Source of the DNA: Macrostomum lignano
Lineage: Eukaryota
NCBI GenBank assembly: GCA_002269645.1
Contig: NIVC01001113.1
Location: 248,001 to 312,000, forward strand
Reading direction: 5' to 3'
Length of the DNA: 64,000 nt
The notes under the pieces were generated by a model that was not told the DNA's origin, did no database searches, and saw nothing but the letters and a program-made list of their open reading frames with translations. Below, piece by piece: positions 1-64,000 of the stretch (position 1 is the stretch's first letter; every line of letters begins with the position of its first letter). The position numbers and the translations under genes are program-made.

Positions 1-179
1 AAAGGCGCCAGTGTGCGAAAACAACTTTCTTTTCAGCTTTCCATTTCTAATTACATCTTCTATTTGACCAAAAAGAACTACTACAATTTGCAATAACTGC
101 ATGCAACTCTCATTTACGCCGAATCAGAGAAGTAGTCATACAACACAAGCATTTTCTTAAGGGAAAACAGGCATACATA

Positions 180-798
180 CACTCAGCAACAGTCAAAACT
201 GCCACCCTACCGAGAGAGGCGACTTCTCTCTCACCTCAACTGCAAGTGACGTAACTTGCGTCACGGCGTGGCTAAAGCTGGGTGAGAGTGAATTCCAGGG
301 TGAGAGTACAAAAGGTACTGGGGTTGGAGTTGGGGGTGCAACAGTACACGTGACAATGGTCAGGCATATGACAGACGCTGAACGATGGCGCGCTGTTGGC
401 ATGCTAGAAGCTGGTGCATCCATCAGCGCAGTTGCTCGCCAATTTGGCCGATCACGTTCAACAATTCGAGCGCTGTTAACGAAGTCCCAAGATACTGGTA
501 GTGTTCAGCACGCAGCCATAGGCAGCCAGCGCCATGATCTCCGCGGCTCAACAGCCAGGGCAAATCGACGTCTGCTGCGGATTGTCAGGCGAACTCCGAC
601 CGCGCCAGCCACCCTGCTCCGTCTAATGTGGGGTGAAAGAAAAAGATGGGGCATCCCCTGCATCCCCTGATTGCCCTCTTCTGCATTCACTCTCACCCAG
701 CTTTAGTCACGCCGTGGCGCAAGTTACGTCACTTGCAGTTGAGGTGAGAGAGAAGTCTCCTCTCTCGGTAGGGTGGCGGTTTTGACTGTTGCTGAGTG
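180..798 (+). mobile_element. Non-autonomous Tc1/mariner-superfamily element (619 bp)
   Basis: 114-bp imperfect TIRs (180-293 / 685-798, starting CACTCAGCAACAG), flanked by TA at 178-179 and 799-800; internal truncated transposase ORF. Confidence 0.9.
356..670 (+). pseudogene. Tc1-like transposase N-terminal HTH DNA-binding region only
   Basis: MVRHMTDAERWRAVGMLEAGASISAVARQFGRSRSTIRALL..GSV resembles the Tc1/Tc3 paired-like HTH; no DDE domain before the right TIR. Confidence 0.75.
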
Positions 799-2381
799 TA
801 TAATATAGATTACTGATGTTCATTAGGAAACGACCCGAGCAACCGACTAAAACACAAGACACTACGACCGCTGATAGTAATAACAATTTTGCAACTAAAT
901 TTCGCGCTATATTCCAGTTGTCTGAATCTGTTCTCAGTTCTATATAGCTGAAATGAATTCTTTTAATATTTTAATTGTTGATCAATGTCGGTAACTGTAG
1001 GGGAAGAAATACTTTTACGTGAATCTTTGTTTGGCTAGTCAAAAGTTAGTCAGACAAAACTGCAGGCTCTTCCGTGGATGTTCATTTTTTCTTTGGAACC
1101 TTTGGCAGGACAGATCGAGCGTCTCTTTCGCCGAACCGTTTCGTCAGCAGCTTTCCTCAGTGCTCGCTTGACCACAGCATGCTCAATCTCCTTTCGCCGA
1201 GCCGAGCTTCAAAATCGGAGGCTTGCACAGCCTCACGCTATATTGATGACATTCATGACACTTAAATTAAGCACAAAATGAAACACAGTACTTGATAAAA
1301 AGTTGAAAGGACTGGTGTGGTGTCCAAAAAAAAATCGCAGGAAACGAGCAAAATGGACAAAATTATCGCTGAGCGATAAAAAATCGCTGAGCGACAAAAA
1401 ATCGCAGTGGTGGCAACACTGTAAAGACCAGCGGGATTCCTGGTTTCGACGAGGACGAGGTGAACAACCCGGTCCTCACCCTTGCCCAGCCTGTTTCAAA
1501 CAACGAAGAGCCAACTCCGGATCCCATTAACTGGTCTGCCCTGTTAGACAGCGTACTCCAAATATCATGTACTCCAAATGAGGAATAAATGCTACCTCCG
1601 TTCATGAATGTATATATGTATGTGACGCCGTTGGACGCCAGGGTGATATGGCAGTTTGTACCAAGGACCACTAGACTGATGTAGATTTAACAGGAATTAA
1701 AGCCTCAACATCGTATGAGTACACACGTAAACAAGCTAGCCTTCAAAAAAGTGCAACAATTACGAGTGCCACCTCCTGATTCAACTACGTTCTAGTGATT
1801 CTCGGTTCCCAGTGTGAGATTGCAAGTATATAGCTGTGTCCGCACGTTTTTGGACTGCATTTGGATTTTTGAATTCTCGTGTATCGCCGTCTCAATTATT
1901 TTTGTAACCTTTTCTGTCAATGTAGCTTGTATTTGTTGTACGAACACTGGCAGTTTAGAGTAGGAGTCTATTTATTTACACGCACCTCATCACAAAATAC
2001 TTGTCCGAAAATGTCTGCAGCGCTATTATGGCTGACAGGGCGGCCCAGCGAAAGGTCTATCGGCGCAGGGAGCGCGAAGCTGCTGATGCCGACCCAACAG
2101 GACGGTTGCGTCGCGGTGACGCACTTCGACAACGAAGGCGTCGTGAGCGTCTCGGTCAACAGCGATAGGACGCCCAAAATGAGGCGGCTGCTGTCCCCGT
2201 TGGAGACCACGGTGCTGCTAAACCGACTGTCCACATGGAGGTTGAGCAGACGGATTCCCCCGATGTGCTGTTAGAGGAGGCAGGATGGTCGGATGATGAT
2301 GGAGACGGAGACCATCGGGGTGACGTCAAGAATGACGTAAATATCGAGGAGGCTGCACCCTTGTCCGACGGAGACCCCCAT

Positions 2382-2420
2382 AGTAGTAGTAGTAGTAGCA
2401 GCAGCAGCAGCAGCAGCAGC
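2382..2420. repeat. (AGT)5(AGC)8 microsatellite, 5' flank of the LINE (poly-Ser in the CACTA frame)
   Basis: Direct reading. Confidence 0.95.
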
Positions 2421-2469
2421 CCGTCGCGCCTACAGGCGCGGCCGCCCTTGCTAGTCCATCCTTCAAGGG

Positions 2470-2539
2470 CGGGGTCAAGGACATCGCCTCTTCGCGGCGA
2501 CCCGGATGGCCGGCCATGCTCGGCCCCACCAAGATGTCC
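2470..2539 (+). ncRNA. HDV-like self-cleaving ribozyme (L1Tc/Ingi type)
   Basis: P1 (C)GGGGTC / GACCC(G); P2 GGACATC (2479-2485) / GATGTCC (2533-2539); P3 GCC/GGC around L3 TCTTCGC; P4 TGGCCG..CGG(CC)CCA; J4/2 CCAA. Confidence 0.72.
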
Positions 2540-5500
2540 ATCGTCAGGCAACTGAACCCGACAGCCTCGTCTCGTGCTTTCGGCACGGACGCGGAGCGTG
2601 GCGGTCACCGCGTGACCCTCCTCAACCTCGTCGTCTTCTCCTGGTGCATTACCAATCTACCTTGGCTCGCCGCGCATGACATCCTCTCCGGCGACATCGA
2701 ACAAAACCCCGGCCCGCTCAATTGTGACAGCTGCGGCAACGTCATCCGTCAGGGCACCACCCCCGCGTCGTGTCTGATCAACCACTGCCCCAGAGCCTGC
2801 CACAAAAAATTCGCCTGTAGCGGCTTCCGGCGATGTCAACGCGAACAGCACTGGATCTGCCGCGCACACCGCACGCCGATCACAGGCCCACCGGAGACTG
2901 AGAATGCATCGGCACCGCCCACGGTCACCCCCGGCCCTACGGGCGGCCCCCCGATGCCATGCGACTCCTGCCGCGCCCCTATCCGTGCTGGCACGCAACC
3001 GCTTTCCTGCTTCAAGCCCGACTGCACCGCCCTGGCACACCGCAACACGCGCTGCAGCGGCGTTCCGCGGTACAAAGGCTGCCCACGCTGGCTGTGCCAA
3101 CGGCCCGCCCCTACGCCACCCCACGCAAAGTCGGTGGCGGGACGCCCCTTGGCTGCCACTCGTCCGGCCCTTCAGCAGCCTCGCGCTGCTGGCCCACCTT
3201 GTGCGTCCTGCCACAAAGCCATCAGGGCTAGCACCAAGCCGGTTCGCTGTTACAAATGCCAATCCTCCTACCACAAGTCCTGCTCTGGTCTGCGTAGATC
3301 CGCGGCGGATCAAGCGGCGGAGTCTGAACGCTGGACGTGCGCCTCTTGTGCTGACATGGCCGCGCCTGCTCACTCGGCCACCAATGCCCAGCCCGTCACC
3401 ACCACCGCGCACCCTCTGACTTGTCTTCGCACCACCCTTCGGCAAGAACACCTGCAGATTCTCCAATGGAACACGGACGGCATCACCACTCGCCACTCTG
3501 AGCTCAATGACCTTATTGGGACGGCCAAGCCCGACGTTGTTCTCATCCAGGAGAGCAAACTCAAGCCTCAAGACGTCACGCCGTGCTTCCCGGGCTACGC
3601 CGTGGTCCGCGCGGACAGATCGACCATCGACGGCGGCGGCGGCCTCCTGACTCTCATCCGCGAAACTCTGGCCTACAAACACCTTCAAGTAAAGTGCCCA
3701 CCGCCCATCGAGCTCTGTCGTATCCGCGTCTTCCTTAGCTCGAAAAAGTCCATCCTGATCGACAACCTTTACTGCCCACCCGTTCGTTCCGGGGACGAGC
3801 AAGCCGACCTGCTCTGGGGGGGGGGGGCACTCCCACGCGATGCGGATTTCATCGGAGGCGACTTCAACGCCCACTCACCTACCTGGGATTCTCATCAAAC
3901 CGCGGACGCGAGGGGAGACGCCCTGCTCGATTGGGCGACTGGCTGCAACCTCTCCGTCCTAAACGATGGCTCGCACACCAGAATAAACCGCGGAACGGGC
4001 GGCACCAGCTCCCCCGACGTTACACTCTGCCGCGGCACCTGGCACTCCCGCTCCACCTGGTGCACGGGCGAAGATATCGGCTCGGACCACCTGCCCATCA
4101 TATCTCGGTTCGGCTGCGCTGCCAAGCAACTTCCCAGCCGCCCTCGCACCGCGTGGCGTCGCACCGGCGTGGACTGGGACGCCTTCTCCACGAACGTCGA
4201 CGCCCAGGTGTCTGCTTTCAAGGCCACAGGCGTCTCCTTCAAACAGCAAGTGGAGCGCTTCACCAACGCCATTGTCTCCGCCGCTCACCGTCACGTCGGC
4301 AAGCAGTCTCTCAAACGCCCTGCTCGCCCGTGGCTGTCGCAAGAGGCGAGACAAGCCATTCGACATCGTAATCGTCTCCGGAAGGATGTCGGCAATCATC
4401 GCGTCGAATGGCTCCAAGCCTGCGGTGACGCCGCAGCCCTCATCCGCGAAAGCAAAGAACAATGCTGGCGCGATTTCCTCCTTGACTCCGACTTCTGCCA
4501 GGATGCCTCCAGAGCCTGGCGCCTCGTTCGCAGCCTCAGCGGCACCCCCGCCGACGACTGCCCGAACGAAGCCCTGGTGGCCGCCGGCAAAGCCCACTGT
4601 GTCAACGCCAGCAAAGCCGAGCTTTTCGCCAAACATTATGCCGCGGTTAATCGCCTCGGCTTCAACCGCGAAGACCGCGCGCTCAACCGTAAGGCGAAAG
4701 AAGCCACTCGCCAAGGTAAATCGGATTTGCGCCTCGAGGGCTGCACTCCTTTCACTGAGGCCGAGCTGGCCTCGGCCATCGCGCATCAACGCCCCACTGG
4801 CGCCCCCGGACCGGATGAAATCACTCCGCGCTTCCTGAAGGGCCTAGGCCCCGCTGCGAGAGCCGAGCTTCTCAGGATCTTCAACCGCTCGCTGTCAGCC
4901 GGAGTGGTCGCTCAACAATGGAAAAACGCTACAATTATCCCGCTGCTCAAGAAAGGGAAGCCAGCCAGCGACCTCGCGTCCTTCAGACCTGTCAGCCTCA
5001 CCTCTTGTGTGATCAAGGCCCTGGAGCGCATGGTGACAACCCGTCTCATGTTCCTCGCCGAATCCCGCGGCTGGCTTTCCCCCCAACAGGCTGGCTTCCG
5101 CAGACAACGCTGCTGCGAAGATCAGATCCTCGCCGCCGTCCAAGGTATCAGCGATGGCTTTCAGCAGACTCCCATGATGCGCTCGATCATGGTCTTTCTT
5201 GACTACAGTAAAGCCTTTGACAAAGTTTGGGTGGAAAAGCTGATGCTCACCCTCATTGACAAAGGCGTTCCGGCCGTTTTCGTCAAATGGATCCGAGCCT
5301 TTCTCGGCAACCGTCAGGCGAGAGTCTGCGTCAATGGCACAGTCAGCCGCTACCACCGCCTCCGCCAAGGCCTGCCTCAGGGCTCTGTAATTGCTCCGCT
5401 GTTATTTATCATCTTTATCGACCCCGTGGTGAACTGCATCCCACCGCAAATCAGCATCCTGATGTTCGCGGACGACATCGCGCTTCGCCGCCAGAACCGG

Positions 5501-7168
5501 AACATCACGGCTGCCACCACGGACATGCAGGTCGCCGTCGGTCGGGTTGCTAACTGGAGTCGCGCGCGCAAAATGCAGCTAAACCCCGTCAAGAGCGAGT
5601 GTGCGATCTTCACCACTGACCCTCACCAGGCGAACATGCAGCCGAATATTCACCTTGATGGTGCAGCCATTCCGTTCAACGCCAGCCCGCGCTTCTTGGG
5701 TGTCTACCTGGACCGCACCCTGGCGTTCCGCAAGCAAGTCGAGGTCGTCTGCTCCACGATCGGCAGCAGATGTCGCCTCCTCGCCTGCCTGGCTGCCCAC
5801 AACTGGGGCTGGCCTAAAGACAGCCTCCTCCGCACCTTCAAAGCTCTTCACCACAGCGTGCTCCACTACGCCGCCGCCGCCTGGCAGCCATGGCTGGCCG
5901 ACACTGCTATCGGCAAACTCCAACGAGCCCAAAATCAAGCTCTGCGGATTGTCACCGGCCAGATGCGCACCACACCCGCTGAAGCTCTCCACCTCGAGGC
6001 CGGGGTGTGCACTGTTGCTACCATACGCGATCATCTTTGCCTCGCGGCCTACGAGAAGGCCCTTCGGCTCCCGACCGACCACCCGCGCTTCATCATTGCC
6101 ACGGCCCAGGTTCCGCACCGCACTACCAGGAGCAGCTGGCGCCACCGTGCCACGCAGCTCCTGGCCAGCATGCCGGGCCACCTGGACTGCCGGGAACCTC
6201 TGCCGGCCCTCCCCCTCTGTCCCTGGCAACGACCACCTGCCACGCGCCTGATCCGCTGCAGCCTCTCCGCATCAGCAGGCGAGGCCGAGGAGTCTGTTGA
6301 GCATCTGACCGAAGGCGCCGCTAAGGAATCCCTTCGGAAGCGCGCCTTGAAGGCCATCCGCAATTCCGCTGCCGACCTTGTGCTCTACACGGATGGCTCA
6401 GCCACGGACGGCTGCGCCCGCGGTGGTGCGGCCTGCGTGATCACCAGCGGCGACCCGGCCGACCCCGAGGTGGTCACCACGATCTCAGTCACCGGCTCGC
6501 AGTACACCTGCAGTTTCGACGAAGAGCGACGGGCTCTTCAGCTCGCTACTAACTGGCTTCGCAATCAGCGATTCACTGGGCGGGCCCTCATCTGCACGGA
6601 CAGCCGCGCCCTCCTCACGGCTCTGCTGGGCGACAGGCCTCGCTGCTCGCTGCCCGACCTGGACTGTCAAGCTGCCGCCCTGGAGCTTCAATGGGTACCG
6701 GCACACTGCGGCATCCCCGGGAACGAGCTGGCAGATGAGGCTGCCAAGCAGGCGGCCGCTGCTGATTCCGCCACGGCACCAATTTCCTACCACAGCGCGT
6801 TGGCTATGATCAAGAGGCATGTTGGAGACCCGCCACTCACGCACGCACGCACCGCTGCGGTCTACAGAGCCCTCAACAGGGATCGCGACCGCGCCGAGCT
6901 GCGCAGTCGGCAAGACGCGGTGCTTCTGGCGAGGCTCCGCTCGGGTCACTGCAGCCTGCTCCGCGCATACTGCAACGTCGTCAACCCTGCCGCCGACCCG
7001 ACCTGCCCGCGCTGCCAAGACGGTCCGGAGGACCTGGAGCACTGGCTCAGCTGTCCGGCCCTCCGGCCAACCAGGCTTTCCATTTTCGACGAGGACGAAC
7101 TGGGCCTTTCGGTTCTGACCGCCGCCCCCGCGAGGTCAGTGGCGCTTGCGAGGCGCAGCCTACTCTGA
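2516..7168 (+). CDS. Ingi-type polyprotein: 2A + 3 PHD-like Zn fingers + APE endonuclease + RT + RNase H (intact 1550-codon ORF; likely start ATG 2534)
   Basis: GDIEQNPGP; CxxC..C..C..H..C..W.C x3; QWNTDG, IQESKL, GDFNAH, SDHLP; GFRRQR, DYSKAFD, GLPQGS, FADD; YTDGS, TDS, WVPAHCGIPGNELAD; CPRC..EHWLSC. Confidence 0.95.
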   Translation: MLGPTKMSIVRQLNPTASSRAFGTDAERGGHRVTLLNLVVFSWCITNLPWLAAHDILSGDIEQNPGPLNCDSCGNVIRQGTTPASCLINHCPRACHKKFACSGFRRCQREQHWICRAHRTPITGPPETENASAPPTVTPGPTGGPPMPCDSCRAPIRAGTQPLSCFKPDCTALAHRNTRCSGVPRYKGCPRWLCQRPAPTPPHAKSVAGRPLAATRPALQQPRAAGPPCASCHKAIRASTKPVRCYKCQSSYHKSCSGLRRSAADQAAESERWTCASCADMAAPAHSATNAQPVTTTAHPLTCLRTTLRQEHLQILQWNTDGITTRHSELNDLIGTAKPDVVLIQESKLKPQDVTPCFPGYAVVRADRSTIDGGGGLLTLIRETLAYKHLQVKCPPPIELCRIRVFLSSKKSILIDNLYCPPVRSGDEQADLLWGGGALPRDADFIGGDFNAHSPTWDSHQTADARGDALLDWATGCNLSVLNDGSHTRINRGTGGTSSPDVTLCRGTWHSRSTWCTGEDIGSDHLPIISRFGCAAKQLPSRPRTAWRRTGVDWDAFSTNVDAQVSAFKATGVSFKQQVERFTNAIVSAAHRHVGKQSLKRPARPWLSQEARQAIRHRNRLRKDVGNHRVEWLQACGDAAALIRESKEQCWRDFLLDSDFCQDASRAWRLVRSLSGTPADDCPNEALVAAGKAHCVNASKAELFAKHYAAVNRLGFNREDRALNRKAKEATRQGKSDLRLEGCTPFTEAELASAIAHQRPTGAPGPDEITPRFLKGLGPAARAELLRIFNRSLSAGVVAQQWKNATIIPLLKKGKPASDLASFRPVSLTSCVIKALERMVTTRLMFLAESRGWLSPQQAGFRRQRCCEDQILAAVQGISDGFQQTPMMRSIMVFLDYSKAFDKVWVEKLMLTLIDKGVPAVFVKWIRAFLGNRQARVCVNGTVSRYHRLRQGLPQGSVIAPLLFIIFIDPVVNCIPPQISILMFADDIALRRQNRNITAATTDMQVAVGRVANWSRARKMQLNPVKSECAIFTTDPHQANMQPNIHLDGAAIPFNASPRFLGVYLDRTLAFRKQVEVVCSTIGSRCRLLACLAAHNWGWPKDSLLRTFKALHHSVLHYAAAAWQPWLADTAIGKLQRAQNQALRIVTGQMRTTPAEALHLEAGVCTVATIRDHLCLAAYEKALRLPTDHPRFIIATAQVPHRTTRSSWRHRATQLLASMPGHLDCREPLPALPLCPWQRPPATRLIRCSLSASAGEAEESVEHLTEGAAKESLRKRALKAIRNSAADLVLYTDGSATDGCARGGAACVITSGDPADPEVVTTISVTGSQYTCSFDEERRALQLATNWLRNQRFTGRALICTDSRALLTALLGDRPRCSLPDLDCQAAALELQWVPAHCGIPGNELADEAAKQAAAADSATAPISYHSALAMIKRHVGDPPLTHARTAAVYRALNRDRDRAELRSRQDAVLLARLRSGHCSLLRAYCNVVNPAADPTCPRCQDGPEDLEHWLSCPALRPTRLSIFDEDELGLSVLTAAPARSVALARRSLL
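2693..2716 (+). other. 2A-like ribosomal skipping motif DIEQNPG|P
   Basis: Exact D(V/I)ExNPGP consensus about 55 codons into the ORF; 2A motifs are known in L1Tc and Ingi-related elements. Confidence 0.85.
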
Positions 7169-7205
7169 CTGACCTCGACGCCTTTGCCCCATCAAAACAA
7201 ACAAA

Positions 7206-7209
<4 letters not shown>

Positions 7210-7260
<51 letters not shown>
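7210..7260. repeat. (AGC)16 microsatellite, 3' flank of the LINE
   Basis: Direct reading. Confidence 0.95.
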
Positions 7261-7545
7261 TCCGATGACGAAGCTAATCCGAGACTACATGATCCCGTGT
7301 GCCAAGGAAAAGGACATACGTACGGGAGCTTTGCTGTTGCAATGCAGAAAATTGTGACCAGGTACGGTTTAAATGGTAGCGTCGTCCGTGCTGTCCTGGC
7401 TCTGATTGACGAGAATCTGCCTGCTGGTGGGTGCATCCCTACGTCGAAGCATCTTTTACGCCAGGCCTTAGGGGTGCGTCGACGGAAACCCAAATGTATC
7501 AATTTCTGCCTGAAGTGCCTCGTTTGAGTGGATACAGCTGACACT

Positions 7546-7661
7546 GGGCCCGTTCTATAAAGCCATCGTAAGATAAGATCGTTCTTAGCTCCTATCTCCG
7601 CAGTGTAAAAGTTCCGACGTACGTTCGAACTTACGCTACGACAGCTTTATAGTACGACCCC
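7546..7661. mobile_element. 116-bp MITE, PIF/Harbinger-like
   Basis: TIR GGGCCCGTTCTATAAAGC vs reverse complement of right end GGGGTCGTACTATAAAGC (15/18); 3-bp TSD ACT (7543-45, 7662-64); removal joins VDTADT to VCENC in the CACTA frame. Confidence 0.75.
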
Positions 7662-10195
7662 ACTGTCTGTGAAAACTGCACAGCTGCACTGACGCCGGAC
7701 AAAATCTGCACGTACTGGCAGATGGACGTCCTTAAGCAGCTTCAGTTGCAGATAGAAGCGTAAGGATTGCTCCAGAAAGTCGCATTCCCCGCAGACCAGA
7801 AGTGCGAGCCTGGTTTTCTTGAACTTGGCTCTTCTGAAGGGTACTGAAAATTTAAGAGTACAATTTCTCTGGACTCCCGACAGGACCTGAGTTACGTTGT
7901 TTGCATTGACGGATTTCCGGTAAGTACGAGTAAGGGGGCCGTCTTTGTTGCAGTTTTGTCCCATGTTCTGGATGGTTAAACGCTGTTCTGGATGGTCGGA
8001 CAATTCGAAGCTTCATTTTATTTGCAACAGGCATTCCGCCATTCCGTCATGGAAATCTGTCCTGTGTACCTGTCCGTGGTGGAGCTACCGGACCGCCTGA
8101 AAGCGTGGTGACCTGCGGCTACTGGTGCGGCAGACAGAAGCTTAATTCTACAGCTTATCTCCCAATGGTAGTAAAGCAGCTTAATAAGCTGAGTCTGGAT
8201 GGAGTTGCATGCAGAAGAGGATGCGGCCCTGATGTGACTCAGGCCGGTGTCATCCGTTTTCATCCACTCCTGTTCATGATGGACGCGGACAGCGGGCTGA
8301 GACAATCGGCGTTAAGCGCTTTAACGCTGTCCACGGGTGTGACAAAAGTTACATCCGTACTGCTCCCGTTGGTGAATGACAGGGCGCGCTTCTACCCACC
8401 GGACGTGGCAGCAGCTGATGTCGCCCTAGCTACAGAGCGTGGCTGTCAGCATCCTCAGGTGCGGTGTCTGCGTGATACTGTACACCTTGCGCGCGTAGGC
8501 GTCGAGTTGCGAGATGGTAACCTCGGCGTTAAGGCGTTGTCCCCTCTGAGTGAATTATCCGGGTTCGACTACATTTGGGGCAACGAATAAGTTCCCAGCT
8601 GAGATTGTTAAGTTTAAGTTGGACTGCTAAGCTCACAGTAAAAGACCCCACACTTTTACAGCAACCCCACCGTGCTCGTATTTGCATCAGTTGTGCGAGG
8701 GCCCCGTCAAGTGGACGCTCACGCAGCTGTTTGGCTCACCCAAGCCGGACTCGAGTGCAGGTTCGTGGCTGAATGTTGCCATTTAGTCGGAAAAATGGTT
8801 TACTTGTTTACTTGCTATCAGACTAAACACTTTTGCCAAAATTCAGTCAACCCGGATCTACGAGGATCCATTCAACTCGTTGACGCTCTGACTGCCTCGA
8901 TCCGAATTCTGAGGGGCGCGGTACAGAGAGCACCACGGAGCTTGCGAGACCTTGGCCATCTCAGGGGTCACAAGCTGGAAGCATGGTTGCTGCTGTACGG
9001 CCCGATTGTGTTCCCAGACATTCTGCCGGAGACGTACGCACAGCATTTCAACTTGCTGTCGTCGTCTTTCTTCTGGCTTACGCTGGACGACGCGCCACTG
9101 TACGAAGTGGAACGCGCACGCACTTCATTGCGACATTTCGCGCACCGTCTGGAGCCGTTGTACTCAAGACGGGCTCTGACCTATAACGTGCACCATGTAG
9201 TTAAATTTGTAACAACTCACTTAAAACTGCAAGCACAACAACTTTAATTACTGCTGCGTGAAACACCCCCCTTCTTCTCCATCCCAAGGTTTGCCATCGT
9301 TTGCAGCAGCATTTGGCCCAGTGCACAGGCTCTCGACTGGATTATTTGAGTCGCAGCACGGCCGGCGGCTGGCTAGACTGCATGGCCGACGCAACCTGGC
9401 CGCTGAATTGAGCAACGCCATCGTTGTCGAGACGGCCTGCAGTGAGACGCGTTTGCAGCTCATCTTGGCCGGCCATCCCGGTCATCAAGGGGGCGGCACG
9501 CGTTACGCTGGTGGTTTGCAATTGTCCCGTCCAGTACGCAATCGGCCAGGTTGCTTTCAGCGGGCGTTGCTGCCAAGCGGCTTTTATGTGGAGACGTACT
9601 CCGCGAGACTCCGACTGTGGAGAACAGTCTCCTGCTTTGTTGCAGCTTTTCGTCCGGCGAACTCGCGAACTCTGCTTTTCGCGCGAGTAAAAGAGATCAG
9701 GCAGGCCAATGACACGGCAACGTTTCAAGTCAGCCCACTGCCGTTAGCCGATGCACCGCTGCAGCCGCTTTTTTGGCAGGCATTACAGATCCTGAAGAAG
9801 CCGGCTGCACTTACTGCCACGTTCGGAGGCTCGCCTGTCATCCGTTTTACGTCTTTCCTGACGATGCAGATATCGTCCTCCATGCGGCCGAAATCATCGG
9901 CACGTGTGCCTTCAACGATACCCATATCGCTGTCATGCCGCATACCCAAGTGTCATACTCGTGAACGAACTATTGATTTAATTATTTATTTAAAGCAGTA
10001 GACAATACAAGTAGACGAAACAAAAATGTCAGCCGTTGCACACGGCGCCAGGGCCAGACCTGGAAAGAGGGGCTTAAGAGGGGACATGACAAAAGCTTCG
10101 AAATTGAACGTCAACTCTGCTCGTAAATTTTGAGCATGCGAAGCTTCGAACTTATGAGTTTACAATGTTATGCCGTTAGGGATGGCCAGGTATTA

Positions 10196-10886
<691 letters not shown>

Positions 10887-11479
10887 AAGTGAAACTACAT
10901 ACTCGTTCCAATTCTTAGAACCACACCTCATCATCAAATACCACCGCTTGCACAGGCCCAGCAGGACCGTGCCCGTACGAATGACGGAGTGATGCGGCAG
11001 TTCAGTAGCACCTGCCAATTCGCTGATGCAATAAAAGCTGCCGCAGTCGGAACGCTGACACAGTGGCACAGTGACGGCGCTGGCGTCTCGCGACCTGGCG
11101 AGACAGGCGATCTGATGGCGGAGCTGCTGGCCGAGGAAACGCCGTCGGGTGCCGTTGCCACTGGCGCTGCCACATCCGCTGCTGCAACCGCCGTTACCGC
11201 CGCCACTTTAATTCCCGTTGCCGCCGCCACTGCAATGCCCGTTGCTGCCGCCACTGCAATGCCCGTTGCCGCTGGCGCTGCATCTTCAGCAGCAGCTGGC
11301 GCTGCATTCAGCAGCGTTAATGCAGCATGTAGAAGCACCAGAGGCCGAAATGGTTCCACTCATGCCGGGGCACCCGTTCAAGGTAGCAAAAATGGATTCG
11401 TGAATGCAATTGCAAAGTCCAATATCGCTCTGCAGCTCAAAATTCTTCCCCAGTTTTTCACTGGCAGTTTTTCAAAGCC

Positions 11480-12800
11480 TAAAAATGGGCAATGCATTGA
11501 CGATGCCATGCTTCGAGATCAGATAGTATATGGGGTTCATAATTCAGCACTCCGTGAACGGCTCCTTGAGGAAGAGAAGCTGACACTGAAAAAGGCAATC
11601 GTTCTGTGCCGTGCCACCGAAGCTTCAAAGATGCAAGCCAGGCAGATGACAGGTGTAAAGAGTGAAAACCGAAACTCTGTCAGTCGAATTGGTAAAGACC
11701 CTGATCACAAGTTGCAGCAATCAACCAGAGCCAAGTCCAAGTCTATCACACGAAAGGCTCCTACAGGACAACAGGCATGCAGATACTGCGGCAAGAATAC
11801 ACAGATTTGGTCACACCAACTGCAGTGCCTACGGCAAGATCTGCTTGAACTGTGGACAAAAGAACCATTTTAAGGCCATGTGCCGGAAAGAGAAAACAAA
11901 ACAATCGAAACATTCGTACAGTTGAAGATGAGCTTACTGACGTGACTGAAACATCGAATTCTTACCAAGCTGTTGCCTGGGATGTAAGTAAATATTCTAT
12001 AAATTCTAACAATGGAAATGAAGTGAAAGCCGTTTCAAGAACAGTTGTGTCGCTAGACACTGAATTTGGACACATCGTCAACTACAAAATTGATACCGGC
12101 GCTGATGTGAATATCATGTCCGAGAAACGCTTAAGAACAATCACAGACAACCCATTAGAAAAAGACCACACCAGACTATCAGTGTATAACAACCAGACGC
12201 TTAATGTGAAGGGCAAGAGTAAATTGCGACTCTCGCACAAAGACGCCGTGCATACAGCAGAAGTCACCATCATTGAGGAAGACAATACACCTCTAATAGC
12301 GACCGACACAGCTGAGAAATTAGGCCTGATTCAAATCCTCAACGTAACAAAGACTACAGATAAGAAGTGCTGACGGAATCAAAAATCTTTAAGGAATACA
12401 GCGATGTGTTCGAAGGAATTGGATGTCTGCCTGGAGCGCATCACATTTCATTGAGAGAAGGTGCAATACTGGAAGTCCAAGGCCTAAGGAAAGTCCCATT
12501 TGCGGCTATGAAGGCCCTGCGTGAAGAGCTTGACCGTTTGCAGAGCCAAGGAATAATAACGAAATGCGACCAGCCGGCAAATTGGGTGTCCAATGTTGTT
12601 ATCGTCTGGAAGAAGGATAACTCGATTAGACTGTGCTTAGATCCAAAGAATCTAAATGATGAAATCGATACCCCATTCCAACCTATGACGAGATGAGTAG
12701 CGAGATGACAGGAGCAAAATACTTCTAACGTTTGATGCTAAGTCTGACCTAAAGTTTATCCATCAAGTTCAGTTGGATCAAGAAAGTTCACTTCTTACTG
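11480..12800 (+). pseudogene. Ty3/Gypsy gag-protease-RT fragment
   Basis: MLRDQIVYGV..LRERLL..LTLKKA (gag); CRYCG..CLNCGQKNHFKAMC knuckles; KIDTGADVNIM (protease); VFEGIGCL..WVSNVVIV.KKDNSIRLCLDPKNLN (RT start); frameshifts; truncated. Confidence 0.9.
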
Positions 12801-14169
12801 AGTGTTATGATAAATGCCAAGTCATGTTTGCGAGCGAGCGAGAAAACTCTTAGACCCAGACACTGGGTAAACACCGATATATATTTTTGAGAACTTTACT
12901 GTACATAGAAAGGGTGGGGGCCAGTGTACACAGATGTACACGAAATTGCGAGAGTAAATATTAGTGCACACAAGCCACACACAACACTGAGTAGTAGGAG
13001 TTAGCAGAACACGGCCGCAGGAAATTCCGTGGAAATTCCGTCACTGGTTTACATACTGGAGAGATGGCTCCTAGAGCCCTGATCGCCTAAAACTTACAAG
13101 CCTTCACTGAGTACCAGGTATGGGGGAAGTATGAGCATTGCAACTACATGTATAGGATTTCATGTAAGCAAAAAGCAGCAGTAGGAGCAGAAAACGAGCA
13201 GGGCGTATGAATAAAATAAATAGTGGTGCTGTGCGTATACTGTGCATGTATATGGCTGTCTGACTTCTGAGATGGTAGAAATGCAACTGTTTTTTATCAT
13301 TTATGCATAGTAGAAGATACTGAAATTATAATAGGCTCGTATGCTTATAAGAATTTGTCAAATCGCAGTTTTTTGTTTGCTTACTCTTTCGGTCTGGAGC
13401 TTCTTTTTATCAAAGTATGGCTGTGCCTTCTTCAGAGATCAATCAAGTTGTAAACTGATTTAAGGTAGCCTTGAATTTCCGCCCCCCTCCAGATAACGCA
13501 TTGCAGCGAAGTGATATCGGTGTTGTCTGGCTGGCTCGATAGGGGCAATAAATTTTTGGACCATTACTGCTAACGATTATATTCCAAGTTGTTTTCGTCA
13601 TAAAGCAACGGTTTGTATTATGCATGCGTCGGCATAACGTTTTGAAAATGGATGAAATGGGCCCTTTCGTTTTTATAAGATAATTAAAACTTGAGGCCGA
13701 GGGTATACGGAGTCTACACTGGCTGCTTGTATTTACTTGTGAATAAAAGACCATTATAAACGTATAACGCTATGCATTGAACTGGATCCTATATAAGATC
13801 TGCTGGCCCGTTACTGCTGATAGTAAATTTGAAAAGAATATAAATAGAGAGGAGCAACAGCTGAAGATCAAGTAGCGATTATTAGTGAACAAGCTGTTGA
13901 AACCCGCGGAATTTGAACCCGGGGAATTCCAATCCCCGGAACTATTTTTGCATATATTCTGAAATCTGAGCCCATACTCAAACAAAAACTTGTTAGCTAA
14001 TAGTTAGTAGAATAGAGGTAAACAAAATGGAGTACATTCGCGTAAAATTAGGATTTGAGGCAAACATTGATATTGTTGGCTGCGGTGCTGGCTGGGGGGA
14101 GGGTGTGCTTTTACTTTAAATAGGCAATTAATGTCTGTCTGACTCTAAAACATGTATTGGCAAACTCTG

Positions 14170-15410
14170 GCCTCTGCCTCTGACTCTCCCTACGTCCCTT
14201 GGATCCTTTGAAGCTTCTATCTTCTCTTCTGTTTCCTCTCTTCTCTCTCGTCCCTTGTCTCTTTTCTCCTCTCTTCTCTTTTTTCTCTCTCCTCTCTCCC
14301 TTCTTCTCTCGTATCTTCCCATCTTCCCTCATTTCTCTTCTTTTTTATCTCTCTTATCTCATTTTTTCTTTTCTTTTCTCTTTCCTCTCCTCCCACTCTT
14401 CTCTCGTCTTTTCCTTCACCTCTCTTCTCTCTCGTCTTTATTTGCGCTCTGATCTCTCCTTTCTCTTCTCTCTCTTCTCTTTTATCTCTTTTCATTTCTC
14501 TCTGCTTCCCCCCTCTCTCTCTGCTTCCCCCTCTCTCTCTCTGCTTCCCCCCTCTCTCTCTGCTTCCCCCCTGTCTCTCTGCTTCCCCCTCTCTCTCTGC
14601 TTCCCCCCTCTCTCTTATCTCTCCTCTCTCATCTTTCTTCTCCTCTCTACTCGCTCCTCTACTCTCTCCTCTCTACTCGCTCCTCTACTCTCTCCTCTCT
14701 ACTCGCTCCTCTCTACTCGCTCCTCTCTACTCTTTCCTCTCTACTCGCTCCTCTACTCTCTCCTCTCCACTCGCTACTCTACTCTCTACTCTCTCCTCTC
14801 CACTCGCTACTCTACTCTCTACTCGCTCTTCTACTCTCTCCTCTCCACTCGCTACTCTACTCTCTCCTCTCTACTCGCTCCTCTACTCTCTCCCTCCATT
14901 CTCTTCTCTCGTCTTTGCACTCTGCTCTCTCTTCCTTCATCTTTCATCTCTACTCTTTCAGCTTTCCTTTCATCTCTCTCATCTCTACAATCTCATCTCT
15001 TTCCTCTTCCCTTTACTCTATCATCTCTACTTTCTCCTCTCTTCTTTCGCAACTCTATCTCATCTCTCTCCTCTCTTCTCACTCCTCTCTCCCCCTCTTA
15101 TCTCTTCTCTTCTTTATACTTTTTAATCGCTCCTCTCAATCCTCTCTCATCTCCTTTCTGTTCTCTTATGTCTACTCATCTCTACTCTCTACTCACTCTT
15201 CTCTACCCTCCTCTCTCATCGATTCTCTGTCTCATCTCTTAACCTCTACTCTTTCCTCTCCCTCCTCTATCCCTCCTTTCGCTTCTTCCTCCCATATTCT
15301 CTGCTTCTCCTCAACCCCTCGTCTCTCTTATTATATTCTATCTTTTCTCTGATCCTCTTCTCGCCCCTCCGCTCTTTTTAATAGTCTATTCCTTCTCCTT
15401 TTCACTCTCA
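14170..15410. repeat. ~1.2-kb polypyrimidine low-complexity / simple-repeat tract
   Basis: Almost only C/T on + strand; subunits CTCTCTCTGCTTCCCC and CTCTACTCGCTC. Confidence 0.95.
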
Positions 15411-16429
15411 TATGGCCAGCAGCCATAAGCTTGATTCTTTATCTGGTTTGTGGGACATAGTACTATCATGGTTGTTATCATTTCTCACGCTTTAATCACG
15501 TCATCTTTCTGGCCCTTTAGCAGCCCTGAGAGGAATTTGTGTATCTCCAGCTCCACCACCACAGTCTGCAGCAGTCTAACAACCAAGGAAATACGCATTT
15601 CTTAGGAGCCATTTAAATTTTAAAGTACCTTATGCTACCTTAATATTGAACTTTTCATGGTGTGCGTAACTAATTTAGTAGGATTGCATTGTAATCAGTT
15701 ATTCATTAATTTTTCGCTATTTTTACAAACCATCCCATATCGCCTTGATTTGCCATCCACTGTTAAACTGCTGCAGCCTGCAGACTGTCTATACAGAGGA
15801 CAGTGGTTTGAATCTCTCGCTAAACTGTCTCTCCTCTCCACGCCCCTCCACTCGCGGGGTGCAGAGAAGGCTATTAAAACGTTATTCCAAAACACTGTAC
15901 ATTCGCTATGTACATTGAGCCCTATCGCCTGACCCTTCGTCTGGGATGGCGCTGGGGAAGTGAGCAGCCCAAACAAAAAAAAGCAGACAAACTTCACATG
16001 CTTACAGTTTCCGTCCTGATTGAGATACAGAGTTGAGACTTTAGACAGAGAATGAGTCAATGAAGAATTGTGTCAAGTTTTAAGTTAATCGCTTCACATG
16101 GAGCAAACTTATGGCAGCTGAAAGTTAGTAGTTTTAAAACCTATTTACACCCTTTGCCTAGCAGATCGGGAAAGAGAGGCAGGCGGGTGGAGGTTGGGGT
16201 GGCTGTCTCGCTGACAAAAAACAGCCAAACTTTAAAAGTGCACAGCGCCGTTCAGGATTAACTTTGAGAATCGAAATTTTACACGATTGTGTCAAAATAG
16301 TTTAAGATTGTCTGTGTCAAATTTGAAGAGGATCGGTAGAAGTGGAGCGGCGCTATGGAGAATTTAGTGAAAAAATCGCGCATTTTGAGCAGTTTTTTGC
16401 ACTTTTAGATGGGAAGACTCAAATTTAGG

Positions 16430-16530
16430 AAATTTTAAGGTAGCCTATGACACTTTCCGTAAGGAATTTAGGGTGGGTGCAAAATTTGGTGTGAATTGGT
16501 AGAGCGGTTTGGGAGTCCATAGCGAAGTAA

Positions 16531-16568
<38 letters not shown>

Positions 16569-16589
16569 TTTGATTTTTATATGTAGAGA
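16430..16589 (-). mobile_element. Non-autonomous Helitron-like 5' terminal segment
   Basis: Minus strand reads A|TCTCTACATATAAAAATCAAAACTC(TG)n..GGACTCCCAAACCGCTCTACCAATT..AAATTT..GAAAGTGTCATAGGCTA, like DINE-1/Lep1-type 5' ends; 3' end not located. Confidence 0.45.
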
Positions 16590-16913
16590 TAATTTCAAAT
16601 TAGAATGTCGTCCGATTGGCAATACGAGGTGTGCATGACTTGTAAAAAATGAAAACAAGGTGGACTCCGACCGGATCGACATAAAAACTGCACGAACCTG
16701 ACGAAGTGGAGTGTGTGCTGGCAGTGCTCAAAAGTTTCTCTATATGAAGCGAAGAAGAAGAGCGCTAAGCAATCCAAGGCTCATCGGGATCACCAACTGC
16801 TACCTGGGACTAAAGACACAGCGCGATCTTTTCGACGAATGGTAATGGGAGCGGCGAGGCGACACATGGAGCATAAAACGGCGGAAGTGGCAGCAGCCAA
16901 GTAGCGATCGAGC

Positions 16914-17691
16914 GTGCTCAGTCAAGTAAGTAATGGTGTAATTCAAGCTCGAAACGACAGCCTAAGTTCCAGCGATGAGTTCTTAGACGTAAATACTAGA
17001 GAACCCTCGATACTTCCTCAGCCAAACAATGGAATGGAAACTGAGACAGCTGACGCAGTGCAAGCCATTGTACCTATTAGACGTGCTCCATCCATAAGAG
17101 GCAAGCAAATGGTTCAAATCGATAGTTCGGTGATTGAAGAAGAAGGCGACGAGATGGAGGAGGACATCGAACTTGACGGCTTTGCTTCTGCTGCTGCTGG
17201 TGCCCCGGTTGGCGCCGACTCTGCTGCTGCTGCTGGTGCCCCGGTTGGCGCCGACTCTGCTGCTGCTGCTGCTGGTGCCCCGGTTGGCGCCAACTCTGCT
17301 GCTGCTGCTGCTGCCCCGGTTGGCGCCGACTCTGCTGCTGCTGCTGGTGCCCCGGTTGGCGCCGACTGCTGCTGCTGCTGGTGCCCCGGTTGGCGCCGAC
17401 TCTGCTGCTGCTGCTGGTGCCCCGGTTGGCGCCGACTCTGCTGCTTCAACCAAAATTCCAGCCGCAGTTACTGATGAAGCTGTAACTGTTGCAAATGGTC
17501 ATGATGAGCTGAATGAGCTGCAAGCGTCCATCGACCTGCCAACGACGACGATGACGCCGGCAAATGTTGCTGATATTAATGAAAATGCTGGTGCCAACTA
17601 TTTTACTTTAAATCTGCTATTGCCGCACGTGAGTGGAGCTGGCTATGTTGTGCAAGTTGACGGTAATAGAATCACTCTTACCCCGATATAA
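16914..17691 (+). pseudogene. Acidic/Ala-rich ORF containing a 30-39-bp minisatellite (GAPVGADSAAAA, 17185-17445), one frameshift
   Basis: ORFs 16914 and 17134 join through a 2-nt deletion in the array near 17365; no family recognised. Confidence 0.4.
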
Positions 17692-19339
17692 CATGTGAAT
17701 GCTGACGCTCTATCCAGGATCCCTGATCCTCAACCGGAAGAGATGTCCCCACATGCCAGGTCGCTAAGCTGTAGGGCAACTGTGAATACAGACCCAGCAT
17801 CAGCTTTTACTGTCAGCTCAGGCAATTCCGCGTCTGCCGAAACCTGTAGCTCGAGCAGTGGAGTTCCGTCATGCTGTTCGTCACAAGACACTGTCACGAA
17901 CCGACAAAACACTCCGATCTTAAGTAGCAGTAGGCTAGACAATAGACAGGGACAGGAGCCTAAAACCGGAAATCCGCCTGCTTGCAATGCCCTGCTCAGT
18001 GACTATCTCCGTGGCCCAGTTCGCCGTGACCAATTGATCGCAGCACAGCTAGCCGATCCGGCGGTAGGCTTTGTTAATAATTTAATTGAGAGTGACTCGC
18101 CTAAACCGACACTTCAAGAACGACTAGAGTTAACCCACGACTGTAGGAACCTCTTAGGTTACTATGAGTTGCTCAGAATTGAGGACGGTGTACTCAAGGT
18201 AGACTTATCTATGGGGCAGACTGATCCAAAGGTAGTATTGCCCAAGTTTCTGGATAGTGAAGTCTTTCACCAATTCCATGATTCACCGTTAGCGGGACAC
18301 CTACGTCGAGACAAAACTTATCAGAGAATTAAAAATCGATTTTGGAGGCCAGGATTAGCAACAGCAGTTGAACGCTACGTAGCCAAATGTAAATCGTGCT
18401 TAGAAAGTAAGACTAGAAGAAGAATCAAGGCACCAATTCAGAACTATCCTGTAGTCGAACCGTTCGGTAGATTGCACATAGATCTGATAGGACCTATTGG
18501 CCAAACTAGCAAGGCAGGTAACAAATATGTACTTTCAGTCACAGATAGCACTAGCAAGTTTCCATTCGCATTCGCAATTAGAAATCAGGAGGCTAAAACA
18601 GTTATCAAAATTTTACAAGAGCGCGTTTTTGCTGATTTTGGGATTCCACAATGGATTCACACAGACCAGGGAACACAGTTCACTGGTAGGGCCTTTAAGA
18701 AATTTTTAGACCTCTATGGCATTAGACACACTTGAACCACTAGTTATCACCCGCAGAGCAATGGCTTAGTAGAAAACCTTAATAAGCAGATTAAATCAAT
18801 TCTCACCTGTTTACTGGAGAAGGAGCATTCCAACTGGGACGTTCTGTTGCCAGGATGCATAACAGCTCTGAGAACCAGCACACACACTGCCACAGGATTT
18901 AGTCCGCACTATTTAGTCTTTGGACGAGAGGCCAGAATGCCTTGTGACAATGAGCTGAACGAGCCGAAACAGTTCCAGGATTTACCATCTTATGTCCAGG
19001 AACATCAGCAGAATCTGCAGGAAGGCCAAGAACTAGCAAGAAAGAGATTAAAATTAGTGCAACAAAACCGTGAGCAGGAGTACTCTAATAAGCCTAAGCC
19101 GAAAACATTGCCTGTAGGAAGCTTAGTATTTATCGATAATCCAGTAATTGCTAACACAGAGGCTAACAAATTTCACAGAAAACAAAGGGCAGTTCAGGAA
19201 CTTGTAGAACAACTATCAGAAGTAGTCTTTAAGATCAGACCAGTTACCAAAAATAAGAAAGCTAGAAAGGAAGAACTTATCATGCATAGGGACAATTTAA
19301 TGAAAGTACCACAAGCAGAATATCAGGAAGAAGAAGCTA

Positions 19340-20338
19340 GTATTGGTTTTGACAATCAATATGAGAAAATGGACAATCAAAATGAAAACAGCCGTAGATC
19401 TGCATGCAGCAGCTCAGCTCAGCTTCGCAGCAGCTGCGGCTTAGGCCATAGACTTTTTGACGATCGAAATGAGAATTGGACAATCAAAATGGCAACTGAT
19501 TGTTCTGACTATGGATTTGAGGGCAGGAATGAGCGAATCCGAGGGCTGCGAAGCTGTTTCACGATTGGCCATAGACTAAAACAGCGGGCACGGAATGTCG
19601 TTGTGTGCCCGCTGCCCTGAGAATCGTGAGACAACGCGGGGTTAGTTTAGCGAGGCAGCACATTTAAGCATTAGCCAGCCATCTTTCTCAGCCATCTCTC
19701 CAGTTTGCTGGTGATGGCACCACCTGTGAGTCCAGATGACAGACGTCGGCTCATCGAGGCAATAGATCGAGGCACGCTGTGTCCATCCGCATTCTTCCGG
19801 GATATTCACCTTTTCTGAACCCTTCGGAATTCGCCAACAGTTGCCTCAAGGCCAAGATCAAAAGCAGACTGGCGCAGCCTGACATCGTTGAGGAAGAGGC
19901 AGTTGCCCCAGAAGGCGTGAACCAGGAAGAGTGGCGTTACATGCTGCTGGAGAGAGTGGCGCGTGAGTCATTGCCTGAAGCCGTGACTCCGGACAAGGCA
20001 GCTGCGTGGGAATTGCGCTGCTTCCGTCAGCTTGGACGCTGCCTTGCTGGGCAGGAGTTCTGAACCTATGCTGCTGGACTGCTGTGTTTCCATCATTTTT
20101 CTGACTGTGTTGCCATTTCTCTTGTCAATTTCTTGTTTCTATTGTTAAAATTTCATTCAAATAAACGCGCACACTGCTCCGGTTGCCATTTTGATTGTCC
20201 AATTCTCATTTCGATCGTCAAAAAGTCTATGGCCTAAGCCGCAGCTGCTGCGAAGCTGAGCTGAGCTGCTGCATGCAGATCTACGGCTGTTTTCATTTTG
20301 ATTGTCCATTTTCTCATATTGATTGTCAAAACCAATAC
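19340..20338 (+). mobile_element. Internally deleted IS630/Tc1-like element (999 bp)
   Basis: 157-bp near-perfect TIRs (19340-19496 / 20182-20338); TA TSD; remnant MAPPVSPDDRRRLIEAIDRG fused to ILPGYSPFLNPSE; excision restores EEEA|KPKEQ in the host frame. Confidence 0.93.
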
Positions 20339-20520
20339 TAAGCCAAAAGAGCAGAGGAAACAGTACAAAAGGGAACAGTTAGCCAATAGTCAGCCGAATG
20401 TGTACAATGACTCAGAAAGCGACGATGAGTACGAGGACGCAGTGCAGTTTATGCCAGTGCAACATCAAAACAATGAGCAGTATATGCCATTGCAAAATCA
20501 AATTAACGTGCAGAATCTGA

Positions 20521-22717
20521 TGTAACCGCCCTTGTCGCCTGTCCGCTCCGTAGAGAGACGAACGCATGACTAGAGGGGGCAATGACCGTAGGCTGCCTAT
20601 GACCGGGCAATGGCCTGACGGACCTCCAGCACCAGACTGTCCCGCCCACATGATTGATAGCTTTGGTAGCGCTTTGTGACCAGAGGGCCAAGGACCCACA
20701 TGGACCCCACCTGTAGCCAAGGTGCAATAGTTGGTCACTCGGTCATAGTATGACCGAGTGGCTGCCACCACTCTATGTGACCTGGCGCACCTGGATCTTT
20801 CTACCAGACCTCTCGAGGCTAGAGCCCCGCCTGGATTGGTTACCAGGAGATTTAGGCTAACAGGGGAGACACATGCAGCCGAGAACAGGGACTCTGCTTG
20901 GGGCATGATCGGGAACTCTGGGCTCAATCTGGAGGATTTCTCAGCAGGGGATCCTTTGTGGCTGTGAGCGAGGCTAACTTGCGACTTCGATTACTAAGAG
21001 TAGTATGAGGCGAACATGTACTGTCTATAGTTTAGATTGCTCAGGGCGAAGGGACGCGTCAGCATGGGGTTGCAACCTTCCTACTGCCATTCTGTGCCAA
21101 GACTCGCTAATCCATCTACTGCACGCACACGCGGCCCCGCAGCACGCACTCACAGGCGGGCTGTGCACGGGGAGAGGCCATTAGCTTACCCAGACTTCCT
21201 TATGCTTTGCCACCCCGGGAGAAAGGCTTAGCAAGCCATGAGTGAAATGATAGTGAAAGAGTGAATAATGATGGGGTTAGTTAATAGTTAATAATTAGGC
21301 CCTTAGGCAAATAATCAGGCAATTAGGCGGCTTCACTATTGAGTAAAATACAGCGAAAAGTTACGGCATCACAATTGGCTCAGCTCTCTAATCAGACAAT
21401 GGAAAATAGGCAAACCCCGGATAAGTAAAGGCGATTAGAGCACAAATTAGTAACAGGAACTTACCGGCAGCTGCAAAGAGAGAGAGAGACGGAGTGACCG
21501 AGGGCGGCTGTAGGCTGCAGTCAGGCAGACAGTGAAGCGGCGATGCGCTGAAGCGACGAGGCGCTGATGTAGATCAGGCGATGCTGATGATGCTGGGCGG
21601 TTTCAGACCGCTGGCCCATAGGCGAGCTCACTTGGGGAGCTAAGGATAACTTGGCGGTAACAGACCGCGGACCGGCAGGGATTCGTCTTATAGACGAATG
21701 GGTCAGAACTCAGTCTGACAGCAAGTCCAAAGAAGGACGAGGAGCCGAAAAGTTGAGGATTCTCATGCCGAAATCGCTTCCTTTTATAGACCTCACAGCC
21801 GCCTCCTCAAGGTCGTTACCATGGCTCCCTCTCTCTGATTGGCTGCCGGCAAAATGACGTCAGAATGAGTCATGATGAGAAGCATGAGACCGGCATAGCA
21901 ACATGAGAAATCGGGAAATTGCGCAATCCGGAGGTGGGGTGGGGGGATAATTGGCGCAGCGGGTGGTCGCGAAAGTGTTGCGCAAGCAAACATTGAGAAC
22001 AATAGGGCTGGGGTCGAGAACAAAGGAATTGGAAATCGGGGATAATTGGGGAAAACTGAGAACAATGGAAAAGTAAACATTGGGGAAAAGGTGATAATTA
22101 GGTGCGAAAACGAGAACAAAAGAAAGAGAAAGTCGGAGAAAATGTGATAATTGGTGGGGGTCGAGAGAACAAAAGAATCAAAAACGAGAACAATAGAAGC
22201 GGAGGTGGGGTGGGTGTCGCATGAGAAATTTGGGAAGGAGAACAATAGCGTGAGAAAAGGTTGCGCAAGAGAGGCGGATGAGTCATCGATGAGTCACCGA
22301 GGGGGAGAAGGGGTCACACTACTTGCGTCACCGTTTGGGAGTTTGAGAGGGGATGGGGAGACGGTGAGCACACAAAATACTGTAAGTAGACACAGGGAAA
22401 GAGGGGACAGCGCAGGAAAAGAGTGCAGAGGGAGACAAAAAGAGGGGAGATAGGGAAAGTACAGGAAGAATAGGGCGGAAAACAGAAGAGAAGGGTAGAG
22501 GGGGAGGTACAGAAAGGGGTAGGGAGCTCCGGAAAGGCAGGTGTGGCGGCAGGGGAGATGGAACCAAGGCAGCAGGAGGGGTGCAGCAGAGCGGGAGTCT
22601 CCAGGCCTTGTCGGAGACCTGGCCGAGTCTCGACGGCTCTGTGCAGGGGGTGCACGGGATAGGAGGCACTTTCGAAAAAGTTCCCATGCCCTATCCCGCG
22701 ACCAGAGCGTGGTTACA
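20521..22717. mobile_element. Solo-LTR-like insertion (2.2 kb)
   Basis: Termini TGTAACC...GGTTACA; degenerate 5-bp TSD TCTGA/TCAAA; removal with one TSD restores the host frame (QNLMKIMPDQQ); no TE protein motifs inside. Confidence 0.6.
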
Positions 22718-22970
22718 TCAAATGAAAATAATGCCAGATCAACAAGTGCAGCATCAAAATAATAATCAAAATAATCTAATATGTGTACAAGGAGTTATGT
22801 CGGTACAACTAAATAACAATAATAATCTAAGGATTAACTTAGAAGCTAGACCAGCGAGAGAGCGTCATGCTCCAGATAGATTAACAACAGGCCGAACCAG
22901 AAGAGTTATGTGCAGAGGATAATGGAGTTGTTAAACCCATTTAACCTCTTGCAGCCCAAACTTAACTAAA

Positions 22971-23791
22971 ATGGCCGAAGCCCCTCTCCAGACCCCACTA
23001 AAAAGATTTATGGAGCTAAGCGGACTCGTGGAGAGGAGGTTGAAAATCAGGCCCCACAGATGAAGGTTGCCAAAATAAAAGAAGAGCCGGTGACCCCTCC
23101 AATTGACCCGCACGAGCTGGACGAAGGAGAGTTGCACCGTAACTTAGTGATCGACGTAGACCTCGCCGCACTGGCTGAGGCTACCCGCCAAGAAGATTTG
23201 AAAAGGGAATTGGACCTCTTCATGGACGATTTGGTCCGACACGTTGAGAACGAAGATTCGGAGTTGAAAAAAGGTCCGACGGAAGTGGCCCGGCCAACGG
23301 AGGAGAGCACGGAGGACCAGGCTGGCTCAAGCGCGCCGGCAGCAGCCGCTGAAGCGCTACCCCAGATACAGTTGCTGCCGAGTCCATTCGGTCCCCTCCG
23401 ACCTCCCGGATCGATCAGCAAGCTAGAGAGGCCCGAGCCACCGAGGCGCGACGAGGTAGAATTCGCCAGGAAGTTTAAAGCCAGTGCTAAGGCTCTTAAG
23501 AAGATGCTATTGGCTGTGGGAAAGGCCGGACAGTGAAACTACGAACTGCCCACTGAATGCCTGGCCTTCCTGTCTGAGGCGACGGATGAGAAAGCGAAGA
23601 CCAACCTGGAGGTAACGACCACCTATGTGTTGCAAGAGGCCGAGAGACGAGCCGGAGGGCCGTGGAAGGAAAGGATTATGTTCGAGGTGCTGGACGACGT
23701 TCGCAGGCGATTCCGGGCCGATTGCATACCTATAAACGGCTTAATGTATTCGTTCGTCCCGCAGCGCTGCCGACGACCCAAAGACGAGTAG
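22971..23791 (+). pseudogene. Additional ORF between Gypsy pol and the PPT (unknown protein, one frameshift, one stop)
   Basis: MAEAPLQTP.. joins ORF 23060-23536 and continues after TGA 23534 to TAG 23789; followed by AT-rich UTR and PPT. Confidence 0.5.
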
Positions 23792-24248
23792 CTGCAATAC
23801 ATGACATAATTAATATCATTGGGACTGCAATTTAATATTTTGTTAGTAGCATATTGCCCACATGTCTATGGTTTATTAAGCTCGCAATATTATTCTGCAT
23901 TTTTTACAGGATTGTGCAATTATGCCTATTATTATGTTGTGCCTAATAAATGCTTTTATCCTTGCAATGTTGTTGCCAATTTTATTCTACTATCACTGAA
24001 TATATATATCTATACATTACCTGTGTGCCATTATTATATGATAATATTTTTTCTTATTCAACTATGTACCATTAATAATTCTACTCAATTACGTTATTAG
24101 CTCTCAATATGTTCTGTTTAACTGGTGCCTACGTATATCGCTCTTTATGCTAATAGTAATAGTCATAGTCAAATAAAAGTCAAATAATAAAAGTCAAATA
24201 CATACGATTATTACAAGAATAAGTATGCAATGAGGATTGCAAACTTTT

Positions 24249-24264
24249 AAAAGTAGGGGGGAGG
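24249..24264 (+). promoter_or_regulatory. Polypurine tract preceding a putative 3' LTR that starts near 24265
   Basis: AAAAGTAGGGGGGAGG followed by (C/T)GTAGT; LTR end not defined. Confidence 0.55.
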
Positions 24265-24671
24265 CGTAGTAGGGCAGTATTCTAGGGGAAGATTTAATAG
24301 CGAAGCAGATATGCTTTTACACTACTGTCAGTAGTTTTAGCTAGGGGAAAAATTTAGAGCGGGGGAAAATCGCTAGTTTTCGGGATTCTTTAGAAGTATA
24401 GAGCTCTGGCCCCGGGGAGGTTTATGATTTGTACTCGGGGTGGTGGGCGGGCGGCCCCAGCATGGATGCCACGGCTCTAGGCCTTCGGGCCATCCCTAAT
24501 AGGCAAGGGGTCTATCCAACCTGGTTTTTGGGCACGGGCTCCTGACTGGTTCGTCGAACCGCTGTCACTGTCCCTCGGGGAGGTTTGGTTTTTTTTATAT
24601 TGCCCTGTACAGTCCTCTATAGTCTAACTTGGCTTTTGTGTACATTAGTGCACTCCCAATCTGGAACCTTA

Positions 24672-24748
24672 TTTATATCTAGTGGCGTAAGAGCCTATAC
24701 AATGGCTGAGGCGCCGGAATTACCTATCTGAATCTGAATCTGAATCAG
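24672..24748 (+). mobile_element. Short LINE-like 3' end with (TCTGAA)n tail
   Basis: ..GCCGGAATTACCTA followed by TCTGAA x3; tail type only. Confidence 0.3.
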
Positions 24749-25877
24749 ACTCGCTTTTGGCCCGCGTAGCCTCTTTGGTGACTAGCAAGCAATTGACACC
24801 TAGTACTACTCGTTATCCACAGTGTGGGGCGACGTATTATTATCTGTCATATTGCAAACTATACTCACTGGGGTCGTTACACTCTCCTGGTGGCTCTCCT
24901 GGCGATCCGGCGGCTCTCCTGGCAGCTTGGCGGCTCTCCTGGCGGCTCGGCTTGGCTCGGCTCGGCTCGGCGGCTCGACCAGGCCCGGCAACTCGGCAGC
25001 TCGGCGGTTGCGGCGTGGCGGCGGCGGCTTCTGCGGCGCCAGGCCTCGCCCAACGGCTCTTCATCGGCCAGGCCGGCTGCGCGCAATCTGTTTCTCAGCG
25101 CCAGGCTTCCTACGCTTCAGGCCGTCTAGCTAGCGCATAGTCTAAGGACATTTATTGTATTTAGGCAACTTTTAACTACTTCCAGTAGCAGTAATCAAGT
25201 TTTATTTATTTTTATAGTTTTATAATCAGGCCGCTGTTTTATTAAGGCCTCATGTAAGTAGATAGTAATAGTAAGCGTTGTGCTCCACGCGACACCGACT
25301 CACCTCCGAGCTTGAACACCAAGAAGGCTAACCATCGAGATTCAGCCGGTCCGAGTCGCAAATCCGAACCAAGAACAATGCTGTCTCCTTCAAGTGCGCC
25401 GCTTCCTGAGACGCCTTCTCAAACTGGTGCAACCAAAGGTGAGCGGGCTGTGCCTATGCCTCCTCCTAAAAGGGACAGCCTAGAAATTAAGTCAGAAAAG
25501 GGCAAGACAACAATCATTGGAATTCCGATTCCTGACAAGACTGTTAGCAAAATCATTAATCTACCGAACAACAGCAATCATTTACCTAAAGTTGAGTTTG
25601 TCTGTCTGTGCGCGTCACGTTTCCGGGCGAACGGCTGGTCCGCCGTCCGTGGGACCTGTACCATTCGATGGCACATCTTTCTGGGACAATGTGGCATGTT
25701 TCAAATCGCCTTAATGTTGACAGGGAGCTTGGCAATGTGGGAAAAACTGTATTTTTCCTATCTCCTTAGTGCATTCTTGTTGCAATCATAAAAGCAAGTT
25801 GCAGTTAAATTAAAAGCAACAAAAAACGAGACCCCAGCAACCAAAGCACGAGACCGTAGCAACCAAAATCAAAAATA

Positions 25878-26268
25878 CCCTAGCAACCAATTCGAAGACC
25901 CTAGAAACCAATTCGAAGACCCTAGCAACCAATTCGAAGACCCTAGCAACCAATTCGAGGACCCTAGCAACCAATTCGAGAACCCTAGCAACCAATTCAA
26001 GGACCCTAGCAACCAATCCGAGGACCCTAGCAACCAATTCGAAGACCCTAGCAACCAATTCGAAGACCCTAGCAACCAATTCGAAGACCCTAGCAACCAA
26101 TTCGAAGACCCTAGCAACCAATTCGAGGACCCTAGCAACCAATTCGAAGACCCTAGCAACCAATTCGAGGACCCTAGCAACCAATTCGAAGACCCTAGCA
26201 ACCAATTCGAAGACCCTAGCAACCAATCCGAAGACCCTAGCAACCAATTCGAAGACCCTAGCAACCAA
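25878..26268. repeat. 21-bp tandem repeat (CCCTAGCAACCAATTCGAAGA), about 18-19 copies, inside the Helitron 5' region
   Basis: Direct reading. Confidence 0.97.
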
Positions 26269-28868
26269 TGAACTCATGAACATTGAGATTTATCGTGTTT
26301 TGAAATAAATCTGCCTTCGCCCCTTTCTTTCGATGCACAAGCGCAAAGAACTGATTTAATAGTAGACGAATCGACTCTCGAATCTTCCCCCTTTATTTCA
26401 AAACACGAGCGAGACAAACAAAATTGTCTATGGCAATTCATCAACCAATGAAAAGGCACGGGGGGGAACCGGATGCAAAAGAGTTAAAAACGAAAATAGC
26501 CAGAGCCAGAATAGCAATCCATTCTATTCATTCATCCATGGTTCTGCTATTCTGCTAAATTCTGCTATTCTGCTATTCTGCTAAAGAGTCTATGGTCTTT
26601 TGTGTCGTAAGCGCAAACGCGGTGCGGTCGCGATTTCTTTGGTTTCTTTGGCTATACATATATATCTATCGCTTTATCGTTTGACGTAATTCTTTTACGT
26701 CAATTTCGAATCGAATCGAACTGCTATCTTGCATTTTTTAGTCCCATGGCTAAACGTAAGAGCGTTGCTCAGAAAAGTCGCGAAGCCAAGCAAAGTAGGA
26801 AGGAAGAAACTGCAGAAGATAGGGAGCTACGGTTACAAAAGCACCAAGAACGCGCGCGTATACGCCGTGAAACGGAGAGCAAAAGCTCTCGAGAAGCGCG
26901 TCTGGAACGCGATCGCCTGGATACTGCGGCCCGACGCACAGGCGAATCAGAGACTGAGCGAGTTTCACGACAGGCCAGGGACAAAGCCCGCGGTACGGAG
27001 CGCCGTTTAGTCGAGTCGGAGATACAACGACGAGCCCGTCTGGAGGCCGAACGGCGCAGTTCTACGCAGCGCAGGACATTGAATGTTACTGACGTAGCTT
27101 CAGCGTTAGAAGTCAGTCAAGGTCGACGTATGTAAGTATTAATATATATATTATTGTTTCTTTTCTTGTCGTCGTATCTAAACATGGATTAAACTTTGGA
27201 TTTAAAGTATTAAACGTTGTTAACTGCAGGTCAGTCACGGGTCGCGCGCTCAGTGTAACCTGCACCCAGGTTACTCCTGTCAGTGGGGATGGCAACTGCT
27301 ACTTTCACGCCGTTGCGGATCAGTTGCGCGGAACGCCGCTGGCCATGGACCACGCCATGGTCAGGCGAACAATGGCAGACAGACTCCCGCCTCTGCTCCA
27401 GGAGCAGGCTGCCCTGCTGCAGGTCGAGCGGCTGACTATCGAGCAGGTGGTACGGGACACCTTGACTGATGGGGTCTACGTTCATGATTTTGTCACGCCT
27501 TTGCTTGGCAAAATCCTGAACGTGGATTTCGCCATTTATCAGCTTGACGAGTCCCAAGACGACAGGCTGACCTGCGTGCAGAGCTCACCAGCAGCGACGC
27601 TGCCGTCTGTGGCCACCGTTCTGCTGCTGTACCACCGCAGTAACCAGCATTACGAGTCGCTGCGCGTCATCAGTGGATGTTTTCTAGATGCTACAGTGGG
27701 GTCTGATAGCGGTGCTCGTTCTATGAGCAGTGCACAGGCGGAGCTACCCGACCTCTCTGAGATCTCCACCCGTGTTTACAATAATGTCGAGACTGAGACG
27801 GACAGTGCTGCCCGACTGAGTGCAGCACGTGCCCGAGATGCCCTGCGCCAGAGTTGGCAGCTGACTGCGACTGCTATGAAGCCACATTTTGCGGGGCGAA
27901 TGGCGTTACAATGCAAGAAATGCAGCGCCCTGCTCTGGCAATATGAACCACCTGGAATGTGCTGTAAGGGCGGAAAGGTGAAATTGACGCCGCCACAAAT
28001 CCCGGACGAGCTCAAGAGACTTTATCTGGGTGAGCATGACAAAAGCGCCAACTTCCTGAACAACGTAAGAAAGATCAATGCTCTGCTTCACATGTGTTTA
28101 TTGGGAGTGAATGAGAGACTACTACCTGGTGGATGTATTAACGTGATTGTTCATGGAGAGGTTCACCACCGAATGGGAAGTTTGCTCCCTGAAGGAAATT
28201 GTGCAGCAAAGTTTTGCCAGATCTTTTTTTGTGACTCCGAATTGGAGACAAGGATGGCCATGGTCCAGGGCATTGACCGCCAGCTGATAGAATTGCTTCA
28301 GAACTTGCTGCACCGACACAATTCTTATGTGCGCAGTTTCAAAGCTGCGATTGAGAGACTGACTGAGGACCCTCAGCTGAAGCATTCGTCTCTTGTGATT
28401 CGCGCGGACCGAAAGCCAGCTGGGGAACACTTAAGGTAAATGATTTTGAGATGTTGTGAACATACATGGTTTTAATTATTCCAAACTATCCCTATTTGTA
28501 TGACTAATATTATTATAACTATTATTTTTCTGCATTTACAGACGCTTTAACCTTCCTGCTTTCAGTGAGGTTGCTGTCTTGACTGGCACTGAGACTGCTG
28601 ATGATGGTGAGGGCCCTGTGACAACGCGGGACGTGATTCTACACCTGCGTGGCGGCGGACTGCAGCGAATCGATGAGACGAACCGTAGTTACGACCCCCT
28701 GGAGTATGTATTATTTCACCCTTGTGGAGAAGATGGTTGGAACTTGGAATTGAAAATGTCGAACGGTCGCAAGCTGACACCCATGGGGATGTACTCCTAT
28801 CTAATGATGACGCGACCTGGCGTGTTCAACCCACTACATTACGGCCGGCGATTGTACCAACAATACAT

Positions 28869-29113
28869 GGTCGGGAGGTTCCGCCTCTCGGAGCGCGCTC
28901 GCGCGCTTCCCATGGCTGCCGCCTTCACGCGGCGGGACCGTCCGGGTTCGCCCGGCCAAGTGCAGCCACCACCCTGGACCCGTGCGAGGGTCTTCGAGCG
29001 CCCCGCTGGCCGTCCTCTCGACGGACGGCCTCCGCGCGCTCGATTTCCTCCGCACGGTAGGGGCGCAGACACGCCCCCCCCCCCCGGATCTCCGGCCGGG
29101 AGTAACAACAACA
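28869..29113 (+). mobile_element. 245-bp non-autonomous Ingi/Vingi-type retroposon (RIME-like)
   Basis: 13-bp TSD ACCAACAATACAT (28856-68, 29114-26); (AAC)n tail; 5' HDV-like ribozyme; 3' half reads PLAVLSTDGLRALDFLRTVG, resembling an Ingi ORF C-terminus. Confidence 0.88.
28877..28968 (+). ncRNA. HDV-like self-cleaving ribozyme
   Basis: P1 GGTTCC/GGGACC; P2 TGGCTGC-C / G-(T)-GCAGCCA; P3 GCC/GGC; L3 TTCACGC; GT; P4 CCGGG-TTCG-CCCGG; J4/2 CCAA; hairpin in J1/2. Confidence 0.85.
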
Positions 29114-32100
29114 ACCAACAATACATTGTGGATCAGGCAGCCAAAATCGAATCCGAGCGGCTCAAGTACCAGCGATTTCACCAGAAAGACTTGCGCTCAG
29201 AGACGTACAGTGGCCTCAAAGACGCATTGGTTGCTGCGGACGGAGATGCGAGTCAGGTTGGGCAGCGGGTGATTCTGTCCTCGAGCTTTGTGGGTGGTCC
29301 CTGATACTTGAGAGAGCGACAGCAAGATGCGATGGCCTATGTTCAGAGCTTTGGGCGACCTGATCTTTTCATCACGATGACCTCCAATCCAACATGGGAT
29401 GAAATCACACAGGAGCTGCTGTCAGGTCAATCTGCAGCTAACAGACCAGATCTGACAATACGAGTTTTTGATCTAAAAAAGAAAGCACTGCTGCATTATC
29501 CCAAGACCCGGTTCGGCAAGCAGGTGGCTCATGTTTGCTGCCAAGAATACCAGAAGCGAGGTAAAGATAAATATTAAATATCCTCAAGGCATAAACACAA
29601 AATCTTCAAGGTTAATTACATTAGCTTCCATTGAACAGGGCTGCCCCATGTTCACATCCTGCTGTGGCTGGCGGTTCAAGATCGCATCACCCCAGATCGA
29701 TACGACGAAGTCGTGAGCGCAGAGATCCCCAGTGTGGAAGAAGATCCCGAGCTGCACAGACTGGTCGTTGATCACATGCTGCACGGGCCATGCGGGGAAC
29801 TCAACCCCCGATGTGTGTGCATGGTGAACGGAGCGTGCAGCAAGGGATTTCCCAAGGATTTCCAGACCGCAACTGTTGTCAACGACAGTGGATACCCGTT
29901 TTACCGAAGGCGTTCGCCAGATATGGGTGGGCATGTGGGCAAGAAGCTCTTCCGTGGCAAGGAGCTGCATATCGACAACAGGTAAGCTACTACTGTTCGG
30001 TCAACCCAACCCAACAAACCCAATATAAAAATTCCAAATTTTTATGTATGGAAAGCGCATATTGCAAAGCATATTTTAACATTTCCACCTAAGGTTTGTC
30101 GTGCCCTACAATCCTGACTTGCTGAGCATTTTCCGCTGTCACATCAATGTGGAAGTCCGTGCCACCGTCAAGGCTATTAAATATGTTGTAAAATACTTAA
30201 ACAAAGGTTCCGACATGGCGGTGTGTCAGCTAACTCCGGAACAGCGAGAGCAGAGGAATCGGGACGAAATTTCTGCGTACCTATTGGCAAGGTATTTAGG
30301 CCCGCATGAAGGTGCACAGATCATTTTTGGATTTGACATGCACAGCCGATCACCGCCTGTAGTTCAACTGTGTGTGCACCTACCAGGCCAGAACAAGGTT
30401 TACTTCACCGAAGACACTGCTGCAGTGCGCGCCGTGAAGCCACCGAAAAGCACGCTGACTGCATTTTTTGAACTCTGCCGCAGCGATGACTTTGCCCGCA
30501 CTCACCTCTACACCGAGGTCCCCCAATACTACGTATGGCACGCGGGAAAGAATGAATGGCAGCGAGCCAAGCTGGGAACTCCGCTGGAAGGTCGTCCCGA
30601 TATTCGCCAGCGAGAATGTATAGGTCGCCTGTACATCGTGAGCCCCAGAGCCGGAGATGTGTTTTACCTCCGACTGGCGCTACTCCGTGTCAGAGGACCA
30701 GCGAGCTACCAGTCTTTGCGTACGGTCAATGGAGTTTTGTGCCAGAACTTTAGAGATGCGTGCAGGGCGCTGGGAATTCTAGAAGACGACCAGCATTGGA
30801 GACTGTGCATGGAAGAGGCAGTGGAGACACAGATGCCATTTGCACTGCGTTGTTTGTTCTCTATTATCCTGGTTCACGGAGATCCGACCAACATCCCAGA
30901 TCTATGGCGCCGCTTCCATGTCGCCATGGGCGAAGACTTCGCTCGAGAGTCAGGCGATAAGCCTGCGTACAGGACCGAGTGCTGCAGGATCTGAAGTTGC
31001 GACTGGAGGCCATGGGCGGCTGCAGCCTTTCGCAGTACGGACTTCCAGAGACGCGCCAGCTATCAGCAGAAGAACCCGAGTTCGATACCTGGCAATTGTG
31101 CAGCTTCGTCGAACAGCGGGAGCAGCAGTTAACAGATGAACAGCGAGCGGTATATGATGCTGTGTTGCAAAGTGTGCAAGGAGGCGAAGGTGACATGCAC
31201 TTCATTGATGCTGCGGGTGGAACTGGAAAAAGTTTTTTGTTGGAGCTTCTTCTCGCGAATGTGCGCTCCCGTGGCGGAGTTGCGGTGGCCGTAGCCAGTA
31301 CTGGAATTGCAGCAACACTTCTGCCTGGAGGTCAAACTGCTCATTCGGCGTTCACGATTCCGGTTTCATCCGTGCGACAGAATAATAGCTTCTGTGCAAT
31401 TGGGAAACAGAGCGCAATGGCAGAGAAGTTGCGAATAGCAAAATTGATTGTCTGGGACGAGAGCGGCATGATCCACCGGAAAGATCTGGAGACTGTGGAG
31501 CGGAGCCTGAGAGATCTCGTTGCCCCAAGACCTTTCGGAGGATTGGTTGTTGTGCTTGCTGGTGACTTCAGACAGTTGTTGGCTGTTATCAAGGGTGGAA
31601 CTGCTGCTAACACGATCGAGGCCTGCATCAACAAGAGTGTGCTGTGGGCAGGATTTAGACAGCATCGGCTGACACGCAACCTGCGTCTCCTGGCGCACGG
31701 AGACTCATTAAGTTACTCGGAGTTTCTTCTGCAAGTTGGTGAGGGGAAATTGCCGGAGGACAGCCAAGGCAACGTTCAGCTGCCAGCTGGGATTTGCATG
31801 CCGGATCGTGCGCAGACCCACGATCTGATCCGACACGTATTTTCAAGCTTCGATGAGTCTGTGAAGCGAGACCGTCTGTTCGAGTCGCGAGCGATACTGG
31901 CACCGCATAACCGTACAGTAGACGAAGTGAACTCGGCTTGCATGGCAATGTTTTCGAGGGACACGATTGAATACCGCTCTTTCGACTCTATACCATACGA
32001 TGAAGAGGCAGCCGTGCAGTTTCCGGCGGAAGTGCTTAACGCTCTGGACCCCCCGGGATTACCCCAGCACCGACTGCAACTGAAAACTGGTGTGCCGGTC

Positions 32101-33229
32101 ATGTTGCTAAGAAACCTGCATCCGTCGAGGCTTTGCAACGGAACCCGCCTGATACTGACAAAGCTGGAGCCGAACATGCTGGTCGCACGTATCGCTACAG
32201 GCGCATTTAAGGGTGAACAAGTTCTGTTGCCGAGAATCCCACTTGAGCCAAGCGCCGCAGATTTGCCGATTCGATTCAGGCGGCTGCAGTTTCCGATTAG
32301 ATTGTGCTTTGGAATTACCATTCATAAGAGCCAGGGCCAGAGCCTCGATTTTTTCGGTGTTCACCTTGGTATATCCTGTTTTCAACACGGTCAGCTGTAC
32401 GTTGCTCTGAGCCGTGCGAGAGATCCCAGAAATATACGAGTGCTTGCTAAAGGCGGTAGAACAAAAAATGTAGTCCTGAAGGCAGTTCTGCCTACATGAT
32501 TGAAATGCAGAAGGAAACAAATTACTGAGCCTCCAAATTTACTTTACGAATTTTTAAACGAGAAAAAATTGTGTACATTTGTATGCCCCTTGATAATCAC
32601 TTACTGAAGATGCTAAACTGTTGTGCTTACAATACGATGACACGTTTTTTTCATTGTTTGTATAATGCGTAGTTTCGACGCTTAAAGAGCTTTTCTCTCT
32701 GGTTGAGAGACCGTGAGTGCCTAATTGTAACAAAATGAATAGTCCTTTATCATGCGCCCATTCCACTTTATTTCAAAATGTTTATGATGTTTCACAGTTT
32801 GCATCTCATAAATACAGTCTTCTTCTCTTATATTTATATGTAAGAGTCAACGTTTCTGCCTTTGTATAAAATCAAGGTTCACGGCGAACTGCTGAACTGC
32901 CAACCGTCGAGCTTGCTTTATTTCGATGGCTATTTTTGGGACGCGATACACACGAACTCAAATCTCATTATTACTGCCATGGAGCTTGCATGCCGATTTG
33001 CTTTAATTTTTTAGAAACGTAATTTTTTTAGAAACGTAAACTCGGGTCTTTATTTGTCTATGGAAATTGCACGATAGTACCAGCTAGGGCTGCCTTTGAG
33101 CAGCTAACGCTAGAGCTAGAAGCAGTTGATTTTGGGCAGACAAACTTTCGTTGCGCCCTTCGCTATTCTTGCAAGGCGATAGATTCGTATTTATAGTCTA
33201 ATTCTACTAATTATTAAGTGTGATTTAGA

Positions 33230-33715
33230 ATGTCTCAACACTCAAACAACAAGCCAGACAAGCCAGAGAACTACGTGGAATCGTTTGAGCGGCAGCGCAG
33301 AGGCGTGGAACAGCATCTGAAGGTCTTCATGGAGAAGACTTTTCACAACATGAAGCAGCAAGAACAGATTGCCCAACACGAAGCCGAACACAAGAAAGTG
33401 TTCTCCGATATTGTAGGAGAACAGGGTTCAACAATAGCTGATCTGAGAAAGCGCATCGCAGAATTGGAAGAAGGGCAGAAGGCGAGGGACGACGAGATCG
33501 CCATACTCAGGTACGATTTGGACATCGTTCGGGCAGAGCGGGACCATCTGGAATCAATCCTTGGAGAGAGACTGGACGAATCGGAGGAACTGACGCCACG
33601 ACGGAAGGAACCTCGGCTGGGACCAGATCGGTGTGAGGCAGACAACCCTGACGCCTCCTGTATGTCCAAGGATTTGCCTGCAGAGTCAGCTAATGAAACC
33701 ATCGATACTGAATGA
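33230..33715 (+). CDS. Orphan coiled-coil protein (161 aa)
   Basis: Clean ATG-TGA ORF with heptad pattern, AT-rich flanks; no family recognised. Confidence 0.45.
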   Translation: MSQHSNNKPDKPENYVESFERQRRGVEQHLKVFMEKTFHNMKQQEQIAQHEAEHKKVFSDIVGEQGSTIADLRKRIAELEEGQKARDDEIAILRYDLDIVRAERDHLESILGERLDESEELTPRRKEPRLGPDRCEADNPDASCMSKDLPAESANETIDTE

Positions 33716-34275
33716 AACGGTGTGAAGCAGCCGCCGATAAATCGCACTGACGTCAAGGACTGTAATAGAAGTATATATCATTTATTTCAAGGACTTACTG
33801 AATTTACAGACGATATGTTAAAAATTGCAGAGCTTTTTAGAGAAGAGTAGTAGAGAAAAGTAGAGCTTTTTAACTCCGTCGAATGTGAGTCATTTTTATT
33901 GTAAATTTTGATTCTTGCTGAGCTGTCCTCAAAGTCAATAAACTCCATCAATAAACTCAGCGCGTAAATTCGATTTGTGCCATCGCATCGATTTTTTTGC
34001 AAATAAGTACAAGATGTGAAAGTCACACTACACAGCATTTCAGTATTATTTTAAGTATTTCCGTTGCATTGTCTATTGCGATTTGTTATCGATTTTTAAT
34101 AATATCAATTAAAATTATGTTGGCTCACATACTGTAAGACTAGGATTCCGAGGATTTGCATCCCATAGATTGGAATTTTTCACGGATGGGACAATTTAAT
34201 GGGGGAGTTCTGCAATAGATTAGATTTTTCCGTGGATGGGACACTTTAAGCGGGGGGTTCTGCTAGTTTAGACTA

Positions 34276-35098
34276 ATGCATGACTCCAGGATTCCGCCTG
34301 AACCTGTTCCTACCACTGCACACGCCAACCCTTGTGTACAGCCTCTAGACTGCAGCATCACCTGTGATCTCGACGACGAGAACTCGATTCGTCGCAAGGC
34401 TGAGCAAGCAGAAAATCTCAAAAAGATCAGATCACGCTCAAACAGCCGCACCTCGGGGCGCACATCTAACAGCCAAGCACCTCAGCCAAGCACTATGCAA
34501 TCACAACAACCAACTCAGGAACAACACTCAATCATCAGCTCACAACCTCAAACTGACACGCAATCGCAGCAGCACCAGCCGTCCACTGCCAATTCACAGC
34601 AACCACACACGCAACAACAACCACCAACAACACAACAACAGCAGCACACTGAAACCTACTCTAAAACAACCGAACCTAGAAATTGTCTATCTAGCCTCAC
34701 TAGCCAGCAAAACCAGCCTAAGCAACAAAGCCAAACAAATCAATCAAGCTCTAGTCAACTTAGCCTACTAAATTCTGCAACTAAGAACCACCAACCAAGA
34801 ACTAATAACAACGCTAAATCGGCTCCAGTCATTTTCGAAATTGCACAGGAAGGAAAAGATCCCATTAAATTTGAATGGTTTCTAAAATCAAACTTCCCAG
34901 AAGTAAGAATCAGGTCAGTGAAGGTCCTCTACCATAGCTCAGGCTATGTAGTAACGCCGGACCATCCTAAGGACTTTAATACATAACTATGTGCTAATCT
35001 TAAAACTAACAAAATAAATAACTGTGAAATCACAAGGCGCACGGCAGCTGTGCGCATCGTTTCAAGGGCAACGGGAGCTCTGACTCCACATATCCGCC
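34276..35098 (+). pseudogene. Q/S/T-rich ORF, possibly a LINE ORF1-like fragment
   Basis: Low-complexity N-terminus then an RRM-like segment (FPEVRIRSVKVL..SGYVVTP); cut by the Gypsy insertion; weak assignment. Confidence 0.3.
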
Positions 35099-35635
35099 TC
35101 TTCACTAAGCCCGAGGCAGTGCACGAGCAGTGCAATCTTCCTGGCTTCTTGCAAGCCATCGACTCCTGACGCTAGCAGGTAGGTGTCGAACTCAGCGGCC
35201 CAAGTTTCCCATGAAACCACAGGTGTTCCTGGGTTGTCGAGAAATGGAGGCGATTCTCTGAAGTGTAGTCGTAGCGCTGGCGCAGTGGCGTTGTCAGAGC
35301 TGCTTATTTCTAACTTCGCTGAGTTGAGTTTGCAGAATTGCAAGGCGATAGCGAGAGTTGGGCTTGTGGGCCTTGGCTGCCGTGAGTTGAGTTGAATTTT
35401 GCGCGGGGTGGGTTTTCGCTAAGTCCCTGCTTGTGATGCCAGTGTTGTGGCCGCTGGCCAAATAAATGAAATCGATTCACTTAAGGCGAAGGAGAGGAGA
35501 GGAGAGGTGCGGAGAGGTAGCTCTCTGCTAGTCAATATATATATATATATATATATATTATCTGACTGATAAGAGCTAGATGTACATCGGTGCGCGTACA
35601 TTGCATAATAGCATAGAGCATGCACATTCACAGCA
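35098..35635 (-). mobile_element. Ty3/Gypsy 5' end: ~193-bp LTR (35443-35635), PBS (35424-35441), gag start
   Basis: Minus strand TGCTGTG...CACAACA then C-TGGCATCACAAGCAGGGA; gag PPFL..PG.P.VSWETWAAEFDTYLLASG..RKIALLVHCLG. Confidence 0.8.
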
Positions 35636-36031
35636 GGTGCCAAGTGTGGATTTAAGTAAGGACAGTTTTTTATTCTCTAGAGTTGCGCACAAGAGGGATT
35701 TTCATTCTCCCGAGAGCTAAGAGCAGAAAAGGAAAAGGCTGATGGGGGGAGCCGTGTTTCCTGCCCCAACTCAATTGTGTCGTGCTTAATTAGGATTGAA
35801 AATCTGGCAGAGCATCAAGACAGCTCGCTTTTTTCTAAAAATTTAAAATTGTTGCCACTCAGCGACATTCTGCTTTAAGCTCAGATTTACGAGTATCTGG
35901 TAAGTAAACTCAACCATCACTTACATAACATATAGAATATACTCGTAGAATCTACATTATTATAATGTAGATTAATTATATGTGGATTTTCTTCTTTGAC
36001 AATCCTCTTAGCGCCAACTCGTATAATAGCA

Positions 36032-36274
36032 ATGGAAAACCAAATGGAAGTTGACAACGCGGATGAGTACTGCAAAAGTTTAGAGCACCTGCTGGAGTCA
36101 ATTTTCAAGAGCAACGACTTGAGCAACTGGACGGTGTGGGTTCGCAATTACAACGCTATTGCAAAAGTACGGTTTCCTATATCCACCATCACGGGTAGCC
36201 TACCTAAAACCTCCAATGAAAAAGAAGCTCGAATCGCGGAACTGATGAAGATGAAGATGGGATCCATCGAATGA
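36032..36274 (+). pseudogene. Orphan ORF (MENQMEVD..), apparently continuing with lesions to ~36520
   Basis: Protein-like composition only. Confidence 0.3.
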
Positions 36275-39068
36275 AGAATTCCGTACTGGTAGATTTACAA
36301 TTCAAGTTGTAAAGGATCAACTCATCCAGATCTTCAACAAGCTAAAGCGCCTTAATAACTATGGAGTCAAATATGGCATCCAAGCAGGAGCAATTTACAA
36401 CAATATGAAGCATCTTCTCTCGAAGGATCAGTTCAAGGAACTAAAGACATCCACCCGCTTCAGAAATGCGTGGATCAACTTTCTAATGAAGCTTGCGAGT
36501 TTGGAAAGCTTGCTTGCGAGTTTGGGTGCTGTGAGCTATTGGTTGAATGAGACAACCTCAAATTTGAAAACTGCAGTATCTGTTTTTGGGGTGGGTGCTG
36601 TGAGCTATTGATTGAATGAGACAGATGGCTTATTATAGGTTTGTGCATAATTGGCAACAACCTCAAATTTGAAAACTGCAGTATCTGTTTTTGGGGTGGA
36701 TGCTAAGGAGACATTATCATTCATTAATACCTATCTATTCTATTTCACATGGTACGTTTTCTAGCGGCTTGCATGGGTCACTTCTATGGGATGCTAAAAT
36801 TAAAAACTTTTTGGCAGATATTTTGAGCAGTTCAAATTAACTAGCCTCTTTTGTGTTCGCGAGAGGTCTTTTGTGTCTGAAAGTCTCTTGCGTTTTTTGT
36901 TACTAAATATAGATCCACGCAAGATAGATGAGCCACTAGACCTGTACAATGGAGAGGGTCTATAAGCAGAGGGTCTATAGTATGGAGAGGATACTATAAG
37001 CACCATATCCAACTTAGTAAAAGACAAATCTACCTTTCATAGGACAGGTGAAAAAAATGATAACTGATTGTAGTGAGTCGCTAGTTTAGTTAGGCGCCGC
37101 ACTAGTCAGCTCTCTCCCTCGCCTTCGCCCCAGGCTTCTGTCTGCCGCTGGGCAGTTGCCTGCCCCTCCCACCTGTCCTTTGCCCGTCTGCCTGTCTGTC
37201 TGTTTGTCCTCGTTTGCCCCTTTTGGTTCGTGTTCCCTTTTGCAGTGCCCAGACAGCTTGGTCTGGCCTGCATCTGTTTCGTTCTCTGTTTGGCATCTCC
37301 AAATTTGGAGTGCTGTCCTGTTTTTCCGGTCCCACGGTCACGAGTGTCTTCACTTGTGGGCCTTTTCCCCTTGTCATGTGAGCCAGTCACATGACAGGGC
37401 CTTCTTCCTTCTTTAGTTCAAAGTGCAATTATTTCATCATTGTACGCTGGGCTCGTGTTTATGAGAGAGATCACGTACGCCAGGACCCCTGCCTCCTCTG
37501 AGGTAGAAGCCGCTTGTTTGTTGCTAAAAAAAGAGTCACTCATGACTCGCAGCGGGGTCTTTCGTGCTATGGTGCAATCGATTCTCCCTATAAATGCAGC
37601 CCCTCTCATGGCTTGGCTCAGACAAGCGTTTTGCGTTTTGTAGAGTGTTCTACCTCCCGTAAAAAAAGATAAAAGAAGTTAATCGTAGGATGCTACTGTA
37701 AGTAAGTAAGTACACGCATGTGCACCTAAATTTTAAATGAATCACGCTACCAGAAAATGATGTTACCAGAAAAATACGCAATGAGTCATTTTACCCTTTT
37801 AGCGCAACACGTGAATTGTAATGATGCTATTTTGGACCGAAAATGCGCCTATAAATACAAGCGGTCCGAAGCGGACCAGGAGCCAACTCGCGACGATAGG
37901 AAAAGCTCCGAAGAGGAAGCCTTAGGAGGACTTCCTTATCAACCAAGTCAATCGAGACTCGGTCGAGTTGTTGCGGTAAGCCTTCCTTATTTGCGCCCGT
38001 TGTGTTAGAGACGTCTCGCTCAAGTCTAGTGAGACTTGAGTTTATTTAAGTCTGTTGAGACTCTTGAGTCTGTTTAGACTCTACTGGTTGCAGTCTCCAG
38101 AAGGACTGCCCCTGATAGGTCTTAGAAGACTATCAGCGGTTTCCGGAGCTATACCTAGAGTGCATGGAGGCACTGCTAGAAGAAGGAGGCTTAATTCAGA
38201 CCGCAGTTCGGTGCAGGGTACCCATTGTTAATCGAAGCTTCTGATTGGTCCAAACGACAGTTACCGGCCGGAACCAACTTCAACGGAAGTACAAGGAGAT
38301 ACTGGACCAGATCAAACGATTCTAGACGTCTACAGTTCCTGAAGGACAGGAACGCTACTGATAGCGGGAACAACGGACTAGGATTACTGACGAGAGCTCT
38401 CATTTAAGGACTCAAGGTAATTGAATACCTTCTGTTGACGTACTGGGTTGCCTAGCTACTGAGCTAGGAGTGATTGTTCCTTGACTATCGAAGTCAGGTC
38501 ATAAGGAACACATCAGTTTTCCGTTTTCCGCGTAGCGTTTCTCCTCGTCCAGCGAATCTTCTAAGTGTTTGTGTCAAAGTTTGTACTTAAATTTAACTCC
38601 AAGACTCCCGACTTTGCGCGTGCCTGCTTCCGTTGCTCCTACTATCAATTACCAGGCCAGCTCAGATCGCCCGAAGCTAGCACTTTCGCTCTCACCCTGC
38701 ACCTGCCCGGCAGGGACTGCTGACTGCGGACGCTTCTGCTCGAGAACTGCTAAATCTGCACGAAGTGTTTGACTTCCTCTCTCGTCTTATTTATTTGCTT
38801 CTACGAGCTCAGCATCTCACCGAAGGCTGGGACTCTGCGAAGCTGGTGGCAGCACTACCTACGCTACAAGTATTGTTTCTAAGAAACCGGAAGCTAGAGG
38901 TCACCGCCCAGCGCCAGAAGACCTACCAGACCATCTCGAGTCGACATCAAAGAAGTCTGTACTTCACTGGTGGCAGCGATTCTACTGAAGGCCTCTAGAC
39001 AACCACAGGCAAGACATAGAAACACTTCATGATTTAGATGCTATTCCAAAAAGTGACTTGTCTGTGAG

Positions 39069-39562
39069 TTTGCACTGGTACTTACTCTTGTAATTAGGCT
39101 CGTGCGCTTTGTAATAAGAACCTGGAGAGACGAATGGAAGCATTTTTATTGAGAATTTAATTTTTTTTGGAGGATGAGCACCCTGCGCTTAGGATCTGGT
39201 TTCGCGTTGCGAATTGGATGTGGGGGAGAATAATGCAGATTATTATCTGATTGTTTCGAAGATGCTATGGGTGGATGTCAGTGGATTATGTAGGACACCT
39301 CTTATGCTCTAATTCTGTCAGGGATAATATGGATGGATTTAGGAGGATTATGTTCGAAGTTTTCGGATCAAGTGCGTCCCACTCTTTTTTCTGATTCTGT
39401 CGAGGATTATATCGATGGATTTAATGGGATTATGTTTAAAGTTTTCGTAGCAAGTGCCCCCCCCCCCTTTTTCTGATTTTGTCGGGGATAATATGGATGG
39501 ACTTAATAGGATTATGCAGGACGTTAAAAAATTGTCCCAAAAGCCCCCTCACGCATTAGACT
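39069..39562. repeat. Maverick-like terminal module, copy C (right end)
   Basis: ~95-bp head nearly identical to 52009-52100; three ~82-bp units; tail matches 52490-52542 and ends in CT. Confidence 0.7.
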
Positions 39563-39581
39563 TTGAGCATATAAAAAATAA

Positions 39582-40155
39582 ATGGATAGATATAAACATC
39601 CAAAATTAAGTGATGTCGAAGAGACTGATTACAAAGCGGCAGAGCAATGTTTTCTCTTAAGGCAATTTGTAGATAGGAAAAAAATTCGAGAGCATAATCA
39701 CTACAATGGTAAATATCGCGGCGCAGCATGTCAATCATGTAATACCAAGGAGGGCAAGGCGAATCAAACAGTACCGTTGTTTCTCCTGGATGAATCTGGA
39801 AAAGATCTAAACTATTTGATAGTTCCATTAACGCGAATAAAGAATACAGCGTATAAATTGGATTTCATTTCGAAATCAACGGAAGACCATGTTGCAATTA
39901 AGTGGGGGAAATATACAAGTGGCGTTGTGTTTTTAGATGGATCTAGGTTTTTGCAACCACCATTTACACTCTCTGAAGAAGAAATAAAATAAATCCCCCC
40001 AGTGATACAACAGGAGCAATTAGAAAGAGATACTCATTTGTCAATGCTTTTGAGAAGTTTAGGTCAACATTCTTGAACTATTTCAAGACAGATCCTGCGT
40101 ATTGCTTTTCCTTTTCTGGATTATCGTGGGCATGTGGGTTGAAATATACTAATAT
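39582..40155 (+). pseudogene. Maverick/Polinton protein-primed PolB fragment
   Basis: IREHNHYNGKYRGAACQSCN (EndoVII-like); FLDGSRFL; YFKTDPAYCFSFSGLSWACGLKYTNMELELL; deleted and frameshifted. Confidence 0.8.
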
Positions 40156-40159
40156 GGAA

Positions 40160-40720
40160 TTGGAATTACTTGGTTGTAACACCCCCTTCCCTCCAGCCCC
40201 ACTCTCCTTCCCTCTAGCCCCGCCCTCCCTTTTAGCTTCCACGCTCTTCTCCCCTCCAGCCCCACCCTCCTTTTTTTCCAGCCCCACCCTCCTTCCCTCT
40301 AGCTCCGCCCTCCCTTCCAGCTTCCACCCTCTTCTCCCCTCCAGCCCCACCCTCCTTCCCTCCAGCCCAACCCTCTTCTCTTCTGTAGCCCCACCCCCTT
40401 CCCTCCAGCCCCACTCTCCTTCCCTCTAGCCACGCCCTCCCTTTTTTCCCCACAAAACTACCATCTCCTTCCTTCCAACCCCTATCCTTCTCTCCAGGAC
40501 CTACCCTTGTTCTCTTTCAGCCTCACTTTTATGTCCCCTCCAGCCCCACCCCCTTCTTCCCTCAGCCCCACTCTCTCCTCTTCAGCCCCATCCTCTCCTC
40601 CCCTCCAGCCTCACCCTCTCCTACCCCAGCCTCAACCTCTTCGCCCCTCCAGCCCCACCCTATTTTCCTATTCAGCCTCACCCTTTCTCGTAGCTCTGCT
40701 AATAAAATTTAATTATCCTT
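40160..40720. repeat. C-rich ~20-bp satellite (CTTCCCTCCAGCCCCACCCT)
   Basis: Direct reading; reverse-complement block at 44335-44760. Confidence 0.9.
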
Positions 40721-40759
40721 TTCAGAAGTGAAAAATAATATTTCTCTTTTCTCTCTTCA

Positions 40760-41570
40760 GAATGTCCTCGCACCGGTCTTGAGGTCATACCACGTGCCGG
40801 AGCGACTGGTCGCAGCAACCATAACTCTCTTCTAGGAGACCCTGGCCGCCGTGGTTACACCTGACGGACTATCCGACCTGTTCAAAACGACCTCAGGGAT
40901 GCTACGTAGGGCCCTGCCAACAGATGAGGACAGCTTCCTACTGTGCCGGCAAACAAGCAGCCGCCAATCGGAGAAGCGGCTGTCACTCATGGGTTACGCC
41001 GACGACCTGGCGCTGCCCCCCTCTATGGCTGAGGGAGCTCAGCGCATGCTAGACAGCCTGGTTAGTGGCAGCTGCGGCATCGGTCGGGCTAGCGGTGAAC
41101 ATCGAGAAGACGGAGGTGATGACTGTACCTGCGGAGCTGCCTATCAAAATCACCTGCTGGGACACCCGACGGTCATGCAGCAGCTCTACCTTGCTGCGCG
41201 TGCTTCACGTACCCCGGCGATCTTGTGCCCAGTGTCCAGGAGGACTTGGCGCGACGCAGGGGCCTGGCCTGGGCGGCTTTCCGCTCCATCCGAGTCGTCC
41301 TGCAGAACGCCGCGCTGCCAGACTGCTGCGATCACCTAGCGAGACCCTCCGCAGACGAATACATCAGCTGGCGGGCCACACCATCCACGCGGAGGCCTAC
41401 TGTTCTCAACCAGTGTAAGACGTCCTGCTGCTCACGATGCAGGGCCCCTGGCGCCGGGGCTACGGCCGGGCGAGTCGCGTCGCGGATTGCCTGTTGGATG
41501 GCGCTGGGGTGATTGGCCAGGCGCACGCTGTTGCCGCCTTTAGAGAGCTCGCACTGAGAGAACTGATCTG
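40760..41570 (+). pseudogene. RTE-clade non-LTR retrotransposon 3' fragment
   Basis: VVTPDGLSDLFKTTSG; GYADDLAL; GLAVNIEKTEVM; RRGLAWAAF; LAGHTI; internal deletion and frameshifts. Confidence 0.8.
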
Positions 41571-42148
41571 ACACCGCCTCCCATTGTGAACTGTTACTTT
41601 TAACTCAACAATACTGGGTGTGCCTTGTTGTTATTTTCTCTTCAAAAAAATTTGCCTAGCTGCGAACTGTGATGGTGCATATCGCGTACTCGCGATTCAA
41701 TAGCTTATACTTATTACTGTTTTACTTATTGCCTTCCGATGTCAATGCTATTTATTGCGTGTAATATTACCGCAAAATTCAAGTTCGGGTGTCATTATTT
41801 AGCTACTGCCGCTGTTCTGCATTACAATTATTATAGTACTTCGTATCTACTGACGTAACATTGTACCAAAAATTTTACATTGCGACGCGCCAAAACCAAT
41901 CTTGTTGAATGCTTCTAGCGTAATAGCCGTTTGAATCGCTTGAAATACATTGTAATCCCATGCTGTATTGCTTTTGACGATCTAAACGACACTGGCTAGA
42001 CTTCACTGATCCATATGCTCCTCAAGCAAGGTATATGGAAAGCAGATTGAGCAGCAAACTTAGTGTTTGATTGATAGAGATATTGTATAGTTGGATCTTT
42101 GGATCACGGATAGAACCAAGGAATCTAGATCTGGAGGCATGGAGCCAC

Positions 42149-42292
42149 GGAAAGCAGCGGAGCTGTTGGGGGGAGCGGCGGAAAGCAGCGGAGCTGTTGG
42201 GGGGAGCGGCGGAAAGCAGCGGAGCTGTTGGGTGGAGCGGCGGAAAGCAGCGGAGCTGTTGGGGGGAGCGGCGGAAAGCAGCGGAGCTGTTG
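42149..42292. repeat. 31-bp minisatellite (GGAAAGCAGCGGAGCTGTTGGGGGGAGCGGC), about 4.7 copies
   Basis: Direct reading. Confidence 0.93.
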
Positions 42293-43789
42293 GTTTGATA
42301 ACAGCTGACAGGCTTATTTGCATAGAGCGATGTTATGAGAATGAATTCAGTCAGTCAGTTTAAGGCAGAATGCTGGCTCTCTGCCTCTGCCTACCCTTCA
42401 ACTGAATCGAGTGAACTCGCAGTGCCTGAAGTGCCCGAAGTTGGTTCTACATGTACGTATGCATATTGTTTTGGCAAACTCGATTACAAAAAGGTACGGC
42501 TCATATATTACAGTGTACTACATGTATTTGAGTGGCAAATTGGTGACGGTTTAAATGTTGCTAGGGCTACGTCTATGTGACCCGGCCGGTGCTCTACTAC
42601 CTTGAATTCATGCCCGTAAGGCTCAGCCTCCAATCATTTACTAATTATTTAATGTCGCGAAAGGGGACTCTCAGTCCCCAACATCCTGCATGGTAATTAG
42701 GGGGCCTAGGGTCTTGTCCTTGGGGCCTTCGACAAGTGACTGCCGCAATTTGACTGGGGACTATGAACTCTAAACATTGGCACCTCAAGATTAGAGCACT
42801 TATTAGGCACTCGAACCAAAATAATGTTGAAGGACTACAGAATACATGTATATCATAAAATAGAGAGAAGCTAGTTCATTTAGATATTTTTTAATCTCAA
42901 TCCCTAATTTTCATCTTCATTTTCATTTCTAAATCTCAATCCCCGATTGTTAATTCCCTTATATCCCTGATTCCTAATGTTGAAATCCGAATCCAGCTTG
43001 TTGATATCCCTCAGAGGGAATGATGAGGGGATGCTTCTGAGGACCGAGTTGCTGCTTTAGCTATACATGTATACATCTAAATATGATCCTGTTTTAGTAG
43101 AGTAGAAATATGTGAGAGCACAGAGGAGACAGAAAATAGTAGGGGAAGTTAAGGGGATACCCTAGAGGACATTCTGTTTCTCAAACTTTGCAGATCTTGT
43201 CTGTGTTATTCTTAGCAGATCTTCTCAATCTGCTCGGTTCTTGCAGGATCTTCAAAGATGGGAGGTACATTTGCTTTGTTATTCATTTGGCTAAAGTGTT
43301 CTAGCTGAACTATATTTATTTTATGACAAAAAGGGACAATAAATTTAAGAAAATATGCGATTCGAAGCTATAAAAAGATATAAAAGCTAAGCTCTTGTAC
43401 GATGTAGCAAGTCGCCCAGATCTAGGTTTACCTAAGTAATATTATAGCGAAGATCTTGCACGTTCTTGCAAGTACTTGCGCAGCAACCCAAGAAGATAGA
43501 CAAGATCTGCTAAGAATCAACAAGTCAATGTCTTCTAGGGTATAGGGCATTGGCAACTTTTACAAGAAACTTGTATAAGACTGGTCGGGTCAGGTATCAT
43601 ATTCTTAAGTTGAATATGACGTCAGTTGGAACTGGGGCACCTTTTACGAAATGTTTGAAAGCTGCCATGCAGCTACATGTATACGAGATCATAGAACAGA
43701 GAGAAGCTAGCTCATTTAGCCCAACCTCAAGAGCCAGAATTCCGAGTGGCAGTCGAAAAATTCTGCCCAGCCACTGAGACCATCAGTTC

Positions 43790-44337
43790 TGCGGCGCGCC
43801 AAGGGAGCCGACAAAATGATGATCATCGCATGCTACGACAGTTTTGGCATTATTCTCATCCACCGCATTTCTGAGGGCCAAAACATCAACCAAAAGTTTT
43901 ATCGGAGCTTCCCCACCCACCATCTTCGACCTGCCTTGCGCAAAAAGCGGCCACAGACCCTGGAACTTGGTCCACTCCTTCTGCACGACAATGCCAGTTC
44001 GCACACAGCCCGCATTGTGCAGGACCTACTGCGGGACTATCAGTGGGAGGTGCTGCCTCATCCTACTTACTCCCCAGACCTCAGTCCCTGCGATTTCAGC
44101 CTTTCCCAAAGCTTAAGAACCAGCTTCAAGGGTATTCAAGGGAACCAGCATCCAGGCAGCGAGATCGGCCGCATTGCAAAAGACCTGTGCAAATCTGGCG
44201 CTGCTGACGGCGTCCACAAGTTGCCTGGCTGCTGGTAGCGCATGATTCAAACCAACGGAAGTTATTTTGAAGTTGCTTGAGCTGTTCACTGTTCTGACAC
44301 TCGTTTGTTGAAAATTAATAAGTGTTTAATGAAACAG
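43790..44337 (+). pseudogene. Mariner transposase C-terminal fragment with partial right TIR
   Basis: KMMIIACYD..GIILI; LLHDNASSH; LPHPTYSPDLSPCDF; ends at ..TTTAATGAAACAG before the satellite. Confidence 0.85.
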
Positions 44338-44760
44338 AAGGGGAGAAGAGGGTGGAAGCTGGAGGGGAGGGTTGGGGCTAGAGGAAAGGGGTGGGGCTGG
44401 AGGGAAGGGGAGGGGCTGGAGGGAAGGGGTAGGGCTGGAGGGAAGGGGTGGGGCTGGAAGGAAGGGGTGGGGCTGGAGAGAAGGGGTGGGTCTAGAGGAG
44501 AGAAAAGGGTGGAAGCTGGAGGGGAGTGTGGGGCTAGAGGGAAGGAGGGTGGGGCTGAAGGATAGGATAGTGGGACTAGAGGCTAGGAAGGTAGGGCTAG
44601 AGGGTAGGAGGGTGAGATTATAAAAAAGGGTAAGAATTTAATGGGAAAACATTGTGGGACTGAGGAGGAGGGTAATACTGAAGGGAAAAGAAGGTGAGGC
44701 TTTAGAGAAGAGAATATGGGCTAGAAAGAAAAAGGTAAGGCCTAGCATTAGAGGGAAAGA
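44335..44760. repeat. G-rich satellite, reverse complement of the 40160-40720 family
   Basis: GGGGCTGGAGGGAAGGGGT units, decaying rightward. Confidence 0.88.
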
Positions 44761-45399
44761 AAAGGTCACAACTAGAGGGATATCATGACTTTATATAGTG
44801 GCAATGAATAGTTATTACTTAGTCTATAGTTGATTAGACTATGGCTAATTATTTCAAAAAAGATTTTTATTCTAGGCATGCTTTATCTTATATAGTTATA
44901 TTCTTACTTTTAATTCCCATAAAACAATATTATTAAAACATTTTAATATAAAACATTATAAACATAGGCTAGGCTTAGGTCTAATAAAAAGATAGGCCTA
45001 AGCTACTTAAATTAAAGAAGGACCAAATGAATTTTAGATCCAAAGAAAAAAAGATTCTTAATCCTATTATCATTAAAAAACATATTCTAATATAGCATAA
45101 AGGCTTTATAACACAAAAGAAAAGAAAATATTTTAGACTTAGACCTACTAGGGCCTAGTCAATAGTAGAAAAGAATCAATGATTTGAAATAGAAGGCTTT
45201 GTATTACTATTAGGTAAAAATTACTAGGTAGGTAGTTTTTATCTATTGCTATTAGATTTTAGAAGCCTAGACAGCTTATTAAATATGCACTTTGCCTAGG
45301 CTAAACAAAAAAATAGATATAGTTATGTAAATTTTAAATGATTCCAAAGTCTAAAGAGCAATAAATAAATGTGTAAGCCTAACTAATTATAACAAACAT

Positions 45400-46904
45400 T
45401 ATAAAGTTTTCAACATTCTTACCCATTAGAGCTGTGGCTATAACGGATTCCTAACTCTTTCTGTGCTCTGGATCTGGATGAATTTGGTTATGCAGATTAA
45501 CAATGTCATAGTCGTCATCACTAACTCTAAGTACATCCGAGTAATTATATCCCACCGATTTATTAACGTAATCGTCATATCTATACTCGTGAAACTCACC
45601 TGTAACGAGGTCATATACTCCATCATCAAACCCTAGCAAATTCCATTTCATTTCGAATTCAATTTCATTGTTAGTAAACCTCTCTTTGAACAAAGTAGTT
45701 ACCTGTTTGAGTTTGTTGGGTCCTTGTATTGAATTTATATTCTTCATTGCACTCTGTAGTTTCTTTTCAAGTACTTTTAACTTCTCTTTATCATCAGCCG
45801 CCTTCTTAATTGCAATTTCGAGTCTAGTCTTTTGGTGGTTTAACCCACTGCTAACAAGGTGTGATATTTTAAGAAATATGTCATTTATACTACTTAGTTC
45901 TCTACTTATCATCATCAAAATAGTAAATACCATCGCTATTGTAAATTATATTATTCTTCTTATATTCATAAACAAAGTTGGTTAAGTTAACATCAGTGAA
46001 ATTATCATCAAGATACTCAATCCTATCATAGTAATCATATTTGCTTTTCCATTCCTTATATTTACTATAGTTTTTTTCACTAGCCCATTTCTTCAACGTA
46101 CCGTCCATTTCTTCTGTCCTCTCGATCAGCAGAGCTGGTATTAGTGCTATTCCACAGCTTCTTACATGCCTCGGAATCGAACTTATCATAATTGACTTTA
46201 TATTAATCAGTGAATACTTTGTACATTTCATCACCACTGTCTATGTCGCGGAGTATGAGTGCTACCTTGTACCAAGAATCATAGTCTTGGTTTTTGTGTT
46301 GTATTATATTTAACAACTTTGAAACTCCTTCACAAGTGGGTGGTGGAACGGCGCTTTTTAGTGCTTGTTTATCGGGTTCTTGGTTTTCTGTTTTATCCTG
46401 TGGCTTAATTAATCTATTTATCTCATCAAGAATTACATCTGGCATGTCTATTAACCCTTCGGGCTTTATACGTTTGTATTCCTTAATTTCACCGACATAA
46501 TAGAAACCTGGTGGAGCAAATACTAAAGCCGGAATATCAAAACCAACACTTTGTTGAATCGTTACTTTTAATCTATCTACCTTGTTAAAGTGAAAGTGAT
46601 GACCCCTGTTTGTCTGAACAATCCAATCACAATAAGTCATACACAGTTCATTCAACTCAGGGCATAGGTCAGCATTATCAATATCTATTACGGTTATATT
46701 TGAATTTCGAGTATCTATCCAAATCATGTTGTCTACCTCTGGTTGAAATGGTGGGGAGGTTGAATTCCTATCTGCTTTGGTTGGCATTCCTGACGGTATT
46801 TTTTTCTTTGTTTGAGAGACACTTGAATCGTTTGGATTTTTTCCTTCCGTTTTATTAAAAATAAATTTAACAATATAATTTATCGGTTTCAATGTATTTG
46901 TCAA
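45400..46904 (-). pseudogene. Prim-Pol-type primase + PriCT-2 + D5_N region of a D5-like primase-helicase (P-loop missing)
   Basis: ITVIDID..VQTNRGHHFHF (AEP motifs); DYDSWYKVALIL (PriCT-2); NLLGFDDGVYDLVTGEF..DDYVNKSVGYNY (D5_N); ALMGKNVENFIMF then decay; two frameshifts. Confidence 0.75.
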
Positions 46905-47209
46905 GGGTTATGGGGGGGTTTGAAAATGCTCAATTTCAGCATGACGAAAGATTCATCATTCCTTATGTGCTGTCTCGAAATCAATGCCCATTTATCAACA
47001 TGTGCAAGATATACTCGGAATGAATACAAATATGGGGGGCATTTACGATCGGTGTGTTTTAATATTTCTGCTTTATATTCATCGTAAGCTTTATCAACTT
47101 CTTCAATTAATCGAGCCTTTCGAATGGGTGTTTTTATTTGAGAGAAATTTATAATAGAATCATAATATTTTAGTGGCAGTACATTTCGAACATTTGGGTT
47201 ACCTTCCAT
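46901..47209 (-). CDS. Orphan 102-aa ORF abutting the primase gene
   Basis: ATG-TGA ORF whose stop overlaps the next gene start by 4 nt; virus-like compact layout. Confidence 0.45.
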   Translation of the reverse strand: MEGNPNVRNVLPLKYYDSIINFSQIKTPIRKARLIEEVDKAYDEYKAEILKHTDRKCPPYLYSFRVYLAHVDKWALISRQHIRNDESFVMLKLSIFKPPHNP

Positions 47210-47344
47210 TTTTTCTAGGAAAATTTAGCCATGTAGTTTTCATTTTTAGTTTAAGTTATTAAGTTTTAAGCTAGTTTTGCATGACCTCTTTGATTATATT
47301 ATGACTCAGAGTTGTTCTTTGGCAGAGTAGGCAAACTTCACTCA

Positions 47345-47700
47345 ATTGCCCCGAAGGGTCGCAGACAGTCTGATGAGTAACACAGGAATTCGAGGCTCTA
47401 TTTGCGCCACACACAAACAAGCGCGCCGCAACAATATAGTCCACTAAATCAAACTTCATTCTATAGTTCCGAAAGAACGCGGACTCCGTCCGATTGCCCC
47501 GAGGGGTCGCAGACACAGTTTGATGACTAACACAGGAATTTGGGGGTCTACTCGCGCTACTCACAAACAAGCTCACCTCACAACAATAGGGTTGACTAAA
47601 GAAAACTTCATTTTATCGCCCGAAGGGTCGCAGAGGCTGTTTATGACTAACACAGGAATTCGGGGTTATCGTGTGCCCATCCACCCACGGCAAAACACTC
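47345..47700. repeat. Three 120-150-bp degenerate direct repeats (CCCGAAGGGTCGCAGA..TGA(G/C)TAACACAGGAATT); a further copy at ~53240-53320
   Basis: Direct reading. Confidence 0.8.
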
Positions 47701-47922
47701 TGAGTCACGCTTTCAATTCAAACCAAAACGCAAGGCCAAAAATTTTTCTCACGTGTTGCTCTCGACATGTGAGTTGAATGGATTGCATGAATTCTATCTA
47801 TTGTCATGAAAAAAATATATATATGAGCACCCCGCCGCAACTGAATAGTCGTATGGCCCGCCACAGCAGAATAGACATTTCACCCTGTTTTATAACATAG
47901 AATTTTCTAGTTATCTAAAATA

Positions 47923-48746
47923 ATGGCCTCCTCTACTCCCATCCATAGTCAGATAATCAACACTATTAAGAGCATTAGCACCAAAGATTCAAATAGTTCC
48001 GCCGTTGTTAGTAAGTTGGATGCTGATGAGCAGCAGCAACTACTAAAAATTCTGAAACTAATAGAAAGTCAGTCCACGAAGAAAGATCACACCCGAGAGA
48101 AACTCAACAACAAAGAGGCAAAGCATCTAAGAGAAGCGCGATTTATTGCTCTCTTGACGGAAAAGCTTGACAATGTGAAAAACGAGTCAATTGTCGTCAA
48201 AACTCGGTAAGTTTTATTACAGAATCTTATCACATAGTCAATAACTTTTCAATGAGAAAACAACATTTTATTTCAGTTTCTATATGAGGATCTATGGATC
48301 TATGTGAGGAGGAACTTGGTCAGGAGGAAGGTCAACTAATCGTTCAGTTTTCTAAGTTGCAAGACTTTATTAGCAGTCTAGAAATTTTAGCCTGCCTATC
48401 TAGAAGGAAGCAGGCAGAAGTTATTGCCAAGCTACGCGAATCCCTTGGCTTGAGCATCAAAGGCGTTGCTGCTAAACTGCAAATCGATGAAAAGTTCGCT
48501 GAAAGACTCTATACTTTTCACAATCTAATCGTCAAATATCCAGTCCTAGTGGTATCAGGTTACAACTTTGAAACACTGCTAACCCACAAGGCTCTTATTC
48601 AGAAAAAGGCGGCAGAAGACGAGAACTTTGCTTGCCGCCTTGGAGTTTCGCCAAACATACGATACGAGGGCGCTGACGAGACCGACGAAGATATGCTGCT
48701 AGACGAAGCAACTGATGACATGGCAAAGTCATTAATTTCTGGATAA
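47923..48746 (+). pseudogene. Orphan gene X (intron 48207-48276), paralog of 60279-61262
   Basis: Shared motifs RFIA.L.E.....K.E.IV..TR|intron, K.QAEV.AK, F..RL.TFH.L..K.P.....GY..ETLLT.K..I.K.A..DENF.C.L; one frameshift. Confidence 0.7.
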
Positions 48747-48914
48747 AAAATGTCCAGAAAAATTTCTGGAGATCCAGAAAAACTGATTTAACACGAAAAA
48801 ATCATTTTACTGCTTTCGTTACTACACAAAGTAGGATACAAAACATCTTTTTTAAAAAATACACAAACTGAGCCAAGTTACCATCTTTAGATTAAAAAAT
48901 ATTCTTTTGTGTGT

Positions 48915-49763
48915 TCACGCATTCATTTTTCTGTTACGAAAAATAGACAAAAATGGCACACCATACGCAAGTATACAATTTGAATGAATTGCAAGTAGGA
49001 GACCCAGTAGAGTATCTATGTATGGTGATTCAACTCCTGGAAGCTTAGGGTAGCTCGAGGTGTCTGTTCTATTAGATGCCTTAAGTTCGACAGTGTCTTG
49101 TTTAATTGTATGGGACGGTTTCAATCCAGTCATGCGTGTGATTTCATTGTTCAGTTGCTCTATAACAGTGGGGAGGCGGTCTGTCGATTTTGTATAGTAT
49201 TGGCCACTTTTTAGTTTTAGCGCCTCTGCTGTCTGCTTAGTGAATAGTCTCTTGGCTAGAGTTAGATTGAATCTTTCCACAAAAGCCTGGTCTCTGTGGA
49301 GCTCAGTTCTTCCGTAGCGCATTTTCGTATTGTTCTTTTCCATAAGCGATTTGACTGTACCCATGCCAGGATCAGTCATAAAGGTTTGGGGGTATGTGAG
49401 CGGAGAGTTTTTGTAAATTTCTTGGAGGGCAGCTGCAACTGCTTCTGACTTCTTTGTCTTAAGTGGTCTCGCTTCCTTATATCTGGAGGCAGTCTATAAC
49501 TGTGAGAGCATACTTGTAGCCTGAGTCATTGGGGAGAAACAGAAGATCTGTTTGGTGCGCCTCATTAGGTTTATAGATGTTAAAGTGAGGTCCTGTAAAT
49601 TGGACAGGTGGGAAATAGACTTGGTAGACTTCTTGGTTGAAGAGCCATCTTTCAACTGTTTGTTTTAATTCATTACAAAGTTCTGCGAGTTTGGTGACTG
49701 CATTTTTCCTACAAAGAATCCTTCGTCGCTGTAGTAGAGCTTTTGAAATTTCTGATCTGTCAT
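48915..49763 (-). pseudogene. Maverick-type retroviral-like integrase, copy A (frameshifted)
   Basis: Clearly homologous to 62278; FMTDPG, VERFNLTLAKRLF. Confidence 0.88.
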
Positions 49764-49794
49764 TTTTTTTAAAAAGAAAATTTTAAATAAAAAA

Positions 49795-50265
49795 TTGCAA
49801 CGCTATGGTGGTAACTTAGATTCACATGGACTGATAGAAAAGCTTCCTCATCCAGACAAAGGCTGGACAATTCCCGGCTACAAATATTGCGGGCCTTCGA
49901 ATCCACAAATACAGTTAGAGAAAAACAATAATCCAAATCCTGGGCATGAGCCTGTGAACGAGCTAGACTCTGTCTGCATGTGGCACGACGTTAGGTATAG
50001 GGATTTTCCTGGGGAGAAGAATCGCTGGGACAAAGAAATGCTTAGAAAAGACAATATGGGGACTTCAAGCGGGTGGAGGGAATCGATCGCTCGGAAGCTA
50101 GTTAAAGCTGTTATTTTTGGAAAGACAAATCTGGGGTTGGGGCTTGGCGGCTGTTTGGGAGAAGGGGCGGGTTTTGTATTGCATGCGCCAAGTAAAGAAC
50201 TAGGAAGACTGCTGAAAGAGCTGGGGGTTGAGAGAGCAGAATCATTGTTAATCGAATTTAGCTAG
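49795..50265 (+). CDS. Parvovirus-VP1-type phospholipase A2, copy A (start codon reads TTG)
   Basis: IPGYKYCGPSN..EPVNELDSVCMWHDVRY: Ca-loop-like YxGP and HDxxY. Confidence 0.85.
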   Translation: MQRYGGNLDSHGLIEKLPHPDKGWTIPGYKYCGPSNPQIQLEKNNNPNPGHEPVNELDSVCMWHDVRYRDFPGEKNRWDKEMLRKDNMGTSSGWRESIARKLVKAVIFGKTNLGLGLGGCLGEGAGFVLHAPSKELGRLLKELGVERAESLLIEFS

Positions 50266-50875
50266 CATAATTTAGCAAATTTTTAGCCACGTCTGAACTG
50301 AACTGCGCATAACCAAGGCTCAGCAACCACTACCACAAACCCCCACCTCATGACGGTTTTTAAGTAAAGGCGGAAGCCAGCCAGCCCTCTTCACTCAATT
50401 GCTATTAGAAAACGCAATGGCTGAAAGAATTAGTTAGAACCGCTCGACTTAACACATTTGTGAACGATTTGATTAATTTAATACCTTTAGACGAGAGAGA
50501 TGGACTCCAACAATTGTTGGAAATCTCTCTTCTCTTTCATGGTGGAAATCTCTCTTTCCATCATGCTTCTCCTTCATGCTCCTCACCTCACCCTATGCTG
50601 TGTACAGAGAAGTCTCACCCCTCACTTTCACACGCCTCTTGTTCTATCGTACACTGAGCTATATTGATTGTTTTTCCCTGCTTGACTCCAAGATTGTACA
50701 GTCTAGAATTTTATGGCATTCTACGCCTGGCAGGGTCTGAAAAGGGGTATGGTGTGGAGGCGAGCCGATTTGTTGAATCAGGGGTAAAAAAATAGCAGGG
50801 TTAGTTAGGGGAAGAGTTTGCCTCTTATAAAGCCACTGCTGCAGTTCACTGCTGCTTTCTATAAAGATTTAGAAA

Positions 50876-51551
50876 ATGGAAGTCGAGTGGAATCTTCATT
50901 AGACAGATAAGCAAGGCCTTTGTGCCATGCTACAAAGAACTTTACAGGATATGCCATCACATCTACAAGCAAGAAGAAGAGAGGAACTAACCACCTTTTT
51001 CGGTCTAGAAACTGGCGACCTTACCAATCGAGTTTTTCACCACGGCCCCTGATGATATCACCGCAGCGAATGAAGCGCAAAATGTGAGAAGCGAAGAGAA
51101 GAAGATGGCGGATCGGCAGAAGAAGATGGCGGATCTGCAGAAATTCGGGGAGAAGCTGTACGCATCCCGCGTAACACTAACTGATAAGCTGATGGATGCT
51201 GTTGATCACCAGCTTCCATCTAGCGAGCAGAACATCATCACTAGGGTCAAGGCAGCTCTAGCAAAGTATAAGAAGACTCAAATTGGAGGTCTACATTGGA
51301 TTCTCAAGGTTGGGCGGCTGCTTTCAACTTATCGCACTGAAGAGAAAAAAATAATTTTGAACAAGGTGTTAAAGTGCGGTTCGCCCATTTGTGCAAAAAT
51401 GTTAACATCCAGCAATCAACTGGCTATTTTTACATTCGTCTCTACAAACTCTGTTACCTACCCAGGCTTGAGACAGGTGTCGATGCCAATTAGGGAATTA
51501 AACTCTAAGATGAAGTTTCTAGAAGAAATTTTAGCTCATGATCCTGCGTGA
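50876..51551 (+). pseudogene. Orphan gene Y (stop and frameshift in the 5' part; 155-codon open 3' part)
   Basis: TATA-like CTTATAAAG and CTATAAAG upstream; protein-like composition; no family recognised. Confidence 0.45.
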
Positions 51552-51590
51552 AAAACTGTGTAATTTTTTAATTTAGTTCATTTAGAATTT

Positions 51591-51867
51591 TTCTAACGCG
51601 TTAGAATTTCAACTACTAACTGGAGGCAACCGATTGGTTAAGTAGGGGAGGGTAGCAATTTTCTCAGTGCTGCGTGCAGCTCAATCGGTGGGTTTTGAAT
51701 TCTAACGCTGTTAAAAATTTCTATGTAAAAATTTGGTGTGCCCAAGCTTGTCTTGCAGGAAACTTTTCACATAGAAATTTCTAACAGCGTTAGAAAATCT
51801 AGCTGCTGGCTCAAAGGAACGCTAGGCTGGCTCGGTATGTCGTCGAAAAATTCTAACGCTGTTAGAC
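51591..51867. repeat. Cluster of four TTCTAAC-GC(T)-GTTAGAA palindromes
   Basis: 51591-606 (perfect 16-bp palindrome), 51700-716, 51779-795, 51851-867; copies 2 and 3 lie in a 27-bp inverted repeat (1 mismatch). Confidence 0.85.
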
Positions 51868-52008
51868 AATTCTGAGAGCATACATAGTGTCTGTTTTTTC
51901 TATTAATTTTTTATAATTTTGTAAGAATTAATAAATATCCTATCAGCTGTGCAACCGTTAATATCAACGCCGGGCCAATATTTTCTCATGTACTCACTGC
52001 ATTCAAGG

Positions 52009-52542
52009 TTTGCATTGGTACTTACTCTTGTAATTAGGCTCGTGCGCTTTGTAATAAGAACCTGGAGAGACGATTGGAAGCATTTTTATTGAGAACTTAA
52101 TTTTTTTTCAAAGGGCAAGTGCAGCCCACTCTTTTTTCTGATTCTGTCAGAGATAATATGGATGGATTTGATCGGATTATGTTCGAAGTTTTCGGAGCAA
52201 GTGCGACCCCCCTTTTTTATTCTGTCGGGGATAATATGGATGGATTTAATGGGATTATGTTCGAAGTTTTCAGAGCAAGTGCGACCCCCCTTTTTTCTGA
52301 TTCTGTCGGGAATAATATGGATGGATTTAATGGGATCATGGACGACGTTTTCGGAGTAAGTACGACCCCCCTTTTTTCTGATTTTGTCGGGGATAATATG
52401 GATGGATTTAATGGGATTATGTTCGAAGTTTTCAAAGCAAGTGTGACTTTTTTTTATTCTGTCGGGGATAATATGGATGGATTTAATGGGATTATGGACG
52501 ACGTTAAAAATTTTGTCCCAGAAGCCCCTCATGCATTCTACT
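52009..52542. repeat. Maverick-like terminal module, copy A (right end)
   Basis: Conserved head, five 75-81-bp units, tail ending ..CATGCATTCTACT (AGTAG on the minus strand). Confidence 0.72.
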
Positions 52543-52836
52543 ATTCTCCGACTCGCTAGTTTCATAAGAACTATTTGTTGACTCAGAATCTGTTGAACGA
52601 ACCTCCCAATCCTCTGAATTTAAATAATCACCAAGTTGAAATATTAGCTCCCCCTCATGTTCTAAATCATATAACCCATCCAACTGTAGCGGATAAAGTT
52701 TTAATTCGTGCCTATCGTCATATTTTAAATAAACCTCATCGATTATTCCATTCAATATATGCTGTTTTATTATCTCTGCATTTTTAGCAACAGCTTCAAA
52801 AGTATCACTTACTGAAAAGTTGAAAACACGGCTCAT
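52543..52836 (-). pseudogene. Orphan acidic ORF cut by terminal module A
   Basis: ORF 52504-52836 runs into the module end at 52542. Confidence 0.35.
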
Positions 52837-53411
52837 TTTTTGTAACAGAAAAACTCTTTTAAGACCCTTTGCGCCTGCGGCGCGGGCGGGGGTTATTGTC
52901 TGTTAGTTGCTGTTGGGTGTGTTGGTTAGATAGTAGTAGGCAAAACAACGCTTCTAGATCAGACCCTATAAGAGTCTAGAGGGGGCGGTCAAGTTTATAG
53001 CACAAACACATTTTTATGTTTGTGTCCGTTTTTAAGTATTGGTTGTTATATGTGGATTGTTGTGGGGTTTGGCGTTTTTTGAATTGGTTAGTGTTATTGG
53101 TGCTTTTTGGGGGGTTGGGTGCTTTTTGGGATTGGATGGTGCAATTTAGTGTTTTTTTTATTTTCCCCCGACCGCCCCCTCTGGACTTCTAAATGAGGTG
53201 TTTATTAGGGGCTCTGGGTCTAGAAGCGTTGTTTTGCCTACTACTGATGACTAACACAGGAATTCGGGCTTCTATTCGCGCTAAACACAAACAATCTCGC
53301 ACCGTAACAATATGGCCAGCTATTATCTGACCCCCGTAGACTTGCGACTTGAATAGATACTGTAGAGGTTCTACCTCGCGCCCACCCACTCAAAATACCA
53401 ATCTGACCATA

Positions 53412-54704
53412 CGAGGGGCACTATTAAAGTTCTGAGCCTGACCAAGATCTTATAGTGGCAAAGTGTTGAAACTTTAGGCTCTAAAAGCGCCATATGTTAA
53501 TAGTCTATTGTCAACTTTTCAGAATTTTCTGCATTCCCTAAGTCCCACTGCACCATTTTATTTCCAGCACCCTATGGCATTTTCTCAAGAATTGAAGCTT
53601 GAGCACAGGGCAGTGATTAAATTTCTGACTCGGGAGGGCTCAAAGCCTGCTGAAATTCAAAGCCGCATGGCTAGTGTGTACGCTGACGCTGCCCCCTCAT
53701 ACGCCACCATAAAGCGCTGGGCAGCCGAGTTCAAGCGTGGCCGCGACTCGCTCGAAGATGACCCCCGATGTGGACGACCCCGGACTGCTGTCACTGCCGA
53801 CAACATCCAGCGCATCCAGGCTCTGGTTGACAGTGACCAGCGGGTGAAAGTTAGGGAACTTGCGGCAGACACTGGACTCTCTGACCCGCAAGTCATTGAG
53901 ATCCTGCACCAGCATCTTCATCTGTCCAAGGTTTCTGCCAGATGGATCCCACGAATCTTGACAAGGGACCAAAAGACCGCACGGGTGCAGTACTCAAAGC
54001 TTGTCCTGGACTCCTACGATCCGGACCCTGCCAACTTTCTGTCCTGCTGCGTGACCGGGGATGAGACGTGGATCCATCACCACGATCCCGAGTCCAAGCA
54101 GGAGTCCAAGCAGTGGCTGCCAGTTGGTTCACCTGCACCACTGAAGGCACGGACTGCATGCAGTGCGGGCAAGATTATGCTCACCGTCTTCTGGGATGCC
54201 AAGGGCCCGCTGCTGCTGGACTTTCTACCGCACAAGCAGACAGTCACAGGCGCCTACTACGCTGACCTGATCGCCCGTCTGCGCGAGGCAATCAAGGAAA
54301 ATAGGCGAGGGATGCTGAGCCGAGGTGTTGTGCTGCTGCACGACAATGCACCGGCCCACACTAGCAGGATTGCCAAGGCTGCTGTCAGTGTCGCAGGGTT
54401 TCGAGAGCTGCCGCACCCAGCCTATTCACCAGACCTGGCCCCGAGCAACTTCCACCTGTTTCCACATCTCAAGCGGGCGCTCCGTGGACAGCGATTTGAC
54501 ACTGATGATGCACTGAAGGATGCTGCAACTGCTTGGTTTGAGGGCTGCTCGGTGCAATTCTTCCAGAGTGGCATTGAGGCGCTGCGATCAAGATGCCATA
54601 AGTGCATCTTGGTTGGGGGAGACTATGTTGAGAAAAGCTGATCTCACTTTGCCCATATCTCCTCTCTTTCATATTAAGGCTCAGAACTTTAATAGTGCCC
54701 CTCG
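53412..54704 (+). mobile_element. Full-length mariner element (1293 bp)
   Basis: Perfect 28-bp TIRs CGAGGGGCACTATTAAAGTTCTGAGCCT; TA TSD. Confidence 0.97.
53574..54641 (+). CDS. Mariner transposase (355 aa, open frame; third catalytic residue is N)
   Basis: HTH, GRP, WIPRIL, VTGDETW, HDNAPAH, YSPDLAPSNF. Confidence 0.95.
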   Translation: MAFSQELKLEHRAVIKFLTREGSKPAEIQSRMASVYADAAPSYATIKRWAAEFKRGRDSLEDDPRCGRPRTAVTADNIQRIQALVDSDQRVKVRELAADTGLSDPQVIEILHQHLHLSKVSARWIPRILTRDQKTARVQYSKLVLDSYDPDPANFLSCCVTGDETWIHHHDPESKQESKQWLPVGSPAPLKARTACSAGKIMLTVFWDAKGPLLLDFLPHKQTVTGAYYADLIARLREAIKENRRGMLSRGVVLLHDNAPAHTSRIAKAAVSVAGFRELPHPAYSPDLAPSNFHLFPHLKRALRGQRFDTDDALKDAATAWFEGCSVQFFQSGIEALRSRCHKCILVGGDYVEKS

Positions 54705-57479
54705 TACTAGCGACCAAATCATCCGACCAAATCGTCCGAGTTTTGGTTTTGGTTTTGGATTTTGGCAACCAATAGGAGTGAGTCGCATAAGCTAAAAATT
54801 ATTTTTTAGCTTATATACCATATATATATAACTACTTCATTCGCCGACAGGTAGACATAGAACGAGCGTGCTTCTAACTACTCAACCACTACTCAGCCAT
54901 TGCTTTATTTTTTATTATGCCCTCTGCTCACCAATTACGAAAACTATTTGCCGAAGCAAATTACAAGCTAGGGCAGATTAAAAGAAGAATTAATCAGCTG
55001 TACCCAATAACCATTTTTCTGATATGGCGCAAATCGAAAACGCCTTATCGATAAAGCTTACGCCCGGCGACCTGGCCAGGCCTTTGTGGACGTGAATATC
55101 CATGTCCACAAGTGCGTTAAAAAGGACGCACAAACACAGGTCGCCGAGTGCGACATCGACGGTGGCCACTCAGTGGCCATGCAAACCGCCGAACAAGACA
55201 AAGAATGGGGACGCGTGTTAACCCCTAAAAAGACTCCATGGGACGGAGGCCCCTACAAGACCTCCGCGACCAGCCAGCCGTGGCCCACGTCACACGGCTA
55301 CCACCAATATTTATGGTCCAAAGGCACCCGCCCAGAGGGCGAGGAAGACTACAATAATTAAAGCTGCCTCTCTATAACACTGAAAAACTTTGACACAACT
55401 ATTTATAGACCTCTGCTAGCACATCCTTCTCTACCTCTAATACAACGTTTTACTGCCATTTGCAGATTTCTAACATCTTATATCTTACTATAACAGGAAA
55501 CACATCGATAATAGATGAATCAAATCCTTGTTAGCACAAGGATTTCGAAAAAAGGGGGAATCATATAGGAGTTAGAAATATGGTTTTAACCTTTAAGTTA
55601 GAAAATAGGTAGAAATTTATGAAAAGTCCAGGCGCAGTGAAAGGCGAGGCAGAAAAGCACAATAGAGCCTCTAGTTACTTATGAGAACAGCAAACTGAAG
55701 CAGCCCTAAGATAATAATTAGCTGTCAATCAATTTGAATAGCTGAATCTAATTAAGTCTTTTTCCATTCCAGTCAGTAGCGACACCCCGCAGCAGGAACA
55801 AGGGCGATTAAACTGGCTGGGAGAAGTAGCTCAGCTTAGAGAACAACGCGGCACGCGGCATCTTCTGGAGCACCCTGGGGGAGAAACGTGAGGCCCACCT
55901 ACAGACTCCCATCCAACCTGAAGTGGCCCAAGAAGGCGAGATCAACCCCAAGCTGCCTGACAACCGATAGAAACAGAGGACTGTTTAATAATCTATGGAC
56001 AGAGTTTAGAGACGGAAAACTAAGCACTTTTCCTATAATCTTTCTATCCCAAATTTTATCCAACTCTCTTCGATACTCTTCGATACAGTTATTTGTCTTA
56101 ATTGTTACGCAGAGCATATCCGAGAAAGAGTCAAACTCAGCTTAGATACTAGGAGTTCCCGTCAGTTTATACGGTTTTCTCTGACGGCCTGATTGGAGAG
56201 ATTAGAGTTGTAAGAACCTTAGACCGCTAGACATCTATCTTAAGAAAGTGAGAACACAAACTCAAAGGCCCCAGAGAAAAACGCGTATACAGCCCTCCCC
56301 TCCCTTCCCGCTCCTTTAATGGGGGGGGGGGGTTACGTCGCGCAATTTTAGCGGCTTCTAACTCGGTCCACCCCTTCCCCTCAACCAACCCCAACCCTCC
56401 ATAATCCACCACACGATCGCTCGTCCCTATGAGTAATTTATTTTAATATAATATCCTACCGACAGCAGTCCGGAAAATTTTTTAGTCTTGTCTTAACAAT
56501 CACATTGTACTCCAACTGAGAGTATGGATAAATCCGCCGGAATGAAAGAATTAGCTGAGCGTCACGTGAGAGATGGTAAGCAAATATTGCTCTTTATGTT
56601 TATTAACAAGCTGATCGGGTAGTAATGGCCTGCGTCTACTCTCTTTGCAGCGTTCAAAAACGGGGTGTTTGCGCGGCCACCTCCAGGGTACATGTACCCC
56701 AAGAATGTTACAGTTTCCGGCGGCGAATACGCCCTGACTGTACAAGCCCTAGGTGCTGGCTGGTACCGATTTTTCTTCCGTGAGAAGGAGTCGGGAAGAC
56801 TCACTAATGTTGACTATTGTGATTTAACTAAGGATGCCTGACTGCTTTTTTCTCTGCTTACAATACATAGCAACACTTAAAATTACCAGGCTTTTTTTTC
56901 CGGGTGTGATCGGTTTGTCGATCAGTGACTGAGAATTGAAAACTGATTATTTCTTTTGGCGTATTATATTTTAGTTCGTTAAATTTAAGTATACTAAGTT
57001 TTGGAACAAGTGAAAATACAAAGAACGGGAACAGTGGGCGAAGAACTGCAGAAAATATATAAGTTTTATAACGAAAATTGGATACTGAAGCATTCAATTA
57101 AGACAGCTTCGTGGCTTACGAATGTTATAAATGCAAAATATAAACGTATAACAGAGTTGAGATATTTAAGCGCCTACTACTGTTTTAAGCTAGCAACTTG
57201 TTGTTAGTTCTTTGAAGTATATGTATATTTTTGGTTGGTAAAATTCAAATACGTTTTAATATTGAAAAATGGGAGTTTGTATTGTTTGTATTTCTCAATG
57301 GTCTTTTCTCAGAAATTCTCAAAAAATCTCACACTAACTTTCAATGCTTTATAGGACAAGACAGAACTCAAAATTTTGAATTAAGTCAACTTTGCTCAGT
57401 TCGTGCTACAGGTACTAGGGGTCGCTTATGTGCAATTTCTGCTTCGTCTTCTTCTACAAGTGCTGCCGAAAGATCCGAA

Positions 57480-58080
57480 AATATCCACCACTGAAAGATA
57501 TTTGAGCTCACATATCATTGACAATATTATTACTCAACTACATAGATACTTTACCTACTGAAGACACTCTTGGAATTGTTTTGGTTTACAGTGCAAAGAT
57601 TATTCATCTAGCTAGACGCCTTGGAATGCAAGATGATTCTGCCGAAGATGAAATGTAAACAGTATCATCTGATTCTGATTCTCATTCGAGCCAAGAACAG
57701 GGGCATCAGAGAAGGTCGCCAAGGACAATACCTGGCCAGTTTCAAATACTCATCCATAGCTTAATAGCTCACAAGACTGAATTCGCCGCCTACAAGCTTA
57801 AAAGTCCTGTTTCATTCTGGGCTTTTTTCTTGAAGTACAGACAGTTGAATGGATGCCTAGAATAAAAAACTAATTCAGGTCGTGCTAACTTTGCATATTT
57901 TTTCAGTTGATGCAGAACGAGGATTTTCTATCTATAAACATATAGCATATGATAGAAGAATACGGTTAACATCTGCCAACATTGAGCATCTATTACGAAT
58001 TAGCATTAATGGTCCTCCACTGGGCAATATTATACCGGACATTTATGTAAATAACTGGATAAAGAGTCACTGGGCATCAG
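57480..58080 (+). pseudogene. hAT transposase C-terminal remnant (ZNF862-like dimerisation region)
   Basis: SVDAERGFS.YKHI..DRRIRLT..NIEHLLRISINGP. Confidence 0.7.
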
Positions 58081-59931
58081 ATGCTCCTGGTGGAAGAGAT
58101 CGAGAATACTTAAAGGACGAAACGTCTCCCAGCGACGCCTACTGGACATGGGGCGGTACTCGTACTACGCGCAAGAAAACCGCCAGATGACACCGGAGGT
58201 CACCAATACCTCCTAGAGGCAACAGTATACGTCCCTCCAACCGCTCATATGGCCGTTGGCGGTGTTGGCATCCCGTGCTCAGCGCCTGGTACAACAGTTC
58301 TTACAAGAAGTGTTCTAAACACCTAACGCTCTTACTTTAATTAATTCCAGTTATCTACAACACGACAATTACGCTAATGTTATTACTGTATAAAAATGCG
58401 TGTATCTTTCAATAAAAAGCCATTACCAATGTGACATTTCAAACAACCCACGATTTTTCTTTTTGTGACAAATGTATTGTAAATTCCAGACAAATTTTTC
58501 GTAAGGAGAGATATTGTAAAGATCTCTAAGCATGGTAGCCTACTAGAAATAGTAAGATAAAAAATTACGAATGCAAACTTAACATAGCATGCGTCGTACT
58601 CTATTTTAGTAATACCTGTAATAACACGAAAACAGTGAGTGACCATTCCATAATTCGAAAAAACCAGTTTTCAACCTATATTTTCAAATAAGGTATCCTT
58701 AAGGTACCCTTTTGAAAGGGTGAAAGGGTTTCACCCTTTGTAAGTTGAAACTTTAACTTAAGTTTCACCCTTTTCTATTTAAAACCCCACCGGTCAAAGG
58801 ACAAAGTCCATTTCTTTAATATTATTAAATAATAAAGATAATATTAATATTAGTAAAATCAAAAAACGGTTTGGGGCTCAAGGTAAAAACGGCAAATCGG
58901 TAAAAAATATTTTTGGGTGATTTTTCACGCAAAAAAGTGCTAAACTTGGTCATCGTGCAAAAACCGGACTTTGGAAGATTTTTGGAATTCATCTCGCATC
59001 AAGTCATGTGCGCTTTGTCAAATTTTAGAGAGCTACCAAAACCATACCGTAATGGGTTACGTTAATTAATATTCTAAGAAAACACTATTTATATCTGCAA
59101 CCTAAGAATCATGCGCAAATTGTGACTCAGAACCCTACGTAGAATGAACGTTTGTTTGTTCAAGGAACAGGATTTCAGCAGCTGTTTGCTTAACTCCATA
59201 TATAGTAATGCTTAAACTTTTATGACCTCTTACTTATATACGCATGACCTAAGTAATTATCCGATTTTAACATATATGTGCAACCTCAAAAATTCGGTGG
59301 CTTTAACAAAAATGCGACGTTTTTGGCCAAAAATGCGACTTACCTATAGTTCAGTACAACTGTGTAAAAAGACAGTTTCTTTTGAAGTTTCGCTTATCAA
59401 GGAGTGTAGGACTAGGATAGGCATTTCAGTGAGCGTCACGGAAGTAGTCCAAATCGGAAAAAGTATTTTTGATAGCAAGAGAGAAGGCATTTAGAAAATA
59501 AGTTATCGAGAAACGAAATATACATTAGAAAGGAAATCATTTCTACTTTAATATAAGACCACCGGCACGTTGATACGCTTCATAGCCAGAGCTATGAAGT
59601 GTGAAAGATATGTGAAAGTTTGCGGCAAATTTCAAATTTGTGATTTCGGAAAAAACATGACTCGTAACTAGACTTGAATTGTAAGAAAACAGAAGGCTCT
59701 TTCATTAAAATTCAAACGTCAAACGATAAATAGATGCCCGCCTTCGTTTGTAGGCAGGTTTGGGGGGGTTAGGGTTACGCTTATACTAATACTAGGATAC
59801 TATTCTAAGGTTACTATTCTAACTAACTATCAAGCCAATTTTGACCATGACCCTCCCTACCGTATTTGTAAACCACGTTGCGCTAGAACATTACACTTGA
59901 CATTGAGTGTTTTAGGCATGATTGTACAGTA

Positions 59932-60000
59932 AGTAGAATGCATGAGGGGGCTTCTGGGACAAAATTTTTCACCTCCTCCATAATCCACCTAAGTTCTAAA
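59932..60000. repeat. Maverick-like terminal module, copy B (left end, truncated)
   Basis: AGTAGAATGCATGAGGGGGCTTCTGGGACAAAATTTT..CATAATCC is the reverse complement of the tail of copy A. Confidence 0.72.
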
Positions 60001-60278
60001 AATAAAACCCATGCCATGCGCTCCACATGTGCTTTCCATTCTCCTTCCGCTTTGGCAACCCCAATCAACCATTAATAGAAAATACTGCCTATAAATAGAA
60101 AATCTGCGGGTTTCCCTTCTAGAATTCAAATTCTAGAAAATTCTAGAATAAAAAGAAAATCCATGGATTCCCGAGCCCACACCAATGGTATATATACAGC
60201 CGATTCACACCGCCCCTCGCCTCACCCTGCCTGCTCCACCTCGCCCTTGCTAAACCTCACTCGAATTTTTTTAATCTA

Positions 60279-61262
60279 ATGGCTTCCAAGACGCCAAGTA
60301 AAATTCTAAATAAAATTAAAAACATCAATACAAAGGACACAACCAGCACAGCAATCACCATCTCGGCAATGACCGAGGAAGAATAAGCTGCATTATTGAA
60401 AAGCCTTGAAAAGATTGATGAGCAATCTTCTAAGAAGGAAAGATCCGAGGAGGCCAAGCGCGTTGATGTCGAGAATGAAAGAAGAGACGTACGGTTCATA
60501 GCAAGGTTAAAGGAAACGATGAACAACATAAGAAAGGAAGAAATTGTGATCCAGACAAGGTAAGTCTTTTGCTTATTATTCTCTACCATTTTTTAGTGAA
60601 ACACATTGACAAAATTTCTCATAAATCTTGATATGGTGATTTAAACGTGATCAAACATGATTATAGACAGATTTGACATTAGATTAGAGATTTATGCAAG
60701 CAAACCTTTGATCTAATTTACATTATGATTGCATATTATTTCTTTTTAGATTTAACAACGCCAGGGAGTTGTGCACGGCCGATGTGCCAGCGATGAAGAG
60801 AGCATGCGCACGCAATACATCAATCTGGACTTCTTTATCGCAGAGGTTGAAGTTCTGGGGTGTCTAGCGAAGAAAAAACAAGCGGAAGTATTTGCAAAGT
60901 ACAAGAACAAGTTTGGTCTAACAACGGAAGAGACAGCCAGACGCTTGGATACTCCGGATAAATTTGGTCAGCGGCTTTTCACATTTCATGGTTTATTAAC
61001 CAAATTTCCTAACATCTTGTTCTCCGGCTACAGCATGGAGACATTGCTTACTTTCAAAAAGACTATCGAGAAGGAAGCATTCAACGACGAAAACTTCCGA
61101 TGCAAGCTAGAAACGGAGTTCACAATAATATGGGAAGGTGAAGACGAAGACGAAAGAAGCCTGTTGGAAGAGACAGAGGAGAAGATGGAGACATCTGCTT
61201 ACACAGTGAAGAGGAAGGAAGACGATGGACAATATGAAGGTGACTCTGAAAAAATACTATAA
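60279..61262 (+). pseudogene. Orphan gene X' (intron 60560-60749), paralog of 47923-48746
   Basis: Same phase-2 intron after IV(K/I)(T/Q)..TR; homologous exon 2; one stop and one frameshift; CTATAAATA upstream at ~60089. Confidence 0.7.

Positions 61263-64000: not shown

Follow-up and report, generated by a model that had tools for sequence, protein, structure and literature searches.

The window analysed here, a 64,000-nucleotide stretch of the Macrostomum lignano genome, holds on its minus strand (45,393–46,907) the pseudogene of an AEP-PriCT2-D5_N-SF3 primase-helicase, a decayed member of a multicopy Maverick family that we call family A. The remnant retains codons 1–557 of 840 and breaks off at codon ~557, just short of Walker A, so that the helicase core is missing and the window contains no helicase motif. 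Relative to a natural open copy, it carries a 150-nt gap at 46,813/46,814, frameshifts near 46,106 and 45,904, and in-frame stops near 46,205 and 45,452. It is 93.6–94.9% identical to 14 sister copies, compared with 95–100% for one reference copy against the same set. Six-frame reading of 45,000–47,400 gave three overlapping minus-strand pieces with AEP motif I (ITVIDIDNAD), the motif II His and the motif III Asp, a PriCT-2-like segment and D5_N. The motifs reported in the first-pass annotation were thus all recovered, on the minus strand, with a Pfam match for D5_N (PF08706, E 1.4e-9), although those for Prim-Pol and PriCT_2 were weak in this copy (E 0.012 and 0.034). Its picture of an intronless, AT-rich gene was accurate (GC 30–36% vs 43–55% in the flanks; no intron). 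The extent it gave to the gene, up to 47,209, was too large, because 46,913–47,209 is the orphan ORF itself (~100–114 aa, minus strand), which does lie directly upstream, as had been noted. This ORF precedes the primase-helicase in all nine other family-A loci mapped; it had no usable Pfam, NCBIfam or Atlas match and was not found in family C, a sister family described below.

Further family-A sequence follows. A subterminal repeat region (47,230–47,900) consists of three ~170-bp units that are 73–83% like the sequence at the left end in other family-A copies and at family-C ends. Two terminal cargo genes lie beyond it on the plus strand: ORFx (47,911–48,207), which has the same order and spacing beside the helicase on contig C954, and ORFy (48,288–48,743), to which homologous ORFs occur at the left family-A end in C954, C2232 and C620, in family C (C2379) and at 60,756–61,259 of the window. 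As a whole, 47,230–49,016 resembles family-A left ends, and C954 reproduces the order orphan ORF–ORFx–ORFy. The last family-A-like bases (48,925–49,016) run up to the inner boundary of the left TIR, which is absent. At 49,017 family-B sequence begins, a Maverick fragment (49,017–50,246) with an rve integrase on the minus strand and PLA2 on the plus strand. The integrase that the first-pass annotation placed ~2 kb from the gene is indeed ~2.1 kb away; it belongs, however, to this other Maverick family, a neighbour of the helicase element.

On the other side, a family-A pPolB remnant (39,562–40,176, plus strand) retains the HNH insert, the altered ExoII and the ExoIII deletion junction, and is 92–94% identical to five sister copies. 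It is collinear and convergent with the helicase remnant. Between the two lies an unrelated multicopy insertion (40,177–45,392) of 5.2 kb with inverted simple-repeat arms and a mariner fragment (43,720–44,235), standing where ~2.2 kb of family A, the 3' ends of both genes, is absent. The insertion also contains a 31-bp array, and its arms recur inverted at other loci.

Several other elements were seen in the window. A family-C Maverick end occupies 52,507–53,253, with an ORF 79–86% alike; its TIR has a nested inverted copy of its own tip ~300 bp inside, and family-A TIRs have a nested inverted copy ~100 bp inside. A mariner-type transposase frame (53,478–54,638) is open over 387 codons. A family-B Maverick runs from 59,931 to 64,000 and on into C1113:312,003–316,749, with ORFx/ORFy-like cargo, PLA2, integrase and a PF03175-type pPolB whose exonuclease motifs are intact. 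A GC-rich open frame of 1,589 codons lies at 2,399–7,168.

Family A and its primase-helicase

We searched the M. lignano genome with the gene at the DNA level (at least 77 matches, 40 of 82 candidates scored, mostly at 90–96% identity) and with the helicase part at the protein level, where all 88 candidates were scored and gave no sign of a second, distant helicase family. Both searches combined placed the gene on 44 other contigs. Three complete copies (C2696:30,607–48,420, C67:348,665–366,913 and C2232:171,455–190,172) measure 17.8–18.7 kb and are bounded by ~600-bp TIRs with tips AGTAGTAGT (AGTAGT). Their TIR arms agree at 555/561, 526/543 and 556/559 positions, respectively, an identity of 97–99.5% that points to recent insertions. 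The 6-bp TSD matched in five of the six copies with both ends read; it is mismatched in C67, and C3327 and C184 share flanks.

The gene complement comprises an Eco47II-like nuclease, an rve integrase (E 7.5e-11) fused to PLA2 (E 0.0025), a DJR major capsid protein (PF21738, E 1.8e-13), an A32 packaging ATPase (Pox_A32, PF04665, E 8.4e-6), penton-like and protease-like ORFs, a lectin fibre, the orphan ORF, the primase-helicase, pPolB and a SLATT-like ORF, with the primase-helicase and pPolB tail to tail. The penton-like and adenain-like protease labels are tentative and based on resemblance; size and place of the ORFs fit, and both are conserved in family C. Neither ORF matched Pfam or NCBIfam, and the protease-like ORF also had no PDB match. 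By its TIRs, TSD, integrase, pPolB, DJR capsid and A32 ATPase, family A is a Maverick/Polinton, and the presence of PLA2 suggests membership of Group 2. In one sister copy, the capsid protein is identical to an NCBI entry named for Macrostomum lignano. Both replication genes and the element ends are covered by contigs from four runs presumed to be RNA, a coverage that shows nothing about transcription.

The restriction endonuclease-like gene (PF09553, E 7e-7; L020:9314-10000) lies upstream of the PLA2-integrase. PLA2 sits at the rve N-terminus in families A and C (L021:95-1366; L083:7124-8353), whereas in family B the two are separate divergent genes. The fibre-like gene (L021:6333-7697), with F5/8 type C lectin domain(s), follows the capsid block in both A and C. 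Family A occurs as two isomers, one in C2696:30607-48420 and C67, the other in C2232, C412, C620 and C716, which differ by an inversion of the block orphan ORF–helicase–pPolB–SLATT-like gene with respect to the capsid block. Mavericks were also found nested in one another: family B in A's helicase gene (C716:332,389–348,557, with a 6-bp TSD) and family A inside B (C67:348,665); in the window, a family-B end adjoins A's pPolB (39,563) and B starts again at 49,017. This nesting may reflect target preference or common insertion-tolerant regions.

Of the first 14 sister loci read, 3 keep the primase-helicase frame open over 840–841 codons, and these open frames match Prim-Pol (weakly), PriCT_2, D5_N and DUF5906. 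In unbroken natural sister copies, PriCT_2 matched at E 3e-12 to 4e-11 and D5_N at E 7e-13 to 9e-12; identity as a D5-type primase-helicase exceeds chance. Natural open copies have AEP motifs I–III, PriCT-2, D5_N, SF3 Walker A and B, motif C and the Arg finger. An AlphaFold model of one open copy (47-row alignment, pLDDT 83.8) aligned along its length with ASFV C962R PrimPol (E 1.7e-28) and also matched mpox E5 (E 1e-19), and Foldseek in BFVD matched D5 proteins of NCLDVs, virophages and phages, with NCLDV D5 proteins on top and the mavirus SF3 at rank 47. All 47 rows share the Walker A G/K, the Walker B E and the motif C N, and Walker A ends in GKG in 32 of them.

The closest proteins (P0153–P0156, 40–43%) are metagenome sequences without context. 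P0153, the closest full-length relative at 40%, lacks the AEP motif II histidine, which family A keeps. The nearest outside loci are giant-virus MAG contigs (27–39% identity); tblastn at E 1e-3 gave no match to Maverick genes at 12 outside loci (three metagenome, nine viral-contig). In a FastTree helicase tree (105 of 199 candidate rows, without labelled references), family A groups with the metagenome proteins P0153–P0156, a weakly supported group beside giant-virus-MAG loci.

We considered the gene's partners in this light. The first-pass annotation had offered two readings, a pPolB-less hybrid of integrase A, PLA2 and primase-helicase, or an endogenised giant-virus fragment. The cassette 2 kb away in the window, the giant-virus MAG contigs as closest outside loci and the NCLDV D5 proteins atop the Foldseek matches all speak for this pair of readings. 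We nevertheless consider it highly improbable. Among 39 other contigs with the family-B integrase/PLA2 cassette (a sample; 40 of 1,040 candidates scored), a single one also has the helicase gene, and there family B is inserted in that gene with a 6-bp CACCAT duplication, so the linkage at other loci that was to be checked amounts to one nested insertion. By comparison, the helicase gene lies within 3 kb of pPolB on 23 of 27 family-A pPolB contigs, the remaining four matching the pPolB N-terminal part only, and on 0 of 15 family-C contigs; these contigs are copies of one event and not independent cases. The helicase stands beside pPolB in all 12 of the best pPolB loci. The helicase is accordingly not in place of pPolB, and complete copies contain both together with their own integrase, which disposes of a hybrid built with the neighbouring cassette. 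That a D5-type primase-helicase occurs in an animal Maverick that also has integrase and PLA2 was borne out, with family A's own PLA2-rve gene. A giant-virus fragment is contradicted by the TIRs, TSDs and whole Maverick gene set around the helicase in complete copies, and no NCLDV core gene was found among their ORFs scanned. A helicase-type PLV, which has no pPolB and usually a tyrosine recombinase, was likewise rejected, since family A has pPolB and rve. The premise that animal Mavericks are without such genes is itself dated, a 2026 preprint describing AEP-SF3 substitutions in Group 2 (10.64898/2026.06.19.733378).

A degenerate exonuclease in the family-A polymerase

Next, we examined the polymerase that accompanies the helicase. 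Family-A pPolB is ~1,030 aa long, compared with 1,100–1,200 aa in its closest database relatives (96 matches). We aligned 51 rows, made up of 48 of these 96 matches and families A, B and C. ExoI D/E, ExoII Y/D and ExoIII Y/D are present in all 50 other rows, whereas family A has I/D in ExoI (D->I, E->D) and K/D in ExoII (Y->K), and a ~95-aa deletion takes out the KGxYPYEY-ExoIII block. The ExoI change occurs in 14 of 14 family-A loci, and the deletion junction was read in 13 of the 14 as well as in the window remnant. The vOTU Cys/His and the Pol A, B and C motifs are retained, with YSDCDS as motif C in place of YxDTDS. A model of the protein (pLDDT 84.5) had phi29 polymerase as its top match (E 1.5e-17). 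Judged by these motifs, the family-A polymerase is predicted to have lost proofreading and departs from the canonical Maverick pPolB; the change is fixed in the family. At none of 14 loci (the 12 best pPolB loci plus C2696 and C4665) are both genes unbroken; assembly errors may contribute to these breaks. Family-A pPolB matches PF02945 and has an HNH insert but, unlike that of family B, does not match PF03175. The HNH-bearing, non-PF03175 polymerases of A and C (L067, L082, L087) resemble the pPolB2/Beta class; the survey table of PMC10748475 gives 0 pPolB2 in 73 flatworm genomes.

An own-genome pPolB search also revealed family C, with open pPolB frames of 1,246–1,332 codons that are 56% identical in the palm. 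Its gene types are as in family A and its exonuclease motifs are intact. No helicase was found in family C at the seven loci mapped, among 18 ORFs scanned by Pfam or on the 15 contigs. A palm tree (22 of the 51 rows, long and redundant rows left out) placed A sister to C with support of 97/93, as did a quick tree of all 51 rows (SH-aLRT 96), while the TP-OTU tree supported the grouping weakly (83). The family-A branch is longer (0.71 vs ~0.4). Identity between A and C is 55–67% in pPolB, integrase and protease-like genes, compared with 24–33% in capsid, penton-like and ATPase genes. With capsid modules this distant, C is a modular relative of A and not its true ancestor, and the comparison holds for the polymerase, not for the whole element.

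Selection on both replication genes

To gauge constraint, we compared sister copies with a natural copy. Pairwise dN/dS was 0.28–0.58 for 16 of 17 primase-helicase copies, the outlier being a near-identical copy (1.21 on 6 changes), and 0.14–0.38 for pPolB. We then estimated omega with transition bias modelled, leaving out two near-identical pPolB copies and one helicase copy. For differences common to two or more copies, omega was 0.38 for the primase-helicase (SF3 0.18, PriCT-D5_N 0.49, AEP 0.56) and 0.21 for pPolB (TP-OTU 0.19, exonuclease remnant 0.20, palm 0.23). Palm constraint was significant (p 1e-8), whereas the AEP value differed from neutrality at p 0.058 and indicated less constraint than on SF3 (p 0.008). 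Private differences were nearer neutral (0.74 for the primase-helicase, 0.58 for pPolB). These patterns of substitution indicate that both genes were functional while family A spread, and the exonuclease remnant is probably retained as a scaffold.

Selection on both genes bears on the possibility that a hand-over of replication is midway, with the AEP-SF3 protein already the replicase and pPolB leaving, kept mainly for its terminal-protein/OTU part. Replacement of pPolB by AEP-SF3 is described as frequent in Group 2 Mavericks (10.64898/2026.06.19.733378), the AEP of ASFV C962R polymerises (PMC10516667), and family A retains the AEP catalytic DxD and His in 17 of the 17 loci covering them while its pPolB is shortened to ~1,030 aa and altered in motif C. 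We consider such a hand-over unlikely, since the palm is strongly constrained and the AEP domain is the least constrained part of its protein. Among the loci mapped there is also no family-A subfamily that lacks pPolB and is otherwise complete; the losses of pPolB seen there are large internal deletions that removed capsid genes too.

The pairing could instead be coincidental, the primase-helicase being accessory cargo for repair or fork restart and the exonuclease loss an unrelated change tolerated by a small genome. The contrast between A and C is one evolutionary event and therefore an association, not a cause; Maverick ends here hold swappable cargo, and the best match in structure, ASFV C962R, is described as dispensable and linked to repair (PMC10516667). 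This reading appears quite improbable to us in view of the constraint on SF3 and the position of the helicase gene, which is fixed beside pPolB and inverted with it as one block in the two isomers. Moreover, exonuclease loss is seen in none of the 50 relatives and is absent from the Polinton pPolB groups surveyed in PMC10748475, yet it recurs together with helicases in mavirus and PLVs (PMC11071308).

A proposed mode of replication

Taken together, we think it probable that family A replicates with two genes, an exonuclease-degenerate pPolB and a D5-type AEP-SF3 protein, with the helicase likely unwinding the template for the polymerase. By analogy, replication would most likely be mavirus-like, that is, protein-primed and aided by a hexameric helicase. 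The vOTU domain would free the terminal protein after excision, the terminal protein would prime synthesis at the AGTAGT ends, and the palm would elongate without proofreading. A hexameric SF3 ring could open the duplex in place of a strand-displacement tunnel. In phi29, the polymerase can do without a helicase because TPR2, palm, fingers and exonuclease domain together form such a tunnel around the template (PMC4974454). Losing part of the exonuclease domain would plausibly impair displacement, a function that an SF3 ring can provide. Because TP-vOTU and AGT-repeat ends are retained, protein priming would continue, leaving the AEP domain a secondary role such as re-priming or gap filling. The helicase and the upstream orphan ORF probably came from the gene pool of NCLDVs and PLVs, along the branch that also saw the exonuclease decay. 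Motif C YSDCDS and the longer branch would also fit a polymerase in decay. In mavirus and PLVs, the loss of the exonuclease goes with the gain of a helicase, for which Krupovic et al. suggested compensation (PMC11071308). A helicase can nevertheless be gained without such a loss, as seen in an intact pPolB that has a fused SF1 helicase (PMC12721341).

The closest parallel is mavirus, the Cafeteria roenbergensis virophage, which like family A has an rve integrase, a TP-vOTU-palm pPolB with decayed exonuclease and a separate SF3 helicase (PMC11071308). Unlike family A, it is a protist virophage whose SF3 protein has no recognisable primase domain (PMC3671162), whereas family A has an animal host, a Polinton-type capsid (PF21738), a helicase with full AEP-PriCT2 and an exonuclease fold that is partly kept and constrained (omega 0.20). 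Group 2 Maverick-Polintons/adintoviruses share with family A the animal host, phospholipase domain, rve integrase and AEP-SF3, although there AEP-SF3 is described as a pPolB substitute, whereas family A has both under selection; the figures and supplements that accompany the preprint may include such cases (10.64898/2026.06.19.733378). Beta adintovirus PolB/pPolB2 resembles the family-A polymerase in its vOTU, HNH (Endonuclease VII) insert and lack of a PF03175 match, but is reported with conserved Exo I–III, which family A lacks; family A is classed here by features, not by a tree with published references (PMC8502044, PMC10748475). ASFV C962R and poxvirus D5/E5 (PDB 8iqi, 8wh0) share the AEP-PriCT2-D5_N-SF3-tail layout, Walker A/B, motif C Asn and Arg finger, but differ in being only 13–20% identical and in coming from large cytoplasmic viruses with RNA-primed PolB.

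The usual example of a Polinton with a D5-like primase-helicase is a Trichomonas Polinton. That some Polintons encode such proteins has been described (PMC4405056), and these resemble family A in combining a pPolB element with a D5-like gene (PMC4405056, PMC3671162), a pairing called uncommon (PMC3671162). Insect-associated PLVs have either pPolB or a primase-helicase (PMC11296320), coral elements have scattered helicases (PMC11131425), and a survey of ~22,000 integrase-linked pPolBs reports exonuclease motifs conserved by taxon group (PMC10748475); the literature compared also included PMC4642659 and 10.1101/2022.05.25.493380. We found no published animal Maverick that pairs an exonuclease-dead pPolB with a primase-helicase, though figures, bioRxiv supplements, Repbase and subscription papers may hold one. 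The components are known; on the strength of the sequences compared, what appears new is that they occur together, that the exonuclease loss is fixed and that a matched sister family exists.

How small protein-primed viruses switch to replication by a primase-helicase is a standing question for the evolution of PLVs, virophages and giant viruses, and published cases are mostly end states. In family A, both modules coexist under selection, and the same genome holds in family C a matched sister polymerase with proofreading kept and no helicase. Whether helicase gain compensates for exonuclease loss, as has been proposed (PMC11071308), thus becomes testable with two natural polymerases and one helicase, and a trade of exonuclease for helicase predicts a higher mutation rate in family A than in C. 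It is an evenly balanced prospect that family A is an animal Maverick with an independently evolved mavirus-style replisome, in which a proofreading-dead pPolB depends on a captured giant-virus-type primase-helicase, and that it represents the first animal case and third independent origin of this trade. If true, family A would represent a still-living intermediate stage in the change from pPolB to a primase-helicase that has been put forward for PLVs and for how giant viruses arose.
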